From sequence record MN850645.1: DNA of 64,000 bases; one strand, written 5' to 3'. Below the pieces are notes generated by a model. That model saw only the letters and a list, made by a program, of their open reading frames with translations. It was not told where the DNA came from and did not search any database. The translations under genes were made by a program, and so were the position numbers. This document shows positions 1 to 64,000 of the stretch, one piece after another. Within the stretch, counting starts at the first letter, position 1. Every line of letters begins with the position of its first letter. The stretch is from Escherichia phage outra.

Positions 1-28
1 TCATCATCTGTAAGCATTTTCTTCCCCT

Positions 29-232
29 TTAGAATGGTAATCTTTGTATGTCACTTATCCCCACACCAAGAAGTCTAGCAATATCCTTATCTAAAAGCAA
101 CTCTTTTTGTTCTAAAATGTTAATCAGATCTCCTAATACTTCTTTAATGTCACGATCATTTTTAGCAACGTGACCACCTGCGGTATCAACTTTATCTTTA
201 AAAACAAAATAATGATCCATAATACCCTCCAT
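29..232 (-). CDS. hypothetical protein (67 aa; internal ATG at 220 has GGAGGG SD)
   Basis: track ORF co-oriented with neighbours; SD-like GGAGGG upstream of second ATG. Confidence 0.45.
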   Translation of the reverse strand: MEGIMDHYFVFKDKVDTAGGHVAKNDRDIKEVLGDLINILEQKELLLDKDIARLLGVGISDIQRLPF

Positions 233-258
233 ACAAATAAAGGAGGCTTTCGCCTCCT
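231..258 (-). terminator. rho-independent terminator
   Basis: perfect 7-bp GC stem AGGAGGC/GCCTCCT with 4-nt loop at 241-258 just 3' of ATPase stop, T-rich tail on minus strand. Confidence 0.55.
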
Positions 259-266
259 TTTATCAC

Positions 267-1427
267 TTAGTAAGAACGACCACCAAACACATACTCTGTG
301 TAGTTTTTACGTTCTTTGTTTTTAATAACAACTTCAATGTTGTTACCTTTATCATCGGTGAACATAAAGTGATAACCGTCACCGCCCATTGTACGGATGT
401 GTTTTTCATCATACGTCAGCAAGATACGGTCTACACCCCAGTAGTAGTCACCTTCTTCGTCTTTATCTTCTACGGTAACGACTCCTTCCATTTCAGGAAG
501 ATGCTCTTCTCCTAGCTTATGGTCTACAGCTACAACATAACGATTACCGCTAAACAAACCCTGTGCTGTCATACCGTCAATATCGGTATCTGCCGAAACA
601 TCTCCTGTACGATCTACACCGTTAACTTTCAGAAGTTTAACTTCTTTTGCAGCATAGCGGTGTTCAGTAATACTGATACCCATTAATGCAAGTGCATCAG
701 AGAATTTGTCATTAGGGTAACGGTTAAGTTCTTCTACTAATGACTGAACAATATCAAAGTTCAAGTCCACGGACAGATTATAAAGCGTTTCAAAATCTGG
801 TAAAAAGGCTTTGTTCTCCAGATTTTTAGCCAGATAATCATCCATAGTAGCTTTAGGTAGTTTCTTATAGCTAAAGCTGTAGAAAATACGGCTAGGGCGA
901 TTACGCAAAAATTCTGATACATAACCATCATTTTTAGTCAATACAAACAGCTTGTCATAGCCACCAACACCATCCAGCAGGGTAAGCAAACCATCCTGTG
1001 CATCTTTTTCAGCATACAGTTTATCAAATTCATCGATCATAATCATCACAGGTTGTGTGATTTTAGACATAAAATTGATAAAGCCTTCACCATTAAAAGC
1101 ACTACCGATAGAAATAGTAGGAATACCCATTTCACGAAGAGCAGAAGACAGCATTTTAGCTTGCAAAGTTTTACCGCTACCCTTCGTACCCTCAAGGAGA
1201 ACACCTGTGTTTTTACCTTTGCGGCTAAGGAACGTCTTGATAATACGTTCTGATTTATCATCAGTATCACCGTATGTTACTGAAGGGACTTCCATATCGT
1301 TTTTAGGATACAGGAAGAACTCGCCACTTTGAGTAACACCTACACCAAAAGTTCCTGCTGGAATTTCTTCAATATCTGTACCAGACTTCTGACGCAGGAA
1401 GATTTGATTGCCGAATACTGTAAACAT
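267..1427 (-). CDS. AAA+ family ATPase (paralogue 1)
   Basis: Walker A GTKGSGKT, Walker B IMIDEFDK, sensor/Arg region RPSR; SD AGAGGAG before ATG; paralogous to 15995-17122. Confidence 0.8.
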   Translation of the reverse strand: MFTVFGNQIFLRQKSGTDIEEIPAGTFGVGVTQSGEFFLYPKNDMEVPSVTYGDTDDKSERIIKTFLSRKGKNTGVLLEGTKGSGKTLQAKMLSSALREMGIPTISIGSAFNGEGFINFMSKITQPVMIMIDEFDKLYAEKDAQDGLLTLLDGVGGYDKLFVLTKNDGYVSEFLRNRPSRIFYSFSYKKLPKATMDDYLAKNLENKAFLPDFETLYNLSVDLNFDIVQSLVEELNRYPNDKFSDALALMGISITEHRYAAKEVKLLKVNGVDRTGDVSADTDIDGMTAQGLFSGNRYVVAVDHKLGEEHLPEMEGVVTVEDKDEEGDYYWGVDRILLTYDEKHIRTMGGDGYHFMFTDDKGNNIEVVIKNKERKNYTEYVFGGRSY

Positions 1428-1447
1428 AGTTTTCTCCTCTATTTAAT

Positions 1448-1918
1448 TTAGTCAGATTCCCAAATGTTGTCTTTCTTAACCCACATTCGTTGATTATCTG
1501 AACCTCTATAACGTTTCGTTGTTGGTTGAGTCATATCATACTTACCATCTATTACTATGTCAACCAGTTTTTTAATTTTCTCTGGAATTTCTTCAAAAAG
1601 ATATCCTGTATATAAGACAATATCTTTTTTGTTTCTAAAACAATCTCTTACCTTCTCAAGAACATACTCTACAGTGTCAATGTTCTCTTTGTCAAGAGGT
1701 TCACCACCTAAAACTGTTAATCCTTTAATGAAAGGTCGAGATAAATCTTTCAAGATAAGATCTAATGTTTCAGTAGTGAACTCTTGTCCGTAGTTATACG
1801 ACCAGGCTTTCTGGTTAAAGCAGCCACGGCAACCGTGGCTACAACCGCTCACCCACAAAGAGCATCTTACACCATCACCGTTGAGCATGTCAACAGGTTC
1901 ATATCCGGCGTAATTCAA
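1448..1918 (-). CDS. nrdG: anaerobic ribonucleotide reductase activating protein (radical SAM)
   Basis: CSHGCRGC radical-SAM cysteine motif, GGEP motif, 156 aa, directly downstream of nrdD. Confidence 0.85.
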   Translation of the reverse strand: MNYAGYEPVDMLNGDGVRCSLWVSGCSHGCRGCFNQKAWSYNYGQEFTTETLDLILKDLSRPFIKGLTVLGGEPLDKENIDTVEYVLEKVRDCFRNKKDIVLYTGYLFEEIPEKIKKLVDIVIDGKYDMTQPTTKRYRGSDNQRMWVKKDNIWESD

Positions 1919-3714
1919 AAATGTTTCTCCCTTTCTAATACCTCTTGCATTTTACCTTTATTATAAGGGCGAGAGTTAGGGGCAGACAGGTATCCTGACA
2001 CTCTTCTGATTACAGATATAGATTCTTCCTCATGATTGCCACAACTTGGACACTCGAAGCCTTTAGCTGTTGCCTTAAATTCACCATGAAAACCACATTT
2101 GAAACACTGATCTACAGGTTGGTTCACGCCAAAATAAGGAATTTTGTTGTAGGCATAATCTACAAGGGTTTCCAGTGCTTGCAAGTTATTTTTAAGGTTT
2201 GGTGTTTCTACATAGCCTATGTTCCCACCATTACTGATTTGTGCAAAACCTTCCTCATAATCCCACTTTTGGAACGGGGTAGTGTGCATCCACACAGGTT
2301 GATGGAAAGAGTTTGTCAAGTAGTCACGATCAATAGAACCAGGATAGCGATCATTTAATGCTTTGGCAAATTTATAACACAAGGATTCTGCTGGTGTTCC
2401 ATACAAACTAAAAGCTAAACCAGAACGTTCTTTAAATGTGCCACAGATATCCTTCATATATTGAAGGATGTTTTTACCCATTGCTTTTGGATTGGTGTTA
2501 CCTGGGTATAAAATCTCCATAGCTTCTGCTAAACCTACATAACCGATACTAATAGAGGCATAACCACCTTCGAATAGCTTACCAATCTCTTCATTAGCTT
2601 CTAGTCGAGCTAAAGCCCCTTCCATAAACAATGTAGGGTTTTGAGATGCTTTGGTATGTCTAATACGGTTAACACGTAGCATATGTGCCTTATACGCCAT
2701 CTCCATATGTTGTTCCAACAGTTCAGTAAATAAGATGCCCTTTTCACGGGACTCTGCTGCAATGATAGGTAAGTTTAAAGAAACTACGCCTAAGTTGAAA
2801 CGACCATCATATTTTTCACCTTGCTCTGTTGCATAGTATGACAAGAAGCTACGGCAACCCATGCTTGTGACGCGACCATCTGAAGATCCTGTAACTTCTT
2901 TGTTTAAAGGTACAGAGATAAAATCAGGATAAATGCGTTCAGCACAACACTCCATTGCCAGTTGCTTCAAATCATAATTTGGATCGCCAGCTTTCATGTT
3001 AACACCATCTTCCAAGAAGAAGATAACTTTAGGAAACACAGGAGTTACCCTATCTTTTCCCAATCCTTGTTTGTGCACCATTAGGTAGTTTTTAGTGATC
3101 ATTCTACCAAAAGCAGAGGTATCCAAACCTAAACTAATTGTTATAAAAGGTGACTGACCATTTACACTCATTAGAGTGTTCACCTGGTAGATTAAAGTTT
3201 GCATTGCATCATAGACCTGTTTATCTACCATACGCATAGCAATATCATAATCGCCAACATCGGCATATATTTTATTAAAACTTGCTTTAACGTATTGACT
3301 AAGCCCAGTATCAACATGTGCACAAGTTTGTCCACCATATTGGCTAGAAGCTACTGCTTGAATAATTTGAGTTAGGACAGTAGTCGCTACACCGATAGAT
3401 TTTGGTTTTTCAATATGTGCATTACCAATACGGAAACCGTTCTCAAGCATATCTTGGTAATTTACCAGGCAACAATTAGTTAAAGGTGAGAGTAAATAAT
3501 CTAAATCGTGAATGTGACCATACCCACTTTTATGCCATTCTGCCAGATCTTCCGGTAAAATATGGGTCATTGCCATGTGCTTGCTTAGGATACCTGCTAG
3601 TAAGTCTCGGTGAGTATTAACAATCATTGCAGGTTTGTTTGCATTTTCACGAGTAAATTCTTCGGATGTTTGTTCGAGGAATCCGATTACATCCTCATAT
3701 AGTTTTTGGGTCAT
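1915..3714 (-). CDS. nrdD: anaerobic ribonucleoside-triphosphate reductase (class III)
   Basis: C-terminal Zn ribbon CFKCG...CPSCG and glycyl-radical motif RVSGYLS; start moved to ATG 3714 with GGAGGA SD because track start 3744 lies inside a terminator hairpin. Confidence 0.85.
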   Translation of the reverse strand: MTQKLYEDVIGFLEQTSEEFTRENANKPAMIVNTHRDLLAGILSKHMAMTHILPEDLAEWHKSGYGHIHDLDYLLSPLTNCCLVNYQDMLENGFRIGNAHIEKPKSIGVATTVLTQIIQAVASSQYGGQTCAHVDTGLSQYVKASFNKIYADVGDYDIAMRMVDKQVYDAMQTLIYQVNTLMSVNGQSPFITISLGLDTSAFGRMITKNYLMVHKQGLGKDRVTPVFPKVIFFLEDGVNMKAGDPNYDLKQLAMECCAERIYPDFISVPLNKEVTGSSDGRVTSMGCRSFLSYYATEQGEKYDGRFNLGVVSLNLPIIAAESREKGILFTELLEQHMEMAYKAHMLRVNRIRHTKASQNPTLFMEGALARLEANEEIGKLFEGGYASISIGYVGLAEAMEILYPGNTNPKAMGKNILQYMKDICGTFKERSGLAFSLYGTPAESLCYKFAKALNDRYPGSIDRDYLTNSFHQPVWMHTTPFQKWDYEEGFAQISNGGNIGYVETPNLKNNLQALETLVDYAYNKIPYFGVNQPVDQCFKCGFHGEFKATAKGFECPSCGNHEEESISVIRRVSGYLSAPNSRPYNKGKMQEVLEREKHF

Positions 3715-3720
3715 TAATCC

Positions 3721-3754
3721 TCCGTGGAAAATAAAAGCCAGCATTAAGCTGGCT
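3721..3754 (-). terminator. rho-independent terminator
   Basis: stem AGCCAGC/GCTGGCT (3736-3754) followed on minus strand by TTTATTTTCC. Confidence 0.5.
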
Positions 3755-3803
3755 TTAGGGTGGATCTTTATTTTAAATCTTTTTCGTAAGATTGTCCTTG
3801 ATC

Positions 3804-4754
3804 TTAGTCAAGGTTTTTGGTAATACGTGTACAACCATCAGAAGTCAAACCGTCAACTTGAGTTTCCCAAGTGCCATGAATATTTCGGAACAATGTTGTT
3901 ACACCTTTTGGTTCATTAATAATGATTGCCATAACAAGTTTAGGATCGATAACAGACATAATCTTTTCCTCAATACCCTCTGTAATAACATTATTACGCA
4001 CAATATTAATTACATCTTCTTGTACAGAAAGGGTACTTACGTTCTTAAGAGTATATACCTGCTGCGTAGTGTAAATGATACGAACATAACTTACAGAACG
4101 AGTAGGCACAGGTTTACGCGGTCGGCGAAAACGTGGTTTTGGTGAAGATTCAGTCTTACTTTCATTTTTTGAATAATACTCCTCAAACAGTTTAGTAAAT
4201 GTTTTTACATCAACTACAAACCGATCTTTCCTATATGGAGAATTCTTATGTGCACCATTAATACCACTGTTTTCATCGAAGAAAGTAATGTTTTCTTCAG
4301 TTGAATATGTTAGATAATGGTCTGCATCTTTCCAATGTGGTTGTGGACAATGCGGATTACAAACGGAAAGCAGATAACTAATATCTTCTTCCGTTGCACT
4401 AGTATCCAGGAAACACGTATTGTGCACAGTCAGTTGTACTTTTGCAACCATATCCATTTCTTTATCCTCGTTGGCAAGATATTCAGTACGAATAATTTCC
4501 AGAAAACCTTCAGGTGTTACTTCCATAAATGTGTATTCAGGGTGAAGTTCCATATATTCAAATCCACAACCATCTAATTGCTGTAGGAAGTTAGGATAGA
4601 AGAACAAGTCATTAACACTATGAATCAGATCATTGATTTCTGCTTCAGATGTGTAACCAAAACTTTTGTGAATTGCTTCATTAAGAATATGCAGGATACC
4701 CATCTCTTCTGCTGCTTTTTTAACTTCCAGTTTATTAGCGTAAAATGCAATCAT
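3804..4754 (-). CDS. hypothetical protein (316 aa)
   Basis: long ORF in operon orientation, no recognisable motif. Confidence 0.6.
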   Translation of the reverse strand: MIAFYANKLEVKKAAEEMGILHILNEAIHKSFGYTSEAEINDLIHSVNDLFFYPNFLQQLDGCGFEYMELHPEYTFMEVTPEGFLEIIRTEYLANEDKEMDMVAKVQLTVHNTCFLDTSATEEDISYLLSVCNPHCPQPHWKDADHYLTYSTEENITFFDENSGINGAHKNSPYRKDRFVVDVKTFTKLFEEYYSKNESKTESSPKPRFRRPRKPVPTRSVSYVRIIYTTQQVYTLKNVSTLSVQEDVINIVRNNVITEGIEEKIMSVIDPKLVMAIIINEPKGVTTLFRNIHGTWETQVDGLTSDGCTRITKNLD

Positions 4755-4771
4755 TATGTTCTCCTTCTAAA

Positions 4772-5206
4772 TTAGTTTAAAATTTCTTTGGCAATGGTAG
4801 AAGCAAGTTTTCCATCATATTGATTAGGATACTCTGCTTTAAGGTGTTTCATCATATCTGGCATTTTCTTGCCTGTCAAGGCAAATTCTTCAGCAATCGC
4901 TCGAAGGTCATCTTCAGATAGCATTTCTGGCAAATATTTTTCCAGAGTGGTGATATCACGCATAGCTCGCTCACATTTGCTAATGGAAGCATTAACTTTC
5001 TTAAGTGAGTCTAGCTCCTCTTTAGCGTGTGCAATACCAATCTTAACAATGTTAATCATAATATCATCTTCTGATTTATTTAGATTTGCCTTTTGAGTAC
5101 GCGCAAGGTCAAACTCACCAATAATATTAGTTAACAAAGCAAAAGCACCCTTATCGGTTGTACGTGCTAAGATACGATCTGCTTTCATTTGTGTCACAAT
5201 AGACAT
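4772..5206 (-). CDS. GatB/YqeY-domain protein
   Basis: LEKYLPEMLSEDDLRAIAEE and ADGKLASTIAKEIL resemble YqeY signature blocks; 144 aa as in YqeY. Confidence 0.65.
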   Translation of the reverse strand: MSIVTQMKADRILARTTDKGAFALLTNIIGEFDLARTQKANLNKSEDDIMINIVKIGIAHAKEELDSLKKVNASISKCERAMRDITTLEKYLPEMLSEDDLRAIAEEFALTGKKMPDMMKHLKAEYPNQYDGKLASTIAKEILN

Positions 5207-5218
5207 TCTATTCTCCTC

Positions 5219-5791
5219 TTATTTGCTAATGCTTTGAGTCTTGTTTACAACACGGTTTATTGCCAGTGAAGCCCTAGGCTCTGCAATACCTGTTGCATAG
5301 ATATAAGGATGACCTTTTGGAGACTCCCTCATACCGAATGAACCTAATTCTAAACCATATTCATCCTCTACGTCAACCCCAATATTAGTGGGTACTAAAT
5401 ATGTTTTAACTCCATAATAAGTAGAGAAGAAACAGCGCATAGAGTTAGCATACTCTTCAATTGTAGCATCAGGGTAGAACTCAATCAACTCCAATTTCAA
5501 GAAAATATTAAAATGGGTATCATCTAAATTTTCTTCTGTGCGGTAACATGGTGTTAGTGCCATATACGGATTACCTACTGCAAATTCAAAACCATCCTTC
5601 TCCATTTGCAGGAAAGATTGTTCTGCACTAGCTACATAGTATTTACCGTTAGGATGCCCTAATGGGCGATCCTCTTTATTTTCTGGTAGTGTATACGCCA
5701 GTATATCAGCATCCACGAGATATGGAACTTCCAACATTTGTGCAAATCGACCATAGTAATCAATAGCTTGAGCTATTACTGCAACATTCAT
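5219..5791 (-). CDS. hypothetical protein (190 aa)
   Basis: ORF in operon orientation. Confidence 0.55.
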   Translation of the reverse strand: MNVAVIAQAIDYYGRFAQMLEVPYLVDADILAYTLPENKEDRPLGHPNGKYYVASAEQSFLQMEKDGFEFAVGNPYMALTPCYRTEENLDDTHFNIFLKLELIEFYPDATIEEYANSMRCFFSTYYGVKTYLVPTNIGVDVEDEYGLELGSFGMRESPKGHPYIYATGIAEPRASLAINRVVNKTQSISK

Positions 5792-6039
5792 GATCGACCT
5801 CCATTGCGGAATGCACGTTTAGTAATGTTTGACATAGTGATCAAATCTTGAAGCGTCATACCAGGAAAATGCTGTTCAAGAACACCTTCAACAGCGCCTA
5901 CAATATCTGATAACTCAATAAGTTGCATCAGCTTGCAATCTTGATCAATAGCATCTTGAAGTTCATAAAGCTCTTCTTGAATCTTAGCAACAGAACCATA
6001 TTCCTCTTTGCTAATCTCCTTCAAATGATACCCTGCCAC
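5788..6039 (-). CDS. small all-alpha protein, possibly MazG-like NTP pyrophosphohydrolase
   Basis: EELYELQDAI...LIELSDIVGAVEGVLE pattern loosely resembles MazG/HisE EExxE...ELxDv motif; 4-nt overlap with downstream gene. Confidence 0.35.
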   Translation of the reverse strand: MAGYHLKEISKEEYGSVAKIQEELYELQDAIDQDCKLMQLIELSDIVGAVEGVLEQHFPGMTLQDLITMSNITKRAFRNGGRS

Positions 6040-6051
6040 TTTAACCCCCCC

Positions 6052-7788
6052 TTAGTTTACCAGTTTATTTATATCTGGTAAAAGATTTATTTCACCTAAG
6101 AAATCACCTTCACCTTCCTCTAGCCAACTCTCATATGCTTGTGCATGATTATAGTTACCATCAAAAGAATCTGCAACAAATTTTTCTACAGTTTTTCGAG
6201 ATGTGCCAGCGCCAAATACACCAAGTTTAATACCATTGATCGGTAAAGTGGTACTTGTGGGTACTTTCTCTGTTGCAACACGGTTGATATCTATAATCTC
6301 CTGTACGGTTGTGTTCCATTGTAAGCATTTAACACAACGGGTATGCGCTACATACAGTAGGTTTCGCTCTGCCTCTTCCAGTCCTACCCATTCACCAGTC
6401 TTTTTATCATAGTTGGAAGGAAAATCATTAGCAACAATAACCTGATCCCACTCCAAACCTTTAGACTTGTGTGCTGTAGTCAGTGTGACTTTTGCTGTAG
6501 GAGAATTTCTATGCGTTCTAAGTGTATGTGCTATAGTGTTTGCCTTACCAGAAACTACGATGTTTAACAAGCGTTTAGCATCTGGATCAGCCTCTGCACA
6601 CTCAACAAATTCATCCCAGTCTGCGTAAGGTAATACAGTTTCATGTTTTACTTTCTCAATATCTCCTCTCCGAAGAGCATTAACACTATCTACCATAGAG
6701 ATAAAATCCCTGGTATCTACGTTAATAATAATTTCTTCCCCATCTGCAATACGATCCATTGCCTCCATAAGCAAGGTTAAATTCTTGCGAAAGATGATAG
6801 TGTAAGGTTTTGTATAGTCTACAACATCTGATTTGTAGCTACCTACTACAGTATCAAAACCTTTACCAACCAAAGGATGACGCAAAGGTTCTTTATCGCT
6901 TAAAATCATATTGGCAATGTTTGCCACTTTGGGGCCAAAACGGAAGCAAGCAGTTAATGGAAGCTCTGCCCCATATGTAGAGGTTTCCTTCATCATATTT
7001 TGGCTTCCACGGAACTGGTAGATGCTCTGATATTCGTCACCCACCACTACTACTTGTTTTGCAGATTTAGCATTTCGCAGAATAGACAAGAATGCAGGGT
7101 TAACATCCTGGAATTCATCACCAAAAATAATATCATAACCAAGATCAGCACCAGATAATTCAAACAATTTTACATAGGTGTCATGCGTCATCAAAGTATC
7201 TGTGTTAGGATCGATGCGCTCTCGCCACAATTGTTTTGCATACTTAACTACTTCTGTAATTAGTTTGTGTTCGTTAATACCTTTTCTTTTAATATCTGCA
7301 AGATGTACACTAGGAAAATGTTTACGGCTGATAAAAGGATCATCCGAAAATTCAAACTTACCTACGGTTTGCTTGATCATTAAACCGATCATAGCACGAG
7401 TTAAAAGTGTTTTCCCTCGTTTATCAATAAGATTATTAATCTTAAATTTCTTTGCTATCTCACTACCTGTACCTGCAACGTTAACATACTGTCCTTCTGG
7501 TCGTGACAGTTTTGCACGTAAACGATGATCCAGGAATTGATAGCAAATAGAATGCAATGTACGGCATTCTACATTTAGTGGCATCTTACGTCGTGCTTCT
7601 TCTGCCATGCTTTTATTGAAAGCTAAGTAAAGAATGCGATCTTCTGTACTGTTAGCCAGCAAATAAAGTGTTGACGTTTTGCCTGATCCAGATTTAGCTT
7701 GGATAGTTAAAAAGCGATGGTCTGGAAAAGCCTCCTTAATAGCTGTCTGCTCTTCTGTTGGAGTGAAGCTCAACTCTTTCTTAGCCAT
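6052..7788 (-). CDS. UvrD/Rep-like superfamily-1 DNA helicase
   Basis: Walker A AKSGSGKTST, motif II FGDEFQDVN, C-terminal VAHTR; start set to ATG 7788 with GAGAGG SD (track start 7827 is TTG). Confidence 0.8.
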   Translation of the reverse strand: MAKKELSFTPTEEQTAIKEAFPDHRFLTIQAKSGSGKTSTLYLLANSTEDRILYLAFNKSMAEEARRKMPLNVECRTLHSICYQFLDHRLRAKLSRPEGQYVNVAGTGSEIAKKFKINNLIDKRGKTLLTRAMIGLMIKQTVGKFEFSDDPFISRKHFPSVHLADIKRKGINEHKLITEVVKYAKQLWRERIDPNTDTLMTHDTYVKLFELSGADLGYDIIFGDEFQDVNPAFLSILRNAKSAKQVVVVGDEYQSIYQFRGSQNMMKETSTYGAELPLTACFRFGPKVANIANMILSDKEPLRHPLVGKGFDTVVGSYKSDVVDYTKPYTIIFRKNLTLLMEAMDRIADGEEIIINVDTRDFISMVDSVNALRRGDIEKVKHETVLPYADWDEFVECAEADPDAKRLLNIVVSGKANTIAHTLRTHRNSPTAKVTLTTAHKSKGLEWDQVIVANDFPSNYDKKTGEWVGLEEAERNLLYVAHTRCVKCLQWNTTVQEIIDINRVATEKVPTSTTLPINGIKLGVFGAGTSRKTVEKFVADSFDGNYNHAQAYESWLEEGEGDFLGEINLLPDINKLVN

Positions 7789-7789
7789 T

Positions 7790-8266
7790 TCAACCTCTCT
7801 TAATTTGTTTAACAAGCATAGGAACAAAATCTCGTTTTAAAATTTGTTCAATAATGTGATCAGGTAGCTGTTGGAAATTATAATTAAATGCTACTGTCTC
7901 ACCTTTAGGTGTTTCTACCCGCACATATAACATGTTACGAAGTTTATCCACTTGTGCTGTATATTCTAAACCATGTAATTGATGCATTGCAAACATCAAA
8001 TCATCAGTTTCAGTTTGGAATCTATCATTTGCTTGCATCAAGGACAAGGTAAAAGGTAGATTTTCCCTAAGAGCCACCTTCTTAGGAACTAGTGAAGGAA
8101 AATACTCACCAATAACTTCCTGTGTAAGCTGGATACACTCTTTTTCAAGTTGGTTTTGTTCCTTGAGTTCACAAACACTTTTTTGTAAAGTGTTAACCTC
8201 TTTTTGCAAAGCTGCTAGTTGAGCACTTAACTTTCTTTTTTGATTACGACCAAAACGTTTAGACAT
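7790..8266 (-). CDS. hypothetical protein, predicted coiled-coil N-terminus
   Basis: ORF in operon orientation. Confidence 0.5.
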   Translation of the reverse strand: MSKRFGRNQKRKLSAQLAALQKEVNTLQKSVCELKEQNQLEKECIQLTQEVIGEYFPSLVPKKVALRENLPFTLSLMQANDRFQTETDDLMFAMHQLHGLEYTAQVDKLRNMLYVRVETPKGETVAFNYNFQQLPDHIIEQILKRDFVPMLVKQIKRG

Positions 8267-8275
8267 ATTTCCCCC

Positions 8276-8791
8276 CTAGTAAAACCCTTTAACAATCTGT
8301 ATTAACTCGGCACAACGGTTGACCAACTTTTCCTCATACAATACACGTTGTGGCATATGTTGTATAATATACTCCATTTGCTCATGCCATGTCCACTTCT
8401 CTTTTTTGTCTGGGATAACATCACTAGCACGAGAATTATCTTTTAATGTTTGTATAATCCAATTGCTTGGAAAGTGCTCTCCACCTTTCTTAAATGGTTT
8501 ATAGTGGCCTAGAGTAAATTGAGAATCCCCTGTTAGAGCACCCAATTTATTTAGATGGATAATCAAACTACGAAACACGTAGTATTCATAGATGTTATCC
8601 ACCGTATAGCAAGCATAATATTTCAAGATGCCCTTATCTCGCGGATACTTACCAACATCCAGATTGCACCAGTTAACATTTTCTGGATCATAGTGGTGTT
8701 CCTTAAGCCATATTTCTCTTTCATCAAAGTCTGGATATATTACCGCCCTGCTTACAGAGTCAACAAGTGGAGATTGAGCATCAAAAAACAT
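8276..8791 (-). CDS. hypothetical protein (171 aa)
   Basis: ORF in operon orientation. Confidence 0.5.
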   Translation of the reverse strand: MFFDAQSPLVDSVSRAVIYPDFDEREIWLKEHHYDPENVNWCNLDVGKYPRDKGILKYYACYTVDNIYEYYVFRSLIIHLNKLGALTGDSQFTLGHYKPFKKGGEHFPSNWIIQTLKDNSRASDVIPDKKEKWTWHEQMEYIIQHMPQRVLYEEKLVNRCAELIQIVKGFY

Positions 8792-8812
8792 TATATTTTC
8801 CTTATTGGTTTG

Positions 8813-9178
8813 TTAAACGTTTTCTAAATCTTTTAAGGCATTACCCAACGTTAGAACAATAACATCGTTTGCTGCCTCTTCCCCATTGATATTGGTGAAA
8901 TTTGGTGTGACAAAAGTAACCATATAAAACTCGTCCACCTGGAAGACAGCAATAACACCATCCATCTTAACATCTTGACGAAAGGAAAAACCAATCATCT
9001 TCTCTTGCAAAGGCATATCCCCTTCCTTCATTACCGCCAGGGAGTTTTCAGGAATGTTATATTTATCTGATCCGATGTAGATGTACGTAATGTTATCTTT
9101 ATCGTGATGATACAGGGTTGCTTTTTCCATATCTAAACCTGACAGATCAAATACGTTAATTTCTTGTGTAGTCTTCAT
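8813..9178 (-). CDS. hypothetical protein
   Basis: start moved to ATG 9178 preceded by GGGAGGA SD. Confidence 0.45.
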   Translation of the reverse strand: MKTTQEINVFDLSGLDMEKATLYHHDKDNITYIYIGSDKYNIPENSLAVMKEGDMPLQEKMIGFSFRQDVKMDGVIAVFQVDEFYMVTFVTPNFTNINGEEAANDVIVLTLGNALKDLENV

Positions 9179-9542
9179 AAATATCCTCCCAAATCCAATA
9201 ATCATCTGTGTAAGTAGGATGCCTTTTATCCCACTCTGCTCTAGCCCAAGCAACCGCTGCTACCAACACATCACCATGACAAGGTTGAGGTGCGCAGAAG
9301 CAAACTAAGTCTTTCCCTTCTAATTCTAACAAATCCTCAAGAGTGATTTTACCACAACGAATTTGTTCCCACAACCACTCTTTATATCTTTGTATAGTTG
9401 ACCCTCGTGGTTCATCATCCTTTAACTTAAAAGGATTTGCAAACTTTGAGGCTTTTAACCCCATATGAGGCATAGCTCTGCCAATGTAAACTGCACCTTC
9501 AGGTATTACTTTACCTAAGTGGTAAAAATTTAATACTTTCAT
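9156..9542 (-). CDS. hypothetical Cys/His-containing protein (CFCAPQPCHGD)
   Basis: track start 9566 is TTG; ATG at 9542 overlaps upstream stop (TAATATG). Confidence 0.45.
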   Translation of the reverse strand: MKVLNFYHLGKVIPEGAVYIGRAMPHMGLKASKFANPFKLKDDEPRGSTIQRYKEWLWEQIRCGKITLEDLLELEGKDLVCFCAPQPCHGDVLVAAVAWARAEWDKRHPTYTDDYWIWEDIYEDYTRN

Positions 9543-9543
9543 A

Positions 9544-9894
9544 TTAACCCAAACACATCTGTGCAATCAAGCCCTGTATAAATTTATTAGCTTCTTTACT
9601 GTCGTAGTCAGTCTCTTCTGGATATCCATCTTCATCGTACACAACTGTACCTTCAATATACCCTGCCTCAATTAAGGCGCGGATCATATCAAATTGCCAG
9701 CATGAGTTACCAAATGGACGTTTACCATTAAAACACTCTTCTTCTCTCCATAACGTAGAGAGTAGTTGTCGGAAATATTCCCGTACAGTGACAGTACCAA
9801 GATCTGAATCCTCAAACATAACATCCAGGGCATCAGGATTGCTTTTCTCTACGTAAGGAATATATTTAACACCATTAATAGTTACATCAAGCAT
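9544..9894 (-). CDS. hypothetical protein (116 aa)
   Basis: ORF in operon orientation. Confidence 0.5.
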   Translation of the reverse strand: MLDVTINGVKYIPYVEKSNPDALDVMFEDSDLGTVTVREYFRQLLSTLWREEECFNGKRPFGNSCWQFDMIRALIEAGYIEGTVVYDEDGYPEETDYDSKEANKFIQGLIAQMCLG

Positions 9895-10257
9895 TTATTT
9901 CTCCTTATCATCATATTCTAGGAACATATCTGCACGATATGCTTTACGCTCTTCAAACTTAGCAGGATCTACAACAATAAGCAATACAAGGTTAACATCT
10001 AAATACTTTTTAACAAATAGAAATAAATCTTTTCCACAGTTAAAACCTACACCAGTATAGGCATCCCCATATTGATCTACTGATTTAATCTTCTTACTAA
10101 CCGTACATTCTATGCTATTCTTTTCTTCTTGGTATAAGGCTTTCCCACCCCAATATGTAAAGAATTTAGTACCGTCAGCACCAAGTTTAAAACCTTCTGT
10201 TGCATGTCCAGCAAATGAAAGTAAACATAACCAAGTAATCATCAGGTACTTTAGCAT
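9895..10257 (-). CDS. putative secreted protein with signal peptide
   Basis: MLKYLMITWLCLLSFAGHA N-terminal hydrophobic signal; GGGTGG SD before ATG 10257. Confidence 0.5.
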   Translation of the reverse strand: MLKYLMITWLCLLSFAGHATEGFKLGADGTKFFTYWGGKALYQEEKNSIECTVSKKIKSVDQYGDAYTGVGFNCGKDLFLFVKKYLDVNLVLLIVVDPAKFEERKAYRADMFLEYDDKEK

Positions 10258-10258
10258 T

Positions 10259-10741
10259 TTAACCACCCAATTGCAAATGTTTAGAAAGAACAATATCCCA
10301 CTGATCACCACAACCATTATCTATGCGGAACATAATGTACGTATCATCTTCTTCTACGACATATAATACCTCATAGGAATTACAACAGCCTTCCCAATTT
10401 TTAACAGCCTCTGGTGTATGATGTGTAAGGATTTCATTACCATCATATGACCAAAACAAAGGGGTAAGGTTTTCGAAGGTCAGTGAAGTAGGGTTTACTT
10501 CATCTTTAACTGCTTCCTCATATTCTTTATGCGTTTGTACTGCTTTAGTTAGTGTACTCATGTCTATCTCCTTTTCTCCTTCTTGACTATGGAGGATAGC
10601 GAACTCTCTAAACTCCACCTCACGCCATGTTTTCAGGTAGTGCTTTATAATTTGATCAACATCTACCTGTTCAACGTTACTTTTCAAGCAATAGTAGTCA
10701 TGGTCTTCACCCATTCTACCCCATATGCTATACATTGTCAT
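10259..10741 (-). CDS. hypothetical protein (160 aa)
   Basis: ORF in operon orientation. Confidence 0.5.
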   Translation of the reverse strand: MTMYSIWGRMGEDHDYYCLKSNVEQVDVDQIIKHYLKTWREVEFREFAILHSQEGEKEIDMSTLTKAVQTHKEYEEAVKDEVNPTSLTFENLTPLFWSYDGNEILTHHTPEAVKNWEGCCNSYEVLYVVEEDDTYIMFRIDNGCGDQWDIVLSKHLQLGG

Positions 10742-11009
10742 CTGATTGATCCTTCACATTGTTCTTGGCATACACAGGAATAACATCATGGTGATCTTTA
10801 TTACTTTCGTCTGTTAAAGCCCAAAACAACTTACCTGCCGGATGTTTAAAGATGTAAGCAATAGGTTCCTCTTCCTGTGCTTCTTTGCTACGGATGCCAT
10901 CCCGCCAGGCAAGCCAAGTGTAGATCATCATCTCTTGACGTTCTTCTTCATTAGGCCACAGATGGGGTAGAAAGTTTTTATCAAACCATTGCTTAAACTC
11001 TTCAGTCAT
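10728..11009 (-). CDS. hypothetical protein (93 aa)
   Basis: ORF in operon orientation. Confidence 0.5.
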   Translation of the reverse strand: MTEEFKQWFDKNFLPHLWPNEEERQEMMIYTWLAWRDGIRSKEAQEEEPIAYIFKHPAGKLFWALTDESNKDHHDVIPVYAKNNVKDQSDDNV

Positions 11010-11064
11010 AATCTACTCCTTAGCGTACAAAGTTAACTTCTGCTTCTTTCAGCTTTGACACTTC

Positions 11065-11184
11065 TACATAACCACCATGATCATCTTTAATCCATTCTTT
11101 TCCTTTTCGGATGATAACAGGGTAGGTAGAGTGAGTAAGTTTAGGTACAGATCTTTTTGTTTTAGTGATAGAAATGTTTTGCAT
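11065..11184 (-). CDS. hypothetical small protein (39 aa)
   Basis: ATG preceded by AAGGAG SD in otherwise empty 235-bp gap. Confidence 0.3.
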
Positions 11185-11244
11185 AGTAGTCTCCTTAGTA
11201 AATTTTACATAGAATCTAGATTATTTAGTAGGTAGAGTCAATAA

Positions 11245-11511
11245 CTAATTACTGTTAGATCTGTACTCTGTCTTCCATTCACAATGGTAAACTTCAACAG
11301 GTTCTAACTTCCAGTGTTCAGGAACTAGTTCAGGACAATATCTACAAAAGAGAAATAGATAGATAACTAAGACAGGTATTAAATAGTAAAATGGTATACG
11401 ATCATAACCATACTTACGAGATAACATGTAGACATATAGATAGGGTATAACAATTAATCCTATAACTATAAGTAAGAAGAGAAGTATAAACCTTAGTGTA
11501 GTAACATCCAT
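11245..11511 (-). CDS. hypothetical membrane protein (88 aa)
   Basis: strongly hydrophobic N-terminal half. Confidence 0.5.
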   Translation of the reverse strand: MDVTTLRFILLFLLIVIGLIVIPYLYVYMLSRKYGYDRIPFYYLIPVLVIYLFLFCRYCPELVPEHWKLEPVEVYHCEWKTEYRSNSN

Positions 11512-11589
11512 AGTATTCTCCTATACAGTAATATACTCTGTTCCTGCCCCTCCATGAGTGACAGGAACAATATCTATAGAGAATACTAA

Positions 11590-11650
11590 CTCGCTTCGCT
11601 CGTCACCTTTCAGGTTTAGGGTAGCATGTTTTTCTGAAAAAGTCAATACT
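11590..11650. repeat. conserved intergenic element copy A (CTCGCTTCGCTCG ... TTAGGGTAGCATGTTTTT)
   Basis: near-identical 18-bp core and upstream CTCGCTnnCGCTCG block also present at 40282-40340. Confidence 0.6.
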
Positions 11651-11675
11651 CTCCACAAAACTTTACAAAATACTT

Positions 11676-11948
11676 TTACATAGGTACAACAGAGTCTGTT
11701 TTGAAGTCGTACATATGATTTACACCTGTGATTTTTGACATAGAGATTGCACGTTTAGCACCTGCAATTACCTGGTCTGTCTTCTTAATCTCTTCACGGA
11801 ACTTACGTACAGTTAAAGAGAAGAAACGATGATCCATCCATTGACGATTCACACGATCACGCTTGAAGTGACGGAAATCTTCAATCTGCTTATTGCGCAA
11901 TCGGCGCAGTACATGCAATAGTTGATAGTAAGGGTGTTTATTTTTCAT
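11676..11948 (-). CDS. hypothetical basic protein (90 aa)
   Basis: ORF in operon orientation. Confidence 0.5.
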   Translation of the reverse strand: MKNKHPYYQLLHVLRRLRNKQIEDFRHFKRDRVNRQWMDHRFFSLTVRKFREEIKKTDQVIAGAKRAISMSKITGVNHMYDFKTDSVVPM

Positions 11949-11951
11949 AAA

Positions 11952-12380
11952 TTATTCTCCAAATCGAAAATCGTCAATATCATCAAACCATACACAATGG
12001 CGAGTCCTTTCTTTTTCTGTTGCAGACATTGTTTCAACAGCTTTAGGACTAAGCACAACAGGAGTGTAACGAATAGGTCGTTCATAATAGTAGCCATACT
12101 TTTCTGTATTAGCTGCCTCAAAGACTTTACGGCGTTCTTCAAGATCTTCTATGGTGAATCCTACCATATAGCCATCATATTTGCTACCCCATCCTTCCTC
12201 GCTTTCAACAATCGGGATATAAAAGCCGTTACGCGTCCCTAACGCTGGTTTTTCTTGAGCCTGAAGGCAAGCCTCCCATCCTGCTTTAAAGACGTTATAG
12301 AGCGATTTACGCACGTTATGAGTGCCGCTTTCGCTTGCTGGATAGAGTTCATTAAATTTATCTTGGATTTGTTGTGTCAT
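11952..12380 (-). CDS. hypothetical protein (142 aa)
   Basis: ORF in operon orientation. Confidence 0.5.
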   Translation of the reverse strand: MTQQIQDKFNELYPASESGTHNVRKSLYNVFKAGWEACLQAQEKPALGTRNGFYIPIVESEEGWGSKYDGYMVGFTIEDLEERRKVFEAANTEKYGYYYERPIRYTPVVLSPKAVETMSATEKERTRHCVWFDDIDDFRFGE

Positions 12381-12523
12381 ACTCGCCCCTTAGTGATTAT
12401 TTGACCAGCTAAACAAATAGCTTGTAGTACAATAAAGAAGTAGCCTAATTTTACACTACCCAATACCCAGAATGCAATGTTTGCAAACAAACAAAAAGCA
12501 ATATTAAGTCTAAAGAATAACAT
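12377..12523 (-). CDS. hypothetical small membrane protein (48 aa)
   Basis: hand-translated; ATG abuts upstream stop (TAAATG), stop overlaps next ATG. Confidence 0.35.
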   Translation of the reverse strand: MLFFRLNIAFCLFANIAFWVLGSVKLGYFFIVLQAICLAGQIITKGRV

Positions 12524-12724
12524 TTAATCCCCTTCATATTTAGGTAAAGGCATATATGCCACAATAGGAGGGTAATCAAAGTGAAAATGATGGTTCACCA
12601 CAATAATCTTACCAGACATACTTTTATGCACTTCACAATACCCTTTTTCACCATCTTCCATTACCACCACATACTCACCTAGTGGGATATCGTATGGATC
12701 TTCTACTTTTACCCATTCTGTCAT
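12524..12724 (-). CDS. hypothetical protein (66 aa)
   Basis: ORF in operon orientation. Confidence 0.45.
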   Translation of the reverse strand: MTEWVKVEDPYDIPLGEYVVVMEDGEKGYCEVHKSMSGKIIVVNHHFHFDYPPIVAYMPLPKYEGD

Positions 12725-12990
12725 TTTGGAAATACCTCTTGTCCATCTTCATGCATTTGTAGTAAAGTTTCACAGATTTCATACACATCTTGGTATGTTA
12801 CAACTGAGAGATCAGATTCTTGATCTTCGACAAGCATAGCACAAAGAGCTTTAATGTCAATACCTTTACAATGTTCCGTAGCTACACGGTACATTTCACC
12901 ATCCTCCCAAACAATTGGTTGCGGGAGCAAAACATCTGTACCATCTTCACAAGTTACAATGTAGTCTGCAATATTATCACGAATTTTCAT
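12721..12990 (-). CDS. hypothetical protein (89 aa)
   Basis: 4-nt overlaps with both neighbours. Confidence 0.5.
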   Translation of the reverse strand: MKIRDNIADYIVTCEDGTDVLLPQPIVWEDGEMYRVATEHCKGIDIKALCAMLVEDQESDLSVVTYQDVYEICETLLQMHEDGQEVFPK

Positions 12991-13244
12991 TGTACTACCC
13001 CCTTAAATCCAGATGTACTGCCAGTTTTAACTTTTGCTTTAAGAGGTTCCAACTCTACCATAGGTGTTGCTACTTGTATAGGATTTTCCTCAACCTCATA
13101 AATATAATATTCATAATAAGCATACTTACCAATAGAGTGCAGATACTTAATTGCATGTTCAGGTGAATCTGCTTCAACATACCCCAAATCTTTTGTAGTG
13201 CGGCCTTCACAGTCGCCTTCTGTAGTTACGTGATAAAGTGTCAT
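12987..13244 (-). CDS. hypothetical protein (85 aa)
   Basis: 4-nt overlaps with both neighbours. Confidence 0.5.
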   Translation of the reverse strand: MTLYHVTTEGDCEGRTTKDLGYVEADSPEHAIKYLHSIGKYAYYEYYIYEVEENPIQVATPMVELEPLKAKVKTGSTSGFKGVVQ

Positions 13245-13564
13245 AAAACCTCCTTCTTGTTGGCTGCTTCAATCATAGCGTTAAGAGTCTCCATACCACT
13301 GTCAACTGCTTGAGCAATCTCTTGGAACACCGTTTTCTTAAAGATGTATAAAGATCCTGCCTGTAAGCGTTGCACACAGCATAAGATGGTTTGGTGATCC
13401 ATAACAAAATCACCATAAGCACAATCAATTTTCCCTGTGATTGGGTTGTCTCGTGAGCGAGGATCGTATTCTAATGTGATATGCGTTACACCAGGTAAAG
13501 TAACAAACTGACAACGGATATTGACACGTGGTGCAATTGACACGCTAAACAGACTGTTTGACAT
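13241..13564 (-). CDS. hypothetical protein (107 aa)
   Basis: GAGGAGG SD before ATG. Confidence 0.5.
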   Translation of the reverse strand: MSNSLFSVSIAPRVNIRCQFVTLPGVTHITLEYDPRSRDNPITGKIDCAYGDFVMDHQTILCCVQRLQAGSLYIFKKTVFQEIAQAVDSGMETLNAMIEAANKKEVL

Positions 13565-13566
13565 TT

Positions 13567-13711
13567 AAACCTCCTCATAGTAAGGTAAAGCCTTGATCAG
13601 TTGTTCTGAAGTGCCATTTTGCACCCACGTAACACCATTGTCAACAGAAACATACCCTTTTTTGTCAATAAATTTACGCAGACAGCCAGTGAACTTATTT
13701 TTGTAGATCAT
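13567..13711 (-). CDS. hypothetical small protein (48 aa)
   Basis: hand-translated; AAGGA SD before ATG. Confidence 0.35.
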
Positions 13712-13875
13712 TTCTTCTTTCCTTTTTGATTACACCCCCCATCACTCCCTTGCCAAACTTCCGATCTGAATTCCATCTCAAACCACTCACCACCGCAAAA
13801 ACGGTTATGTTCAACACGTCTATCTTCCTTCATTGCTTCTTTAGCTTCGATAGAAGTTAGTTCGATGTTTTGCAT
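13708..13875 (-). CDS. hypothetical small protein (55 aa)
   Basis: start moved to ATG 13875 preceded by AAAGGAGAAA SD; first gene of minus block. Confidence 0.45.
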   Translation of the reverse strand: MQNIELTSIEAKEAMKEDRRVEHNRFCGGEWFEMEFRSEVWQGSDGGCNQKGKKK

Positions 13876-13993
13876 TTGTTTTTCTCCTTTCATTTGGTAT
13901 GCGCTAATCTTAACAAAATAAAAATGTATGTCAATACTTGATTTGAAATTAGTTTCTGGTACTCTGTGGGTATCGTAACAAAAGAGGTTAGAT

Positions 13994-14284
13994 ATGAACA
14001 TCACACTAGCAACTAAGAATATTACAGAAACTTTTGATGGTTTTGGCATTATTATTGCTGTTCATGGGCATAACGAAAAATGGTTAGCCTCTTTTGAAGA
14101 GGACAAAGAACGCAATGTACGTTTGAATGCACCAATCAAAGTTTTACACCAGGTAGGTGAGAATAAGAAACAATGGAGATCATACAAAGAGTGGAACATT
14201 ACGAACGAGTTAATACACAAACTTGACAAAGTGATAAACATGTTCGACAATGCACCAAGCAGTGCAAAACGTGTTTTACTATAA
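13994..14284 (+). CDS. hypothetical protein (96 aa)
   Basis: first gene of plus block after divergent intergenic region. Confidence 0.5.
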   Translation: MNITLATKNITETFDGFGIIIAVHGHNEKWLASFEEDKERNVRLNAPIKVLHQVGENKKQWRSYKEWNITNELIHKLDKVINMFDNAPSSAKRVLL

Positions 14285-14295
14285 AGGAGAGTGAT

Positions 14296-14649
14296 ATGAA
14301 AATTGTACACGATGAAATTCAATTTGAAGAGAGTGATCTTCTTGATCTGGATGTGACACTAAGTAAACTGATCTACAACGCACTTTCTGCATATCGTGCA
14401 AAAGTGATAGCCACAAACAATGTTAAAATTCCTAGCGGGTTACTTCGTCGGATGTACCCACACGCTAAAGGTGACTATCTACCTTATATGGAAGAACGAG
14501 CAGCAGAACACTGGTTAGAAATTCTTGAAAAAATGGAGTCCTCTTTTAAGGATTCAACTCCACCTGAAGAAGTTAATGAAAAACAACGGCAAGAGCGTTT
14601 AGAAGGTCGTATTTTGTTTGCTAAGTATTTCCATAATTTGTGGAGCTAA
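14296..14649 (+). CDS. hypothetical protein (117 aa)
   Basis: AAGGAG SD before ATG. Confidence 0.5.
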   Translation: MKIVHDEIQFEESDLLDLDVTLSKLIYNALSAYRAKVIATNNVKIPSGLLRRMYPHAKGDYLPYMEERAAEHWLEILEKMESSFKDSTPPEEVNEKQRQERLEGRILFAKYFHNLWS

Positions 14650-14747
14650 ACATATCTGGTAAAATCACTTATATGTTCTTAGTATACTTGTGTAAAGAAG
14701 TTATCTAACAGGTGTTGAGTGGACTATTAAATTAGGAGGGCTTTAAT

Positions 14748-15086
14748 ATGTTTAGTAAAGAAATGAGAGAAGTAATTGCCACTTTGGTAGTTGATCATGG
14801 TGTTGAAGTTGAGCGTCACGTTTGGAACGATGAACCTCCTTTCTTCGATTTGGCATCACGAGCTAAAAGTCATATGCACCTGCTGGAAGACGGTAATGAG
14901 TTTGTTCTCCGTATGCGTTATGATCGAGAGTTTCGAATTCCGCTTGACACTGAACCAGATGGTGTAGTAATGTGGTTGGCAGAACATTTCGCATACGATG
15001 CACTACATGGAAGAAGTTTTGGTAATGAGCGTTGGGATGCCATTTGTCGTAAGCATAATATTGAACCAGAGTACGGAGTTTTATAA
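14748..15086 (+). CDS. hypothetical protein (112 aa)
   Basis: AGGAGG SD before ATG. Confidence 0.5.
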   Translation: MFSKEMREVIATLVVDHGVEVERHVWNDEPPFFDLASRAKSHMHLLEDGNEFVLRMRYDREFRIPLDTEPDGVVMWLAEHFAYDALHGRSFGNERWDAICRKHNIEPEYGVL

Positions 15087-15337
15087 TGTTAAGTATCAAA
15101 CCTAAAATGATAACAGCAGATGAAGCAGACTTTATTTTCAAATGTGGACGTGTATGGAGAGAATTCACAAAAGGGAATGAAGTGGTTGTTGTTGTCGAAC
15201 ACAAGATATCTATCCAGGATCTGTTTGGACAATATGTTGATGTTATTAAATTAGGTATTGACAAGGGTTTAGTTGAGGTGTTAACATTAGATCAAGTTGA
15301 AGCAGAGCACCTCGATAAAGTGGTGGTTGAATTTTAA
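15086..15337 (+). CDS. hypothetical protein (83 aa)
   Basis: start overlaps upstream stop. Confidence 0.5.
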   Translation: MLSIKPKMITADEADFIFKCGRVWREFTKGNEVVVVVEHKISIQDLFGQYVDVIKLGIDKGLVEVLTLDQVEAEHLDKVVVEF

Positions 15338-15357
15338 AATACAGACGGGAGAAAGGT

Positions 15358-15531
15358 ATGAGTTTCTTTGTTACAGTATTTATGGCTATCTGGATTGTAG
15401 TCTCACTCGTTCTTTTCCTGGTGGGTTGTCTGGAAGAGATTAAGAAAGCGGTTATTTGCGGTTTCTTTGGCTTTATTATCTCTCCTGCCTGGATGTGGTT
15501 CTTCATTATGATTGGTTTCCTTAAAAGGTAA
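15358..15531 (+). CDS. hypothetical small membrane protein (57 aa)
   Basis: hand-translated; GGGAGAAAGG SD; hydrophobic. Confidence 0.4.
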   Translation: MSFFVTVFMAIWIVVSLVLFLVGCLEEIKKAVICGFFGFIISPAWMWFFIMIGFLKR

Positions 15532-15545
15532 GTGAGGAATAAAGA

Positions 15546-15983
15546 ATGAGTAAAACAAACGCAATCGCAGATAAAGCAACGGATGTACTTCTGAACATGG
15601 TTAACGTCACTATTCAAACAATGAGTGATGTTGTAGAGTTTGGAAAACAACAAATTCCAGAAGTAATCCATCAACTATTAGTGTGGAAAGCAGTATCCGC
15701 AGGTTTATGGCAACTTTTTAGTATTTGCTTTATGTTTATTACTTTTATTGCTGTGCGGAACCTCGTAAAAGCAATTAAAGATAAAGAATGCCTGTGGTCA
15801 CGAGATCGCTATGGTGAAGTATCTGCTTTACCTATTGTTGGCCTTGTTGTCTGTGCTTTCTTTTTCTTTTTAGGATTTGTTATTTTCTTTTCGAATTTTG
15901 ATTGGCTAAAAATCATTATTGCACCAAAAGTGTATCTGATTGAATTTGCTGCTGATTTAATTCGTTCATCTCAACAAAAATAA
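15546..15983 (+). CDS. hypothetical membrane protein (145 aa)
   Basis: two long hydrophobic segments. Confidence 0.5.
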   Translation: MSKTNAIADKATDVLLNMVNVTIQTMSDVVEFGKQQIPEVIHQLLVWKAVSAGLWQLFSICFMFITFIAVRNLVKAIKDKECLWSRDRYGEVSALPIVGLVVCAFFFFLGFVIFFSNFDWLKIIIAPKVYLIEFAADLIRSSQQK

Positions 15984-15994
15984 AAGGGGTTAAA

Positions 15995-17122
15995 ATGAAA
16001 TACACGATTTATGGTGATATTGTAAGTGTAAATAAAGATATGGGCGTGGAATCTAACTATCTTCCACCTGGATTCTATACTGTTAGTCGTGATCCCCTTG
16101 GCAATTATTTTTTAAGCCGTGGTAATCTGACAGGTGTACCTGATGTTCTGTATGGTGAAACAGAAAAACGAGCAAATCACGTTATCCGTACATTCCATCG
16201 CCGGAGTGCACAAGGTAAAAATACAGGATTGCTTCTGACAGGAACTAAGGGTAGTGGTAAAACTATGTTAGCCAAACTCATTAGTCGTGACCTTGTAGAA
16301 GAAGGTATTCCAACTATTATGGTTACTCAAGCCTACAGCGATGCTAATTTCATTGAACTTATTAGCAAGATCACCGACAAAGCAGTGATTATTTTTGACG
16401 AGTTTGATAAAGTGTATGAGAAGAAACAAGATCAAGAAGCACTTCTCACTTTGTTAGATGGTACTGGCAGTGGTAATAAACTGTTTATTCTAACTAAAAA
16501 CAGTGGCTTTATCTCTGAATTCTTTCTAAATCGTCCTAGTCGTGTGTTTTATAATTTTAATTATGATAAAATCTCACTAGAAACTATGATTGACTATTTA
16601 GATAAAAACCTGGATAACAAAGCACACTTTGATAATTTCCAAAGGCTTTGGGATGTAAGTTTAGAGTTGTCCTTTGATGTGATCCAAGGTATAGTAGAAG
16701 AACTTAATTTCTACCCTGATTTATCCTTTAAAGAATGCATCTCTATGATGGGCGTTTCTTTGGGTGGTGGTAATAAGTGGGATATCAGCAGCGTTGTTAT
16801 TAATGGGAAACTTCAGAAAGTTAGCTGGGTATCTAGTTGGCATAACTTCACACCTGCAATCTTTTTAGGTGGCTCGTGCACACTAGACGTGTACTTGTCA
16901 TCTCCAAGTGATGCAGACTCTAAAGAAGCCCTTGCTAATAGCTCTTACGTGGTTTTTGATGATGAAGGAGATGCTCGAATTCCATTGAATGCGACAAAAA
17001 TGAAAGCAGATCTTATTACAGGCGGTAAAATCGTTGTGTTTAGTGATGATCCAGAAGATTCTTTCCGTATTGTTCTGGAACCAACTATCACCAATGGTGC
17101 AACTTTGGCAAGCGTGTTTTAA
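15995..17122 (+). CDS. AAA+ family ATPase (paralogue 2)
   Basis: Walker A GTKGSGKT, Walker B IIFDEFDK, NRPSR; collinear similarity to 267-1427 product. Confidence 0.8.
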   Translation: MKYTIYGDIVSVNKDMGVESNYLPPGFYTVSRDPLGNYFLSRGNLTGVPDVLYGETEKRANHVIRTFHRRSAQGKNTGLLLTGTKGSGKTMLAKLISRDLVEEGIPTIMVTQAYSDANFIELISKITDKAVIIFDEFDKVYEKKQDQEALLTLLDGTGSGNKLFILTKNSGFISEFFLNRPSRVFYNFNYDKISLETMIDYLDKNLDNKAHFDNFQRLWDVSLELSFDVIQGIVEELNFYPDLSFKECISMMGVSLGGGNKWDISSVVINGKLQKVSWVSSWHNFTPAIFLGGSCTLDVYLSSPSDADSKEALANSSYVVFDDEGDARIPLNATKMKADLITGGKIVVFSDDPEDSFRIVLEPTITNGATLASVF

Positions 17123-17140
17123 GTAAGCCAGCAAATAAAA

Positions 17141-17164
17141 ACCCGCTCCGGCGGGTTTTCTTGT
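17141..17164 (+). terminator. rho-independent terminator
   Basis: ACCCGC-TCCG-GCGGGT stem-loop followed by TTTTCTTGT. Confidence 0.7.
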
Positions 17165-17196
17165 ATTGATGCCAGATTTAATAAGAGGAGTAATAG

Positions 17197-18369
17197 ATGA
17201 CAGCACCAAAATCATGGGAACAATATAAAGAAGAATTAACACCCCTTGCTAAAAATCGCAATATTCAAATCCTGGGTTATGTTGGTGAATGGAAAGGGAA
17301 CAAGACTAAACTTAAGCTATCTTGCCCTAAACATGGAGAGTGGAACACCACGAACATTAATGATTTTAAGAAGGGACGTGGTTGTCCTATCTGTTCTGGT
17401 AAGAAGCCGTTAACATGGGAAACAGAATTGCCGATCTTGGAAGAGATAGCACAGAAGAGGGGGTATCAGGTGTTAGGGTACGTGGGAGAATGGAAAGGGA
17501 ATAAAACAAAACTTGATTTGTTGTGTCATTGTGGTAATAAATGGGATACTACAAGTATTAACAATTTTAAACGTGGTAGCGGTTGTCCACAATGTAAGAG
17601 GGAGAGACAAACAATGTCCGACGATCAACATATTGCAGATTTCTTTTCTACAGGGGAATTTAAGGAAGGCACTATCTTCACCAATACAGGGAAACGTAAC
17701 AAGCGTGATGCAGTATGGATGGTTGAGTGTCCTGTTTGCTCCCATGATGAATATGTTCAAGCAGGTGTTTGTGATGGTAAATTTTACTCTGCAGGACATA
17801 ACCTTAAACAAGGGTATATTCCGTGTCGTTGTGGGAACTATCAGTATACAGAAGACCAGATCACCTATAGGGTAAAAAAGGAAGTAGAAGGGAAAGGGTA
17901 TGTCTGGGTAGATTGGATTACCAAACCCTCTTCTATAGGTAAGTTTAAATATCTTTGTCTTGTGCATGGTGAGCAGATAGGGAGTGCTCGTAATTTATTA
18001 AGCCTCGGTCAAGGTTGTCCACAGTGTGCTGGTCATAATCAACAGCAATTATATATTAATATTGTTAAAGATAATGATATTATAGTTGCTCTTAAGTTTG
18101 GTATATCTAAAGATAGCGATAGACGATTAAACGGTCAAAATAGCCGTAATCTGTTTTTTATGGGGCGTATTTGTTTATATGATTTTAGCACAGTGAAACA
18201 ATGTAGGGCTGCTGAAAGAGCTATAAAGAAAAAATTAAAAACTGGTATTTTAACGGCAAGAGAGTTGAAAGATGGTTATACAGAAACAGTAAGTGTTTCT
18301 GATTTGGAAAATCTTCAAAAAATTATTACACAATATGGTGGCAAATTAGTATACAGTAAGGAGATGTAA
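17197..18369 (+). CDS. Zn-ribbon-repeat protein with C-terminal T5orf172/GIY-YIG-like domain
   Basis: three repeats of about 40 aa each ending in CxxC (GCPICSG, GCPQCKR, GCPQCAG); C-terminal LYINIV...ALKFGISKDSDRRL resembles T5orf172/MUG113 motif; AAGAGGAG SD. Confidence 0.5.
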   Translation: MTAPKSWEQYKEELTPLAKNRNIQILGYVGEWKGNKTKLKLSCPKHGEWNTTNINDFKKGRGCPICSGKKPLTWETELPILEEIAQKRGYQVLGYVGEWKGNKTKLDLLCHCGNKWDTTSINNFKRGSGCPQCKRERQTMSDDQHIADFFSTGEFKEGTIFTNTGKRNKRDAVWMVECPVCSHDEYVQAGVCDGKFYSAGHNLKQGYIPCRCGNYQYTEDQITYRVKKEVEGKGYVWVDWITKPSSIGKFKYLCLVHGEQIGSARNLLSLGQGCPQCAGHNQQQLYINIVKDNDIIVALKFGISKDSDRRLNGQNSRNLFFMGRICLYDFSTVKQCRAAERAIKKKLKTGILTARELKDGYTETVSVSDLENLQKIITQYGGKLVYSKEM

Positions 18370-18921
18370 ATGCGGATTACTGATAAGTATGTGTTCTTCT
18401 TCTCGGCAAAAGATGAATTTAGCAACTGGTATCTATCATCTTTTATTGAACCTTTAGCTCCCAAGTATAATAATTCTATTACAAGTTCTGTTGAATTTAC
18501 TTGTGTGGAACAATATATGATGTGGAGAAAAGCATGTTTGTTTTATGATTACAACATTGCATCTTCTATTTTAACCGGAGATCTAAGATATACAGGAGAA
18601 AAAGAACAGGCATATTATAAGCGACTAGGTAGATTAGTTAAAGATTACGATGAAGCTACTTGGACTTCTTTACGGGAGAAGATTGTCAAGCGTGGTTTGT
18701 ATCTTAAATACACACAAAATGAAGATCTCAAAAATAAACTTATCGCTTACGCAGATAAGGAGTTCGTAGAGGCAAGCCCTTATGATTCTATTTATGGTAT
18801 CAAAATGGGAATGTGGGATCGTGATGTGGAAAATAAGGACTGTTGGAAAGGACAAAATCTTTTAGGAAAATGGCATACAGACCTTGCTGTTTATCTAAAA
18901 GCACAATCTGATATTTCCTGA
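18370..18921 (+). CDS. NADAR-family (YbiA-like, DUF1768) protein
   Basis: FFFS..DEFSNW, EQYMMWRKA and FVEASPYDSIYGIKMG blocks match the YbiA/NADAR pattern; ATG overlaps upstream stop (TAAATG). Confidence 0.65.
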   Translation: MRITDKYVFFFSAKDEFSNWYLSSFIEPLAPKYNNSITSSVEFTCVEQYMMWRKACLFYDYNIASSILTGDLRYTGEKEQAYYKRLGRLVKDYDEATWTSLREKIVKRGLYLKYTQNEDLKNKLIAYADKEFVEASPYDSIYGIKMGMWDRDVENKDCWKGQNLLGKWHTDLAVYLKAQSDIS

Positions 18922-19136
18922 TATTTTGAAAATTTTTATTTTTATAAAAAGGGGTGTGGGTTTCATGTACGGAAATCCACCCTCTGAATAATATATCCAG
19001 AGTAAATATTATTCTGTACTCTGTTAATAAAGTATTTAATTTGTTTGTTTGACTATGGTATCTGATCTTTAAAAGGCATACTATCTCTTAACTACTACTT
19101 ATAACAGAACAGTAAAATCATTTTTATAAAAAGGAC

Positions 19137-19340
19137 AAAATTATTTAAAGTTTTTACAGATTTTTGGGTACAAATTTTGAAAATGAAAAGTTCAAGTTTG
19201 GTCAAAATTATTTAAAGTTTTTGTACGTATTTCTATCCAGATTTTGAAAATGAAAACTTCAATTTTTTAAAAATTCCCCAGTTTATTTAAAGTTTTTTTG
19301 CCTTTTTCCGTAGAAAAATCAAAAATGAAAAGTTCAATTT
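19137..19340. repeat. three tandem imperfect direct repeats of about 67 bp
   Basis: each unit contains TTATTTAAAGTTTTT ... GAAAATGAAAAGTTCAA. Confidence 0.7.
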
Positions 19341-19363
19341 CGTGTTTTTATGGGTGTGCGTAT

Positions 19364-19472
19364 GATAATCATTTTCATTTGTAAATGAGAATCATTATCA
19401 TTTAAGTATGTAAGTGATAATCATTCTCAGTAAGAGAATGAGAATCATTAGCAAATGAGAATTTTCTCATTT
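19364..19472. promoter_or_regulatory. cluster of Fur-box-like palindromes (AATGAGAATCATTATCA etc.)
   Basis: 19384-19400 matches 14/15 of the E. coli Fur consensus core ATGATAATCATTATC; further GATAATCATTCTC-type palindromes at 19416-19472. Confidence 0.5.
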
Positions 19473-19734
19473 AGAGAATAACGCGCAGGGGCGGTGTTTG
19501 TCTCGCGCTCCCGTGTCCCCTCGCCATACAATAAGAATAGCATAACCAACAACAAAAGCAAGCGATTATTTTTATCTTTACATTTCTTTACAAATTTATT
19601 TTAGACGAGCTACCGGCGATCAACCTTCCAACCAGTAGTGCCCTGGTATGTTAGCCCCGCCTTTACGCCGTGGGGGTGGCGCTTCCTCTTCTGTATGTAA
19701 AACAGTATAAGCCCGATCCCTGGGCTTGTCAAGA

Positions 19735-20001
19735 TTATTTTTTGTTTTCTTGCCAGGATAGGACACCTAGCCAAAAATACATGTCGCCCCGCGCCCCTGG
19801 CGGGATCTTGCTTTCCCCGCCGCCACTGCAAGCCCATAGATAACCATTTGCGAACGTATCAAAATGATCTATTTCTTCCACCTTATGATCGCCCAGGTTG
19901 AGAACGGTTTCAACCTTTAAGCCCGTTGCGCTTGCTACCTGGTGCACCGTGCCGCCTTGCCAGCCTAATGAGTGCATGAGGTGTAAAGTAGTATTTGTCA
20001 T
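19735..20001 (-). CDS. hypothetical protein (88 aa), GC-rich, divergent from island
   Basis: ATG 20001 with AAGGG SD; possible minus-strand promoter TTGCTA-18-TATTAT at 20049-20078. Confidence 0.45.
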   Translation of the reverse strand: MTNTTLHLMHSLGWQGGTVHQVASATGLKVETVLNLGDHKVEEIDHFDTFANGYLWACSGGGESKIPPGARGDMYFWLGVLSWQENKK

Positions 20002-20112
20002 GGTATCGCCCTTTCTTTGATGTGCGCCCTGGTTGGCGCGGTAGAAAGATAATAGCCCCTTTCCTTTATAGATAGCAAGCAAAAAAGAAATGAAAAAAGA
20101 TTAAAAAAGGGG

Positions 20113-20141
20113 TTGACGTTCCTCACCTGGTAGCGTATTAT
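20113..20141 (+). promoter_or_regulatory. sigma70-like promoter
   Basis: -35 TTGACG 20113-18, 17-bp spacer, -10 TATTAT 20136-41. Confidence 0.55.
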
Positions 20142-20268
20142 TCATCTTGTCGAGGGGGGCGAGGCACAACGACAATAAACAAAAGGAGGGCGCAATGCAG
20201 GACGGGCAAAGGTGAGGATCTCCACAATCCACCGTCACAATAACATTACTTATAAAAGGTTGATAACG

Positions 20269-20364
20269 ATGATCAAGAAAGAAAACAGCTTGACGGTTGG
20301 AACGATTAACGCTATCATTCTAGCCGTTCCATTTTGGATTGTAGTAGCGGTTATTATCTTTTAA
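20269..20364 (+). CDS. hypothetical membrane peptide (31 aa)
   Basis: hand-translated; hydrophobic; weak SD. Confidence 0.25.
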   Translation: MIKKENSLTVGTINAIILAVPFWIVVAVIIF

Positions 20365-20372
20365 AAATATTC

Positions 20373-20428
20373 TTGACAACGTTTTTTAATCTGATAAGAT
20401 GTATCACATAGGGCGGCAATAGTGCCGC
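20373..20428 (+). promoter_or_regulatory. sigma70-like promoter plus type-B leader hairpin
   Basis: -35 TTGACA 20373-78, -10 TAAGAT 20395-400, hairpin GCGGCA-ATAG-TGCCGC 20413-28. Confidence 0.6.
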
Positions 20429-20452
20429 TCATAACAGAAGAGAGAAATAATC

Positions 20453-20725
20453 ATGGCATCATATAGCGCATCAATGATCGTAGCTGGCATCACTGGTAAA
20501 CCTATGCGCGGTGGCGGATCTTTCGCTAACATCAATATTGATGGGCGTTTATCCCTGGATGCAGCGATCACCGTGGCACGGGAAACATTTAAAAAAGAAT
20601 GTAATTTCAATAAACAAGATTATCTCGGCTTCGTTATTGAAAAAACCGCGCGCTTTGTGGATTATAAAAGCCCGAAAATGATCGACACTACACTAAAAGC
20701 GCAAGATGTAGCGTTTTTGCTTTAA
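20453..20725 (+). CDS. hypothetical protein (90 aa)
   Basis: ORF downstream of promoter/hairpin cassette; host-like codons. Confidence 0.55.
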   Translation: MASYSASMIVAGITGKPMRGGGSFANINIDGRLSLDAAITVARETFKKECNFNKQDYLGFVIEKTARFVDYKSPKMIDTTLKAQDVAFLL

Positions 20726-20728
20726 GGC

Positions 20729-20789
20729 TTGACACTTAAAAATAATTTTGTAATATATACCACATAAGGCGGGGAAATGGTTTCCCGCC
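20729..20789 (+). promoter_or_regulatory. sigma70-like promoter plus type-A leader hairpin
   Basis: -35 TTGACA 20729-34, -10 TAATAT 20751-56, hairpin GGCGGGGAAA-TGG-TTTCCCGCC 20768-89. Confidence 0.6.
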
Positions 20790-20811
20790 AAATCAAAGAA
20801 AGGGTAATGCA

Positions 20812-21174
20812 ATGAGCAAGCAAATCAATACTATCATGTTAAACCTGGTATCTTTCCGCGACGACGTGAAAAATCTTCCACGTGATGCAGTGGATGCACG
20901 GATCGAAAGCTATCGCTCACAGATCGCAACGCTACCGCTAAAACGTGATCAACATGCCGCTAATATGATGCTTAATGCTATGCTTAAAAAGATGATTCAA
21001 TGTGATCTTACCCTGGCTTATGAATATGCTGGCGATCTCTTTGTAACATATAGCAAGCCCGTACCAGGTATGAGCACAACCGAAGAATTGCATGCCTTAA
21101 ATCTGCGACAAGATGCATGGGATAACATGCGCCGTGTTATGGTATGGGTAGAAAGCGGTAAAATTTACGAATAA
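20812..21174 (+). CDS. hypothetical protein (120 aa)
   Basis: AAAGGG SD; downstream of cassette. Confidence 0.55.
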   Translation: MSKQINTIMLNLVSFRDDVKNLPRDAVDARIESYRSQIATLPLKRDQHAANMMLNAMLKKMIQCDLTLAYEYAGDLFVTYSKPVPGMSTTEELHALNLRQDAWDNMRRVMVWVESGKIYE

Positions 21175-21180
21175 AAACGG

Positions 21181-21234
21181 TTAACATTGCACTAAAACCT
21201 GATAAGCTATCTTAAAGCGGGAACTATTCCCGCT
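21181..21234 (+). promoter_or_regulatory. weak promoter-like sequence plus leader hairpin variant
   Basis: TTAACA-16-TAAGCT, hairpin AGCGGGAA-CTA-TTCCCGCT 21216-34. Confidence 0.35.
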
Positions 21235-21252
21235 TACATAGGATAAAACTTT

Positions 21253-21402
21253 ATGAAACAATATGTAATGAGTATTCACACCAAAAACGGCGCTACTGTT
21301 ACAACTCCGGCACGGTTTGCACTTGTAAACCGTTGCAAGAGACTAAAACGAGAGTTAAAAAATAACCGTGCAACGGGCTGCTTTAAACGCTGGGGAGGAT
21401 AA
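21253..21402 (+). CDS. hypothetical small protein (49 aa)
   Basis: hand-translated. Confidence 0.4.
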   Translation: MKQYVMSIHTKNGATVTTPARFALVNRCKRLKRELKNNRATGCFKRWGG

Positions 21403-21404
21403 TC

Positions 21405-21677
21405 TTGTTTTTTCTAAAAGTTTTTGATAATGTGATCGCTTTTGAACATGCTACAACGTTCAACCTGGCGAGATACGCTATCAGGTTTAAAGATAATGTT
21501 TATCCCCGTGCTGGTGGCGGTTACACTATCTTTAATCATCGTAACGCTCAATTAACAGATATAACGAATCCAGATCCTGGAGTGTATCGCATAGGCTGGC
21601 TACCGTCAAAAGACGCGGCAAGCATGTTTAAGGTGTGTAAACTACTAACAGAAGAGGCGAACGAACATGGGGCGTGA
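21405..21677 (+). CDS. hypothetical protein (90 aa), TTG start
   Basis: GGAGGA SD before TTG. Confidence 0.45.
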   Translation: MFFLKVFDNVIAFEHATTFNLARYAIRFKDNVYPRAGGGYTIFNHRNAQLTDITNPDPGVYRIGWLPSKDAASMFKVCKLLTEEANEHGA

Positions 21678-22221
21678 ATATGTGATCCAGTCATGGGTAA
21701 AGCATGACGCTAATGATCCGCGCATAATACCAGATGACATGATCGATCACATGGTAGGGTACAGCGGGGAGCAGATAGGGAATCGAGCGGCAAAGAGCAA
21801 CGGGCACACAAAGACGCGATCCGTTCGCCCTGGTTGGCTGGCAAATGGTAACGCTGACATTGCAAGCGCCGCAGATCCAAGCGATGACGCTAAAAATAAT
21901 CCCTTATATAGCATTGATCCGGCTTTTAAGGTGTTAGAAGAGTATCCCGCTAAATTAGCCGCACTAGATAAGGCATACGAAGAAAAGCGCATGGCATGGA
22001 CTGTATACAACACCGCTAAAATGGTGCTAGATGCAAAATTGATTAAAGCCCAGGAGAAGATCAATAAACTTGTTGCAGTAGCGCAAGAGGAAGACCAGGA
22101 CGACCAGGAGGAAGAGGAAGAAATCATGCCTACCCTGGAAGAGGAAGAGATCCAGCCATACATGCCGACGGAAGAGGAAAAAAGACAAGCCCTAAAAAAT
22201 TATGAAAATTGCATTGTGTAA
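21667..22221 (+). CDS. hypothetical protein with acidic C-terminal tail (184 aa)
   Basis: ORF; C-terminus QEEDQDDQEEEEE. Confidence 0.5.
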   Translation: MGREYVIQSWVKHDANDPRIIPDDMIDHMVGYSGEQIGNRAAKSNGHTKTRSVRPGWLANGNADIASAADPSDDAKNNPLYSIDPAFKVLEEYPAKLAALDKAYEEKRMAWTVYNTAKMVLDAKLIKAQEKINKLVAVAQEEDQDDQEEEEEIMPTLEEEEIQPYMPTEEEKRQALKNYENCIV

Positions 22222-22224
22222 GGC

Positions 22225-22280
22225 TTGACATATGCAAATAAGCCCCGTAATATGTACCACATAAAGCGGGGCAACGCCCC
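22225..22280 (+). promoter_or_regulatory. sigma70-like promoter plus short GC hairpin
   Basis: -35 TTGACA 22225-30, -10 TAATAT 22248-53, hairpin GGGGC-AAC-GCCCC 22268-80. Confidence 0.5.
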
Positions 22281-22302
22281 ATAAAGTGAAATAAAAAATC
22301 AC

Positions 22303-22330
22303 TTGACACCTGAAATCAGTAAGCTATAAT
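22303..22330 (+). promoter_or_regulatory. consensus sigma70 promoter
   Basis: -35 TTGACA 22303-08, 16-bp spacer, -10 TATAAT 22325-30. Confidence 0.65.
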
Positions 22331-22367
22331 GCTTATATAGATTGAAACATTACTAAGGAATAAAAGC

Positions 22368-22547
22368 ATGGCTATTATTGCAAAAACTGAGATCGTAGGT
22401 TTAGATTCTATCATCCTGGCATATGAGGAAGCTGTAGAAATGTATGTGGTTTCCTATGGTGATTATATCCGTGAATATAAATCTATTGATCTAGCTTTTG
22501 AATGCTATATTCGCCAGGTCAATAAAGCATATGATGATTATCGTTAA
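22368..22547 (+). CDS. hypothetical small protein (59 aa)
   Basis: hand-translated; AAGGA SD. Confidence 0.45.
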   Translation: MAIIAKTEIVGLDSIILAYEEAVEMYVVSYGDYIREYKSIDLAFECYIRQVNKAYDDYR

Positions 22548-22566
22548 AAGTTTTAGTCTTGTGCTA

Positions 22567-22595
22567 TTGACAACGAACGATAGTACAAGCATAAT
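22567..22595 (+). promoter_or_regulatory. sigma70-like promoter
   Basis: -35 TTGACA 22567-72, 17-bp spacer, -10 CATAAT 22590-95. Confidence 0.5.
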
Positions 22596-22642
22596 AACTT
22601 TTATCGGGAATACTCCTAACTAATCAAAAGAGATTAAAGACT

Positions 22643-23008
22643 ATGGCTAAAAATATCAATGTTTCTGCTTATGCTACCCTGGCTAACACTGCTAAAATTG
22701 AACTATCTAGCATTGAAGCGGTACATATTAGCGCCCGTCGCTGGTTTCAAAAGTCTTATGGTAACACTTATTTCTCTTTGATGGTTGACGTTGAGATCGG
22801 CGGTAAACTGATCGAAGTCGTTAACGTTCCGTTTCACTATGGCTACGGGGATCATTTTGATACCGTTGCCCTAGAAGAGTTTAGCAAGGTTATCAACCTG
22901 GAAGGTAAAGAGTTTTCAAATTATGCCTACCTTTCCCGTTTTTGCCGTGATAATGGGATCGCTGTATACAGTCATGCAAGCGATGTTAAACGTAAAAAAG
23001 ATTTATAA
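22643..23008 (+). CDS. hypothetical protein (121 aa)
   Basis: ORF downstream of promoter. Confidence 0.55.
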   Translation: MAKNINVSAYATLANTAKIELSSIEAVHISARRWFQKSYGNTYFSLMVDVEIGGKLIEVVNVPFHYGYGDHFDTVALEEFSKVINLEGKEFSNYAYLSRFCRDNGIAVYSHASDVKRKKDL

Positions 23009-23014
23009 AAAGCA

Positions 23015-23079
23015 TTGACAGCACGAATAAAAAGCGTAAAATGTTTCATATCAGGACGGGGAACGAAGTAACACCCCGT
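23015..23079 (+). promoter_or_regulatory. sigma70-like promoter plus hairpin (no ORF immediately downstream)
   Basis: -35 TTGACA 23015-20, -10 TAAAAT 23037-42, hairpin ACGGGG...CCCCGT 23056-79. Confidence 0.45.
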
Positions 23080-23128
23080 TAAGTAGCCCAGGAGTAAGGC
23101 ACACGAAAAACTCCCCTGATAAAATAGT

Positions 23129-23186
23129 TTGACAATGGTTTCTAATAACGTATAATACTTACATCGAGAGCGGGAACACTTCCCGC
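23129..23186 (+). promoter_or_regulatory. consensus sigma70 promoter plus leader hairpin
   Basis: -35 TTGACA 23129-34, -10 TATAAT 23151-56, hairpin GCGGGAA-CAC-TTCCCGC 23170-86. Confidence 0.65.
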
Positions 23187-23211
23187 CTCACTGAAAAAAG
23201 AGATTAACATC

Positions 23212-23451
23212 ATGGCTAAATCTAAAATGTTCTTAGGTCACAAAAACAAAACTCATTGGAATGTAAGCCTTTGGATCAACAACGATGAAGGTTTTTATAA
23301 TCTTGCGCGTGAATTTATCGCAGCTAACACCAATAAGAATGACGCAGCGCGTGATATGATGTTATTTCTTGAAAGTATGGATCAAGATAAAACGCCAGAC
23401 GGTTACAAGTTCAGTAAAACCGCGATCCGTGCCGCTATGGTTGGAATGTAA
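23212..23451 (+). CDS. hypothetical protein (79 aa)
   Basis: ORF downstream of cassette. Confidence 0.55.
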   Translation: MAKSKMFLGHKNKTHWNVSLWINNDEGFYNLAREFIAANTNKNDAARDMMLFLESMDQDKTPDGYKFSKTAIRAAMVGM

Positions 23452-23546
23452 AGGAGACATAAAAATGAAACATCGTTCGACCTATCTCACAAAACGTTTT
23501 AGCTTAGATCATAAATTGGGCTATTACGGAAGAAATAGAAAATAAT

Positions 23547-23606
23547 TTGACAACGTTTTAAATTAGTGTAAGATATATCACATAGGGCGGGAAATGGTTT
23601 CCCGCC
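23547..23606 (+). promoter_or_regulatory. sigma70-like promoter plus type-A leader hairpin
   Basis: -35 TTGACA 23547-52, -10 TAAGAT 23569-74, hairpin GGCGGGAAA-TGG-TTTCCCGCC 23586-606. Confidence 0.65.
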
Positions 23607-23628
23607 AAATCAAAGAAAGGTTATCATT

Positions 23629-23856
23629 ATGGCTATCATTATTGTTCGCGTATCCGGTACGGTTGGAAGCTCCCAGGTAGTAGCAGTTATCACCGAGAAG
23701 AAAGGGGATGATCTTCACTCTTCCTTGAATAGCTGGGCGGTAGCTAACTTCGGGCAATGGTCGAGCGTTGAGTACATCGAATCCTACCAGGTGCCAACGA
23801 TTAGCCTAACCGATCTAAATGTTGATCGCTTGTTGTGCCTGGATGGATTAAACTAA
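23629..23856 (+). CDS. hypothetical protein (75 aa)
   Basis: ORF downstream of cassette. Confidence 0.55.
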   Translation: MAIIIVRVSGTVGSSQVVAVITEKKGDDLHSSLNSWAVANFGQWSSVEYIESYQVPTISLTDLNVDRLLCLDGLN

Positions 23857-23864
23857 AAATAATC

Positions 23865-23920
23865 TTGACAAGATAACTAAAATCAGTAAAATGTAATGCA
23901 TAGGGCGGCAATAGTGCCGC
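23865..23920 (+). promoter_or_regulatory. sigma70-like promoter plus type-B leader hairpin
   Basis: -35 TTGACA 23865-70, -10 TAAAAT 23887-92, hairpin GCGGCA-ATAG-TGCCGC 23905-20. Confidence 0.6.
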
Positions 23921-23943
23921 TCCTAGTGAGAGAGATTATCAAA

Positions 23944-24156
23944 ATGGCTAATATCCGCACACTGTTAAAAAATGCAAAACAAGTTTTATTTTCTGATCAC
24001 GATCATTTTAATAAAGATATTACAGGCGTGAAGAATATCAAAGAGGTAAAAAGTGTTATGGGTATCTATTGCAATATGAAGCGAGTAGGCACATTTGGTG
24101 ATAAAGTATTATATCAGGCAGGTGACTACAATTTTACTTTGACAATTATCAACTAA
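23944..24156 (+). CDS. hypothetical protein (70 aa)
   Basis: start moved to ATG 23944 (track start 23896 lies inside promoter/hairpin). Confidence 0.5.
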   Translation: MANIRTLLKNAKQVLFSDHDHFNKDITGVKNIKEVKSVMGIYCNMKRVGTFGDKVLYQAGDYNFTLTIIN

Positions 24157-24167
24157 GGGATCACAAA

Positions 24168-24326
24168 ATGAAAACTTGCCAATGTGGTAAAAAGTCTATC
24201 TCTGGTTTAAAACGTGGCGTTGCTCTTTGTCAATATCACTATAACGCTCAAACGTGGGGTAAGCAGTGGGCGGATCAGGTGGAAGAGGCAAAGAAAGAAA
24301 ATATAAAAGTAGTTGCAAAGAAATAA
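24168..24326 (+). CDS. small Zn-ribbon-like protein (52 aa)
   Basis: hand-translated; CQCG...CQYH motif. Confidence 0.4.
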   Translation: MKTCQCGKKSISGLKRGVALCQYHYNAQTWGKQWADQVEEAKKENIKVVAKK

Positions 24327-24373
24327 AAATAGAGTAAACTGTATTCATCAAGGCGGTGGAATAGCTCACCGCC
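24313..24373 (+). promoter_or_regulatory. promoter-like sequence plus leader hairpin variant
   Basis: TTGCAA-16-TAAACT, hairpin GGCGGTG...CACCGCC 24352-73. Confidence 0.4.
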
Positions 24374-24397
24374 TAACAAAGAGAAGAGGAAAACATC

Positions 24398-24568
24398 ATG
24401 ATCACTTTCGCTACCCGTGAAGCCGCTCGCAACGTTGCACGTAAAGTTAATGCCGCCAACCTGGGCGCTACGCTTAAAGCCCCGGTAAAAGATGAATCAG
24501 GTAAATGGATCTTTCCTGGTCTGCGTCACGCTGATAAGCTGGGAACATTAACGTTAAAAAATAAATAA
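24398..24568 (+). CDS. hypothetical small protein (56 aa)
   Basis: hand-translated; GAGGA SD. Confidence 0.45.
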   Translation: MITFATREAARNVARKVNAANLGATLKAPVKDESGKWIFPGLRHADKLGTLTLKNK

Positions 24569-24575
24569 TATCCGC

Positions 24576-24634
24576 TTGACAGTAGCATGGTTTATAAGTA
24601 AAGTAACAACAACGGCGGGAAATGGTTTCCCGCC
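24576..24634 (+). promoter_or_regulatory. sigma70-like promoter plus type-A leader hairpin
   Basis: -35 TTGACA 24576-81, -10 TAAAGT 24599-604, hairpin GGCGGGAAA-TGG-TTTCCCGCC 24614-34. Confidence 0.55.
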
Positions 24635-24654
24635 ATCAATAAAGAGATAAGATT

Positions 24655-25014
24655 ATGAAATCAGTAAAAGCAATCAAAACTTACATTGTATCGGCTATTT
24701 CTTTTGAAGGTACTACAACCGAAAAAGAAAAAATCACCGAACTGATGCGCCGTTTTAATTCTGAATACTGGTATCCCGATAATCAAAAACGTTACAATTA
24801 TAACGTGATCAAGGCGATAGCCTCATGGTTACAAGGTTTACCGTCAGACATTAACATTGCCTTTGATTATAACGAGATTGATCATTTATTAATTGAATGG
24901 AAGTACATAAAAGAAACAAGCAAAGAAACAACCGTTACCCGTGAGCGGGAAAATTATTGGTTATATATTGCAAGCATGATCGTAATCCTGGCAAAACAGC
25001 ATAACGTGGCGTAA
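24655..25014 (+). CDS. hypothetical protein (119 aa)
   Basis: ORF downstream of cassette. Confidence 0.55.
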   Translation: MKSVKAIKTYIVSAISFEGTTTEKEKITELMRRFNSEYWYPDNQKRYNYNVIKAIASWLQGLPSDINIAFDYNEIDHLLIEWKYIKETSKETTVTRERENYWLYIASMIVILAKQHNVA

Positions 25015-25029
25015 TTAAGAGGAAGAAAC

Positions 25030-25167
25030 ATGAACGCATCACAGCAGATCGAAAAATTCAACCGCAGCAAGGCGCGTAAAGATTGGAACGAAGAGATCAC
25101 CAAAAAAGGCGACAAGCGGAACAAAACAAAAAGAGATCGCAGCACAAAAAGATACTGGAACGAATAA
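25030..25167 (+). CDS. hypothetical small basic protein (45 aa)
   Basis: hand-translated; GAGGA SD; Lys/Arg-rich. Confidence 0.4.
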   Translation: MNASQQIEKFNRSKARKDWNEEITKKGDKRNKTKRDRSTKRYWNE

Positions 25168-25174
25168 CAAAAAA

Positions 25175-25196
25175 GGGCGCAATAAGCGCCCTTTTA
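25175..25196 (+). terminator. rho-independent terminator
   Basis: GGGCGC-AATAA-GCGCCC stem-loop followed by TTTT. Confidence 0.65.
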
Positions 25197-25286
25197 GCTT
25201 ATATAGGGGCTTGTTACCCATAGGCAATGGTAACGCCAGGGCAAGCCTATAAATCAACGTTAGACGGCTTTACAGGAGCTTTAAAA

Positions 25287-25469
25287 ATGAGATTAGAAGA
25301 AATAAGCAAGGCACTAGACCAGGAGCAAAGGTTATGCGCCCGATATCGTGATCAATATGGCTTCATAACTAGCGGCGTGATCCTGGGGATGGAAGGCAAT
25401 AAGATTTTTATTGACACGTTGAAAAACGTTGTATATAGTGACAATATAATCTCAATAAAACATATATGA
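25287..25469 (+). CDS. hypothetical small protein (60 aa)
   Basis: start moved to ATG 25287 with AGGAG SD. Confidence 0.4.
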   Translation: MRLEEISKALDQEQRLCARYRDQYGFITSGVILGMEGNKIFIDTLKNVVYSDNIISIKHI

Positions 25470-25477
25470 GGCAAGAA

Positions 25478-25879
25478 ATGAAAAACTTATTGATCGCTGG
25501 TTTAATCTCTTTTGGCATGGTTGGAACATCTAGCGCGGCGATATCCTCCACAGTAGCAGAATTAAGCGCCGTTGATGCAATGGAAAACGTCATGCTTATT
25601 AATAATGCGATCCCCGATGAAATCATGGAGGATTCACACATGATCGCTTATGGTGCTGTTACACAACTAACGGCAAAAATAGATAAATCTATTGTTAATG
25701 GCTTAAATGAAGATGTACCATGTGAAATTATTACCAGTGTGCTGACTACTCAAAATTTTACGCCGTGGTTAAAAAGTATTCAAAAAGTACACAGTACAGC
25801 CGCAGATCGTAGCAATGAAAAACTAGTGTCAGCACTTGCAACGTATACCCTAGCAAAATGCACTGAGATAAAAGATTGA
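25478..25879 (+). CDS. putative secreted/periplasmic protein
   Basis: MKNLLIAGLISFGMVGTSSA signal-peptide-like N-terminus; GAGG SD. Confidence 0.5.
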   Translation: MKNLLIAGLISFGMVGTSSAAISSTVAELSAVDAMENVMLINNAIPDEIMEDSHMIAYGAVTQLTAKIDKSIVNGLNEDVPCEIITSVLTTQNFTPWLKSIQKVHSTAADRSNEKLVSALATYTLAKCTEIKD

Positions 25880-25904
25880 CAACATAGAAAGCACGTTATA
25901 AGAT
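25876..25904 (+). promoter_or_regulatory. sigma70-like promoter
   Basis: -35 TTGACA 25876-81, 17-bp spacer, -10 TAAGAT 25899-904. Confidence 0.5.
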
Positions 25905-25926
25905 ACACACAACAAAGGAGAACTAC

Positions 25927-26229
25927 ATGAACGGCATAGCTAAAACGTTTTTTCTTTTTTCTGGTGTAAATGATCCATCAATAAAAGTCGATAGTGTAAA
26001 AGAAAAAAATACTATCACCGCTAAATTGTTTCAAGATGAAACAAATAACGTGCTAATCATTAATCTTAAAGAAGTAACGAAAGGTTATTATACTATTGCT
26101 TACCATGCGATCTATCATGCTGGTACTGGTGAGGAAGTGCAAACAAGCAACAACGAAAGCGCGGCGCTACCTGGTGATCTGGTGCTGGGCGTTATCAGTT
26201 TAATTGTCAATGATTTTTTTAAGGAGTAA
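25927..26229 (+). CDS. hypothetical protein (100 aa)
   Basis: AAAGGAG SD. Confidence 0.55.
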   Translation: MNGIAKTFFLFSGVNDPSIKVDSVKEKNTITAKLFQDETNNVLIINLKEVTKGYYTIAYHAIYHAGTGEEVQTSNNESAALPGDLVLGVISLIVNDFFKE

Positions 26230-26233
26230 AACC

Positions 26234-26329
26234 ATGCCCTATTTACATTTATTTTTCGGTATCTTATTAACAGGATCTTTTTTCTTCTGTATGCTTGTTT
26301 CTATTGTAAACCACGTTTTAAGACATTAA
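26234..26329 (+). CDS. hypothetical membrane peptide (31 aa)
   Basis: hand-translated; AAGGAG SD; hydrophobic. Confidence 0.35.
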   Translation: MPYLHLFFGILLTGSFFFCMLVSIVNHVLRH

Positions 26330-26338
26330 GGAAACAGC

Positions 26339-26458
26339 ATGAAAATTATTCCCGTACAATATAGCGTAATAAATCCAGCATATGAGGAAGGAAGGAAAAC
26401 AAGCATGGCTTTATGTTGTATTGCTACTATAGCCATGTTGTTATACATTGTGTTTTAA
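26339..26458 (+). CDS. hypothetical membrane peptide (39 aa)
   Basis: hand-translated; AAGGAA SD; hydrophobic C-terminus. Confidence 0.35.
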   Translation: MKIIPVQYSVINPAYEEGRKTSMALCCIATIAMLLYIVF

Positions 26459-26487
26459 TAGGTTTTATAGTTGTACGCTTTAAAGGC

Positions 26488-26516
26488 TTGACAATTTTTT
26501 GTTATGCTTTAAACTA
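26488..26516 (+). promoter_or_regulatory. promoter-like sequence (good -35, weak -10)
   Basis: -35 TTGACA 26488-93; -10 candidate weak. Confidence 0.3.
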
Positions 26517-26558
26517 TATCTTGAAAACGGCAAAGGCCGCAAACAAAAGGGTAAAATT

Positions 26559-26882
26559 ATGAAATCTGTGATCGGTGTTTATTTGGATAACTCTGATTTT
26601 TTCTATCATCGCGCGCGTTTACTTGATGCTATTGAAATGATAGAATCAGGCTTTAAAGAGTATCGCCTTGCACATGATGACCTGGAAGCATTACAGGGCA
26701 ATAGTGTTTTTACATTGCAAGCGAAAGCACTATGCAAAAGCCGGATCGAGATTGCAAGTAAAAAGATAGAGCGCGGCATGTCCTGGTTGCGCACCGCAGA
26801 AATCAACATGGGGCAATGGTACGGCGAAAACTTAGAAAATAAACATGCTTTTGTCAATGTAGAAAATATTGAAGATTATTGA
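26559..26882 (+). CDS. hypothetical protein (107 aa)
   Basis: start moved to ATG 26559. Confidence 0.5.
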   Translation: MKSVIGVYLDNSDFFYHRARLLDAIEMIESGFKEYRLAHDDLEALQGNSVFTLQAKALCKSRIEIASKKIERGMSWLRTAEINMGQWYGENLENKHAFVNVENIEDY

Positions 26883-26944
26883 TTGACAGCACACCGAACG
26901 GGGAGTATATTGTATCTCATAGAGCGGGGAAATGGTTTCCCCGC
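26883..26944 (+). promoter_or_regulatory. sigma70-like promoter plus type-A leader hairpin
   Basis: -35 TTGACA 26883-88, -10 TATATT 26906-11, hairpin GCGGGGAAA-TGG-TTTCCCCGC 26924-44. Confidence 0.6.
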
Positions 26945-26964
26945 CTTAAAAGAAGAGATAAGCT

Positions 26965-27249
26965 ATGAAGATCACAAAAGCACTTTCCAACTATGCAGCA
27001 CGTCGCGGCTTATGTTTAACCGTTGAAAACCTGGGGAAAGAAGATTTTTTGTGCTTTTGGGAGCTTGAGAATGATAATGAGTGGATCTTCTCTTATTCTA
27101 TCTGCGAAGATCAAAACGGTTGTTTATTAGCCTGGCGCGGTAATATCTATCTACCGGAAGAAATCAAAGAAGAATTACCAGGCACGATCATGACTGAGAA
27201 ACAGCTTAAGGAAGTGATCAATTTTGTAGGGCAAAACATTAAAAAATAA
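26965..27249 (+). CDS. hypothetical protein (94 aa)
   Basis: ORF downstream of cassette. Confidence 0.55.
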   Translation: MKITKALSNYAARRGLCLTVENLGKEDFLCFWELENDNEWIFSYSICEDQNGCLLAWRGNIYLPEEIKEELPGTIMTEKQLKEVINFVGQNIKK

Positions 27250-27250
27250 T

Positions 27251-27307
27251 TTGACACTAGGCAAACAACGTAGTAAAGTTTATCACATAGGGCGGCAATA
27301 GTGCCGC
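27251..27307 (+). promoter_or_regulatory. sigma70-like promoter plus type-B leader hairpin
   Basis: -35 TTGACA 27251-56, -10 TAAAGT 27274-79, hairpin GCGGCA-ATAG-TGCCGC 27292-307; leader nearly identical to 20401-20452. Confidence 0.6.
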
Positions 27308-27330
27308 TCATAACAGAAGAGAAACAAATC

Positions 27331-27501
27331 ATGATCCCAACTATGTTTTATGTATCGCGCAAAGGTCACAATATTTTTTGGTCTGAAGATTTAAATGAAG
27401 CCATGACGTTTGCCCGTGATCGTGTCGCTATCGGTGGCGTTAACATTACCGTAACCGATGAAAATGGCATTGAATACTATAACGGCGACGATGAAGAGTA
27501 A
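27331..27501 (+). CDS. hypothetical small protein (56 aa)
   Basis: start moved to ATG 27331 (track start inside hairpin). Confidence 0.5.
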   Translation: MIPTMFYVSRKGHNIFWSEDLNEAMTFARDRVAIGGVNITVTDENGIEYYNGDDEE

Positions 27502-27508
27502 TTAATGA

Positions 27509-27529
27509 GGCGGGGGAATATTCCCCGCC
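27509..27529 (+). promoter_or_regulatory. intercistronic leader-type hairpin
   Basis: GGCGGGGGAA-TA-TTCCCCGCC between two ORFs without a recognisable promoter. Confidence 0.45.
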
Positions 27530-27548
27530 GTCAATAAAGAGGTAAATC

Positions 27549-27818
27549 ATGAAAATATCATTGGACGTTGCAATCAAGGCCATCGAATCCGGTTACACCC
27601 TGGTAAAAGATGATAAGGCTAAAATAGTGCATCATGTTAACAAGGAAACAGGCGAAAGCATGATCACATATAAAGCCGCCTACTTTCTCCAATCAGTAGC
27701 AGATCCGCGCGTACAACGCCAGGTTACGGCGGCTATTGCTAAAAAAGTATGTGCTTTACAGGGTACAAGTTTTAACGAGATCGCCCCGTGTTTTGACTGG
27801 TCGAGCTTGAAAAAATAG
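27549..27818 (+). CDS. hypothetical protein (89 aa)
   Basis: GAGG SD. Confidence 0.55.
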   Translation: MKISLDVAIKAIESGYTLVKDDKAKIVHHVNKETGESMITYKAAYFLQSVADPRVQRQVTAAIAKKVCALQGTSFNEIAPCFDWSSLKK

Positions 27819-27819
27819 T

Positions 27820-27847
27820 TTGACAATATGCGGTTATCTGGTAAAGT
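27820..27847 (+). promoter_or_regulatory. sigma70-like promoter (degenerate hairpin follows)
   Basis: -35 TTGACA 27820-25, -10 TAAAGT 27842-47. Confidence 0.5.
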
Positions 27848-27899
27848 GTACGACATAGGGCGGGGCAATAAGGCAACGCCCACTAATGAGGGTAAAATC

Positions 27900-28004
27900 A
27901 TGTTAGAGAAAATTTTCACGGTTGTAGTAGTGGGCCTGGCGTTATCGGTTGGAGTGATTGCAACTATGGCTAACATGATCCTATCTTCCCACGGTATTGG
28001 ATAA
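27900..28004 (+). CDS. hypothetical membrane peptide (34 aa)
   Basis: hand-translated; GAGGG SD; hydrophobic. Confidence 0.35.
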   Translation: MLEKIFTVVVVGLALSVGVIATMANMILSSHGIG

Positions 28005-28014
28005 GGTGAATCAA

Positions 28015-28230
28015 ATGATCACGAATAAGACAGGTAAAACAGAATTTTTACGCGGCTTGCAAATTGGTAAACCTGAAATATGGCATTGCACTAAATCCGC
28101 GCATAATGAGATGAAAGACTTTACCGCCACGTTACAACGTGTTAAAATATCTATTACGCAGAAAAAAGCCTTATTAGTAGTAGAAAACGAGATACCGCAA
28201 ACCATTATTATTGTCGAGCGTACAGCATGA
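28015..28230 (+). CDS. hypothetical protein (71 aa)
   Basis: start moved to ATG 28015 with AAGGTG SD. Confidence 0.45.
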   Translation: MITNKTGKTEFLRGLQIGKPEIWHCTKSAHNEMKDFTATLQRVKISITQKKALLVVENEIPQTIIIVERTA

Positions 28231-28613
28231 AAACTGAAATCATTATTGAAATCATCAACGGTTATAAAGAAGCCTTTATTTTTGCTGAATCAGCCAGGGA
28301 TCATGAAGGTAATTTTGTAAACGACATGACTGACTATGATTTTTCAGATCAAGCCCATCAGCGGATCATTCATGACGTAGCGGCTTATTGTGATGCCAAT
28401 GATGCTGCTATCTCTGAGGCAATGAGCGACGGCGCAACAGCAAACCAGATCGGGAATGACTTACATTTCACCCGTAACGGTCACGGCGTAGGCTTTTGGG
28501 ATCGCCCTGAAATATACACTACTAACACCGCCAACCGCCTAACAAATGCAGCTAAATTAATGCCATCGGTGCATGCTTACATTGGTGAAGATAATTTGAT
28601 TTATATTGAATAA
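28227..28613 (+). CDS. hypothetical protein (128 aa)
   Basis: 4-nt overlap with upstream gene. Confidence 0.55.
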   Translation: MKTEIIIEIINGYKEAFIFAESARDHEGNFVNDMTDYDFSDQAHQRIIHDVAAYCDANDAAISEAMSDGATANQIGNDLHFTRNGHGVGFWDRPEIYTTNTANRLTNAAKLMPSVHAYIGEDNLIYIE

Positions 28614-28619
28614 AAAGTA

Positions 28620-28678
28620 TTGACACCGATCCCCGATATGTTATTATTTACCACGTAGGCGGGAAATGGTTTCCCGCC
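28620..28678 (+). promoter_or_regulatory. sigma70-like promoter plus type-A leader hairpin
   Basis: -35 TTGACA 28620-25, -10 TATTAT 28642-47, hairpin GGCGGGAAA-TGG-TTTCCCGCC 28658-78. Confidence 0.65.
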
Positions 28679-28702
28679 AGGTAATCAAAAAAGGTAAATA
28701 CT

Positions 28703-29092
28703 ATGCGCAACCTGGTTTCTGTTTCTAACGTTGAAAAATTTCAATCCTTGCAGGGTATCGTTAACAACGTAGCGCCTTTTCTAGTCAATGGCTTGATTGC
28801 AAAGATGAAAAATAAACATCATGCAGCATGGTCTGCTTACTGCTTTGATAATGATGAAAAAGCGGCTGAAATGATGTTAAATATGCTGTTAGATAGTGTA
28901 GAATCATCTTTACCGGAAAACATCGCAGAAGAGATCACCTATCGTTATAATATGGCGATCACCTATCAGGAGGTTGCGCAATTCAATATGATGGACGATG
29001 ACGAACAACAGGATCAGGAAATGTTTTGGGAATATGCAGATCGTCAATCGGCTTTTGATGAAAAGTTAGCGATGTATTATAACGAATATTAA
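28703..29092 (+). CDS. hypothetical acidic protein (129 aa)
   Basis: AAAGG SD; downstream of cassette. Confidence 0.55.
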   Translation: MRNLVSVSNVEKFQSLQGIVNNVAPFLVNGLIAKMKNKHHAAWSAYCFDNDEKAAEMMLNMLLDSVESSLPENIAEEITYRYNMAITYQEVAQFNMMDDDEQQDQEMFWEYADRQSAFDEKLAMYYNEY

Positions 29093-29108
29093 TACACGGT
29101 AAAAGAAA

Positions 29109-29133
29109 GGGGCGCACTAAGCGCCCTTTTTTG
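29109..29133 (+). terminator. rho-independent terminator
   Basis: GGGGCGC-ACTA-AGCGCCC stem-loop followed by TTTTTTG. Confidence 0.7.
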
Positions 29134-29477
29134 TATTCTTTTTCACGATGGAAGTAACACGTAAAGAATAAACGTAAGAGGTGGCGTAAAACAGCCTAAA
29201 ACCGATTATAACCGCTTAAACAAGGTAGTAATGACTAATCACCTTGCCAGGATGAAAAAGCTGTTATAAAGCTATCTAGAGCGTTTAAAGCACATAGGAA
29301 ATAATTTGCTTTTTATCTTGCCTTTTATCCTGCTTTTGATTATTATTATGGAACGGGCGGCACCTGGGGACAGGGGAAGATAATCACCGGAAGATCCCGC
29401 TATATATTAATAGCTAATACCTATCAAACAACAAAACATCAAAGGAATAAACTATCAAATCTTTACAATCCTACCTA

Positions 29478-29537
29478 TTGACACAGGATCACCCTTATAC
29501 TAATATGTATCCCGTAGGGCGGGAAATGGTTTCCCGC
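29478..29537 (+). promoter_or_regulatory. sigma70-like promoter plus type-A leader hairpin
   Basis: -35 TTGACA 29478-83, 17-bp spacer, -10 TAATAT 29501-06, hairpin GCGGGAAA-TGG-TTTCCCGC 29519-37. Confidence 0.65.
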
Positions 29538-29556
29538 TTGATATAGGAATCATACC

Positions 29557-29790
29557 ATGATCGAACAAATTAAAAGCACTACACCAAATGTTAACGGCAA
29601 TGTTTCACACTTTATCGGTGATAATGAAAGGGGCACACCATACGCCGCCGTAACCGTGCAACCTAACGGGGATTATTGGTTTACCGTGTACGGATCATAC
29701 TCTTTCGGACGCCCGGCACATGATAAGATCTTGCAAGCGGTTAAACCTGCGGGGAAGAATATCACAGTAGAAAAATTCTATGAAAAATAA
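29557..29790 (+). CDS. hypothetical protein (77 aa)
   Basis: ORF downstream of cassette. Confidence 0.55.
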   Translation: MIEQIKSTTPNVNGNVSHFIGDNERGTPYAAVTVQPNGDYWFTVYGSYSFGRPAHDKILQAVKPAGKNITVEKFYEK

Positions 29791-29865
29791 CTTGCTTTAT
29801 AGCCTCTGTTAATTTATAGTTATCGTGTAGGGCAAACAATTTTAAACGGTAAACGAGGAATCACC

Positions 29866-30249
29866 ATGAGCAATATCATCAACCTGGCAGCGACTGTAAA
29901 CGGTAAAGATTTTAACGGCGCTGTAGATCATGATCCTATGTGGTGCTTATCAGTGTTTAAAGGTGACTTGGTTGAAGTTAGAACAACCGAAGGTTATAGC
30001 GACGATTATAAATGCGAGATTCATTTACACAACTGGTACACGGGTAAAACTTATGCGCTGAATCATGCGTTTATCGGCAAGGTTGAATATAGGGAAATGA
30101 TCGACGAAGAAACGGGGCAAGATTTTAGCGATTATGTTTATATTCGTTCCGAGACATTAGCCGAACGTTTGATCGAGAAAATGAAAGCAAAAAATAAAAT
30201 TAATTTAGCTCATTGGATTGATATAACAAACGATCCTGCTTATCAGTAA
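29866..30249 (+). CDS. hypothetical protein (127 aa)
   Basis: GAGGAA SD. Confidence 0.55.
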   Translation: MSNIINLAATVNGKDFNGAVDHDPMWCLSVFKGDLVEVRTTEGYSDDYKCEIHLHNWYTGKTYALNHAFIGKVEYREMIDEETGQDFSDYVYIRSETLAERLIEKMKAKNKINLAHWIDITNDPAYQ

Positions 30250-30263
30250 ATAACATTTCAAAC

Positions 30264-30292
30264 AAGGGCGCTTATTGCGCCCTTTCTTTTTA
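30264..30292 (+). terminator. rho-independent terminator (end of island)
   Basis: AGGGCGC-TTATT-GCGCCCT stem-loop followed by TTCTTTTT. Confidence 0.7.
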
Positions 30293-30496
30293 CCTAAATA
30301 AAGATGATAGCTTTTACCTATCAAAAACGTTCACCGAAAAAAGTGAATAGATCGCGGTATCGAGCTAATCAGGGAGCAGATGAACAACCATACCATGAAG
30401 ATCATAAGGCGCTTACAACGGCTTTTAGACCGCTTATTTTTAATTTCTTCATGCAACTATCTGGCAAAAACAGCCTTTTTCTTGTCTTTCCTCTTA

Positions 30497-30570
30497 AATG
30501 ATAATCATTCTTATTTATAGCTGATTATTTATGCAATAAACTGCATAATGCAATAATGATAATCATTCTT
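30497..30570. promoter_or_regulatory. two Fur-box-like sites (AAATGATAATCATTCTTA; AATAATGATAATCATTCTT)
   Basis: GATAATCATT core shared with Fur consensus. Confidence 0.45.
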
Positions 30571-31424
30571 AACTTATGACCATCTAACCTATAAAATAAT
30601 AAGCTATCTAACTAAATTAAAACTAATTATCTCACCTTTATTTATAACTTACTGTTACTATCTCATTGATAACCTTATATTAAACAACAATAACTAATAT
30701 AAATCATTACTAAGCTAAATATAATCTATCTAACCTTTAAAACTATAACTATAATCTATCGAATTGTTGCACAAAGTAACTATTAAATTGTTAGTAACAT
30801 TGCTAAATAATTAATATCCTATCTATTTATGATCTAATCTTTACCTTCCTATTTATTACCTAAATAACCATTTCATATAGTAATTATTTCATACAATAAC
30901 TATAACAAGAAACATAATTCGCAAGCGTATCATTAGCAGCCTATGCCGGACACATAGGCGGCTAATAATAACGCAACTACACACCCCACATAATAACCAT
31001 CACCGATAGTTATTATTTGTGCTTATGTAGCTTGCAACAATTGCAAGCGCAACAATATACTAAGGTATATTGTATCCCTTACATTGTTGCGGTGCGTTAT
31101 TATTAGCTAATGTTTAGAACATTGGCTATAATATAAGCTGCATATAATAAGCTATTCAATAATAAACATCGTGAATAATGACATTGATGATCATAATGCG
31201 CCACCCTCCAGGGGGCGCTATGTGAACACAAAGAAATCTTTCTTATCAAGAAAATATTATCACTATTGCGCAAAATTATTTACATCTGAATAGATGATTT
31301 TTCATACTATTATTGTTATTTGTTGAGCATAGTTATAGCCTATTTGTTGAGCCTACTTTCTTAAAAGCGCAATAAATCAGAATTATCTTGATTTTTAGTG
31401 CGTTTTATAGTATAGAAAATATGC

Positions 31425-31443
31425 AAATGATAATCATTATCAG
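31425..31443. promoter_or_regulatory. near-consensus Fur box (AATGATAATCATTATC)
   Basis: 16 contiguous bases identical to positions 4-19 of E. coli Fur consensus GATAATGATAATCATTATC. Confidence 0.55.
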
Positions 31444-31607
31444 CTATCTTCCACGGGTAGCACTATTTCACGCCAGATCATTTCATTTGGCAAGGTGTAT
31501 ATAGATGTTTAGACTTGCCAAGTTATTGATTTACTTAGAATTTATCTATTTTGTTGTGAGTAGTACCTTTCTTGCTTAGAAAATAATCAAAAGTCTTATA
31601 AGTCATT

Positions 31608-31640
31608 GAATGATAATACAAATGATAATTATTCTCATTG
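31608..31640. promoter_or_regulatory. Fur-box-like tandem site (TGAATGATAATACAAATGATAATTATTCTCATTG)
   Basis: repeated GATAAT hexamers and palindromic half-sites. Confidence 0.4.
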
Positions 31641-31998
31641 ATATTTGAGGGGGACGGTCGGCAGAAATCGGGGGGTGCTGAAAATCGCGTTAAGCACCTC
31701 TCGCAAGCGAGCAGTATTTTGCGGCAAGTTATTGATATTATTGGCTTTACGCTTATGAAAAGGGGGTGTGTCGAAATAAAGCGGGTATACCGGAAAATTT
31801 TTGTGGCATAGATATTTATTTGTCTATATTATGTACAAAGGGGTGTGTTAAAAATATTAGGTATATATAGAATAATTGATAGGGAAATCCTATACTAATC
31901 CCTCCATTAATGATGTTTCTATGTTACTGTTCTTGTAATAGATGAAAAGACGCTGTATGATGTGTGGCATGAAACGTAAACTTATAAAGGAGTCTGAT

Positions 31999-32376
31999 AT
32001 GTGTGTTCCTCTTAGCAGTCCACTGCTGTTAGAATTTTATAAAGCATGGATGCAAGATCATTCCTCAATGCATCGTGAGAATGTTGGTTTGTGTATTTGC
32101 CTTATGGATTATCTGGCAACCACTATGTCAAAGAAAAAACCTACGCGAGAAGATATAGAACATTTCAAGATGGTTCGTAGTAAAACGCTGGAAGAGATGA
32201 AATTGCAATTCACGTGTGCTGGGCTATCCTCCTTCCTGCCCTTTAATGATGATCTTCTGTGTTATGAAGATGAAGGTAAGAAACATTCTTGCCATACTAA
32301 CCCAGAGAGATTGCAGTGGGTGAAAGATCGTATTGCCGATTCGTGTTTGGTGTTAGGGGGTGACAATGAAAAGTAA
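31999..32376 (+). CDS. paralogue-family protein A1 (Cys/His-rich, 125 aa)
   Basis: AAGGAG SD before ATG 31999; shares S..LL.FY..W, GLC.CL.DY, QFTCAGL..LPFN, CHTN..RLQWV..RI.D with three downstream paralogues. Confidence 0.6.
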   Translation: MCVPLSSPLLLEFYKAWMQDHSSMHRENVGLCICLMDYLATTMSKKKPTREDIEHFKMVRSKTLEEMKLQFTCAGLSSFLPFNDDLLCYEDEGKKHSCHTNPERLQWVKDRIADSCLVLGGDNEK

Positions 32377-32734
32377 TATTCCGTTGAGTAGTGCAGCTTT
32401 AATACGATTCTATAAAGCATGGATTGCCAACCATCCGGCAATGAATCGCACAACGAGTGGCTTGTGTGGTTGTCTGGTAGATTATGTAGATGATTTTGTT
32501 GGTGAGGTAACTAGAGAAGAAGATAAAAGATGGCGTGATCGTTTGTTGGATAGTTTGAAATACGAAATGAGGAAACAATTTACATGTGCAGGACTGGACT
32601 ACAATCTTCCGTTCAATGCAGATTGCATGGATTACCTTTCAGAATGTATAGACTTGGCGTGTCATACCAACACGTTACGTCTTCAATGGGTGAAAAACAG
32701 AATCGAAGATGCAAATAATGCTTGCATTGAATAG
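32360..32734 (+). CDS. paralogue-family protein A2 (124 aa)
   Basis: same conserved blocks as A1. Confidence 0.6.
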   Translation: MTMKSNIPLSSAALIRFYKAWIANHPAMNRTTSGLCGCLVDYVDDFVGEVTREEDKRWRDRLLDSLKYEMRKQFTCAGLDYNLPFNADCMDYLSECIDLACHTNTLRLQWVKNRIEDANNACIE

Positions 32735-32804
32735 AAATGCCTGTACACTGTGTTCCATAAGATATGCAATATCGCGCATAACAAACTACTAATGAGAGGT
32801 GTAA

Positions 32805-33263
32805 ATGAAAACTGTATCTTTGTATCTTGCTAACACGGAGCGTGTACATAATCTTGTAAAAGAATGTGGTGTGAGTGTTCAATTTAACACAGGAAAGCCT
32901 TCTGTGGTGATAGGCAGTGAGATGTGTGTTATTGATTTCATCAATGAATATTTTCGTGGGAAGCCTATTGCTCGTCACTTCATCCGAGAAATGCGAGATG
33001 TACAACAGGATTATGAATTCTACCCAGAAATTTGTGAACGCTATGAAACTATTCTTAGTTCTGTAGAAGATCCAGATACCAGTGAAACAGGTGCTTCCCA
33101 CTTACTGTGGATGTTGAATGAAATTCAGGATGGGTGTAATGGTATGTCTGAAACCAAACGCCATCGTTGGCTAGGTTATATTCAGGGTGTTATGGTTATG
33201 AAAAACCTTATTACAGTGAATGACGAACGTAATGCTACACGCCCCGTCTTTAATGGAGCATAA
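32805..33263 (+). CDS. hypothetical protein (152 aa)
   Basis: GAGAGG SD. Confidence 0.55.
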   Translation: MKTVSLYLANTERVHNLVKECGVSVQFNTGKPSVVIGSEMCVIDFINEYFRGKPIARHFIREMRDVQQDYEFYPEICERYETILSSVEDPDTSETGASHLLWMLNEIQDGCNGMSETKRHRWLGYIQGVMVMKNLITVNDERNATRPVFNGA

Positions 33264-33264
33264 C

Positions 33265-33480
33265 ATGAAAAGGATTCAGGTGTGTATTGAAAATAATTGT
33301 GGTTATCTGGGGTTGACACACGTTGCTTTCCCTCTTATATTAGATGCTGATATCGCTTACAGCGGAGTTGCTTATGTGTCATTCAAGACAATGAGCCAAG
33401 TACCTGGCTGGAAGTGGGAAGTAGTTGATGTTGTTGAAGGAGAAGATTATGTTTTCCTTCCACACGAATATACTGTTTAA
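33265..33480 (+). CDS. hypothetical protein (71 aa)
   Basis: start moved to ATG 33265. Confidence 0.45.
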   Translation: MKRIQVCIENNCGYLGLTHVAFPLILDADIAYSGVAYVSFKTMSQVPGWKWEVVDVVEGEDYVFLPHEYTV

Positions 33481-33495
33481 AGAGAGGAAAAGAAG

Positions 33496-33672
33496 ATGGA
33501 TAAACAAACTACTGTGTACTTAGTAACAAAGAATACCCCAGGCTGGAGCCAATGCAGCACTGTCCCTTACAAGATCTGTGCAACATTAGAACTAGCACAA
33601 CGTGCAGAAGCAGAAGTGAATGCCATGCAATACAGCTATGGTGAAATCATTCCTTTTACTCTTGAACAATAA
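33496..33672 (+). CDS. hypothetical small protein (58 aa)
   Basis: hand-translated; GAGAGGAAAAG SD. Confidence 0.4.
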   Translation: MDKQTTVYLVTKNTPGWSQCSTVPYKICATLELAQRAEAEVNAMQYSYGEIIPFTLEQ

Positions 33673-33683
33673 GGAGTTGTGTA

Positions 33684-34136
33684 ATGTTTGAAATTGGTAA
33701 AGTGTATCGTTTTAAAAACCCATCTTATATCCGTAAGTTTGCTAACATGTCTGAGTGCAATAGCAGGATTGCTTCTTTTTTAGGTGATTCCTATTTTCGT
33801 GTATTAGATGTGGATGATTGGTATGGTGTCACTGCTTTGCAATCCTTAGCAGGAGAACAAGAAATTATCGCTCAAAATGAAGGAGACTTTCTTCAGTGTT
33901 ACACGTTGCTTGCAAAAAGTGAGTTTGAGTATTTTGTAGAAGTCTTAGAGGAAGCACCAAAAAGTAAACACGAAGAGAAATACCTGCTTGTAGTGGATGG
34001 AGTTCCGATCATGGAAACCATCTCCCGTGAGGAAGTTGAAAAAGAGGCGAAACGTTACAAGCTGGATCGTACACAGAGTGTAGTTGAAGTCTATTCTCTT
34101 GTTGGTGTTGCAGATATTAGTGTGAACATCGTATAA
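33684..34136 (+). CDS. hypothetical protein (150 aa)
   Basis: AAGGAG SD. Confidence 0.55.
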   Translation: MFEIGKVYRFKNPSYIRKFANMSECNSRIASFLGDSYFRVLDVDDWYGVTALQSLAGEQEIIAQNEGDFLQCYTLLAKSEFEYFVEVLEEAPKSKHEEKYLLVVDGVPIMETISREEVEKEAKRYKLDRTQSVVEVYSLVGVADISVNIV

Positions 34137-34139
34137 TAT

Positions 34140-34352
34140 ATGTGTAATGACAGATACATTCTTCGTGTATCTGATAAGTCTCCTATGTTTGACTGGCGGG
34201 GCTGGTGGCTACTAGCTCCGATGCAAGGTCTGACAGACGTGGAAAAGGAGGCTTATGTGTATACAAAAGAAGAGATAGAAGATAGTCTTTATTTGACAGA
34301 TAACATTAAGAATGGTATCTTTGAGTGTAAATTGAAAGGAGAGGAAGAATGA
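34140..34352 (+). CDS. hypothetical protein (70 aa)
   Basis: ORF in operon. Confidence 0.45.
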   Translation: MCNDRYILRVSDKSPMFDWRGWWLLAPMQGLTDVEKEAYVYTKEEIEDSLYLTDNIKNGIFECKLKGEEE

Positions 34353-34648
34353 CTGTTACAGAAAAACTGCGTTGTATTGCAAAGCAAAGTGGAGAAGGTT
34401 TATGGTTTCCTATTGAGGAAATTATTCAGGACTGTTATGATCAGGCTAAGACTGGCAAATATTCCAAAGCATTTAAACCATCTGTTTTCGGTTTGGATGA
34501 CTATCCAAAAAATGAACAAGCAAAGAAACGACAAGTTGATTTGATTGATCTTGCTATGGAAGCACTACGAGAGCATGGACTTAGTAAGGTGTATGCTTTA
34601 AACACCAAAGAGGGCTTTGTAGATTCAGTGATCGTAGACTGGTATTAA
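34349..34648 (+). CDS. hypothetical protein (99 aa)
   Basis: 4-nt overlap; GGAGAGGAAG SD. Confidence 0.5.
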   Translation: MTVTEKLRCIAKQSGEGLWFPIEEIIQDCYDQAKTGKYSKAFKPSVFGLDDYPKNEQAKKRQVDLIDLAMEALREHGLSKVYALNTKEGFVDSVIVDWY

Positions 34649-34657
34649 GGAGAAGTC

Positions 34658-35026
34658 ATGCAAGAGAATACTAAAGTGTGTAGCATGAAAAGCAGCCCCT
34701 ATTTGCTACAATTTTATGCGTGGTGGTTAGAACAAGAAGATACAAACTTTAGCAAAAAGCATTATGGTCTTTGCACGTGTCTTGTAGACTTCTTATACAA
34801 TATTGCTTGGATAAAAGATGTTGAGAATGTAGCAAACCTCCAATCCTCTGTACGAGAGGAAATGAAGGAACAATTTAAGAAAGCGGGTTTGAACCATTTA
34901 CATCCGTTTAATACGGATTTCTCGCACTACTTTACGGAAACAGAGTTAGGCATTGCACACCTTAATAAAGAACGTGTACAATGGGTGATTGATCGTATTC
35001 GTGATATGGAGGAATACAATGGTTAA
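34658..35026 (+). CDS. paralogue-family protein A3 (122 aa)
   Basis: YLLQFYAWW, GLCTCLVDF, HPFN, RVQWVIDRIRD blocks. Confidence 0.6.
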   Translation: MQENTKVCSMKSSPYLLQFYAWWLEQEDTNFSKKHYGLCTCLVDFLYNIAWIKDVENVANLQSSVREEMKEQFKKAGLNHLHPFNTDFSHYFTETELGIAHLNKERVQWVIDRIRDMEEYNG

Positions 35027-35237
35027 GTTTAAAACTTTCTGTGCAATCACTGTTTGTCTTATTCTTGCATACGTGTTATTCTCTGGTATCGTTCGTTTAG
35101 GTGAGTATATGGCAAGAGAAGCTCGTGAAAGTGCAGCTAAAAAAGAACAGTGTATTGTGTTCAAGCATCAAAGAGATGCTGAAAAGTTTCTCGCACTTGA
35201 TTGCAATCGTTATGTATCTTATCAAATGTATGAGTAA
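35019..35237 (+). CDS. small membrane-anchored protein (72 aa), paralogue of 39728-39952
   Basis: start moved to ATG 35019 with GGAGGA SD; shares KE.CI..KH...AE.FL...CN.Y motif. Confidence 0.5.
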   Translation: MVKFKTFCAITVCLILAYVLFSGIVRLGEYMAREARESAAKKEQCIVFKHQRDAEKFLALDCNRYVSYQMYE

Positions 35238-35246
35238 GGAGGGTTT

Positions 35247-35471
35247 ATGGTAAAACGTCTGGAATGGGATGCGTGTACTGCTCACGCTTGTCACTGTGAT
35301 ATTGTTGAAGATCCTAATGGAGAAATGGTGTATTATGAAGATTACGAAGCATTGCATAATGCTGTGATCGCTTTACTGGATGATATTAGCTCACGCTATC
35401 CAGGACAACAGTTTACGTGTCCACATATTCAACTGTTAGCCAAACTTACGGAGTATCCAAGTGTTCCATAA
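35247..35471 (+). CDS. hypothetical Cys/His protein (74 aa), shares CDIV.DP.G motif with 40604-40876
   Basis: AAGGAGGG SD. Confidence 0.5.
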   Translation: MVKRLEWDACTAHACHCDIVEDPNGEMVYYEDYEALHNAVIALLDDISSRYPGQQFTCPHIQLLAKLTEYPSVP

Positions 35472-35472
35472 T

Positions 35473-35640
35473 ATGGGTGTCCCTGAACAACTCCTCTTTA
35501 TTGTAGGACTAGTAGGCTTATTGGCGGCTGGCGCTAAAGCCGCTTCTCACACGCATCACATAATGTTAAGATTTCTATTCCTGCTCCCTTCTATCCTCGT
35601 GTTATTAGTCATACTGATCGATAATATTTTGCACAATTAA
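35473..35640 (+). CDS. hypothetical membrane protein (55 aa)
   Basis: hand-translated; no SD (TAATATG coupling). Confidence 0.3.
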   Translation: MGVPEQLLFIVGLVGLLAAGAKAASHTHHIMLRFLFLLPSILVLLVILIDNILHN

Positions 35641-35649
35641 GGAGAGGTT

Positions 35650-36234
35650 ATGAGTAAAATTATACCAAGCAGTTATGAATTATTGCAGTTTTATGTCTAT
35701 TATATAGACTGGGTTACTAGATCGAATGTTAAAGACAATGCGATGTTTAGTAAAAACATCTGTTTAACAGAAAGTATCTTCCGTTACTGGCACACAGGCA
35801 GAAAGTGTACACACAGTGAAGCTATGCGCATTGTAGGAGAATATCTGGAGCAATTGCAAAAAGCAGAGTTACCTGTCCTTCACCCATTCAACGAATCTAA
35901 AGAAGAATTAGAACAAGAGTGTAGAGAAGGTAAGTGCCATTTGAATGAAAAACGTATCGAATGGGTGAGGCAACGTTTAGCCGATACAGGAAAGCCTCCT
36001 AGTGACTCTGACTATACGTGGTATGATGTAGAGGGTTTAGTTCAAGGTTTTGAGGCTTGTGCTATAGATAATACCAACTTTGCCAAAGTTTTATGCGAGG
36101 CTTATGATCTGGCAGATAAAATCCGAAATCAAGGATGGAAACAAGAGCATAAAGAATCATATGAACGTCTTGACAAGATTTTCAAACAGATCTATTCTAA
36201 CCACAAAGAGATGTTCCAAATGGAGGATGTGTAA
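35650..36234 (+). CDS. paralogue-family protein A4 with C-terminal extension (194 aa)
   Basis: ELLQFYVYY, HPFN, CHLNEKRIEWVRQRLAD blocks; AAGGAGAGG SD. Confidence 0.6.
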   Translation: MSKIIPSSYELLQFYVYYIDWVTRSNVKDNAMFSKNICLTESIFRYWHTGRKCTHSEAMRIVGEYLEQLQKAELPVLHPFNESKEELEQECREGKCHLNEKRIEWVRQRLADTGKPPSDSDYTWYDVEGLVQGFEACAIDNTNFAKVLCEAYDLADKIRNQGWKQEHKESYERLDKIFKQIYSNHKEMFQMEDV

Positions 36235-36917
36235 TGAAAGAGATTATGTTTGAAGGTCATCGTTACGAAGTTCCAGACAATGCAAATTTCATGGCTCGTG
36301 ATATCACTGGAGATGTGTTCTGGTTTGAAGATGAACCTGTGTTTTCGAACAAACACTGGTTTTCACAACAATCTTCTTCGGAAAATATGACTTTTGGTTA
36401 TGTAGAACCTAAAGTACGTTGCAAAGCAGCTTCTTCTTTGGTAAAAATTTCCCAAGATGACCAAGAAAATACTCAAGATGTTGTTAGTGCGCTACTGAAG
36501 TACATTGCAGAACTTGAGAAGAAAATTAAAGAAGCAGAAACTAAGGTGGAAGCACGATCAGCAATCATCGAAGCTATGTCTGAACGTATTTTAGAACTAG
36601 AAGATTTGTGTGGAGAGGCTTATCAAGTGGTTGGTGCACTGGCTTGTGAAGCACAAATGTTTGAAACTTCAGAACAAGTTTCACATATGTTAGATAATTT
36701 GAGTGAATGTAAAATGATTCATGATGATGTGTTACCATTTTGTTGCAATGTTAACAAAACAGAGCAAACACAAGATTCAGAAACAGTTTATGTTCCGCTA
36801 ATGTGTGTTCCAGATCATCTAAAAGGTGTATTCTCTTGTAAATGGTCGCTGTTGAGCGTTACTAATTGTGGTGAAAACTATTCTGCTAACATTGAATTGC
36901 TAAAACACGTTAAATAA
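36234..36917 (+). CDS. hypothetical protein (227 aa)
   Basis: ATG overlaps upstream stop. Confidence 0.55.
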   Translation: MKEIMFEGHRYEVPDNANFMARDITGDVFWFEDEPVFSNKHWFSQQSSSENMTFGYVEPKVRCKAASSLVKISQDDQENTQDVVSALLKYIAELEKKIKEAETKVEARSAIIEAMSERILELEDLCGEAYQVVGALACEAQMFETSEQVSHMLDNLSECKMIHDDVLPFCCNVNKTEQTQDSETVYVPLMCVPDHLKGVFSCKWSLLSVTNCGENYSANIELLKHVK

Positions 36918-36927
36918 GGAGAGTAAG

Positions 36928-37332
36928 ATGTGGTCTGTTAAAATCAAATATAATGCACAGTATTATGGTGGACAACCTTATGAAGTTGTTATTTGTGACT
37001 GTATCTCTAAAGAAGTTGCACAGCTTTGTGGCACTGGTGTTAGTGAAGCTATGAACAAAATGCATAACTCGACTGTGCGTTACCTGGATCAAGATATTCC
37101 AGAAGATGTAAATGATTATGGTTACGAAATTATTTACAGTGAAGGTAAGAAGCTCTCTATTGAAGATGCACTTAAAGCACTACCTGCTATGTGCAATCCA
37201 ACACCAGAAGCAGTTAAAAAGATTTTACCAGAATCCAACCCCGATGAATATGCTGCTATGGTTGCTTCAGACATGTGGAATCTCTGTCGAGAAACTATGA
37301 TTAAAAATCTGGTGGAAATGGCGCATGAGTAA
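36928..37332 (+). CDS. hypothetical protein (134 aa)
   Basis: AAGGAGAG SD. Confidence 0.55.
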   Translation: MWSVKIKYNAQYYGGQPYEVVICDCISKEVAQLCGTGVSEAMNKMHNSTVRYLDQDIPEDVNDYGYEIIYSEGKKLSIEDALKALPAMCNPTPEAVKKILPESNPDEYAAMVASDMWNLCRETMIKNLVEMAHE

Positions 37333-37543
37333 AACGCACTTTATACATCCATTTGATCCAAAGAACAAGGCGGTTATACACCGCCGTTGGACTGAAACGC
37401 GCATTACAAAATGTCCTGTGCCAGCAGCAGAGGAATATAACAAAACATATAAAGCAGAATTTGTGGAGTACACCTTTGTGAATAACAAAGGGAAAGAGGT
37501 TTATGTTCCAGAATACTGCCTTTGGATAAAATGGGAGGAATAA
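37325..37543 (+). CDS. hypothetical protein (72 aa)
   Basis: overlapping start. Confidence 0.45.
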   Translation: MSKTHFIHPFDPKNKAVIHRRWTETRITKCPVPAAEEYNKTYKAEFVEYTFVNNKGKEVYVPEYCLWIKWEE

Positions 37544-37710
37544 TGCAAACATTTTTTATCGACAAGTTCAATAAAAATATGAACACGTGGATGGCAACAT
37601 TCACTATGCAATTTGCATCGTTTAAAGAAGCTCAAGAATGGTGCGATCAACACAAGGATTTTGATTTTTACTATCAAATCAATCCGAATCTCTCTCCAGA
37701 GGAGAAATAA
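37543..37710 (+). CDS. hypothetical small protein (55 aa)
   Basis: start moved to ATG 37543 with GGAGGA SD. Confidence 0.45.
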   Translation: MQTFFIDKFNKNMNTWMATFTMQFASFKEAQEWCDQHKDFDFYYQINPNLSPEEK

Positions 37711-37711
37711 T

Positions 37712-38056
37712 ATGTTGGCTGATATTGAAATCCTTATGTACCGACAAGGTATGATCAAAATGTGGCTAGATTCTTTTAGCAACATATACTGCACAGTGCG
37801 ATCAGCAGAGGAGCGTAAAACGCTTATTTTATCTGCTATTGTTGATAAACAACGTTTCTTCAAAGAAGTTTTGCAAACAGGCTTCTCCGATGCAGGAGTA
37901 GAAATTGCAACTCTTAGTCTTGGGGTGCTGTCTTACTTGGAATCCGTTGTTTTATATGTCTTCTCTTTAGAAGAACACTTGCAATTTGAAGCATTAAAAC
38001 TTATCTTAGATGCTGCAATTGACATAGAACAAAATCGAATTGATTCTTTTGAATAA
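37712..38056 (+). CDS. hypothetical protein (114 aa)
   Basis: start moved to ATG 37712 with AGAGGAG SD. Confidence 0.5.
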   Translation: MLADIEILMYRQGMIKMWLDSFSNIYCTVRSAEERKTLILSAIVDKQRFFKEVLQTGFSDAGVEIATLSLGVLSYLESVVLYVFSLEEHLQFEALKLILDAAIDIEQNRIDSFE

Positions 38057-38072
38057 AAATAAGGAGGAAACT

Positions 38073-38531
38073 ATGCAAGAGGTTAAACATTATCCACATG
38101 GTCGTAGTTTTGTAGCTGTATGGCATGTTCCTGCTCGTAATGAACTATTTTGTGCATCTTTTCATTACAAAGATGGACAATATTTCACCTATGACGAGAC
38201 AATGGATGATTTTATCCCAGAGTGCGATCACGGGTATACACCAATGTTCTTTAAACGTATGAAAGCTCGTTTCTTCGTTACAGATGTTGATGGTGAACCT
38301 ACTTGGCATATCGAAGAAGATTGGCAAGATTCTGTAGATATTAAAGAAGCCCCAGAATGGGCTACATTACTGGTACACGTCAAAACCCCTACTCTTGACG
38401 TTATGGCGTGGGTTAATCATGATGATACCCATTACCAATACATAAATGGTAGCACAGAGATTTCTGGTGAGATTATTGGTCGTTGGAAGCCTACGAATCA
38501 GGTTGCCATTGTCGGGTATAAGACAGTATAA
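38073..38531 (+). CDS. hypothetical protein (152 aa)
   Basis: start moved to ATG 38073 with AAGGAGGA SD. Confidence 0.55.
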   Translation: MQEVKHYPHGRSFVAVWHVPARNELFCASFHYKDGQYFTYDETMDDFIPECDHGYTPMFFKRMKARFFVTDVDGEPTWHIEEDWQDSVDIKEAPEWATLLVHVKTPTLDVMAWVNHDDTHYQYINGSTEISGEIIGRWKPTNQVAIVGYKTV

Positions 38532-38532
38532 T

Positions 38533-38727
38533 ATGAAAAATAGTGTAGACTGGGATGATTTATCCGATTTTGAAAAATGGTTCTTAGGTAGTGGTTGTTA
38601 TGCAGATGGGGATCTCGAAAGAGATCCTTCTGGAAATTACACTATGCCATTAACCCAAGGTTTTTATGAGTGCTGGTGCGCAGCACAAAACAACGTACTG
38701 AATAAGGAGACAACACAATGCAATTAA
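38533..38727 (+). CDS. hypothetical small protein (64 aa)
   Basis: start moved to ATG 38533. Confidence 0.4.
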   Translation: MKNSVDWDDLSDFEKWFLGSGCYADGDLERDPSGNYTMPLTQGFYECWCAAQNNVLNKETTQCN

Positions 38728-38957
38728 ACATCGGACAACCAATTTTTGATGCAGATACTGGTCAATATGCAGTGATTGTTGCTCGTATGAGCGGTGATGA
38801 CCTTATTGTTTCAGAACTACTCGGATCAGATCCGCAACTGCGCGTAGTATGTGACCTATATCTTCGAGACGAAAGTGATCGCATTGCACTGAAAGAAGAT
38901 GGTATGCTCTACTACACCTGGACTAGAGATCCTGGGGTAACGGAGGTAGAGGTATAA
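38718..38957 (+). CDS. hypothetical protein (79 aa)
   Basis: AAGGAGA SD. Confidence 0.5.
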   Translation: MQLNIGQPIFDADTGQYAVIVARMSGDDLIVSELLGSDPQLRVVCDLYLRDESDRIALKEDGMLYYTWTRDPGVTEVEV

Positions 38958-39256
38958 TGGTAAGGAATAGGGGTTTACATAAAAGAAGACACCTTACTTA
39001 CTGGCATCGTAAAGTACATGAACCTGTATCAAAGAAAGAATGGCAATATCTGCCTTATGGGAAGGAGCGAAGAAAGTATTTGTTAGCTCATTTAAGGGTA
39101 CATGGTTCTCTTCCTGTTAACAGTAAGTGGCAATTGCAAACAGCTTATGACGAAGATATGAAATATCTGTTAAAGAGAGGCATTATTTGCCTTGTTAAGA
39201 TAGGACGATGGAAATCTCGTCAATCTTATATCGTACTTAAACAGGAGAAACGATGA
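38957..39256 (+). CDS. hypothetical basic protein (99 aa)
   Basis: GGAGGTAGAGG SD. Confidence 0.5.
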   Translation: MVRNRGLHKRRHLTYWHRKVHEPVSKKEWQYLPYGKERRKYLLAHLRVHGSLPVNSKWQLQTAYDEDMKYLLKRGIICLVKIGRWKSRQSYIVLKQEKR

Positions 39257-39504
39257 ATATCAAAGATGTTGTAGCATACGTAGAAGATGAAGTTAAAAAC
39301 CATACAAGTTTACTGAAAGTAATGGTTGTGGTTAAAGATGGTATTGGACAAGTAAACGTACAACATGTCTTATCTGACACTGTATATAATGTGTTTGAAT
39401 GTAAAGAAACACCTCATGGAGTACGTGTGGTTTATATTGATAACAATTTCAAAGAATGTGTGAGACATACCTTAGAAAATGAACTAAGGATCACAATCTT
39501 ATGA
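39253..39504 (+). CDS. hypothetical protein (83 aa)
   Basis: 4-nt overlap. Confidence 0.5.
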   Translation: MNIKDVVAYVEDEVKNHTSLLKVMVVVKDGIGQVNVQHVLSDTVYNVFECKETPHGVRVVYIDNNFKECVRHTLENELRITIL

Positions 39505-39674
39505 GTTATTATGTTGTACCTTATGCCAATAAGTGGAGAGTAAGAGAAACTTGTTTTCTATTCTCCTGGTGGGCTACGTTCGGAGATGGTTGTGGAAATG
39601 ATACAGGAAAGCCTGTAGAGTACGACACAAAAGAAGAATGTGAACAGTGGATAAAATTAACACAAAGATGTTGA
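39501..39674 (+). CDS. hypothetical small Cys-containing protein (57 aa)
   Basis: hand-translated; ATGA overlap. Confidence 0.35.
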   Translation: MSYYVVPYANKWRVRETCFLFSWWATFGDGCGNDTGKPVEYDTKEECEQWIKLTQRC

Positions 39675-39727
39675 CACGATCTTAACTTCTTGTTAGTATC
39701 AATGTGTACTAACGATAAGGAGGGTTT

Positions 39728-39952
39728 ATGAAGTCTGTAAACAAGTTGCAACAATTTTTGTTATCAACAGCAATCTTTTTGCTTTTGTTAATTGGTATTC
39801 TGTATGGTGCATCTAACTTATACAATCTACATAATGATGTAGAACAGAATAAAGAGAAGTGCATCATTCTAAAACACAAGAAACAAGCAGAAGATTTCTT
39901 AAAGAATAAGTGTTACAACTACATTGATTATGAGGAGACAAACAATGATTAA
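39728..39952 (+). CDS. small membrane-anchored protein (74 aa), paralogue of 35019-35237
   Basis: AAGGAGGG SD; hydrophobic N-terminus; shared C-terminal motif. Confidence 0.55.
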   Translation: MKSVNKLQQFLLSTAIFLLLLIGILYGASNLYNLHNDVEQNKEKCIILKHKKQAEDFLKNKCYNYIDYEETNND

Positions 39953-40187
39953 AGAATTAGGTATGCGAGTATACAGTGAGTGGACTCCAAGCAATGGCCC
40001 AGGAGTTGTTGCAGCTAAATGTATCAATGGTCGTATTGAGTACCTGGAAGGGTATGAAGATAATGAAGAGTTAGTAGATTATGCTAAATCTTTTATTGAA
40101 GATGATACAGACTTTATTGTATTATATGATACAGGAGAGTTAGAGTATGGATATGATGGAGATGGGGATATCTTTGAACTTCAATAA
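39945..40187 (+). CDS. hypothetical acidic protein (80 aa)
   Basis: start moved to ATG 39945 with GAGGAG SD. Confidence 0.45.
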   Translation: MIKELGMRVYSEWTPSNGPGVVAAKCINGRIEYLEGYEDNEELVDYAKSFIEDDTDFIVLYDTGELEYGYDGDGDIFELQ

Positions 40188-40281
40188 GAGTAGTAAGTAA
40201 GGTATAAAGAGTATATAGTTAGTTATAGAGTTAGTAACATTACATATACTCTTTCCATGTATAACATGGAATATTCTCTAC

Positions 40282-40340
40282 CTCGCTATCGCTCGGTATA
40301 TAAGATTAGGGTAGCATGTTTTTTACGAAAAGTAAAACTG
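40282..40340. repeat. conserved intergenic element copy B (CTCGCTATCGCTCGG ... TTAGGGTAGCATGTTTTTT)
   Basis: 18-bp core identical to 11616-11633. Confidence 0.6.
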
Positions 40341-40394
40341 TTTATACCGATTGATAGCAGGTTTTTAATAGATTCTATCTATGAGGAGTAGAAA

Positions 40395-40613
40395 GTGTAC
40401 AAATTATATAAAGGAAAAGATAAGTTTACGGGTAATACATCTGGTTTCTATGTAACACCACGTGGCGTTGCTGTATTTGACTGGATTCCTGGTACTCCAG
40501 ATCGTGAAATGATCTCTCTTGTAAAACTGTCGGAACAAGAGTACACTTACGGTGACATTACAACATTCTATTCTCGTGCAGAAAATCCAAAACTGATTGC
40601 GGAGTGGGAATAA
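40395..40613 (+). CDS. hypothetical protein (72 aa), GTG start
   Basis: GAGGAG SD 6 nt before GTG. Confidence 0.5.
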   Translation: MYKLYKGKDKFTGNTSGFYVTPRGVAVFDWIPGTPDREMISLVKLSEQEYTYGDITTFYSRAENPKLIAEWE

Positions 40614-40876
40614 TGGTTACACGATATGATTTAGAGGTGTACAGCCAAGGTGCTGCTGGTCAATGTGATATTGTACCAGATCCAGAAGGAGACTATGTTC
40701 TTCTTGCTGATTACAATAAGCTAGAAGAAAGGCTTCGGGCTGTGTATGCTAAAGAGAACAAAACAATCTGTCCTTATTGCAGTGGAATGGGTTGGGTGGT
40801 TGCAGATGTTGGACAAATGTATGAATGTGTACCTTGTAAAACCACAGGCTTTATTGAAAAGGATACTGACAAATGA
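40604..40876 (+). CDS. small Zn-ribbon protein (90 aa)
   Basis: CPYCSG...CVPCK pair of CxxC motifs; N-terminus shares CDIVPDPEG motif with 35247-35471. Confidence 0.5.
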   Translation: MGIMVTRYDLEVYSQGAAGQCDIVPDPEGDYVLLADYNKLEERLRAVYAKENKTICPYCSGMGWVVADVGQMYECVPCKTTGFIEKDTDK

Positions 40877-41121
40877 CTGTAGCAGATAAAATGAGAGAAC
40901 TGGCAGAAAACGCAGAACTTAACAAAGCAAAAGAGAGTTTACAAAGCATCTACGCGTATATTGAAAGAGCAGCTAAAGATGGAGACAGAGAAGCTGCTAT
41001 ATACACGCTTTATCCAACTTTCGTAAAAGTTAGCTTGGATGCTGAAGGTTTTTCAACTTTTATTGATACAGAAACATCTCATTACGATGAAAACTTTACT
41101 CGAATAGTTATTCGATGGTAA
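40873..41121 (+). CDS. hypothetical protein (82 aa)
   Basis: 4-nt overlap. Confidence 0.5.
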   Translation: MTVADKMRELAENAELNKAKESLQSIYAYIERAAKDGDREAAIYTLYPTFVKVSLDAEGFSTFIDTETSHYDENFTRIVIRW

Positions 41122-41226
41122 ATTTCTGATATTTATGCGCCCTGGCTACCTGGGCGTAATAAATTCAGCTTATATTTGATCCGCGCCTTCGGCGCTTAGG
41201 CAAAGCCACGCCACATAGGAGAGTTT

Positions 41227-41637
41227 ATGTTCAAATGGTTAAAAGGGTTTCTAACATCTTTGGCAGAACCTAAGCAAGATGTTATTAAAAGCTCTATCAC
41301 AGGAAAACCGCTTGTTATAGTTACAGGCGGCTTTGGTCATGGGTTTTCTCTTAAACAAACAGATATAGGTTTACAGGGATGCTTGATTAGCTTTAGAATC
41401 ACTCAATTAGGAGATAATAGACAAACAATCTTAGACCTTTTCAATGGGGAATTTGATGATTATTTATCTAAGAGTGGTAAAGAACGTCTGATCGAACATA
41501 TAAAACACCGCTATGAGCATGGTGGTTACTACTTAGATACAAAACGTAATGCACAAGGTGATCTTGACATAGTTCGTATAGCGTGGGATAATGAATTTAA
41601 AACTAAACTTGGTAAACTTCTGGAGGAGTTATGGTAA
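41227..41637 (+). CDS. hypothetical protein (136 aa)
   Basis: AGGAGAG SD. Confidence 0.55.
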   Translation: MFKWLKGFLTSLAEPKQDVIKSSITGKPLVIVTGGFGHGFSLKQTDIGLQGCLISFRITQLGDNRQTILDLFNGEFDDYLSKSGKERLIEHIKHRYEHGGYYLDTKRNAQGDLDIVRIAWDNEFKTKLGKLLEELW

Positions 41638-41813
41638 ATATTAAAACAGGTGATATTGTACGTCTTGCCAGTGAAGAAATGTTAATGACTGTAATGGTAT
41701 CTACCTATGATACTTGCGAAGTGGTATGGTTTGATGTTAATGAACAACTACAGAAAGCTACATTTGATAAACGTATGCTTCGTAAAGTTGAAGAAGTGAA
41801 GGAGGAAGAATAA
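41631..41813 (+). CDS. hypothetical protein (60 aa)
   Basis: overlapping start. Confidence 0.45.
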   Translation: MVNIKTGDIVRLASEEMLMTVMVSTYDTCEVVWFDVNEQLQKATFDKRMLRKVEEVKEEE

Positions 41814-41814
41814 T

Positions 41815-42027
41815 ATGACAATGTTGCTTCGTATGTTTGTGTTTCTTATGTTCTGGATTATCGTTGGTAACGGTATTGTATTTTTGATTTTTCCTGAAGT
41901 AATGACAGGTAATGAAAATAAGGCAGTGCCTTACATTATGCTTATCGGTTACGGTATTGGTACACTTGGATTACTGTTTGCTGACTGGTTAGTCAATACC
42001 TTGTTCTCTAAGTACAGGAACAACTAA
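41815..42027 (+). CDS. hypothetical membrane protein (70 aa)
   Basis: two hydrophobic helices; GGAGGAAG SD. Confidence 0.5.
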   Translation: MTMLLRMFVFLMFWIIVGNGIVFLIFPEVMTGNENKAVPYIMLIGYGIGTLGLLFADWLVNTLFSKYRNN

Positions 42028-42028
42028 T

Positions 42029-42301
42029 ATGTCGGAAAAATTACCTAATGTTTTCTTTTGTTTTGTAGATTGTGTTACACAAGAAATTATAGTTGACGAA
42101 GAAGGTATGTTTACTTATTTTGCATCTGAAGAAGAGGCAAAACTATCAGCTATGAAATGTATAAGCCAATTGTCAGTACCTGCTGTCAACAGGTTCGGTA
42201 TTGCACAGGTGTATAAAACAGTAACAGAGTTTACACCAGATCGAAAACTAACTTTTCTTAACGTTCACTTTGTTTGTAAGTTTAGTGAACTACGACATTA
42301 A
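42029..42301 (+). CDS. hypothetical protein (90 aa)
   Basis: ORF in operon. Confidence 0.5.
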   Translation: MSEKLPNVFFCFVDCVTQEIIVDEEGMFTYFASEEEAKLSAMKCISQLSVPAVNRFGIAQVYKTVTEFTPDRKLTFLNVHFVCKFSELRH

Positions 42302-42314
42302 AGCAGGAGTAAAA

Positions 42315-42914
42315 ATGAAAGAATATTGGAGTGGTGAGAAGGGCTTACTAAAGCCAGGAATGCTTTTGCGAGTAAAGAACATGTTGATCACACAAGATTA
42401 CATAATGCCTAATCCTGGAGCATTAGTAGAATTCCTTACTGCGCGAGATCAACCTGGGGTTGGTGAAATGTGGATTGTAACGTGGATATCTCTCGATAGT
42501 AAATTGCGCGTTGCTCCTATTGACCCAAAACACCTAGAATCTCCTTACGCCAGTATTGATCCTCGGATCATAGATTTGGCTAGAGTTTATAAGGCTAGGA
42601 CTGGTGTAGAATTAGATGTAGAAATTTTAAATCAATGTATTGACTTCTTACCTGAAAAAGTGCATAATGCACAACAAGAAGATAGCAGTTTAGAAGTTAT
42701 TCTTCTGAATGATGGGATGTTCTCTGGTTTGGCATCTGTAGATTTTCCAATAACATTAAGATTGTTACCTGGAGAATACGTACTGGATGAAGATACTATT
42801 GCTATATCCTCTAAAATTTTAGAACTCATTCCAGGTGCAAGGTGTGTTGGTGATACATCTTCCTTGCTGTTTACTCTGAATGAAGAAGCCATTATAGTTA
42901 AAAAGGAGAAGTAA
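42315..42914 (+). CDS. hypothetical protein (199 aa)
   Basis: start moved to ATG 42315 with AGGAG SD. Confidence 0.55.
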   Translation: MKEYWSGEKGLLKPGMLLRVKNMLITQDYIMPNPGALVEFLTARDQPGVGEMWIVTWISLDSKLRVAPIDPKHLESPYASIDPRIIDLARVYKARTGVELDVEILNQCIDFLPEKVHNAQQEDSSLEVILLNDGMFSGLASVDFPITLRLLPGEYVLDEDTIAISSKILELIPGARCVGDTSSLLFTLNEEAIIVKKEK

Positions 42915-43019
42915 ATGATGACGTTTATTGTTGGTGTTGTTGTTGGTTATTTTGGTCACAAGTACCAAGATGTTATCATCGCTAAAGTTGACGAAGTAAT
43001 CGAAAAATTTAAACACTAA
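42915..43019 (+). CDS. hypothetical membrane peptide (34 aa)
   Basis: hand-translated; AAGGAGAAG SD. Confidence 0.35.
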   Translation: MMTFIVGVVVGYFGHKYQDVIIAKVDEVIEKFKH

Positions 43020-43070
43020 TTTTCTAAAAGGCTGTACTATTGTGCAGCCTATCTTTCAAAGGAGAGTAAA

Positions 43071-43244
43071 ATGTTCAAAGATACCAATTATAAATGTGTA
43101 CATTGTGGTAAATCTTTTGGTGATCACCAAGCTAAAACATTCAATTGTCCACGAAAAGGGCGAGGTAGCTTTAAAGGTTTTAATCCATCCCACGTTTATT
43201 CTCCCAACTACGAGAAACCAGAAGAAGAAAAATTTGTAATCTGA
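43071..43244 (+). CDS. small Zn-ribbon-like protein (57 aa)
   Basis: hand-translated; AAAGGAGAG SD; CVHCGK...NCPRKG. Confidence 0.45.
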   Translation: MFKDTNYKCVHCGKSFGDHQAKTFNCPRKGRGSFKGFNPSHVYSPNYEKPEEEKFVI

Positions 43245-43253
43245 GGAGGCAAT

Positions 43254-43541
43254 ATGGAACTAGTGCAAGAAGTTTATGAAAAACTGAAAGAAGAGAATCT
43301 TGATTGGCCTGAACATGCTCTTATTGTCGTCAAAGATACTAATGGTGAAATAAAATTCTCAAGTGTAAGTGAAGATGATGTTGTCTTAAGTCCTACAGGA
43401 TATTATATGAGAGGTGTTACGTGTCTATTCAACACCAAAGTGTATCCTGAAATTAAACTTAGTTACGGTGAACCTGATCATCCAGAAATCGTTACACGTA
43501 ATGAATATGAAAATTATTATTTTGCTCGTGAAAGCAAATAA
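43254..43541 (+). CDS. hypothetical protein (95 aa)
   Basis: GAGGAGG SD. Confidence 0.55.
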   Translation: MELVQEVYEKLKEENLDWPEHALIVVKDTNGEIKFSSVSEDDVVLSPTGYYMRGVTCLFNTKVYPEIKLSYGEPDHPEIVTRNEYENYYFARESK

Positions 43542-43549
43542 GGAAAACT

Positions 43550-43873
43550 ATGCAAAAAATAAACACTGGTTCTCGTCCTAAACAGAAGCAAACAAAAGCA
43601 AGGGTATCTTATGTTGACAACTCTTGTTATAATTTCAAAAATGTTAAAGAAGTTATCATTGATGAAAAAGAAGGTTTGATTCACATTTCATCTGAACGTT
43701 TGAAAGGTAGTGTTACTCTTCGTGAGAATGTATCTATACCTATGAAAGTTGTGGCTACACTCTGTGTTGATAAACCAGATGTTGTTAACTACTATGTGTT
43801 CCGTGATAGTTGTATTTCATTACATAATAAGATTTTTAAATCTTCGCACGTTAAAACAAAACACATTGTATAA
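43550..43873 (+). CDS. hypothetical protein (107 aa)
   Basis: AAGGAAA SD. Confidence 0.55.
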   Translation: MQKINTGSRPKQKQTKARVSYVDNSCYNFKNVKEVIIDEKEGLIHISSERLKGSVTLRENVSIPMKVVATLCVDKPDVVNYYVFRDSCISLHNKIFKSSHVKTKHIV

Positions 43874-43880
43874 CACATAA

Positions 43881-43904
43881 ACCCGCTTCGGCGGGTTTTC
43901 TTGT
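43881..43904 (+). terminator. rho-independent terminator
   Basis: ACCCGC-TTCG-GCGGGT stem-loop followed by TTTTCTTGT. Confidence 0.7.
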
Positions 43905-43958
43905 ATGTGTGTTCTTTATTTGTTATAAGTATTCTTAGCATAAACAATAGGAGGTATT

Positions 43959-44180
43959 ATGTCTGTAGTTGTAGAAGGTAGTATTGGTTTCTTAGTAGAT
44001 AACCCTCACCCTTTCGTGGTTAAGGTTCATATTCAAGAAAAGGTAAGCAACAATACGTGGTTGTGCTTGTTAGATAGTAAGATACACTCTTATACAGAGG
44101 TTTATCTTCACACTTGGCAAATTGGTACGATAACAGCAGAGGATGAATTGATAATTGAATTATATGAACGAGATCTATAG
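43959..44180 (+). CDS. hypothetical protein (73 aa)
   Basis: AGGAGG SD. Confidence 0.5.
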   Translation: MSVVVEGSIGFLVDNPHPFVVKVHIQEKVSNNTWLCLLDSKIHSYTEVYLHTWQIGTITAEDELIIELYERDL

Positions 44181-44261
44181 ATGACTTTACTAGAGAGTAT
44201 CGTAGTGTTAATCATCTTTATCATTGTTGTCATAGGATATTTTACAGAAGACTAAAATAAA

Positions 44262-44292
44262 GCCCCTAGAAGCGATTCTAGGGGCTTTTGTT
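44262..44292. terminator. bidirectional rho-independent terminator at strand switch
   Basis: 8-bp stem GCCCCTAG/CTAGGGGC with T-runs on both sides; lies between convergent gene blocks. Confidence 0.6.
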
Positions 44293-44355
44293 TGCATTAG
44301 ATAGGGAAACGTATTACTAAAATAAAAAGTGCGTTAGAATGCGTTACAGGAGGTT

Positions 44356-44613
44356 TTAAGAATGCATAAAATCTTCTTCAGGGCAGGTTGAGAGATAAGA
44401 GATGCACGTTGGGACAACAACAACATTATCTTTAAGGTTTGCAACCAAGCCTTTTGTAATTCCAGCCACTGCCCCGTTAATATCTGCTTGACGGATACCA
44501 AAACCTTGTTGTGCGGATAGATAACAAAATCCCTCACCTTTCTGTTGATTATTATTGAAGTAATAAACGTAGTGCATCATAAAATGGTCTTTAACGATTT
44601 GTTCTGTGGTCAT
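44356..44613 (-). CDS. hypothetical protein (85 aa)
   Basis: GGAGAA SD. Confidence 0.5.
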   Translation of the reverse strand: MTTEQIVKDHFMMHYVYYFNNNQQKGEGFCYLSAQQGFGIRQADINGAVAGITKGLVANLKDNVVVVPTCISYLSTCPEEDFMHS

Positions 44614-44621
44614 AATATTCT

Positions 44622-44647
44622 CCTATAAGAAAAGGGGCTTTCGCCCC
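44622..44647 (-). terminator. rho-independent terminator
   Basis: GGGGC-TTTC-GCCCC stem-loop 3' of Sir2-like gene. Confidence 0.5.
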
Positions 44648-44657
44648 CTTGGTCAAG

Positions 44658-45470
44658 TTACTTAGTCAAATGATCTTCTATCATTTTTATGAAAGCAGGA
44701 TTGCTAAAAGCCTCTGCTGCCTTTTCTCTATAAACAAAGACTCCTCTATCTTCGTAAAGAAGAGTTTCTTCGTAATTAATTCCTGGGTTAACAACAATCA
44801 TTTTTGTACCCATATTAAGTGCAGGAAATAATTCCCAATTAAAATTGATAACTTGGTTTGAACATCCTACTACAACAACCAAATCTTGCATGGTCAGAGT
44901 ATCAAACAAGTAAGCCATATCTGCATACAAAGGTGCAGCCTCGCCAAAAAATACAACATTAGGCTTCACCCAGTTATAATCATCTATGTTTATACTATTG
45001 TAACCAATGTCTACCAGTGTTTTGTAATCTCCAGGATGCATACGGTAAACTACTTCAGGAAGATACCCGTGCACGTGAATAACAGAATCCCTGTCCACAC
45101 CTGCTCGCTCTAGTAGATCATCAACGTTTGTTGTCAAGTTTACTACTTGGTTAGGATATTCCTTAAACCACTTTGCTATTTGAATATGTGCAGCATTAGG
45201 TTGTACATCTTTAAGCTCAACACGTCTTTTGTTATAAAATTCGTGTGTTTTGGCATACAAATCCATACCGTTCTCGTCTACACCACCGACCACTGGAAGA
45301 TCTGGAGATGTTCTAACACGATAACCTGCTTGGAAAGCTCCAATATCGCAGACCTCTTCTAAATCATATTCTTCCCATAAGGCACGACCACTATCTGTGT
45401 CTGTTCGGAATGTTCGAATCCCACTGTCTGCACTTAAACCTGCGCCACTAACAAAAATTACTCTTCGCAT
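44658..45470 (-). CDS. Sir2-family (sirtuin-like) NAD-dependent protein
   Basis: N-terminal GAGLSADSGIRTFR, NAAH...TTNVDDLLERAG...IHVHG, VVFFGE blocks match sirtuin motifs; no CxxC...CxxC Zn ribbon seen. Confidence 0.7.
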   Translation of the reverse strand: MRRVIFVSGAGLSADSGIRTFRTDTDSGRALWEEYDLEEVCDIGAFQAGYRVRTSPDLPVVGGVDENGMDLYAKTHEFYNKRRVELKDVQPNAAHIQIAKWFKEYPNQVVNLTTNVDDLLERAGVDRDSVIHVHGYLPEVVYRMHPGDYKTLVDIGYNSINIDDYNWVKPNVVFFGEAAPLYADMAYLFDTLTMQDLVVVVGCSNQVINFNWELFPALNMGTKMIVVNPGINYEETLLYEDRGVFVYREKAAEAFSNPAFIKMIEDHLTK

Positions 45471-46012
45471 TCAATATCCTCTTCGTAATCATCATCCCAA
45501 GAAGATGCGTCGTAACGCTCTTCCTCTTCGAAATCCCAATTAATTTCTACTCCAAAATCTAAAAACAATTTAACAATGTTTTCTGTAGAATAGTATTTAT
45601 CATAAGCGTTAGCTAGTTCCCAATACTTGTCACTCAATTTTTTATAAATAGGATCATTATAGTCATAATCTACTTTATAACCATAGTCATACATCTCTTG
45701 TTCAGCTTTAAGCATAGCTTCTGGTGTAAGAAGATTAGGGAACGGACGATTTCTTTCTTTTAACTTAGAAGCGATCCAGTTTGCAACATTCGCCACTTCA
45801 CCATCTCGATTATCACCTAAACAACTTGCATAATCTCCATCTTGGTAAGTGCCTAAATCCCCACTAACTTCATGTACAATACTTGAATACGATCCACACG
45901 TTTCACAATCTGAAAAAGTGTCTACTGTTGTAATATCAATAGATAAAACTGGTAAAGCCATAGCTTCTTTCACACAAGCCTCCTCATATAATAACATATC
46001 ATCAAAACCCAT
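45458..46012 (-). CDS. hypothetical acidic protein (about 184 aa; start uncertain)
   Basis: track start 46027 is TTG; ATG 46012 has GGAGGA SD. Confidence 0.45.
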   Translation of the reverse strand: MGFDDMLLYEEACVKEAMALPVLSIDITTVDTFSDCETCGSYSSIVHEVSGDLGTYQDGDYASCLGDNRDGEVANVANWIASKLKERNRPFPNLLTPEAMLKAEQEMYDYGYKVDYDYNDPIYKKLSDKYWELANAYDKYYSTENIVKLFLDFGVEINWDFEEEERYDASSWDDDYEEDIECEE

Positions 46013-46020
46013 ATATCCTC

Positions 46021-46049
46021 CACACAAATAAAGCCCCTGATTGGGGCTT
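46021..46049 (-). terminator. rho-independent terminator or attenuator
   Basis: AAGCCCC-TGATT-GGGGCTT stem-loop plus T-rich tail on minus strand. Confidence 0.5.
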
Positions 46050-46066
46050 TGGTTAAGTTTTACGGA

Positions 46067-46675
46067 TTATACCAGACTTTTAAGGTACTTGTCAAGGGCT
46101 TCTTGATCACCTTGACAAACATAGCAACGGAAATCTTGAGCCGAGGGTTCTTTGTCCTCGTCCCAATCCCAATAAACAGTACCTTTATAACGTGAACCTG
46201 GGAACTCGAAATATGCTGTATGAGTGATATGATGTGGGCCACCCCAAAACTGTATAAAAGTAAATTGAGGATATGCTGCTTTAACTGTATTTTCAAACCA
46301 AGTTTTACGATCTAATGCTTCGTTTATAAAATAAGCATGGCGTTCCATTTCATCCCAGTTTTTCCAAACGCATTTTTCATCCAGAGAAAAAACAAAATCT
46401 TCACTGTTGAATTCATCTGTATCTTCCAAAATATCATAATCATGTGCACTAGGTATCCACCATCCAGCTTCTAATAGTGCTTTCACGGGTACAAAACCTT
46501 TTTCAGCATATTGATCAAATTCTTTTACTCTACGTACAGTGCAGTATTCATCTTCACCACCAATGTCCAGCAGACAAGCACCTTTGCGTCTTGCTGCAAG
46601 ACCATGTGTATCAAAAACTACAACACTACCTTCACCATCTTCACGATCTACTTGATATGCAACTTTTTGAGTCAT
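46067..46675 (-). CDS. hypothetical protein (202 aa)
   Basis: ORF in operon orientation. Confidence 0.55.
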   Translation of the reverse strand: MTQKVAYQVDREDGEGSVVVFDTHGLAARRKGACLLDIGGEDEYCTVRRVKEFDQYAEKGFVPVKALLEAGWWIPSAHDYDILEDTDEFNSEDFVFSLDEKCVWKNWDEMERHAYFINEALDRKTWFENTVKAAYPQFTFIQFWGGPHHITHTAYFEFPGSRYKGTVYWDWDEDKEPSAQDFRCYVCQGDQEALDKYLKSLV

Positions 46676-46676
46676 A

Positions 46677-46799
46677 TTACCCCCAATGTATATGGGAAAT
46701 TAACCAAAAGATAAATTCCCAAAAACACCAACCAAGAAAAGTTAATGGAATTATAAAAGCTATCAGAGCAGTCTTCCAGCCTTTCCACAATGTTTCCAT
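46677..46799 (-). CDS. hypothetical membrane peptide (40 aa)
   Basis: hand-translated; GGAGGAAT SD; Trp-rich hydrophobic. Confidence 0.35.
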   Translation of the reverse strand: METLWKGWKTALIAFIIPLTFLGWCFWEFIFWLISHIHWG

Positions 46800-47788
46800 T
46801 ATTCCTCCATACATTTAAGAATATGTGCAATGACAGGTATAGTCCAACCGTTGCCTAACATCTTATATGCTTGTGTGTTACTACTCACTTTAAAGTAATC
46901 ATCTGGAACACCTTGTAAGCGGCAACACTCTTTAACCGTTAACTTTCTATAATGTACGCCTTCACTCAATTTTTCAAAGGCATCTAGATATCTTCCAGGT
47001 GGAATGTAGGCTAATAGTACGTCTTTCGGCACAGTCGTGAGGCAACGAGTTTTTTCACTGTCCTGAACTTCCAAACAATGTACCAAACGATCAGTTTTAG
47101 ATGTACTACGTTTGCCATTTTCATTAATTCTACGCCCATATATTGCTGCCGGATAAAAAACCAGTTGTCTGCGACTCTTTTCAAAATACTGTTCTATATT
47201 ACCACCTTTGGCATAATTTGCATCTATGCAATAAGCCTTATCTCTGTCTACGATACTATCATCTTCAATGATATCTTGCAACACTTCATTGGTAATATCC
47301 CAAGGTTTTATTTCCCAATTGCACCAGTATAAACGTTGTCTATTCTGTGCCGTGAAATCTGCGGAGTTAATGAACACGGGATCAACACCTAAGTAACTTG
47401 TGATCACGTTTTCCCACTCCACCTTCATCTTAACGTTCTCAAGCATGAACTTAACATTAGGGTTAAACTTTTTAATATGTTCAAGAATTTCAACATATTC
47501 AAAGAACAGTTTAGATCGCGGATCTTGAAAGTTCAAACCCTTACCAGAAGAAGAGAAGCCTTGGCACGGGCTACCACCTAACAAAAGATCAATTTCTCCC
47601 CACGGGATATCCCATTCTCTCCATTTTGTAACATCACCTAACTGAATAATATCTGGAAAATTTGCTTGGCTTTCGGCTATGGCAAATTTGTCTAATTCTG
47701 AAGCATAATATGTATCTACTTCAATACCTGCACTTTTTAGCGCAAGCATTCCTCCTGACATACCATCAAAAAGACTTAAAACTTTCAT
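46799..47788 (-). CDS. DNA (cytosine-5)-methyltransferase
   Basis: motif I LFDGMSGG, motif IV GGSPCQGFS, ENV motif. Confidence 0.85.
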   Translation of the reverse strand: MKVLSLFDGMSGGMLALKSAGIEVDTYYASELDKFAIAESQANFPDIIQLGDVTKWREWDIPWGEIDLLLGGSPCQGFSSSGKGLNFQDPRSKLFFEYVEILEHIKKFNPNVKFMLENVKMKVEWENVITSYLGVDPVFINSADFTAQNRQRLYWCNWEIKPWDITNEVLQDIIEDDSIVDRDKAYCIDANYAKGGNIEQYFEKSRRQLVFYPAAIYGRRINENGKRSTSKTDRLVHCLEVQDSEKTRCLTTVPKDVLLAYIPPGRYLDAFEKLSEGVHYRKLTVKECCRLQGVPDDYFKVSSNTQAYKMLGNGWTIPVIAHILKCMEE

Positions 47789-47790
47789 TA

Positions 47791-48201
47791 TTACTTCTTC
47801 TCCTTAACACTAGCTGGTAATTCTGCCTTGAGGCAGAAGTTTAAACGGTAAGCCTCATTCTCATTTAAAAGTACAGATTCACACGATAACCAGAACAAGA
47901 GATCCTCAATACCAGGGCTGTTAAGCCAACAGTGCAGAAGAGAATGTTGTTCTATATCAATGTAATTTAGTAACAAGGCTTGTAAGGCGTAACTAGTTCC
48001 CGTCGTTTTTGCTTTTTCAAGGATGATATCGTGTTTACTAACAACTTTCTTCTTAAGACCAAACCATTTATTAACAACAACAGTCTCCTCTTGTAGTTGT
48101 TTTCTTATTTTCTCACATTCTTTAACTACAATCTGCATCTTATCCACTGCCGATTGAAGTTGTTCTTTTGTTGGGTTTACAAAATAATCACTATAATACA
48201 T
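47791..48201 (-). CDS. hypothetical protein (136 aa)
   Basis: ORF in operon orientation. Confidence 0.5.
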   Translation of the reverse strand: MYYSDYFVNPTKEQLQSAVDKMQIVVKECEKIRKQLQEETVVVNKWFGLKKKVVSKHDIILEKAKTTGTSYALQALLLNYIDIEQHSLLHCWLNSPGIEDLLFWLSCESVLLNENEAYRLNFCLKAELPASVKEKK

Positions 48202-48253
48202 GCTAATCTCCTCTTCTGTTTTTCTGTAGTTTATTCGAAAAAACTGGTGTTGT

Positions 48254-48279
48254 CAACAAAAAACCCGCCGAAGCGGGTT
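48254..48279 (-). terminator. rho-independent terminator
   Basis: AACCCGC-CGAA-GCGGGTT stem-loop, TTTTGTTG tail on minus strand. Confidence 0.65.
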
Positions 48280-48283
48280 TATA

Positions 48284-48541
48284 TTATTCTACAGGAACTT
48301 CTTCACCAAGAGAAACTTCTAAACGGAATGCTTTACTTTCAATACACTCACTACCTTTTAGAAAATCAAATTGCACTATAGACTGACTTAATAGAATAGA
48401 TAGGATCACATCGCAATCTTCACTAGGGGCTAGATGTTTGTATTCTTCCTTCAAGGTAACATCATAAAAACATAAATCCCCTACTCCTAGTTCATCCCAT
48501 CCTTCCCACGCATCTACAAAGTTAAACTCTAAACCTTTCAT
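48284..48541 (-). CDS. hypothetical acidic protein (85 aa)
   Basis: ORF in operon orientation. Confidence 0.5.
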   Translation of the reverse strand: MKGLEFNFVDAWEGWDELGVGDLCFYDVTLKEEYKHLAPSEDCDVILSILLSQSIVQFDFLKGSECIESKAFRLEVSLGEEVPVE

Positions 48542-49062
48542 ACAACCTCCTCGTAGTTGTTATTGTGTTTTACTGTCTCAACATACAATAAAGATTCCAT
48601 CTGTAATACATTACCAGAAATAATAAACCCATAAGCCATTTCAGATGTGTCTATATCATATGCCCCGTCTTCCGGTTTAGCAAAGTGTAAAACTATTTCA
48701 TCCGGGTTTTCTTCATCCCATATTTTAGAAATTTTCCGAACCAGAATGTTAGCTAAGATAGTTGACATTCGGGATAAAGCTGTATCCTCATATCTTTTAA
48801 AACCTAGCCAATAGAGATTAAGAATTTCTACTTCTTCTTGTGTTAAGTTTTTGTCTAAAGTAATCAGATCTGTAGAGCACGGCGTTTTTGTTGAACCCAC
48901 TGTTACAAAACCTGGAGTGTTATGAAAAACAATCTTAACTTTATCACGTATAAAGTTTAAACCTTGTGCCTCAACTATATATTGTATTGTAGGTACAATA
49001 TCGTTTGTTACATCAATAAAACTATCTTTAATGACGCTTATATTATTTCTGGACAAGACCAT
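48538..49062 (-). CDS. hypothetical protein (174 aa)
   Basis: 4-nt overlap. Confidence 0.5.
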   Translation of the reverse strand: MVLSRNNISVIKDSFIDVTNDIVPTIQYIVEAQGLNFIRDKVKIVFHNTPGFVTVGSTKTPCSTDLITLDKNLTQEEVEILNLYWLGFKRYEDTALSRMSTILANILVRKISKIWDEENPDEIVLHFAKPEDGAYDIDTSEMAYGFIISGNVLQMESLLYVETVKHNNNYEEVV

Positions 49063-49621
49063 TCTCCTCTAAGATAGGCTTAATAAATTCGAAAATTTGT
49101 TTTTTACTTTTACCTCGAATATTAAAACAAGGAACATTAAACTTTTTAGCCAACATCCAAGCTGTTCTTGTACCACCTAAAGGATCTCCATTTTTATCTG
49201 TATTTGCACAAGCTAAAAGAAAACAAGATGGTTTTGGATTCTCAAGATCTCTTCCAAGAACTTGGTGGATATTTCTTTGATGTAATTTTTTAGCACCTTG
49301 AGATAATCTGTCCCAAGCTGGATGCAATTCTTTTGCATATTGCAAGGTTAAAGCATAGTTTACACTATCTGGTCTATCAAGAACAATAACCTCTCCCTCT
49401 ATCTCATTACCTTTAAACGAGAGCCAAGGAATGTATATTTCTTTCTTTGTATTGTTCCCACTATCATATACCCCGCATTCAAATGCGGAATCTGCACCTC
49501 CTGCTTTACCAGATCGCAAAATGAACCATGTAGATAACCATTTTGCAACAGATACCATAGTATCCCACTCTTCGTCTGTAATATCTCTGCTACCAACACC
49601 TGTGTAGAATAAATCGCTCAT
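49043..49621 (-). CDS. DprA/Smf-like (SLOG Rossmann-fold) protein
   Basis: YTGVGSRDITDEE ... SGKAGGADSAFECG resembles DprA GxGSR / GGAxGxD blocks; start moved to ATG 49621 with AAGGAGAAAACC SD. Confidence 0.4.
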   Translation of the reverse strand: MSDLFYTGVGSRDITDEEWDTMVSVAKWLSTWFILRSGKAGGADSAFECGVYDSGNNTKKEIYIPWLSFKGNEIEGEVIVLDRPDSVNYALTLQYAKELHPAWDRLSQGAKKLHQRNIHQVLGRDLENPKPSCFLLACANTDKNGDPLGGTRTAWMLAKKFNVPCFNIRGKSKKQIFEFIKPILEENGLVQK

Positions 49622-49631
49622 GGTTTTCTCC

Positions 49632-49952
49632 TTAACAAGTAATATTGGGAGTAACAATAGGATTAACAATTGGAGTAATAGGGTACGTAAACCAAGGGCT
49701 TCCAATTTCCCAAGGATAATAAGGTCTACGAGGATCATATGGAGGAGTTACTTCAGGCTTTTTCCAAATCTCCGCTAGTTGTTTCTTCCATTTATCCCTT
49801 GCTGTCTCATTATCTTCATCCAACTGTTCATCATTATCTTTTATTTCTGGTTTTGGAAATAAAAGCTCTTTGACTAACTCAACATCTTCCGTCTCAATAG
49901 TAGTTTCTTTCGTAAGTTCTCCTACTGTTTCTTTAATTGTGATTTTATACAT
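49632..49952 (-). CDS. hypothetical Pro-rich protein (106 aa)
   Basis: ORF in operon orientation. Confidence 0.45.
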   Translation of the reverse strand: MYKITIKETVGELTKETTIETEDVELVKELLFPKPEIKDNDEQLDEDNETARDKWKKQLAEIWKKPEVTPPYDPRRPYYPWEIGSPWFTYPITPIVNPIVTPNITC

Positions 49953-50698
49953 TAGTCCTCCTCTAAAGTAGAATAAAATTGTAACGTATTTGAATCATCA
50001 AAATATGCAAAGGTTAAATTACCATTGAAGCAAGATCCTGTGTCCATATATACCCTATTACTGCTAATTACAGGTTTAGGAACATAAGAATGCCCGTGAA
50101 ATACATAATCTACTCCTGAGACTCTAGGAAGAAGAATCCCTTCAAGTGCGCAATCTATCATATCACGATCCCACATTAAAGATTCTGTGAATCGAGAAAC
50201 TTGCTCTTTATTCATATTCAAACAAAATGGCAAAACTTCTGTCACTGGTAAATGTTCCAAAACTGAAGGATACCCACCGTGAATAAAGCCTAGTTTCATA
50301 TTACGATAATTGACAACAAGTACAACAGGTAAATCTTCTAGCATCAAAGCAAGAGCAGTTGCACCCTCTTCTCCACACTCGTCTAGAACTGTATGGCCTC
50401 CGTTCTGAAACCAACATTCGTAATATCGTCTATCACCTTCTAGCAACCCTTTAATCATCATATCTTCATGATTTCCACGAATACCATAACGATTTAGCTT
50501 TCTGGTGAATTCAACAACACAACGAAAATTCTGCTTGCCGCGATCTGTAAGATCTCCTAAAGATACAACAACATCTTGATCTCGGATACCTAAAGTATTA
50601 ACACCTTTCTGGTACAAATCAAAGCAACCATGTAAATCACCAATAATAAACAGGTCTTGATCATCTTTTACACTAATTTCTTGATATACTAGCATCAA
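49952..50698 (-). CDS. Ser/Thr protein phosphatase (calcineurin-like metallophosphoesterase)
   Basis: GDLHG, GDLTDRG, GNHE motifs. Confidence 0.85.
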   Translation of the reverse strand: MMLVYQEISVKDDQDLFIIGDLHGCFDLYQKGVNTLGIRDQDVVVSLGDLTDRGKQNFRCVVEFTRKLNRYGIRGNHEDMMIKGLLEGDRRYYECWFQNGGHTVLDECGEEGATALALMLEDLPVVLVVNYRNMKLGFIHGGYPSVLEHLPVTEVLPFCLNMNKEQVSRFTESLMWDRDMIDCALEGILLPRVSGVDYVFHGHSYVPKPVISSNRVYMDTGSCFNGNLTFAYFDDSNTLQFYSTLEED

Positions 50699-51021
50699 CT
50701 CTCCTCAAAATCCATAAGTATAAAGATATTAACTTTACCTTCTATATTATGTTCTACAACAAGATCTGCAAATTCTTTGTAGGCTTTTTCTTCTATTTGT
50801 TCAATGTGAGACGCTACATCTTTGTATATAGCGTCACCATCTACTTTAACAAGGAGGAATAGAGATCTCACTTCAATCTCTTTATTTTTACGGGGTAGAA
50901 AATCGACGGCTTCTTGTATACGCCAGCCGAGATACCCTGGAGTCCTTTGAATATCCTCCAAATGACTTTCTAAGATTTCCCTTCCTTTGTCTATTAAAGC
51001 CTGTTCTGTCGTTATTTTCAT
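50695..51021 (-). CDS. hypothetical protein (108 aa)
   Basis: 4-nt overlap. Confidence 0.5.
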   Translation of the reverse strand: MKITTEQALIDKGREILESHLEDIQRTPGYLGWRIQEAVDFLPRKNKEIEVRSLFLLVKVDGDAIYKDVASHIEQIEEKAYKEFADLVVEHNIEGKVNIFILMDFEES

Positions 51022-51031
51022 CCCCTTCTCC

Positions 51032-51604
51032 TTAATGTGTTAATGAAACTGCATAACTAAACACAGGTTCAGATATTACATCGGCTACAGTAATAAAAAC
51101 GTCTTCGTCTTGAGTTGTTTCTACACGACATACAGTTACACCATTCACCACGAATTCAACGCAATGTGGAATATCTTCACAAACGAAGGTAGTGTAAGTA
51201 ACACCCAAAGCATCATACAAAGATTTAACAGTGTTTGCAAGTGTCGCAGTTTCTTCTTTTTCTGAGACAATGAATGCTGTAACAATAAGATTGTTTGCAT
51301 AGTTTAGACTGTCCTCTATAGCCAATGATTTACAAGGTAGTAATGCAAAATATTTACCTGGTTTAATCAGACCTGCTTCCCATTGATTCAAAATTGCCTG
51401 GGATGGTTTAGTAATATAAAACAGATTTTCACTTGGGTTATCAATATTACTTCTGGCGATACAACGTGAAGGATTATTAATATCAAATACATGATCAAAA
51501 TCTACACAAACAGGTAAACTGAAAGGTGTGAATTTTTTATCTAATAATCCTATGGCTGATAATATGTTTGCTGTGCTTATCTTCCCGTTAAAAGCTAAAC
51601 GCAT
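51032..51604 (-). CDS. hypothetical protein (190 aa)
   Basis: ORF in operon orientation. Confidence 0.5.
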   Translation of the reverse strand: MRLAFNGKISTANILSAIGLLDKKFTPFSLPVCVDFDHVFDINNPSRCIARSNIDNPSENLFYITKPSQAILNQWEAGLIKPGKYFALLPCKSLAIEDSLNYANNLIVTAFIVSEKEETATLANTVKSLYDALGVTYTTFVCEDIPHCVEFVVNGVTVCRVETTQDEDVFITVADVISEPVFSYAVSLTH

Positions 51605-51615
51605 ATTTAACTCCT

Positions 51616-51819
51616 TTAACTAGCAACCGTAACTTCCGAACTTTCTTCTTTCGTGCTGTCTACGATATGCCTGGTGGCAATATACGAGACTTGCCAGTTA
51701 CCATCTGGTGTAGTCTCAATAAGTACCCTATCTACTTCGAGAAAATGCAAAAATTCAACCATCGCTCGCTTCGATAGGAATTGTTTTTTAACAGTCTCCT
51801 CAAAAGATTGAACTGCCAT
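51616..51819 (-). CDS. hypothetical protein (67 aa)
   Basis: ORF in operon orientation. Confidence 0.45.
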   Translation of the reverse strand: MAVQSFEETVKKQFLSKRAMVEFLHFLEVDRVLIETTPDGNWQVSYIATRHIVDSTKEESSEVTVAS

Positions 51820-51828
51820 GTTTCCTCC

Positions 51829-52491
51829 TTATTTAATATTCAATTTTGCACAAAGACGTTGTACCGCTTTGGCATCGAACAAACTCCCACGAATAGTTCT
51901 CTTTCCTGATTCATTCAGATGCTTTGCAATCGTCATATATGGCGTTTTACAAGCTCTGTATGCAACTAAAGAATCTTTTAAAGAAAGCGCAAACTCTCTT
52001 GAGCGTTTTGCTTCTTCCGTTTTCGTATAATCTGTTCTTTTGTATTTAGGGTTTGCTGCACCAAGAAGCGTTCCCTTCGCTTTTGCTACCTTAAGGCTCT
52101 TCTTAACACGATCAGATATTGCACGAGCCTCTTCTTCTGCCAGAACTGCTAAAATATTTATTATCATATTTTCAGCGGAGGGCATAGTTGCTATTCGTAC
52201 ATTAATCATCTCTAACAAGGTTGCAACAGAAGCTGTGTTACGTCCCAGACGGTCAACCTTAGCAACAACAAGTGTAGCACCTGTTTCCTTGCAAAGATTA
52301 ACAGCTTTTACAAGCTCTCTACGTTGCTTCCAATCACCTTTACCAGAATAAAACTCTGCAAAGCTACCTACAATAGTATAATTTTCTTGTGAATCCAGGA
52401 AGCGTTGGATATCTGCTTCCTGTGATTCTATACCATACTGGTTGCCTTGTTGTTTCTTCTTAGAAAGTCGATGATACAGTACAAACTTCAT
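51829..52491 (-). CDS. serine recombinase (resolvase/invertase family)
   Basis: N-terminal YHRLSKKKQ (catalytic Ser), VDRLGRN motif, C-terminal HTH-like region; 220 aa. Confidence 0.75.
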   Translation of the reverse strand: MKFVLYHRLSKKKQQGNQYGIESQEADIQRFLDSQENYTIVGSFAEFYSGKGDWKQRRELVKAVNLCKETGATLVVAKVDRLGRNTASVATLLEMINVRIATMPSAENMIINILAVLAEEEARAISDRVKKSLKVAKAKGTLLGAANPKYKRTDYTKTEEAKRSREFALSLKDSLVAYRACKTPYMTIAKHLNESGKRTIRGSLFDAKAVQRLCAKLNIK

Positions 52492-52548
52492 AATACCCTC
52501 CTGTTCTGTTGCAGGAAGTATGCACTACCTTAATGTTAAAGTCAACAG

Positions 52549-52752
52549 TTAAGTAGTGGTAATATCATCTTCTTGAATATCAGGGTCAACTTCTGCAAAG
52601 ATAGCCTCTACAGGAATTTCTTCACCTGCTATTCTAGAAAGAAGCACTGAACCAATAGCTTTTGCGTGTTCTTCGGATTCCGCATAAACATTAGTTCCTG
52701 TGTCTTTTTTCTTAGTTTCGTTAAAATATACCAGATAGTAATTGTATGCCAT
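52549..52752 (-). CDS. hypothetical acidic protein (67 aa)
   Basis: ORF in operon orientation. Confidence 0.45.
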   Translation of the reverse strand: MAYNYYLVYFNETKKKDTGTNVYAESEEHAKAIGSVLLSRIAGEEIPVEAIFAEVDPDIQEDDITTT

Positions 52753-53003
52753 TATTCATCCCAATCGTTGTTGCGAGCACTTTCAAGAACCTTGACAACT
52801 TCTGCGTACTCTACAGCTAAACCAGCACACACTTCAGCTTGTTTTGCAATTGCTTGCTTAAAGAACATAGCGATTGCAACACTCTGTGTTGTGTGAATGT
52901 TATCTGCTTTAGTTGATACATGAAGATCAAAATCTTCTTCATCAAAGGTGAGTTCCATAGTAACAATAAATTTCTCGGTCATAAAAATGCTCCTCTTAAA
53001 CAA
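52752..53003 (-). CDS. hypothetical protein (83 aa)
   Basis: ORF in operon orientation. Confidence 0.45.
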   Translation of the reverse strand: MFKRSIFMTEKFIVTMELTFDEEDFDLHVSTKADNIHTTQSVAIAMFFKQAIAKQAEVCAGLAVEYAEVVKVLESARNNDWDE

Positions 53004-53505
53004 AATAGAAAGGTTGAGTTAAACCCAGCCTGTTTTTTGGGTCGTAGACGTACCAAGCATATGCTGTCTTATCAGTACCACCTGCAACAAAAGATGGTCG
53101 TTCAGAAAGAACAATCAAATTTGTTGGTGGATTCTGTTTATGGAATTCCCTTCGTTTAATAGACTCTAGGAACCCAAGACGCAACAAGTATATGCAAACG
53201 TCTGCTTCTTTTAAGCTCTTTTGCAAGAACTCAAGTGCAAGTCTGAATGGTGGATTTGTGATTATAATATCCGGCTTAGTATGCCATTCGTGGTTAAAAT
53301 AATCCTTCCCTTCTTCTAACTCACAATATTCTGATCCTTCTGGAAAATGTTGATAAATTGCAGCAGCAGCGCCTTTACACGGTTCTGCAAAAATAAAACC
53401 TTCTTCTTTAAGGTTATTAAAATCTATTACACTAAATAATGCATTTATACATTTTTGTGGAGTAGGATAGTAATCAGTCGGTGGACGATCATACTTATTT
53501 GCCAC
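52996..53505 (-). CDS. small amino-methyltransferase-like protein (putative phage Dam-type N6-adenine MTase)
   Basis: FAEPCKGAAAA (SAM-binding-like) and IITNPPF (NPPF catalytic motif); 169 aa. Confidence 0.5.
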   Translation of the reverse strand: MANKYDRPPTDYYPTPQKCINALFSVIDFNNLKEEGFIFAEPCKGAAAAIYQHFPEGSEYCELEEGKDYFNHEWHTKPDIIITNPPFRLALEFLQKSLKEADVCIYLLRLGFLESIKRREFHKQNPPTNLIVLSERPSFVAGGTDKTAYAWYVYDPKNRLGLTQPFYFV

Positions 53506-53923
53506 TACTTAAAATCTCCTCTTTTGTGATTTCAGGGTCTTCTTCAAAAACCATAATATCTCTTAAGAACGTTAATTCTTCCATAGATACTGGTATTGTA
53601 TCTTCTTCTGTTTTTCGTTTACATAAATCGTCAAGAAAGTTTTTAAAGTTTTCTGACAAATCGTAAAATTTCAACAGTTGATAATCACAGGAGGAGATCC
53701 TACCCAGTTCTAACATTCTTTCTAAGATATTTTCTGTGTTGCCATACAGCACACGAACTTCTCCGAAAGGGTTGACTGAATATTGTGAAGTTCTGAACCA
53801 TCCCTTTTTAGATACAGTGTAACGCTGTTCTGCTAAACTTTCAATAAAATTTTTAGCTCTTTTACAGTTTTGTTCTAAAGAGTAGTAGGCTTTTTCTACA
53901 AAGGTTACAGGTACTGGTAACAT
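53495..53923 (-). CDS. hypothetical protein (142 aa)
   Basis: AGGAGGAG SD. Confidence 0.5.
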   Translation of the reverse strand: MLPVPVTFVEKAYYSLEQNCKRAKNFIESLAEQRYTVSKKGWFRTSQYSVNPFGEVRVLYGNTENILERMLELGRISSCDYQLLKFYDLSENFKNFLDDLCKRKTEEDTIPVSMEELTFLRDIMVFEEDPEITKEEILSSGK

Positions 53924-53964
53924 ATCTCCTCCTAATAACCCCCTTGCGGGGGGTTTATACTAGA

Positions 53965-54618
53965 TTAATTATCAGAGGACACTTTATCAAGTTTTTCAGA
54001 GACTGTCAATACTTTTTCTTGTGATTCTTTCATTTCTGCTAAAATACTTTCAGCTTCATCACTATCAGGATCACCAGTCAACAGCATACTAATTAGTTGC
54101 TCCTTGCTGAAGTTCAGAATATCTTCCGCTGTTAACTCCAGTTGTTCTTCGATCTCTTCGATAAAAGTTTCACCGCCTGAAAAAGCATCTCGCAGTTTTG
54201 CAACTTCCATCGCTTCTTCTGGGGTTGCCCCAGCGTCTAAAGCTGCTAAAGCAAAATCTGCCCCACTACCAACAGCATAATAATCTTCAGTTAAAGGATA
54301 TGCTCGCGTTGGATTGTTACCCTCGTGCATATAAATTTTACCATCTGGGTGAACAACTAATGCCACAAACTCTTCATCTTCTTTATCAGGATCTGACTGG
54401 ATCACCAAACCTGGGATTGTCTCTTGTGCTGCTTGGCATTGTAAGTTTTGTTCGAACCAAGAAAAGAAAGTCAGGATAGAAGACAGACGTCCTGCACCAC
54501 CAACAAGGTAATCCCCAATTTTACGCACTTTCTTGAAATTTAAAGTGTCTACACGACTACCTACTGTTACTTTACCGTCAGACAGAATTTTGTTACGTGT
54601 TGCAATAATTGTTGTCAT
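53965..54618 (-). CDS. HslV-like proteasome-family Ntn hydrolase
   Basis: N-terminal MTTII (Thr directly after Met), KKVRK, GGAG, YYAVGSGADFALAALDAG blocks align with HslV; extra acidic C-terminal tail of about 50 aa. Confidence 0.6.
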   Translation of the reverse strand: MTTIIATRNKILSDGKVTVGSRVDTLNFKKVRKIGDYLVGGAGRLSSILTFFSWFEQNLQCQAAQETIPGLVIQSDPDKEDEEFVALVVHPDGKIYMHEGNNPTRAYPLTEDYYAVGSGADFALAALDAGATPEEAMEVAKLRDAFSGGETFIEEIEEQLELTAEDILNFSKEQLISMLLTGDPDSDEAESILAEMKESQEKVLTVSEKLDKVSSDN

Positions 54619-55109
54619 TGTACTTCCTCCTGTAGTGTTTTAAGGACTGCTTTACCACCGCTTACATATTTACGGAGGTAATCAATAGCTCTTAGTGTTT
54701 CTTTATCCACAAGAATTTTATTAGTTCTTGTTAGTGGATGATTTAGTAAATCACTGCAATTTCTTACTAACATAGATTTCTTGTGAAAGATACTGCTAAG
54801 AAAAAGAAGTTTAGAATCTTCTTCATCAATCAGGAGTAATTCTGAATTAGACCCAGCTATATTTATTATACACTCAAACAAGCCTTCTTGACTATCAGAT
54901 AATTCCTGGTAATATTTAGTTAGCCAATCCTCGCCTTTTAACCAACTAAAAAACATCTGAACTTTTTGCAAAGTTGTCATGTTCTCTAAACGAAGAGATA
55001 TCTCTTTTTCAATCTTGTCAATATAAATCTGTCTAAACTCATTCGGCTTAACTAAGCCAGCTTGATAGCATTCATCAATACCATTGCGATCAATCTCAAT
55101 TAGCGTCAT
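54615..55109 (-). CDS. hypothetical protein (164 aa)
   Basis: 4-nt overlap with HslV-like gene. Confidence 0.5.
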   Translation of the reverse strand: MTLIEIDRNGIDECYQAGLVKPNEFRQIYIDKIEKEISLRLENMTTLQKVQMFFSWLKGEDWLTKYYQELSDSQEGLFECIINIAGSNSELLLIDEEDSKLLFLSSIFHKKSMLVRNCSDLLNHPLTRTNKILVDKETLRAIDYLRKYVSGGKAVLKTLQEEVQ

Positions 55110-55145
55110 TTAACCTCCATAACAGGCATCCTTGCCTTGTAATTA

Positions 55146-55898
55146 TTAATATACTTCCGTGATGAACTGAGACAAACGGGAACGTTGGTTATCAGCAGTT
55201 GTCATTTCAACATAACCAATAAAATCCACAATAGCTTCCCTTTCTCCTTCTTCATTAATAGGAACAACACGATCTAACAAATCACCTAACCCGTTAGCTC
55301 TTCGTTTAATTGCATATGTTTGATTAATATCACCCATAATGACAATACGTGTATTAAGACCTGCTCGCTCAAGGAGAAGTTTTACTGTATTTGGTGACAT
55401 AAGTTGAACTTCATCAATAAGAATAATGCTGTTATCCCACGTAGCACCTAGTGCATAGTTTGGAATATTAAGTTCAATTTTGCCACTTGCAATATCGTTT
55501 TCCAATTTATTTGCAGTCATAAACTGTTGGAAAATTCTTTTAGTTGATTCGTAGTGTGCTGCTAGTTTATCAGTCTTATCTCCAGATAAGAAACCAATTT
55601 GATCATCACCTACTTCTGTCGGGTTTTTAAGGAAAATCAACTTTCTGAAATCACCAGCTTTAAGCATTTGCAATGCTTTCCATAGTGCTGTTGTCGTTTT
55701 TCCTGTTCCTGCTGGGGCGTTAACAATGGTTAAATCATTCCAAACCATGCTTCTTACAATAGCTTCTTGATTCCCAACAGGGGTAAATTCATCAAGACGG
55801 TAATCATCATTTCCTACTGCTTTAGCCGCATAACGACTGGCACGTTTGTCATCATTGGCTGCTGATTGACGACGAGCCTTTGCGGTTTTATTTCCCAT
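55146..55898 (-). CDS. phoH: PhoH-family ATPase
   Basis: Walker A NAPAGTGKTT, Walker B ILIDEVQ, IVIMGDINQ; AAGGAG SD. Confidence 0.85.
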   Translation of the reverse strand: MGNKTAKARRQSAANDDKRASRYAAKAVGNDDYRLDEFTPVGNQEAIVRSMVWNDLTIVNAPAGTGKTTTALWKALQMLKAGDFRKLIFLKNPTEVGDDQIGFLSGDKTDKLAAHYESTKRIFQQFMTANKLENDIASGKIELNIPNYALGATWDNSIILIDEVQLMSPNTVKLLLERAGLNTRIVIMGDINQTYAIKRRANGLGDLLDRVVPINEEGEREAIVDFIGYVEMTTADNQRSRLSQFITEVY

Positions 55899-55915
55899 GT
55901 TTGCACTCCTTATAA

Positions 55916-55934
55916 AAGGGGCTTTCGCCCCTTT
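55916..55934 (-). terminator. rho-independent terminator or attenuator
   Basis: AAGGGGC-TTTC-GCCCCTT stem-loop between lysozyme and phoH. Confidence 0.45.
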
Positions 55935-55936
55935 GT

Positions 55937-56437
55937 TTAGTTATAAGCGTCTAATGTTCCAGTTTTAAGCACCTGAATTACACGCTCTGCGCGATTAGGC
56001 GTTTGGCGATACCATTTACTTTTACGTAAATTTATAGAGGCTTGAGTATAATATGAATTACTCACTAAAGTCAAGCTATTTTTGAAAGATTCTGCACCTT
56101 TCAACCCCATTTGAAATACCATATTAATAATAGCCATTTTACGATTAGGACTTACTTTATCGTAAATAGGAGATAATATGGTACTTGAATGGATTTGTTG
56201 TATCGCTTTCTTTACATCACTTTCAAAGATTCTTCTAGCTTCCGCTTCAGTAATAACTCCATTGGTTTTTCTACCTACTAAGTTATCAAGAATGCGTATA
56301 GCTTCTGCTTTATCTTTGAGTTTTGTCAGAAGGTGTCCAATACCAACTGTCCAATACCCTTCGGTATCAGGATATACAGTTAGCTTTAGTCCTTCATCAA
56401 AACGTAACATATCAAACACATCAACTACTTTAGCCAT
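55937..56437 (-). CDS. T4-type lysozyme (GH24 endolysin)
   Basis: MLRFDEGLKLTVYPDTEGYWTVGIGHLL matches the T4 lysozyme catalytic region (Glu, Asp, Thr); 166 aa. Confidence 0.9.
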   Translation of the reverse strand: MAKVVDVFDMLRFDEGLKLTVYPDTEGYWTVGIGHLLTKLKDKAEAIRILDNLVGRKTNGVITEAEARRIFESDVKKAIQQIHSSTILSPIYDKVSPNRKMAIINMVFQMGLKGAESFKNSLTLVSNSYYTQASINLRKSKWYRQTPNRAERVIQVLKTGTLDAYN

Positions 56438-56449
56438 GTTTTCCTTATA

Positions 56450-56593
56450 TTAGTCGCCCTCCCCATGATCTAGCTCTTGAAACAGTAGGTGTTCAGGAGA
56501 CATTTCACGTTTAGGCTTCGTCTTTTTAGTTTGGGACTTAAGCTCTGTTGCCAAAGCACGAGAAAAGATCTTACGTTTCTGTTTACCTTTCAT
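56450..56593 (-). CDS. hypothetical small basic protein (47 aa)
   Basis: hand-translated; GGAG SD. Confidence 0.3.
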   Translation of the reverse strand: MKGKQKRKIFSRALATELKSQTKKTKPKREMSPEHLLFQELDHGEGD

Positions 56594-56597
56594 ATTG

Positions 56598-56864
56598 TTA
56601 CTCCGCAATCTGAGCCATGAATTCACGTAGTTCAGAAAAACCTCCTACGTGGGTTAGCTGTTCACCATCTTCCACAAAAATTTGAGGAAATGTGCGTGGT
56701 AGAACACCTGTTTTCTCTAAAACCAGATTCTGAATCTGATCTAAAGAATAGTCTTCATCTAAGGTAAGGTATTTAAAATCCTGTTCACGCTGTTCTAGTA
56801 GAATCTTAGCGTTAGTGCAGAAAGGACAATTTGGTTTACCGTAGATAATAAAATTCATTTTCAC
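56598..56864 (-). CDS. glutaredoxin (T4 NrdC-like)
   Basis: YGKPNCPFC active-site CxxC, 88 aa, thioredoxin-fold length. Confidence 0.8.
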   Translation of the reverse strand: MKMNFIIYGKPNCPFCTNAKILLEQREQDFKYLTLDEDYSLDQIQNLVLEKTGVLPRTFPQIFVEDGEQLTHVGGFSELREFMAQIAE

Positions 56865-57691
56865 TCCTTGTTTAAAAGTATAGTTAAAGTTTTTACAATA
56901 CCGCTATCAACACTTCGCGGATTTAAAGTAGGATCTGTTTTTAAATAAGATGTTGCTGGTCTGACTGCTTTGGAATTATAGGTTGAAGCAGATACAGGAT
57001 TAACTGTAACAGACAAATCTATAACAAGAAATATCTTTCGTGCAAAATCATACCAAGAAATATAATCTGCACCTGCATAGTGTACAATTTTACTATTTAC
57101 ACCATCTTTTACAAGTTTAAAAATTGTTTCTGCAAGATCAGGTGCATAAGTAGGACATGATAAATGATCACATACTACATTAAATTCTTTTTGACCACCG
57201 TTGTAGCGTTCCAACATAGTTTTCAAAAAGTTATGTCCAAATTCACTATAAACAGAAGCTGTTCTGATAATAAGTGCTGTAGGACAAACTGCTTGTACTA
57301 AAGTTTCACCTAATTGTTTACTGTAACCGTAGGTGTTCAAGGGGTTTGTTTTACTCTCTTCTGTGCCAGCAACATGCCCATCAAAAACATAGTCTGTTGA
57401 AATATGTACAAACTGTATCAGTAAATCATTACATGCTTTGGCAATGTTTGTTGCACCGTATGCATTAACATTTATACAGGTGTTAACATCTTCTTCAGCT
57501 TTATCTACTGCCGTGTAAGCCGCACAATTCACAACAACATCAGGCACGTGCTGTACAAGACTATTCATAACATCTTTAAAGTTGGTAATGTCTATATCAC
57601 TTGCTTCAATCAAAATAACATCTTCGGGCGCAACTTTTGCCAAAGACTGTCCTAATTGACCTTTTGAACCAAAGATTAAAAATTTTGTCAA
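56861..57691 (-). CDS. rmlD: dTDP-4-dehydrorhamnose reductase
   Basis: N-terminal Rossmann FGSKGQLG, 276 aa, operon context after rmlC. Confidence 0.75.
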   Translation of the reverse strand: MTKFLIFGSKGQLGQSLAKVAPEDVILIEASDIDITNFKDVMNSLVQHVPDVVVNCAAYTAVDKAEEDVNTCINVNAYGATNIAKACNDLLIQFVHISTDYVFDGHVAGTEESKTNPLNTYGYSKQLGETLVQAVCPTALIIRTASVYSEFGHNFLKTMLERYNGGQKEFNVVCDHLSCPTYAPDLAETIFKLVKDGVNSKIVHYAGADYISWYDFARKIFLVIDLSVTVNPVSASTYNSKAVRPATSYLKTDPTLNPRSVDSGIVKTLTILLNKE

Positions 57692-58242
57692 AATATCATC
57701 TCCTTTAGTGTTTTGGCTTGCTGATCTTTTTGTGACAAGATAGGTTTAAAATTAATATCATTAAAGATTAAATCAAAACCCCAATCTACATTGATATCTG
57801 GATCATTCCACGCAAGACTACACTCGGAAGTCGGATCGTAATATTCTGTACATTTATATTCAAAATCAGCAATGTCGCTAATCACAACAAAACCATGAGC
57901 GAAACCAGGAGGAATCCAAAATTGTGTTTTATTCTTTTCAGATAAAAGAACACCTACCCATTCTCCAAATGTTGGACTACCAACCCTAATATCTACAGCA
58001 ACATCATAAACTTCACCACGAACACAACGTACTAACTTCCCTTGTGGGTTTTTCTTTTGAAAATGAAGCCCACGTAGAACTCCTCGAATAGAACGTGAGT
58101 GGTTATCCTGGACAAAGTTTTGTTTACCTATGTATTGATCATATAAAGCCTGATTAAAACTTTCTAAGAAAAAGCCACGTTCATCTCCGTAAACGTCAGG
58201 TTGAATGATCAACAAATCTTCGATTTTTGTTGCTTGAATCAT
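57688..58242 (-). CDS. rmlC: dTDP-4-dehydrorhamnose 3,5-epimerase
   Basis: 184 aa cupin-like, RGLHFQ motif, operon context. Confidence 0.75.
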   Translation of the reverse strand: MIQATKIEDLLIIQPDVYGDERGFFLESFNQALYDQYIGKQNFVQDNHSRSIRGVLRGLHFQKKNPQGKLVRCVRGEVYDVAVDIRVGSPTFGEWVGVLLSEKNKTQFWIPPGFAHGFVVISDIADFEYKCTEYYDPTSECSLAWNDPDINVDWGFDLIFNDINFKPILSQKDQQAKTLKEMIF

Positions 58243-58254
58243 TTAATCTCCCCT

Positions 58255-59124
58255 TTATTTTAATTTAAGTAAATACTTGCCGTAGTCTGTTTTACTTAAA
58301 ACCTCTCCAGAACTTTTTACGGAATCTAAAGTAATCCATTCATTTTTAAAAGCAATCTCTTCTAGGCATGCAACCTTCATACCTTGTTGCTTTTCTATTG
58401 CATGAACAAATTGAGATGCTTCCATAAGACTTTCATGTGTTCCTGTATCCAACCAAGTGAAACCTCTTCCTAGCTTACAGACACGTAAAGCCTTTTCTTT
58501 CCAGTACATCTCATTTATATCTGTGATCTCTAACTCCCCTCTAGCAGAAGGCTTAACGCTTTTAGCTTTCTGTATAACAGAATTATCGTAAAAGTACAAG
58601 CCTGTAATTGCATAGTTGCTTTTTGGTGCTTTTGGTTTTTCTTCAATACTTACCACTGTACCTTCAGAATCAAACTCAACAACACCAAACCTTTCAGGAT
58701 CATTTACGTGATACCCAAAAATATTAGCTCCACCATTCTTTTCAATATGTTCTCTAGCAGAATCTAAAATGCTACCAAAACTCTGACCAAAGAATAAATT
58801 ATCACCTAGAACAAGTGCTACAGAATCTTCACCAATAAAGCTCTCACCAATAATAAACGCTTCTGCTAAACCTTTTGGGCTGTCCTGTATTGCATACTGT
58901 AGGGAAACACCAAAAGAAGAACCATCACCTAAAAGATTTACAAAATTAATTTGATCTTCTGGTGTTGTAATTATTAGTATTTCCCTAATTCCAGAAAGCA
59001 TTAGGACAGAGAGTGGATAATAAATCATAGGTTTATCATAAATTGGTAATAGTTGTTTACTAACCCCTTTAGTAACTGGGTAAAGTCTTGTTCCACTACC
59101 ACCTGCTAAGATAATACCTTTCAT
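58255..59124 (-). CDS. rmlA: glucose-1-phosphate thymidylyltransferase
   Basis: [18 protein letters not shown] nucleotidyltransferase signature, 289 aa. Confidence 0.85.
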
Positions 59125-59132
59125 ACTCCTCC

Positions 59133-60122
59133 TTAAACTTTATTTTCCCACCACTCTTTGTTATCTACATACCAATCAATGGTTGAATAAAGTTTTTCTT
59201 CAAATGTGCCTTTAGCTTTCCACCCTAATTCCTTTTCAATCTTATAAGGATTCACTTCATATCTTAAATCATGCCCAGGCCTATCTGTAACCATCTCAAT
59301 GAGGCTACAAGCATCTGTTTCAGATGGATATACCGCATCCATATAATCGCAAATCATATAGATTACATCAATATTAGTTCTAGGGTTTCTGCTCCCAATA
59401 TTATATGTCTCTCCAGATTTGCCTTTAGTTACTACTAGGTGTAATGCTTCTGCGTGATCGTCAACGTATAACCAATCTCTTACTTGAAGACCATTGCCAT
59501 AAACAGGGATTGGTTTATTCATTAAGATATTTGTTATCGTCTTAGGTATTAGTTTTTCTGGATGATGATATGCTCCAAAATTATTTGAACAATTTGTTAT
59601 AACTGTCGGAATACCATAAGTACGATGCCACGCTCTTACCAAATGATCGCTTGCAGCTTTAGATGCAGCATATGGACTACTTGGTTTATAAGGATTCTGT
59701 TCTGTAAACGGATAATCCCCTTCTTCCATATCACCATACACTTCATCTGTTGAAATATGATGGAACATTTTAAGATTTGATTTATCTCCCATTAAACGAA
59801 CAGCTTCTAGAAGATTAAATGTCCCAACAATATTTGAATTTATAAAAACACTCGGTGATGCTATTGAATTATCTACGTGACTTTCTGCTGCAAGATGCAT
59901 TATATAATCTGGATTAACATCTGCCACAATCTTAGCAGTTAACTGTGCATTTGTCAAGTCAACACGACAAAACTTTACATTAGGTGTTTCTGATAAATTT
60001 CTAGGGTCTGAAGCGTAACCCCATTTATCTATAACGTAAATATCATTCTTAGTATTTTTAGCTAGGAAACGAACTACCGCACTTCCAATAAAGCCTAAAC
60101 CACCTGTTACTAAGTATTTCAT
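59133..60122 (-). CDS. rmlB: dTDP-glucose 4,6-dehydratase
   Basis: TGGLGFIGS Rossmann motif, YAASK (YxxxK) catalytic motif, 329 aa. Confidence 0.8.
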
Positions 60123-60316
60123 TTAGTCTCCTTCCAATTATTCCCTTCAGTAAAAATAATACCTTCATAAAACAACCATCTGGAACCTTTTTCAACAGGA
60201 ACAGGAAGCTCTTCTTCAGTAAAGTTATAAACCTCTCTAGCATCTTCTAAAAGTGATGCAAATGTTTTTGGACTTACTGTTACGCGAGGAGCATTGATCA
60301 GTTGATCTAGCATCAT
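60119..60316 (-). CDS. hypothetical protein (65 aa)
   Basis: start moved to ATG 60316 with AAGGAGGA SD. Confidence 0.4.
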   Translation of the reverse strand: MMLDQLINAPRVTVSPKTFASLLEDAREVYNFTEEELPVPVEKGSRWLFYEGIIFTEGNNWKETK

Positions 60317-60329
60317 TCTACTATCCTCC

Positions 60330-60656
60330 TTACCAAACGTGTTGAGAAATAATAGTTTCCGTTTCAATGTTATATTTTTCAAGAAGTTGTGCATAGGCTT
60401 CTTTTGCATTTTTATTTAGTTGCTCAAGATCTACAGCTACACTTCCTTCGCCACCTTCTAAATAAATGCCATATATGCAATAAGATTCATCAGCGTCATA
60501 GAAAGGAGAGATACGACTTAAATCAAGACCTTCTTGTAAGAACCAGTTAAAATCTCCATCAAATTCTTCTTCAATTCTAGGATCTTCTCCTACAGCTTCT
60601 TCCCATTTATTAAAAGGTGCGCCCTGTAACATACGCCATTCAATATTAGTTCCCAT
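60330..60656 (-). CDS. hypothetical acidic protein (108 aa)
   Basis: ORF in operon orientation. Confidence 0.5.
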   Translation of the reverse strand: MGTNIEWRMLQGAPFNKWEEAVGEDPRIEEEFDGDFNWFLQEGLDLSRISPFYDADESYCIYGIYLEGGEGSVAVDLEQLNKNAKEAYAQLLEKYNIETETIISQHVW

Positions 60657-60792
60657 TATCTTCCTCTTCTTCTTTTTCTTTAGTATGAACGAAACCTAGA
60701 CCGTTACAATTCCAACAAGGAATAAATTGTTCCATACTAACAATAAAATTCCCAGTACCCCCGCAGATAGGACAAATACTCACACCATCCAT
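60646..60792 (-). CDS. small Zn-ribbon protein (48 aa)
   Basis: hand-translated; CPICGG...CWNCNG. Confidence 0.35.
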   Translation of the reverse strand: MDGVSICPICGGTGNFIVSMEQFIPCWNCNGLGFVHTKEKEEEEDNGN

Positions 60793-60794
60793 TA

Positions 60795-61001
60795 TTAAAG
60801 CTCCTCAATCTTTTCTAACATCTGTTTTAACTCATTCTCTGTTAACAGAATTTCTGTGATACCATCGTAAGTTTCTACCATCAGAGTAAAACATTTTTCC
60901 CCATCCGAACACACAAAAGCACCACCTTCCTCTTCTGTTAAGTCAGAATTAATATCTACATCAACAAAATCAATCATCTTTTTCTCCTTTGATAATTTCA
61001 A
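60795..61001 (-). CDS. hypothetical acidic protein (68 aa)
   Basis: ORF in operon orientation. Confidence 0.45.
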   Translation of the reverse strand: MKLSKEKKMIDFVDVDINSDLTEEEGGAFVCSDGEKCFTLMVETYDGITEILLTENELKQMLEKIEEL

Positions 61002-61188
61002 ACTTGGCTACACCATTAACTATAATATGACCGCAAGACATAACTCCTAGCCAATGATCACCATTCTTTTTTAAACGTTTGCCGTAAACATCACAGAAAC
61101 CATTCTGTAATTCGGAAGCCTCGTAAGAGGCTCCCTTTTCGAAAACGTCTTTGAAGTCAGAAATTAATCCAACACAAAGTAGTTTCAT
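60970..61188 (-). CDS. hypothetical protein (72 aa)
   Basis: ORF in operon orientation. Confidence 0.45.
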   Translation of the reverse strand: MKLLCVGLISDFKDVFEKGASYEASELQNGFCDVYGKRLKKNGDHWLGVMSCGHIIVNGVAKFEIIKGEKDD

Positions 61189-62273
61189 TAAAAGTCTAAC
61201 TCCTCGTCATCACTTACATCTTTATTTGCTGAATTCAGTTTGTAAGCTGTAATTTGGATCTCCTGTGCTGCTGCTTGAATTTGATCTGGATTTAACCAAA
61301 CATCCATCCAAGGCAGTGGACTTTTCTTCGGTGCACGGAATTTGTGTTTCATTTTCAGTCTGCGATAGATAGGTGCAGCATTGAAGTAAACCCAAAGTTT
61401 GAACAACTCTGCGTTACCACCAACGATAACCCTTCCTTCACTAAACAGATAGTCACACCAATCTTCCTCTTGTCCAACTACCGTATCGAGAATTTCTGTC
61501 AGAACGTCGATATTGTCTTCGTATACTTTTCTCCAGACAGGATCTTTCAGCAGTGCATCAATAATAGCATAATCCATTTTAACGTGCAATAGTTCATCCA
61601 ACATAATTTTTTGAATGAGTTTAGCTGCACCTACAAACAATTGCTGCTCTGCTAAGGCAAATGTTGCAGCAAAAGAGGAGATGAACTGAATACCTTCCAG
61701 ACCGATAAGTGCAATCATTCCTTTCAGGATCAGTAGACGAAGGTTATCATCCTTCTCAATCAGACCTAGAGCATATTTATGTCCTGCCTCTGCCAGATCA
61801 CTCATTATCTCTTCAACTATACCCATCCTCTGGAAGATTCTTTCATTCTCCATGATCTGATCGATAACTTCATTTGGATTAGGGATACACTGACGAATAA
61901 TTTCAGAATATGTCAAAGCGTGTAAAACTTCCATTTCTGATTGCTTCATCATCATTGCACATGCTTCGTTGTTACTTAAAAATGGTGCAAACAAAGTGAT
62001 GATTGATTTAGCAAGTGAATCATTTTCCCATTGGAAAGATAGGTTTTTGATCATAACATCATAGTTGCTTTTAGAACAAGCTACGAAATCTTTTCGTGTC
62101 TGATCTAAGTTTACTTCGTTTTCATCCCAATCTTGCTGTTTTTGTAGTTTGTACAGACGATGCATTTCTGGGTATGTTACATTAATAGAATCAAAAATAC
62201 CTAACTGTTCGCCCAAAAATACAGGGTAGAAACCTTCTTTGTAAGTGTCGTTGTATAAATTAATTGCTGCCAT
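61188..62273 (-). CDS. nrdB: ribonucleotide reductase small (beta) subunit, class I
   Basis: di-iron ligand blocks EVLH and LEGIQFISSFAATFALAE...LDELLH, acidic C-terminal tail. Confidence 0.85.
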   Translation of the reverse strand: MAAINLYNDTYKEGFYPVFLGEQLGIFDSINVTYPEMHRLYKLQKQQDWDENEVNLDQTRKDFVACSKSNYDVMIKNLSFQWENDSLAKSIITLFAPFLSNNEACAMMMKQSEMEVLHALTYSEIIRQCIPNPNEVIDQIMENERIFQRMGIVEEIMSDLAEAGHKYALGLIEKDDNLRLLILKGMIALIGLEGIQFISSFAATFALAEQQLFVGAAKLIQKIMLDELLHVKMDYAIIDALLKDPVWRKVYEDNIDVLTEILDTVVGQEEDWCDYLFSEGRVIVGGNAELFKLWVYFNAAPIYRRLKMKHKFRAPKKSPLPWMDVWLNPDQIQAAAQEIQITAYKLNSANKDVSDDEELDF

Positions 62274-62595
62274 TTAAATCCTCCACAATATCACACATTG
62301 CTTTTATTGTATCAATGTGTTCTTTCTCCATACCATGCTCTATGTAAGCCTTCTCTAATGCGTTCCATACACTCTTTGTGAGTAGTACAGTAACTTCTCC
62401 CTCATATCTTGCCCTGGTTAAAGCATACCAGGTAGCTATGGGATCATTGGAAGCCCATATTTCAACACTGGAAAATTGAAAACCTGCAATATAATGACAA
62501 CACCAATCGAATGTAAAATCTTTACTATCTACCAGTGTATAATTGCCCCAACGCCTTTGTGGTGTTGCCCCAGGTAATACAACTAATGTAGGCAT
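62260..62595 (-). CDS. hypothetical protein (111 aa) between nrdA and nrdB
   Basis: start moved to ATG 62595 with AAGGAGGAAT SD. Confidence 0.45.
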   Translation of the reverse strand: MPTLVVLPGATPQRRWGNYTLVDSKDFTFDWCCHYIAGFQFSSVEIWASNDPIATWYALTRARYEGEVTVLLTKSVWNALEKAYIEHGMEKEHIDTIKAMCDIVEDLNGSN

Positions 62596-62636
62596 ATTCC
62601 TCCTTAAGAAATGGGGGACAAAGCCCCCTAGCTTCA

Positions 62637-64000
62637 TTACATCTTACAAGCCTCACAACCGGATTCTTCATCCTCTTGAGCGAGTGAGGTTGCTGATTTT
62701 GTTCGACTATTTAGATAGTACAAAGATTTACCACCAAGTTTTGCAAACTGAAGAATATATTGCATTTCTGATTTAATGGATAAACGACCACCTTCCATCT
62801 TAGAATAGTCAATCCACTTGTCACATGATGCACCTTGATCTAAGAATTTAGTCAACAGTCCATATGCTTCAGCCATATCTTTATCTGGCGTATCCCAAGC
62901 CGATTGGTAAATATCTTTTAGTTTATCGTAATCTGGCACAATAAACAGAACATTACCTTTTTGGCTTTGTTTATAAACTATAGTATCACGTACAGGATAC
63001 ACAGAGTTAGTCGTATTACTTACAAGACTACTGGACTCATTCGGAGCAATAGCTGCTAATACACTATTTCGGATACCGCCTTGTGCAATGATATCTTGTC
63101 GTAAACCTTCCCAATCCATTTTAAGTTTAAAATTGCCAATATCATCTACAGCTTTAGCGTAGGTGTCAATAGGCAACCATCCTTCAGGCCATTTGGTTTT
63201 ATGCATCCATTCTGCATTACCTTTCTCTTTTGCCAAACGAAGAGAAGCTCTTGCTAACCAATAATAATGTCTTTCTGCTAATTCGTGAATTAGTTTTTTG
63301 CCGTAAGGATCTGAATAAGTAACAAAATTACTTGCCAGATAATGTGCAAGGTTTGTAATACCTACACCGATAGACCTACGTGCTTTAGCAGTGATTTCGT
63401 TATGTTTAAACGGATACTGCATTGTTTCAATCACATTATCAATAGTTAGAACGGTATAATATGCAACATCTTCATATTCTTCTGGTGTAACACGACCAGC
63501 TACAATAGAAGACAGGAAGCATAATGCCAATTCTTGATCTTCTGTATTCTCACCTGTGAAAAGATCAGTCATATTGTGAAATGCTTTCGTAGGTAAGAAA
63601 ATTTCTTGGCACAAGTTTGACTGGTAAATAACATCCTTAAACGGAGTATGCTTATTAGCATTATCCGCAAAGAACATATAAATACGTCCTGTTTCTGCTC
63701 TTTGTGTAATAATTTCTGCCAGAAGATCTCTTGCTTTTACAAACTTCTTCTTAATTCGTTTGCGACTAACTTTTTCATATACTTCTTCAAACTCTTCCTC
63801 GCTTTTATAAAGCGCCTCATAGAGTTCTGGTGCTTCGTCATAACTGACTAGCATCCAATCTTTACCTTTTGCTGCACGTCGCAGGAAAGCATTGTTTACT
63901 ACAATAGAGTAATCAAGTTTATCTACTCGTTTTTCACTAACAGTAGTTGGGTTTTTCAAACGTACCAGATCTTCAAAATCAGGTTCTAATATTGTAAACG
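62637..64000 (-). CDS. nrdA: ribonucleotide reductase large (alpha) subunit, class I; 3' portion only, 5' end beyond window
   Basis: active-site SNLCQEI block and C-terminal ESGCEACKM tail; catalytic block lies only about 100 aa into the track ORF, so the N-terminal half must be outside the window. Confidence 0.85.
   Translation of the reverse strand, partial: FTILEPDFEDLVRLKNPTTVSEKRVDKLDYSIVVNNAFLRRAAKGKDWMLVSYDEAPELYEALYKSEEEFEEVYEKVSRKRIKKKFVKARDLLAEIITQRAETGRIYMFFADNANKHTPFKDVIYQSNLCQEIFLPTKAFHNMTDLFTGENTEDQELALCFLSSIVAGRVTPEEYEDVAYYTVLTIDNVIETMQYPFKHNEITAKARRSIGVGITNLAHYLASNFVTYSDPYGKKLIHELAERHYYWLARASLRLAKEKGNAEWMHKTKWPEGWLPIDTYAKAVDDIGNFKLKMDWEGLRQDIIAQGGIRNSVLAAIAPNESSSLVSNTTNSVYPVRDTIVYKQSQKGNVLFIVPDYDKLKDIYQSAWDTPDKDMAEAYGLLTKFLDQGASCDKWIDYSKMEGGRLSIKSEMQYILQFAKLGGKSLYYLNSRTKSATSLAQEDEESGCEACKM

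Follow-up and report, generated by a model that had tools for sequence, protein, structure and literature searches.

The minus strand between 19.36 and 20.08 kb of the window, the 64,000-nt stretch of Escherichia phage outra (MN850645.1) analysed here, is made up of self-contained units that follow one another and use host RNA polymerase. First along this strand comes a gene for an 88-amino-acid protein, equipped with a promoter of its own, a leader, a ribosome-binding site and a terminator hairpin; then a promoter (P1) followed by a structured RNA (RNA1); a second promoter (P2) followed by a second RNA element (RNA2); and a group of Fur-box-like sites. Our explanation of the whole is that the gene is a protein-binding accessory gene, rather than a DNA switch, and that RNA1 is a stand-alone RNA acting in trans. 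On balance we lean towards this combined reading.

The window belongs to a phi92-like coliphage and is 100% identical to vB_EcoM_ESCO8; the phage is a virulent 149-kb myovirus. In 500-nt bins, GC content is 35–40% over most of the window and reaches 48.2% at 19501–20000. The original prediction had called this the most GC-rich stretch, a title that it shares with 21501–22000. In 50-nt bins the maxima lie at 19650 (60%) and 19750 (58%), so the peak covers non-coding DNA downstream of the ORF as well as the ORF itself. The gene is ∼50% GC in a locus of 39% (genome 38–39%) and accounts for part of the peak; about one-third of the stretch consists of two conserved non-coding RNA elements. The GC richness has three sources: the 88-aa gene, the GC-rich stems of RNA1, and RNA2.

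The 88-codon ORF lies at 19735–20001 on the minus strand, as predicted, both in the ORF list and in the annotation of related records. The mechanically called ORF (19735–20082, minus strand) would give 115 aa from a TTG; translation from the internal ATG at 20001 yields the 88 aa that every GenBank record annotates. A Shine-Dalgarno-like AAAGGG (20009–20014, minus strand), read from the sequence 7 nt 5′ of this ATG, coincides in place with an annotated ribosome-binding site in phi92. The phi92 homolog, Phi92_gp224, is 99% identical to the 88-aa protein and is labeled “hypothetical” in all records. Homologs down to ∼41% identity are mostly 86–93 aa long and keep the reading frame. Values of dN/dS are 0.07–0.32 for all pairs but one near-identical pair, with the excess of substitutions falling at third codon positions.

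The protein matches the profile of PHROG 19316 over its full length (E 2.1e-59, residues 1–88 of the 88-position profile). All 53 aligned family members match phrog_19316, and 52 of the 53 match phrog_33408. A profile search returned 211 cluster representatives at E≤1e-3, including a few leucine-rich repeat proteins that we rejected as false positives. The resulting family of ∼200 clusters carries the signature LGWQGGT(I/V)HQ, with conserved columns at G13, G16, G17, T18, H20, Q21, G27, W77, and G79. The 88-aa protein itself is found in 151 phage records, and its carriers are virulent myoviruses of ∼140–155 kb. The family is coherent across unrelated phages, in some of which the GWQGGT module is also fused to DUF551 and Cys-rich segments; gene neighborhoods in these unrelated phages give no functional clue.

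An ORF that is never translated, conserved only for an RNA or DNA element, would be one way to read the locus. The phAPEC8 annotation places an opposite-strand ORF at the same position, and our literature search turned up no data on transcripts, ribosome profiling or the proteome at the locus. Against this stand dN/dS values well under 1 with third-position bias, maintenance of frame and length to ∼41% identity, the coherent family in unrelated phages, and a confidently predicted fold. The untranslated reading is largely refuted and we regard it as scarcely credible; by these sequence measures, the ORF is a real gene under purifying selection.

The gene promoter consists of a −35 element TTGCTA (20078–20073), an 18-nt spacer and a −10 element TATTAT (20054–20049) on the minus strand. 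Its score of 9/12 comes from a consensus scan that found 14 promoter sites against 7.1 expected, and is therefore weak evidence by itself. Both hexamers hold their position across diverged spacers in distant relatives (TTGCTA/TATAGT in W70, TTGCAC/TATACT in Klebsiella phi1_175008, TTGCTA/TACAAT in TH18), which bears out the original proposal that this gene has its own promoter; it is of the sigma-70 type. The first promoter of the plus-strand small-gene block (TTGACG-17-TATTAT, 20113–20141; scan 10/12) lies back to back with it, as had also been described, and this arrangement is conserved in the upstream alignment of relatives. The leader contains an inverted repeat, GCGCC-AACCAG-GGCGC (20024–20039, minus strand, read from the sequence), that is kept in E. 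coli and Shigella relatives and missing from the leaders of Klebsiella phi1_175008 and TH18.

At the other end of the gene, the terminator scan identifies a terminator-like hairpin, AAGCCC-AGGGATC-GGGCTT, followed by ATACTGTTTT (19709–19727, minus strand), 8 nt past the stop codon. The spacer of P1 is this same hairpin, and it holds a GC-rich hairpin in all relatives. The gene is opposite in orientation to both of its neighbors in eight distant phages, and the lone-gene layout is kept in Stephanstirmvirinae, Vequintavirinae, Klebsiella and Shigella relatives and one Vibrio phage. Judged by these flanking signals, the 88-aa gene is its own transcription unit.

The divergent layout had been likened to a repressor/early-operon switch, in which a helix-turn-helix (HTH) protein would bind between the promoters (20049–20141), control the first plus-strand promoter and autoregulate, like Cro/CI. 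The conserved back-to-back promoters fit such a scheme. So could the content of the gene slot: PVP-SE1 and two further phages (L110 and L127) have an unrelated 60-aa ORF there, and such alternative small ORFs could have replaced a regulator non-orthologously, as happens in the immunity regions of lambdoid phages. The structure offers partial agreement as well. The protein, with an AlphaFold (AF2) model of pLDDT 93.4, is all-helical and mildly acidic and has an almost invariant N-terminal module, comprising a helix, the GWQGGT(I/V)HQ loop and two helices; a fast-evolving middle (residues 37–75); and a conserved C-terminal helix (FWLGV). Helices 19–26 and 30–38 (ASATGLKVETVLNL), joined by T-G-L, adopt helix-turn-helix geometry and fit the classical A-x3-G-x5-V spacing, with Ala, Gly, and Val at motif positions 5, 9, and 15. 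In addition, one fusion protein gives a sub-threshold match to HTH_Tnp_ISL3 (E 0.067) on the same N-terminal module.

The proposal that ASATGLKVETVLNL is a helix-turn-helix thus stands as to geometry, but neither an HTH family match nor a basic recognition helix accompanies it. Searches of Pfam, NCBIfam, and PDB sequence profiles found no HTH family for the 88-aa protein, the best Pfam matches (E 0.042–0.09) all being to unrelated families. At E≤0.01 the 53 family members yield a single match, of one member to DUF7930, and none to an HTH family. The AlphaFold model has no significant structural neighbor and no three-helix HTH fold that superimposes on known HTH domains. The N-terminal module has a net charge ≤0 in 92% of the 53 members (median −2), and the would-be recognition helix (positions 29–37) is mostly T/S, V, D/E/Q, I/L, and D/Y, with no conserved basic residue. 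The invariant residues fall in the loop preceding helix 2, not on helix 3. An alignment of upstream regions reveals no operator-like palindrome between the back-to-back promoters that is common to the phages with the protein, and the sole inverted repeat near the gene promoter is that of the leader. Recurrence of the GWQGGT module in fusions with DUF551 and Cys-rich segments also speaks against a DNA binder, and PVP-SE1-like phages, with their unrelated 60-aa ORF in the slot, still have both divergent promoters and the RNA module beyond them. The switch finds no support in these comparisons: the 88-aa protein is probably not a repressor, and we consider an HTH regulator of the neighboring operon rather improbable. 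The helix spacing and the HTH_Tnp_ISL3 match leave room for weak or atypical nucleic-acid binding, which the protein may have.

The preferred reading, an accessory gene, draws on the architecture of the cassette. As in a moron, a promoter and a terminator hairpin with a T-rich tail surround a single gene; base composition deviates, the gene's GC exceeding that of the genome in low-GC phages only; and presence is variable (151 records with the protein against 226 with RNA1, and a different ORF in the slot of PVP-SE1). Prophage expression and lysogen benefit do not apply, and the likeness is one of cassette architecture alone. By exclusion, and by analogy with other small acidic early phage proteins, we infer that the protein may act by binding a protein partner. 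It would then be an early, dispensable, moron-like cassette protein whose invariant Gly/Trp/His loop contacts another protein, be it the host's or the phage's, and whose variable middle sets specificity. Such a protein could be a host-takeover or anti-defence factor rather than a DNA-binding switch of the neighboring operon.

Immediately after the gene's stop codon begins P1, the best promoter site of the region (11/12) and nearly consensus, with a −35 TTGACA (19732–19727), a 17-nt spacer and a −10 TATACT (19709–19704), all on the minus strand. Downstream, a covariance model delineates RNA1 (19596–19698, minus strand), a structured non-coding RNA of ∼100 nt comprising a hairpin (H1), an H-type pseudoknot, an irregular stem (P3) with a variable tip, and the invariant 3′ motif AAGGUnRAUCGCCGG. 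The match scores 111.6 bits and is the sole copy within the 64-kb window. The 226 phage records with RNA1 each have a single copy, which is almost never annotated. Where the neighboring protein is 42–48% identical, RNA1 is ∼80–85% identical. Homing endonuclease genes sit inserted in RNA1, as expected of a highly conserved target.

The alignment of RNA1 supports both its fold and its strand. Paired positions are occupied by a base pair in 89.7% of cells, and 10 of the 15 pairs show compensatory changes. The covariation score of 0.309 compares with 0.098 for shuffles, none of 500 reaching the observed value, and with at most 0.064 for slid controls. The pseudoknot covaries from CCCC/GGGG to CCAA/UUGG, CCAG/CUGG, and CCAU/AUGG, and the G-U pairs are possible on the minus-strand transcript only. 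Of 37 distinct copies, 35 have a promoter of at least 9/12 spaced so that transcription would start at the RNA 5′ end, whereas 2.2% of random windows do. Misplaced partial matches account for both outliers, and the L158 flank shows a promoter upstream of its RNA1. Indels of 1–9 nt disrupt every reading frame among the copies, and no start codon lies past the predicted start site, so that RNA1, as read from its alignment, is non-coding.

RNA1 resembles no catalogued RNA in our searches. Rfam 15 covariance models gave no match at E≤1 over 10 kb, and at E≤10 over 321 nt only ohsC, whose 16 bits fall far short of the gathering score (50); a search with ARAGORN gave neither tRNA nor tmRNA. The single-sequence minimum free energy of 19478–19700 (minus strand) is not below that of shuffled sequences (z = 0.31), an uninformative outcome. 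No homolog or target of RNA1 was found in 5,426 E. coli genomes, and no site complementary to the invariant 3′ motif occurs elsewhere in the window. The degenerate pattern TNNAAGGTNNATCGCCGG gave mostly chance matches; in the 120 bacterial loci among the matches listed, nhmmer detected no RNA1. A relationship to pseudo-ToxI, a lead from phiTE, was dropped after it showed no similarity to any locus. Our search of the literature on rV5/phi92-type phages returned no relevant Fur boxes, small RNAs or transcriptomes, and none of these sequences.

Several further candidates were set aside. A long-range helix, GGCGG/UCGCC, proposed by RNAalifold for close relatives, was dropped because divergent copies replace its 5′ strand while the 3′ strand stays invariant, and a GGCUA/UAGCU pairing was rejected on inspection. 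A mini-ORF within the invariant 3′ motif (GUG-GAU-CGC-CGG-UAG) was rejected because its start varies among GUG, GUU, and GUC. The LTH01 record ends inside RNA1 but runs on circularly at its start, so that no physical terminus lies there.

The terminator scan places no terminator between RNA1 and P2 in the window, so RNA1 may belong to a longer transcript. This would suit a cis-acting leader, riboswitch-like or anti-terminating, that controls how P1 transcripts read through into the elements beyond (RNA2, Fur-box array, repeats) rather than acting in trans; a pseudoknot with unpaired nucleotides that never vary is, moreover, a typical feature of ligand-binding leaders. However, no ORF follows on the same strand, distant copies (L102, L158, and L059) have canonical terminators directly after RNA1, and no Rfam riboswitch matches even at E≤10. 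We therefore judge a cis-acting leader very unlikely. In the trans-acting reading that we prefer, RNA1 would be a small RNA expressed early and on its own, and its pseudoknotted fold would offer the invariant single-stranded 3′ motif to a partner, either protein or nucleic acid. As for the functions of the 88-aa protein and of RNA1 and RNA2 alike, we infer them.

The adjacency of gene and RNA raises the question of whether they are functional partners, the protein binding or chaperoning RNA1 (or RNA2) or regulating P1. The gene lies directly upstream of P1 and RNA1 in Stephanstirmvirinae, Vequintavirinae, three further phages (L032, L035, and L103) and phiTE-like phages; within ∼1 kb of RNA1, in other orientations, in L013/L034 and L059/L102/L138/L158; and immediately upstream of RNA2 in a Vibrio phage. 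Yet PVP-SE1-, CR3-, and L064/L089/L100/L110-type phages have RNA1 and no family member in the locus, many phage types carry the protein family without RNA1, and the module is acidic. Conserved gene order alone suffices to explain the adjacency, and a partnership appears to us improbable.

Downstream of RNA1, a conserved direct repeat, GTAAAGA-N3-GTAAAGA (19575–19591, minus strand; read from the sequence and alignments), lies just upstream of P2. The latter has a −35 TTGCTT (19561–19556), a 16-nt spacer and a −10 TATTCT (19539–19534) on the minus strand, and is identified by its conserved position: here it scores 8/12, under the scan threshold and weaker than its counterparts in relatives (TTGCAA/TATATT, TTGACC/GATAAT). 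RNA2 (19476–19527, minus strand) is a GC-rich element of ∼50 nt, defined by alignment and RNAalifold, with a closing stem AURGCG/CGYYAU and a conserved 3′ part, ACACCGnnCCUGCSCGYYAUUC. Its structure is weakly supported, with two of eight pairs showing compensatory changes and a weak folding energy. RNA2 also occurs in a Vibrio phage that has no RNA1.

Beyond RNA2 is an array of four to five Fur-box-like 7-1-7 palindromes (TGAGAATCATTATCA and similar; 19363–19470), which is conserved 3′ of RNA2 in relatives. The Fur box consensus of Enterobacteria is the 19-bp GATAATGATAATCATTATC, or TGATAATnATTATCA in 7-1-7 form. The window has nine sites with at most two mismatches to the 7-1-7 form, where 0.91 would be expected (none of 100 shuffles reaches nine), the array sites match 15–16 of the 19 positions, and six of the eight best 19-mer matches of the 64-kb window fall in two non-coding regions. 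As candidate Fur boxes, then, these sites both match the consensus and cluster beyond chance. Two of the boxes overlap a candidate promoter, P3 (TTCTCA-18-TATCAT, 19362–19391, minus strand; scan 9/12), which reads into three AT-rich direct repeats of ∼70 bp (19120–19340; family D1 of the repeat search, annotated as repeat_region in phage inny). The evidence for P3 is weak; relatives have a promoter in the same direction after the boxes.

This arrangement could also be read as a transcription-activated replication origin occupying the non-coding DNA at 19.1–19.73 kb, with the ORF as a bystander cassette. Either the tandem host-polymerase promoters P1–P3 would fire into the AT-rich repeats, as at the T7 primary origin, or they would supply a structured primer RNA, as with ColE1 RNA II; Fur or a phage protein would bind the palindrome array. 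Three promoters in the same direction do precede 26% GC DNA with the three repeats and no ORF, and the order of elements is constant in all relatives, of which three (L100, L110, and L127) swap the palindrome array for other iteron-like repeats (AACTATCAC). Phages of the rV5 type have genes for a primase-helicase of the T7 type and for a family A polymerase. The rV5 paper remarks on a non-coding box (PMC3606486). Against an origin, there is no GC-skew extremum here, the skew instead tracking gene orientation (window; PMC3606486), and the region contains no DnaA boxes; no IHF sites were found in it either. In L102, L158, and L059, RNA1 has a terminator and stands alone, with no RNA2, palindromes or repeats 3′ of it, and the four different base pairs at one pseudoknot position suggest a folded functional RNA over a primer. 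We regard an origin as unlikely, if the least so of the alternatives weighed here.

A broader and decidedly speculative possibility is that RNA1, RNA2, and the Fur-box array form an unrecognized control hub of rV5-, phi92-, and PVP-SE1-like phages. The small RNA would hit a host factor in trans, as a decoy or anti-defence agent, or prime replication; Fur would gate read-through into the AT-rich repeats; and the gene in the slot would be a lineage-specific partner or modulator. Taken alone, the 88-aa ORF is an ordinary conserved hypothetical gene, and the main gain is that a wrong repressor annotation is avoided. RNA1 is of wider interest: its ∼100 nt include a pseudoknot backed by covariation, at least 226 sequenced genomes have it without annotation, its conservation exceeds that of the neighboring proteins, and homing endonucleases target it. 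Its carriers are relatives of rV5, phi92, phAPEC8, PVP-SE1, CR3, and phiTE, phages much used in therapy and biocontrol; to our knowledge, few structured RNAs of virulent phages have been described. RNA1 and the Fur-like sites provide testable handles on the origin and early regulatory logic of this phage group, both unmapped, and the latter raise the possibility that a lytic phage senses the iron status of its host.

Among known systems, lambda Cro/CI share with the 88-aa protein its small size, the divergent back-to-back promoters beside an early operon and the HTH-like helix pair. The 88-aa protein, in contrast, has no sequence or structural similarity to them, its module is acidic, no operators were found, and its present carrier is a virulent 149-kb myovirus rather than a temperate phage. 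Membership of PHROG 19316 and PHROG 33408, or kinship with Phi92_gp224, names the protein and explains nothing, since no function is assigned to any of these entries. Morons in the classical sense come from temperate phages, where expression is from the prophage. The cassette resembles them in its own promoter and terminator, its insertion between two transcription units, its deviant GC and the interchangeable content of its slot, but differs in that the present carrier is virulent. T4 AsiA and T7 Gp2 are small, acidic proteins that these phages make early and that work by attaching to proteins of the host, and AsiA has an HTH-like motif that is not used for DNA binding. They are likewise ∼60–90 aa, helical, acidic and expressed from early promoters of the host polymerase; we set them beside the 88-aa protein without claiming homology, as a likeness in possible mode of action and not family membership.

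The Fur-like array resembles the Fur boxes of Enterobacteria in having four to five sites with 0–2 mismatches to the 7-1-7 form and 15–16 of 19 matches to the 19-mer. In contrast to those boxes, the candidate sites lie in a virulent phage, where they follow an RNA element and do not cover a promoter known to be regulated by iron, and some related phages have other repeats at the same position. The tandem promoters facing AT-rich DNA recall the T7 primary origin. Lambda OOP RNA, the T4 species 1 and 2 RNAs and ColE1 RNA II are, like the predicted RNA1 transcript, short and non-coding, and arise in non-coding control regions from strong promoters of the host type. RNA1 differs from all of these in belonging to no Rfam family and in a pseudoknot architecture and AAGGUnRAUCGCCGG motif that are its own.

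The minus strand of this region is organized as a row of independent σ70-type units, namely an accessory gene (19735–20001, 88 aa), a ∼100-nt structured RNA (RNA1), and a ∼50-nt element (RNA2); as read from the sequence, palindromes that are candidate protein-binding sites and AT-rich repeats follow this row. The 2-kb stretch around the gene is 100% identical in vB_EcoM_ESCO8 and 96%–98% identical in phi92, inny, Paula, and other Justusliebigvirus/Phapecoctavirus genomes. The homologs Phi92_gp224, inny_195, and PAULA_0094 are all annotated "hypothetical protein," and each named member of the 90%-identity cluster of the product is labeled likewise. The ORF list contains this ORF where the original prediction placed it, and the 500-nt bin 19501–20000 is, as claimed, the most GC rich of the window at 48.2%, tied with 21501–22000 (most of the window, 35%–40%). 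Bins of 50 nt peak at 60% (19650) and 58% (19750), so the GC-rich stretch runs ∼250 nt past the stop codon.

The gene promoter (TTGCTA-18-TATTAT, 20078–20049, minus strand) matches the consensus at only 9 of 12 positions. In an alignment of upstream regions from distant relatives its hexamers hold their position and the spacer has diverged (TTGCTA/TATAGT in W70, TTGCAC/TATACT in a Klebsiella phage, and TTGCTA/TACAAT in TH18), and on comparative grounds this is good evidence that the promoter is real. Back-to-back with it lies TTGACG-17-TATTAT on the plus strand (20113–20141), which is likewise conserved in this alignment. The observation of an ORF in a GC-rich stretch, with its own promoter divergent from that at 20113, is confirmed. 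It had been likened to a repressor switch; the layout of divergent promoters is correct, but the helix-turn-helix (HTH) repressor is unsupported. The upstream alignment shows no visible operator-like repeat common to gene-carrying phages between the two promoters.

By the pattern of its sequence conservation, the ORF is a real gene. Homologs are mostly 86–93 aa long, down to ∼41% identity, and pairwise dN/dS is 0.07–0.32, one near-identical pair excepted, with changes mostly at third codon positions. A profile run against 1.84 billion representatives returned 211 clusters at E ≤ 1e-3, mostly full-length matches of 80–120 aa; a few large proteins among them are leucine-rich-repeat false positives and not family members. 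The family signature comprises an N-terminal LMxALGWQGGT(I/V)HQVAxETGL and, toward the C terminus, GNxxFWxGV. Residues 1–36 are near-identical across Justusliebigvirus, Phapecoctavirus, and Vequintavirinae copies, and residues 37–75 are highly variable. The AlphaFold2 model (18-sequence alignment; pLDDT 93.4, pTM 0.86) predicts five helices, at residues 4–11, 19–26, 30–38, 44–58, and 74–86. PHROGs 19316 and 33408 match the protein, both without assigned function. In other phages, on contigs of 26%–64% GC, the GWQGGT module is fused to DUF551 or Cys-rich segments. In four viral contigs (L056, L042, L047, and L058), a ∼25-aa GWQGGT(I/V)HQ module lies within larger phage proteins, beside a DUF551 domain once and Cys-rich, zinc-ribbon-like segments several times.

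The proposal that the protein is an HTH repressor was weighed against this family. Pfam, NCBIfam, and PDB-sequence searches with the protein and 53 family members gave no match; Foldseek of the model against the PDB gave nothing below E = 2, and against BFVD it recovered family members alone. The segment singled out as an HTH does form a helix pair with the classical Ala/Gly/Val spacing, but the module is acidic or neutral, with a net charge that is neutral or negative in 92% of family members; what would be the recognition helix has many D/E/Q/T/S residues and no conserved basic one. The invariant residues G13, W14, G16, G17, T18, H20, and Q21 all lie in the loop preceding helix 2. With no family match, no PDB neighbor, an acidic module, and no shared operator repeat, the HTH-repressor reading is not supported and a repressor is the disfavored explanation. 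By exclusion and analogy, the most likely action of the protein would be to bind another protein via its invariant loop.

The gene's position appears to be exchangeable. In PVP-SE1 (L014 3625–3807), the divergent promoters and everything downstream are kept, and the slot holds an unrelated 60-aa ORF ending AENGEVLADTL; the same ORF end occurs upstream of RNA1 in the related loci L110 and L127. Because phages without the gp224 family carry this unrelated ∼60-aa ORF, the slot between the divergent early promoter and the next promoter, P1, behaves like an exchangeable cassette site. The gene has 50% GC (genome, 39%), and copies in phages of 50%–58% GC match the GC of those genomes. A terminator-like hairpin after the gene (19727–19709, minus strand) doubles as the P1 spacer. 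The protein thus looks like the product of an accessory, early-expressed cassette gene, which would be dispensable.

P1 (TTGACA-17-TATACT, 19732–19704, minus strand) is the best promoter match of the region (11/12) and begins 2 nt past the stop codon. Conservation of P1 and the following ∼100 nt far exceeds that of the protein: the Klebsiella phi1_175008 protein is 42% identical, and the downstream element is ∼84% identical in a Klebsiella relative. A covariance model built from 20 copies places RNA1 at 19698–19596 on the minus strand (111.6 bits), its sole copy in the window. By BLASTN, 226 GenBank phage records carry RNA1, exactly one copy each, in phages of Escherichia, Klebsiella, Salmonella, Cronobacter, Pectobacterium, Enterobacter, Proteus, and Serratia; most of the matches listed have no annotated feature beneath it. 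Searches of E. coli genomes found nothing similar, and RNA1 matched no family in Rfam 15. Indels of 1–9 nt among the copies disrupt every reading frame. In the phAPEC8 RefSeq record (NC_020079; L011 1659–2000), an opposite-strand ORF, G377_gp009, is annotated in place of the conserved gene; it spans the 3′ end of the gp224 homolog and RNA1 and is probably a mis-annotation.

An exact-pattern scan of IMG/VR found RNA1 in PVP-SE1-, CR3-, and phiTE-sized contigs, including phages lacking any gp224-family member at the locus. Functional coupling of protein and RNA1 is a rival explanation; the two are frequently, but not always, adjacent. The covariance model and nhmmer brought in a dozen more viral contigs with divergent copies. 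In 35 of 37 distinct copies, a promoter (≥9/12) is positioned for transcription to begin at the RNA1 5′ end, compared with 2.2% of random windows; L102, L158, and L059, the copies most distant from the rest, have a canonical rho-independent terminator directly after RNA1. No terminator lies between RNA1 and the next promoter in this window; an alternative explanation is that RNA1 is a cis-acting leader. Read on the plus strand, hairpin H1 of RNA1 (19666–19688) followed by CTTCCTCTTC scores as terminator-like, as it does in PVP-SE1, and could stop read-through from the convergent plus-strand genes ending at 18921.

The RNA1 structure tested on a 16-sequence representative alignment has three parts: hairpin H1; an H-type pseudoknot, in which the H1 loop pairs with the G-run after it; and an irregular stem, P3, whose tip varies in length. 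Alignment cells are paired in 89.7% of cases, with both-side changes in 10 of 15 pairs, and the covariation score is 0.309, compared with 0.098 for shuffled (0/500 reach it) and ≤0.064 for slid controls. The pseudoknot pairing is CCCC/GGGG in some copies and CCAA/UUGG, CCAG/CUGG, or CCAU/AUGG in others. The G-U pairs would be C-A mismatches on the opposite strand. Single-sequence folding energy is unremarkable. Considered together, covariation, strand-specific G-U pairs, placed promoters, and terminators in distant copies indicate that RNA1 is genuinely a gene for a structured small RNA. The invariant 3′ motif AAGGUnRAUCGCCGG is apparently unpaired, and RNA1 would act as an early stand-alone sRNA offering this motif to a trans partner.

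Homing endonuclease genes are expected to insert where a sequence is highly conserved and probably essential. In the related locus L025 (reverse strand, ∼2780–3530), RNA1 is interrupted exactly at GGTA|GCTCGCC by an HNH gene, behind which lies another, divergent RNA1 copy that has a promoter of its own. The LTH01 GenBank record (L008, L291) was opened at the same junction, and its sequence continues circularly. An HNH endonuclease is annotated beneath the RNA1 match of a Klebsiella phage, and in L035 (∼3480–3900) an inserted, putative homing endonuclease ORF, so judged by eye, lies inside RNA2.

Element order downstream of RNA1 is conserved across the phage group. A direct repeat, GTAAAGA-N3-GTAAAGA (19591–19575, minus strand), present in nearly all relatives, immediately precedes the −35 element of promoter P2 and is a possible activator or UP-like site. 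P2 (TTGCTT-16-TATTCT, 19561–19534, minus strand) is stronger in relatives. It is followed by the GC-rich RNA2 (19527–19476, minus strand), in which the two ends pair as a closing stem (AURGCG/CGYYAU) that shows limited covariation. Downstream are four to five Fur-box-like palindromes (19363–19470) that match 15–16 of 19 positions of the 19-mer consensus for the enterobacterial Fur box, and a promoter scan gives a candidate minus-strand promoter, P3, overlapping two of them. A Vibrio phage has the gene, then RNA2, then the boxes; in L100, L110, and L127 other repeats replace the boxes. Beyond the RNA module are three AT-rich direct repeats of ∼70 bp (26% GC; 19120–19340), which may be origin or iteron-like; the inny annotation gives them as a repeat_region, and relatives have analogous ∼75-bp repeats with AAAAATTTTTT tracts. 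A 183-aa plus-strand ORF (18370–18921), immediately to the left of the non-coding region, is mostly "hypothetical," and is labeled GTP cyclohydrolase II/riboflavin-biosynthesis-like in the Shigella phage SF1-1 record.

The 7-1-7 motif TGATAATnATTATCA occurs nine times in the window with ≤2 mismatches (0.91 expected). A second Fur-like cluster (30499–31637) lies on the far side of the small plus-strand gene block and includes one perfect box, TGATAATCATTATCA (31428–31442), with a 17/19 match to the 19-mer at 31423. Both clusters occupy AT-rich non-coding regions bordering the small plus-strand genes at 20.1–30.5 kb, and of the eight best matches to the Fur consensus anywhere in the 64-kb window, six fall inside these two regions. 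Directly after a box in the second, a GC-rich plus-strand segment (31640–31720; GGGGGACGGTCGGCAGAAATCGGGGGGTGC...) is possibly another structured element.

The original interpretation is supported in part. Taken by itself, the ORF is of low interest; the unannotated RNA1 in the same interval and the adjacent Fur-like arrays raise this to moderate. Among the papers searched on this phage group, none mentions the sequences described here, any sRNA, or Fur boxes. The rV5 genome paper notes a non-coding box as well as bidirectional promoters, and leaves the origin unlocated (PMC3606486). A transcription-activated T7- or ColE1-type origin is a rival explanation for the region; the tandem promoters and AT-rich repeats would fit it, but neither a GC-skew extremum nor DnaA boxes were found here.

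Follow-up and report, generated by a model that had tools for sequence, protein, structure and literature searches.

The window analysed here is a stretch of 64,000 nucleotides from Escherichia phage outra (MN850645.1), and the early ORFan genes of this phi92/phAPEC8-like myovirus (Stephanstirmvirinae) are clustered at 20.3-29.6 kb. The cluster is built up from a single portable expression cassette that recurs about 20 times (Table 1), and about seventeen small early genes each stand behind a unit of promoter, hairpin and ribosome-binding site. The predicted order within a cassette would be a near-consensus host sigma70 promoter, the transcription start site, the hairpin, a spacer with the Shine-Dalgarno sequence, and the start codon. 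Seventeen related hairpins with G-rich and C-rich arms were found at 20.4-29.6 kb, all on the + strand, and none elsewhere in the 64 kb. The best promoter matches in 19.5-30.5 kb (at least 10 of 12 positions) were also mainly on the + strand (21 of 23).

Table 1. Coordinates of the cassettes, of the promoterless hairpin and of two terminators given for contrast.
Feature	Position	Strand	Promoter	Hairpin or stem	Start codon	Remark
Cassette 1	20373..20430	+	TTGACA-16-TAAGAT (20373-20400)	GGGCGGCAATAGTGCCGCTC (20411-20430)	20453	
Cassette 2	20729..20789	+	TTGACA-16-TAATAT	GGCGGGGAAATGGTTTCCCGCC (20768-20789)	20812	
Cassette 3	21181..21235	+	TTAACA-16-TAAGCT (weaker)	AAGCGGGAA-CTA-TTCCCGCTT (21215-21235)	21253	-35 TTAACA reads TTGACA in phi92 and Nernie
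Orphan cassette	22225..22280	+	TTGACA-17-TAATAT	GGGGC-AAC-GCCCC (22268-22280), weak, 5 bp		No ORF downstream; next promoter 22303
Orphan cassette	23015..23128	+	TTGACA-16-TAAAAT	ACGGGG(12)CCCCGT (23056-23079)		No ORF downstream; conserved non-coding tail; predicted product a closed two-hairpin RNA of about 72 nt
Cassette	23129..23189	+	TTGACA-16-TATAAT	GAGAGCGGGAACACTTCCCGCCTC (23166-23189)	23212	
Cassette	23547..23606	+	TTGACA-16-TAAGAT	Type 1 (23586-23606)	23629	
Cassette	23865..23922	+	TTGACA-16-TAAAAT	Type 2 (23903-23922)	23944	
Cassette	24313..24374	+	TTGCAA-16-TAAACT (weaker)	AGGCGGTGGAATAGCTCACCGCCT (24351-24374)	24398	
Cassette	24576..24634	+	TTGACA-17-TAAAGT	Type 1 (24614-24634)	24655	
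Cassette	26488..26539	+		CGGC-AAAG-GCCG (26528-26539), weak 4-bp hairpin alone	26559	
Cassette	26883..26944	+	TTGACA-17-TATATT	GCGGGGAAATGGTTTCCCCGC (26924-26944)	26965	
Cassette	27251..27309	+	TTGACA-17-TAAAGT	Type 2 (27290-27309)	27331	Hairpin interior differs at orthologous sites of other phages
Promoterless hairpin	27509..27529	+		GGCGGGGGAATATTCCCCGCC	27549 (next)	7 nt past the stop codon of the upstream gene; kept in Nernie, Paula and phAPEC8
Cassette	27820..27881	+	TTGACA-16-TAAAGT	GGGCGGGGCAATAAGGCAACGCCC (27858-27881)	27900	
Cassette	28620..28678	+	TTGACA-16-TATTAT	Type 1 (28658-28678)	28703	
Cassette	29478..29538	+	TTGACA-17-TAATAT	GGCGGGAAATGGTTTCCCGCT (29518-29538)	29557	
Canonical intrinsic terminator	25171..25195	+		A-run, G/C stem, T-run		Closes the first cassette block
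Canonical intrinsic terminator	29104..29132	+		T6 tract		Closes the second cassette block

The hairpin family reported in the preliminary description is real: a search with the type-1 sequence GGCGGGAAANNNTTTCCCGCC, allowing up to three mismatches, gave six matches, all on the + strand; whereas none was expected from 100 shuffles. Most of the six type-1 sites claimed there were recovered, including exact copies at 23586, 24614 and 28658 and near copies at 29518 (one mismatch) and 20769 (two mismatches); but 26924 proved to hold a shifted variant, GCGGGGAAATGGTTTCCCCGC, whose 9-bp stem is perfect. The sixth match is the hairpin at 27509, which had been listed as a variant. The other variants are present at 21215, 23056, 23170 and 24351, except that the one at 22268 has a stem of just 5 bp (GGGGC/GCCCC). 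Type 2 (GCGGCA-ATAG-TGCCGC) was found as exact copies at 20413, 23905 and 27292, as described, and its stem extends in RNA to 8 pairs, one of which is G·U. The census of about 15 copies had overlooked two members, 27858-27881 and the weak hairpin at 26528-26539.

The distance between the -10 hexamer and the stem is near-fixed. Behind near-consensus sigma70 promoters, fourteen hairpins start 9-14 nt past the -10 hexamer; weaker promoters precede two others, with gaps of 6 and 10 nt. The gap is mostly 9-12 nt (range 6-14) rather than the 10-15 nt first given. The placement between promoter and ribosome-binding site applies to most copies, but not to 27509, which has no promoter. Moreover, the role in mRNA leaders does not extend to the hairpins at 22268 and 23056, which precede another promoter and no gene and are therefore not leaders. 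Across the window and seven related loci, 153 strong promoters were counted, of which 102 have a hairpin of -8 kcal/mol or better behind them; the first paired base is 9-11 nt past the -10 hexamer in 80 of these 102. Four strong promoters of the region (22303, 22567, 25411 and 25876) are without such a hairpin, and so are all consensus-like promoters elsewhere in the window. The leaders have a purine content of 71%, and the hairpin-to-start-codon distance is 17-24 nt.

That the hairpins behave as selected RNA structures is supported by their covariation, by G·U pairs on the sense strand and by the constant spacing to the -10 hexamer. Covariation was analysed in an alignment of 17 sequences from three phage groups, with 500 shuffles and slid controls; 94% of the alignment cells were paired, and six of nine pairs changed on both sides. 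No shuffle (0 of 500) matched the percentage paired, the double-sided change cells or the covariation score; the covarying-pair count was reached in 14 shuffles and the extra-pair-type count in 8, and the slid-control alignments showed 41-66% pairing. At orthologous sites with flanks 96-98% identical, the interior was swapped (CAATAGTG, GAAATGGTTTC or CGGAATGGTCCAC) with self-complementarity kept, and the loops were variable (CTA/TTG/TAG and CAC/TAG/TAC). Among 43 unique hairpins, the sense RNA was more stable than the antisense in 28 and less stable in 6. The cassette hairpins have stabilities of -11 to -16 kcal/mol, and the predicted leaders fold into a tail of 2-5 nt, the hairpin and a fully open ribosome-binding site (Z-scores -1.9 to -4.8). 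These indicate that the sense-strand RNA structure, and not the sequence itself, is the target of selection.

The hairpins had been described as lacking a U-tract and not being terminators, and this agrees with the sense-strand composition: the 8 nt past the hairpin contain a mean of 1.1 T, with no more than one T in 45 of 56 cassettes. A terminator scan of the + strand flagged none of the hairpins; true T-tract terminators exist separately in the region, at 25171 and 29104. A sense-strand intrinsic terminator was ruled out by the missing U-tract and the negative + strand scan.

The preliminary description overlooked that these are recombining portable units comparable to the PeSL units of T4-like phages, that they occur in three phage groups, and that public annotations mislabel them. 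The same architecture is present in rV5-like phages (Vequintavirinae; rV5) and in jumbo Asteriusvirus phages (ph0011), and the orphan element and cassette-gene modules are common to the three unrelated groups. In ph0011 the cassettes have TTGCAA promoters and AGGGG...CCCCT stems, even before a gene that is also found in the window. The stems of the rV5, jumbo-phage and phi92 types have no common sequence beyond G-run/C-run complementarity. Insertions, deletions and gene swaps among relatives have their junctions within the cassettes: Paula carries an additional gene between duplicated cassettes, SD2 has a deletion junction within the G-rich arm, and the loss of one gene and its promoter in phAPEC8 left two hairpins in tandem. 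The gene driven by one and the same cassette differs between phi92 and the window, and the gene order is altered in tuntematon. The cassettes show no more of a breakpoint excess than intergenic DNA in general would be expected to have. Public records label the hairpins inconsistently or wrongly; GTAGGGCGGCAATGGTGCCG is annotated in the phAPEC8 RefSeq record as "putative promoter determined with PHIRE", whereas the Paula record has eight hairpins as "terminator" features, on the opposite strand from the genes.

Among the candidate roles proposed earlier, that of a 5'-terminal stabiliser fits best. Transcription is expected to start at a conserved pyrimidine-purine step (CA or CG) 7-8 nt past the -10 hexamer. 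The hairpin would then begin 2-5 nt past the start, with a stem of 6-10 bp whose 5' arm is G-rich and whose 3' arm is C-rich; this would place the stem-loop at about +3 to +25 of the transcript, and an unstructured purine-rich spacer with the Shine-Dalgarno sequence would lead to the start codon. The single-stranded 5' tail may be too short for RppH to remove pyrophosphate efficiently and for RNase E to attack in its 5'-end-dependent mode. Early messages might be longer-lived because a ribosome just downstream of the hairpin would cover the rest of the short leader. A start 6 instead of 8 nt past the -10 hexamer would give a tail of 4-6 nt, at or beyond the reported protection limit. According to work cited in PMC3997798, the ompA and papA mRNAs are stabilised by 5'-terminal stem-loops (Emory 1992; Bouvet and Belasco 1992; Arnold 1998; Bricker 1999), and the T4 gene 32 leader is described in PMC8948821 as stabilising likewise. 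As a second effect, the repeated cassettes may provide recombination homology, by which small genes could be inserted, deleted, swapped and reordered, as for PeSL.

This explanation as a whole, PeSL-like mobile early-expression units with the hairpin as a 5'-terminal stabiliser, seems as apt to be right as wrong; that mRNA stabilisation is the main function of the hairpin is inferred tentatively, as a reading just short of probable. The gene at 22368 is without a hairpin, whereas its rV5 and tuntematon orthologues have one; because this gene and the four strong cluster promoters lack it, the hairpin is dispensable for at least some genes. The promoterless hairpin at 27509 is conserved across genera and cannot serve as a primary 5'-end cap, and ordinary internal stem-loops can be scanned past by RNase E (PMC9943677). 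Moreover, the kept G-to-C arm polarity and the likeness of cassettes within a genome are not required by pure stabilisation.

These features could also be read as the RNA site of a trans-acting protein that governs all early genes at once, which is possible though unlikely; the candidate binders would include a phage antiterminator, a stabiliser, a translational regulator, or a shut-off nuclease like T4 RegB. About 17 transcripts of a single temporal class have one element in a constant place, which is the layout expected of a regulon-wide handle, and both the outer stem GGCGG/CCGCC and the arm polarity are kept within Stephanstirmvirinae. The cassettes are more alike within than across genomes (for example, in ph0011), which could represent co-evolution with a genome-specific factor, and the promoterless copy could still be bound. 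However, the loops and upper stems vary at orthologous sites and the stem length ranges from 6 to 10 bp, unlike the boxB, MS2-type and RegA-type operators; a boxA-like motif is absent, and the three stem types share only the G-run/C-run complementarity. A Pfam check of the ten largest ORFs of the cluster gave no family above the cut-off, and neither a candidate RNA-binding protein nor a recombinase was identified among them. A PeSL-type attenuator, a role that was proposed for RB49/phi1 and in part tested there, would cut read-through from upstream promoters and insulate each cassette; the hairpin is quite unlikely to be one. In RB49, a PeSL stem-loop of the G-run/C-run type that was placed after a promoter reduced lacZ expression to about the same extent as rrnB T1 (PMC2839356), the cluster has about 20 tandem promoters with only two canonical terminators, and the copy at 27509 is intercistronic; but an efficient terminator would stop its own transcript, since the hairpin is downstream of its own predicted start site. 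The T-poor tails, the negative + strand scan and the use of textbook terminators at the ends of gene blocks also disagree with attenuation, for which the fixed distance from the -10 hexamer would be unneeded.

An action of the palindrome as DNA, whether as the operator of a dimeric repressor, a cruciform or an integron-like single-stranded recombination hairpin, appears very unlikely. The position at about +3 to +25 of every promoter is that of a classical operator, some rearrangement junctions lie within the hairpin arms, interiors are exchanged among copies, and the modules are common to three unrelated groups; nevertheless, the arms differ in length, spacing and sequence and remain complementary, a freedom that would not be tolerated by a protein that reads double-stranded DNA. 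The G·U pairs make many of the hairpins imperfect DNA palindromes, the sense RNA is favoured 28 to 6, and neither the breakpoint frequency nor the Pfam check points to a recombination element. The database labels, a phage-specific promoter in phAPEC8 (GTAGGGCGGCAATGGTGCCG) or an opposite-strand intrinsic terminator in Paula (eight copies), are extremely unlikely to be correct, although a loose - strand terminator scan passes two copies. PHIRE merely detects repeated 20-mers, its labels lie about 20 nt 5' of a start codon, directly behind a full sigma70 consensus, and the element varies by compensatory change. The - strand tail has a mean of 3.3 T in 8 nt with a stem weaker than that of the sense RNA, and there are no - strand genes or strong promoters that need termination. 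Two further roles suggested earlier are also unlikely: RNase III sites, because the stems have only 6-10 bp, and the real recognition element of the promoter, as there is a full -35/-10 consensus 5' of the hairpin, whose sequence varies yet stays self-complementary.

The proposed stabiliser resembles the ompA, papA and T4 gene 32 leaders in having a hairpin without sequence requirement a few nucleotides from the 5' end, an efficient ribosome-binding site behind it, and an expected protection against RppH/RNase E 5'-end-dependent decay. Those are single cases, characterised by experiment, whose 5' ends were mapped and half-lives measured; whereas the window has about 17 sequence-inferred copies per genome, with leaders of about 45 nt compared with 133 nt in ompA. 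Intrinsic terminators share the intergenic G/C-rich hairpin of 6-10 bp; however, the leader hairpins have no sense U-tract and follow a promoter instead of a gene end, and the canonical terminators of the same region, with A-run and T-run flanks, lie apart from them. The lambda-type nut (boxA/boxB) and HK022 put sites are also small RNA hairpins early in the transcripts of early promoters. In contrast to nut, the window lacks both a boxA and a conserved GNRA-like pentaloop on a 5-bp stem, the hairpin loops vary, and there are about 17 copies rather than two; the put elements are two larger stem-loops. The hairpin promoters of the N4 virion RNA polymerase are similar in the short DNA hairpin, the 3-nt loop and the early transcription, but here each hairpin comes after a complete sigma70 -35/-10 and is not conserved in sequence, and the sense-strand G·U pairs indicate RNA over DNA. 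The PeSL units of RB49/phi1, PST/T4 and nt-1/KVP40 (Arbiol et al. 2010, PMC2839356; Comeau et al. 2014, PMC4122927) also consist of a repeated intergenic near-consensus sigma70 early promoter, a G-run/C-run stem-loop, a Shine-Dalgarno sequence and a start codon. They precede small ORFan genes in a hypervariable early region, and they bound insertions, deletions and replacements among close relatives. The PeSL stem-loop was read as a terminator of upstream transcription; whereas the hairpin of the window has a fixed site 3' of the predicted start, within its own transcript, and is without terminator features. The hosts of the units also differ, being T4-like phages for PeSL and Stephanstirmvirinae, Vequintavirinae and Asteriusvirus here. 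The unit in the window can be classed with the PeSL cassettes known from T4-like phages, as a variant of them.

The hairpin family of the early cluster is real, non-random and under selection. A search of the window for GGCGGGAAANNNTTTCCCGCC with up to 3 mismatches gave six matches, all on the + strand; whereas shuffled sequences gave an expectation of zero. When all 64 kb were searched exhaustively for perfect stems rich in G/C, the GCGG...CCGC stem type was confined to 19.8-29.5 kb, and the remaining G/C-rich hairpins were mostly terminators of the A-run/stem/T-run form. Covariance model R1, which was built from the hairpin family, matched within the window at 20.4-29.5 kb only. It recovered the type-1-like copies (9-bp stem, 3-nt loop), and type 2 only at E ~1; it also matched the reverse strand because the hairpin is palindromic. 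The covariance models of Rfam 15, run against 19-31 kb with E up to 1, showed no relevant family, and the sole match was a sub-threshold sRNA model at the 25.17 kb terminator. All hairpin sites named in the preliminary description are present in the sequence, but some of their properties had to be revised. The hairpin at 26924 is a shifted variant and not an unchanged copy, the one at 22268 has a stem of merely 5 bp, and the one at 27509 lacks the promoter assumed for it. Moreover, what comes after the hairpins at 22268 and 23056 is another promoter and not a gene. Two family members were added to the list (Table).

The cassette region shares 97% identity with Nernie, ESCO8 and Paula, three Escherichia phages, and shows a mosaic pattern of matches to 286 phage records. 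These records include phi92 (Justusliebigvirus), phAPEC8 and tuntematon (Phapecoctavirus), all of the subfamily Stephanstirmvirinae. Nineteen "Campylobacter phage" records (MG065639, MG065656 and others, with C. jejuni given as the host) are also ~95% identical to the cassette region; these deposits look like contamination or mislabelling. The cluster genes are small and all on the + strand. A Pfam scan of the ten largest cluster ORFs revealed no family above the cut-off and no hint of a binding protein. In phi92, the early cluster adjoins the right terminal repeat. The stretch 29130-31900 is mainly non-coding and of low GC (32% in 30-32 kb), with repeated TTATTTGTTGAGC-like motifs. Since this stretch corresponds to the neighbourhood of the phi92 right end and terminal repeat, the window probably spans joined genome ends.

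Among the best sigma70-like matches (at least 10 of 12 positions) in 19.5-30.5 kb, 21 of 23 are on the + strand. Of the 17 hairpins, 14 lie behind the sequence TTGACA-N16/17-TAnnnT with its perfect -35 hexamer, and two more behind weaker promoters (TTAACA-16-TAAGCT and TTGCAA-16-TAAACT). The stem is composed of a G-rich 5' arm and a C-rich 3' arm (-11 to -16 kcal/mol), and starts mostly 9-12 nt past the -10 hexamer in the window copies (range 6-14). Of 153 strong promoters counted in seven related loci and the window, 102 are followed by a hairpin with a folding energy of -8 kcal/mol or lower; the first paired base is 9-11 nt past the -10 hexamer in 80 of these 102, and the stem therefore lies downstream of the expected transcription start. 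At sigma70 promoters, E. coli RNA polymerase normally initiates 7-8 nt after the -10 hexamer. A CACATAG or CACGTAG motif is conserved in the gap between the -10 hexamer and the stem, and its CA/CG step is 7-8 nt past the hexamer. If transcription begins at this step, the unpaired 5' tail would be 2-5 nt; in stabilising stem-loops of the ompA/papA type, about 0-4 unpaired nt separate the hairpin from the mRNA 5' end. RNA folding of transcripts from this predicted start gave a short tail, the hairpin (here -14 to -16 kcal/mol, with z-scores of -1.9 to -4.8) and then a fully open leader. The leader after the hairpin is 71% purine and carries the Shine-Dalgarno sequence, and the distance from hairpin to start codon is 17-24 nt. 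The literature search found no transcriptome or start-site data for the Stephanstirmvirinae, Vequintavirinae or Asteriusvirus.

Another promoter-hairpin arrangement was observed at two places on the - strand (Table), for example TTGACA-18-TATAAT ... AAAGCCCC-AATCA-GGGGCTTT ... GGAGG ATG. This arrangement differs from the early-cassette family.

Table. Coordinates of hairpins, cassettes and associated features (window positions unless a locus of another phage, L006 to L015, is named).
Position	Strand	Feature	Observation
20160-20411		Deletion in SD2	Junction inside the G-rich arm
20413, 23905, 27292	+	Type 2 hairpins	GCGGCA-ATAG-TGCCGC
21215	+	Hairpin, loop drift	CTA/TTG/TAG
22225-22302		Second orphan cassette	Weak 5-bp hairpin only
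23015-23128		Orphan element	Consensus promoter, ~75 nt without ORF, next promoter; also L011:3721-3838, L013:2988-3097, L014:1494-1595, L015:1466-1590
23052-23151		Additional orphan cassette	Present in the window relative to relatives
23170	+	Hairpin, loop drift	CAC/TAG/TAC
23212-23451	+	79-aa early gene	Common to jumbo Asteriusvirus phages (L011:2558-2797)
25171, 29104		Canonical terminators with T-tracts	Split the cluster into blocks
26528	+	Weak family member	Beyond the preliminary list
27251		Cassette	Before gene 27331 in the window, before gp243 in phi92
27509-27529	+	Hairpin without promoter	Starts 7 nt past a stop codon; kept in Nernie, Paula and phAPEC8
27810-27826		Additional gene in Paula	Between two cassette copies
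27858	+	Family member	Beyond the preliminary list
L006:2373-2430		phAPEC8 locus	Without gene 27549 and the next promoter, leaving two tandem hairpins before the gene 27900 homologue
46030-46095, 53937-54009	-	Two consensus promoters	Then terminator-type A-run/stem/T-run hairpins ahead of the RBS

Selection on the RNA structure was analyzed with a gapless alignment (A2) of 17 copies from the window, phi92, phAPEC8, tuntematon, rV5 and the jumbo phage ph0011. In this alignment 94% of the cells are paired, a value to be read with the caution that the copies were hand-picked by eye and are therefore biased towards already recognised hairpins. Two-sided changes occur in six of the nine pairs (23 cells). 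None of 500 column shuffles attained the observed percentage of pairing, the number of cells with double-sided change or the covariation score, and merely 41-66% of the cells pair when the structure is slid by 1-3 columns. A first MAFFT alignment of the cassettes (A1) was dropped with both arms out of register, and the alignment derived from R1 (A3) was left out of the pair counts.

Independent support for a selected structure, beyond A2, is provided by sequence comparison at orthologous sites. Here the gene is the same and the flanks are 96-98% identical; the hairpin interior differs among the phages and is always self-complementary. For example, the hairpin of gene 27331 has a constant frame (GGGCGG...CCGCTC) around CAATAGTG, GAAATGGTTTC or CGGAATGGTCCAC, and comparable interior swaps are found at genes 20453 and 26965. 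The loops also drift (Table), and G·U pairs are present in many hairpin copies. Among 43 unique hairpins, the sense RNA is the stabler version in 28 and the antisense RNA in 6, a preference which is indicative only and has no formal probability because the hairpin sequences are related. Compensatory changes, swapped interiors and variable loops show a structure that is kept while the sequence is free, as in stabilising stem-loops of the ompA/papA type. These comparisons indicate that the hairpin structure is selected, and on the sense strand.

The family is widespread in the databases. The 57-mer of hairpin plus leader occurs in 128 phage records, with no more than four copies per genome, and some of the phages are from Enterobacter, Pantoea and Pectobacterium. 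The exact 21-mer was found in two IMG/VR contigs only, although exact matching is too strict to gauge the spread. The cassette layout with another stem is seen in rV5 of the Vequintavirinae (for example TTGACA-16-TATACT, 10 nt, GGCGGGAA-AAC-TTCCCGCC). The 348-kb Asteriusvirus phage ph0011 has TTGCAA-16-TATAAT promoters followed by AGGGGAAA-CGG-TTTCCCCT or GGGGAGAA...TTCTCCCT. For rV5-like and phi92-like phages, the literature search gave no account of cassettes of this kind; the rV5 genome paper gives promoters and terminators, but not these hairpins. In the phAPEC8 record, GTAGGGCGGCAATGGTGCCG is annotated as "putative promoter determined with PHIRE", right behind a sigma70 promoter found by MEME. 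The PHIRE-labelled 20-mers of this phage are the hairpins themselves; they lie directly 3' of the sigma70 consensus and vary by compensatory change. A phage-specific promoter, as the label implies, would be a conserved sequence 5' of the start sites that a polymerase or sigma factor encoded by the phage recognises. In the Paula record, eight copies are labelled "terminator" on the strand opposite the genes. The label of the hairpin thus differs between reference genomes (promoter in one, opposite-strand terminator in the other), and at least 128 deposited phage genomes carry the feature.

Alignments with the relatives break within or beside the cassettes (Table), and the gene order is permuted in tuntematon. 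The cassettes cover 18% of the region and contain 23 of the 45 breakpoint clusters, which is significant against the whole region. When only intergenic breakpoints are considered, 19 of 27 are in cassettes, close to the cassettes' 59% share of the intergenic DNA; the enrichment is lost, so that the breakpoints do not demonstrate a targeting of recombination to the cassette as such. The 79-aa early gene lies in Asteriusvirus behind a cassette of that lineage's own type, with a TTGCAT -35 hexamer and the stem GGTGGGGAA/TTCCCCACT. This pattern suggests either interfamily gene exchange or homogenisation of cassettes within a genome.

Two cassettes are orphans, with no gene downstream. The predicted transcript of the 23015-23128 element has a closed two-hairpin fold (-21.3 kcal/mol, z -3.2). 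In this element the promoter spacer is variable, whereas the transcribed part hardly changes. At ~91% identity, it recurs in roughly 40 jumbo Asteriusvirus phages (2-4 copies each) as well as in A73 (Vequintavirinae), muut and EmilieFrey. It is missing at the corresponding place in Paula, Nernie and phi92. The element has no Rfam match and is unannotated in most records carrying it, and is a candidate for a conserved phage small RNA. In read-through RNA of the 22225-22302 cassette, GCCCCG (22242) and CGGGGC (22267-22272) would pair into an alternative stem around the -10 box (-18.3 kcal/mol), which is the arrangement described for the classical promoter-early stem-loop cassettes (PeSLs) of T4-like phages.

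Several known element types were rejected. An intrinsic terminator on the sense strand was ruled out, since a U-rich tract is absent: the 8 nt 3' of the hairpin contain 1.1 T on average, with 45 of 56 cassettes having at most one T, and a terminator scan made no + strand call at any hairpin. The preliminary view that the hairpins are not terminators was thus borne out. The antisense strand has a mean of 3.3 T in 8 nt, and the scan flagged just 2 copies there. In an RNase III site of the T7 R-site type, the RNA is mostly double-stranded over about two helical turns (roughly 20 bp); the stems of 6-10 bp are too short, and this role, previously proposed as a candidate, was rejected as unlikely. 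A nut/boxB antitermination site consists of boxA and a 5-bp stem with a conserved purine-rich pentaloop. It was also rejected, as the intergenic DNA contains no boxA-like motif and the loops are variable (3-12 nt). The put sites and N4-type hairpin promoters were rejected on anatomy.

Concerning the function, the favoured reading of the hairpin is a 5'-terminal stabilising stem-loop of the early messages. A stem-loop of this type lengthens the mRNA half-life in dependence on the 5' end, RppH and RNase E. That mRNA stabilisation is its main function here is proposed tentatively, with slightly less than even confidence, because the hairpin keeps a fixed distance from the promoter, its predicted 5' tail is very short, and the sequence is unconstrained with sense-strand polarity. 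In such a compact leader, the hairpin and a bound ribosome would leave nearly no naked RNA. The weak points are that the transcription start is a predicted one, that some genes and promoters have no hairpin, and that the 27509 copy lies behind no promoter. RNase E scanning should not be blocked by a stem-loop at an internal position (PMC9943677). The arms keep their G-to-C polarity and the cassettes of one genome resemble each other; both features would fit a site for a trans-acting factor better than stabilisation, although such a site is unlikely on the whole.

It is quite unlikely that three unrelated large-coliphage groups have in common a dedicated trans-acting system with the hairpin as its handle, either an RNA-binding factor or hairpin-targeted recombination machinery. 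The former would govern all early ORFan messages jointly; the latter would make the promoter-hairpin-gene units an integron-like mobile pool, traded between phage families. The same likeness and polarity, as well as some junctions and swaps inside hairpins, are compatible with such a system. An attenuator is improbable, since the sequence, with no U-tract after the hairpin, speaks against termination. A double-stranded-DNA operator is unlikely in view of the variation in arm length, spacing and sequence, and the probability of a DNA-level element is considered very low. It is hardly credible that the database labels (PHIRE promoter or opposite-strand terminator) are correct, as the labelled 20-mers come right after sigma70 promoters and vary in a compensatory manner.

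The stabiliser hypothesis is directly testable by start-site mapping and half-lives. If it holds, many large virulent coliphages would equip their first-expressed, mostly uncharacterised genes with one standard unit, in which a very strong host promoter is joined to a protective 5' hairpin and an open RBS. This would explain how tiny early genes, which number in the dozens and often have anti-host or anti-defence functions, are strongly expressed, and how they are gained, lost and exchanged between families with their neighbours undisturbed. The compact natural cassette design might be reused by phage engineers and synthetic biologists.

Among the described systems, the PeSLs come closest. Before ORFans they unite a consensus early promoter, a stem-loop with G-run and C-run, and an RBS, and they mediate modular shuffling; their stem-loop precedes the transcription start and is considered a terminator (PMC2839356, PMC4122927). 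Excision as mini-circles also belongs to the PeSL definition. The cassettes of the window similarly have a near-consensus sigma70-type early promoter inside a repeated intergenic motif, with an adjoining stable stem-loop of G-rich and C-rich arms. They also serve small ORFans in a hypervariable region, with junctions in the cassettes, though enriched no more than in intergenic DNA generally. However, the PeSL stem-loop is upstream of, within or overlapping the promoter; whereas the stem-loop here lies past the expected start. The protection proposed for the compact leader resembles the T4 gene 32 leader and the ompA leader, which has two protective elements, a hairpin and a bound ribosome, according to references listed in PMC3997798. 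The family is a variant of PeSL-like cassettes in which the stem-loop is placed elsewhere and its role is probably different, combined with the known principle of stabilisation by a 5' hairpin.
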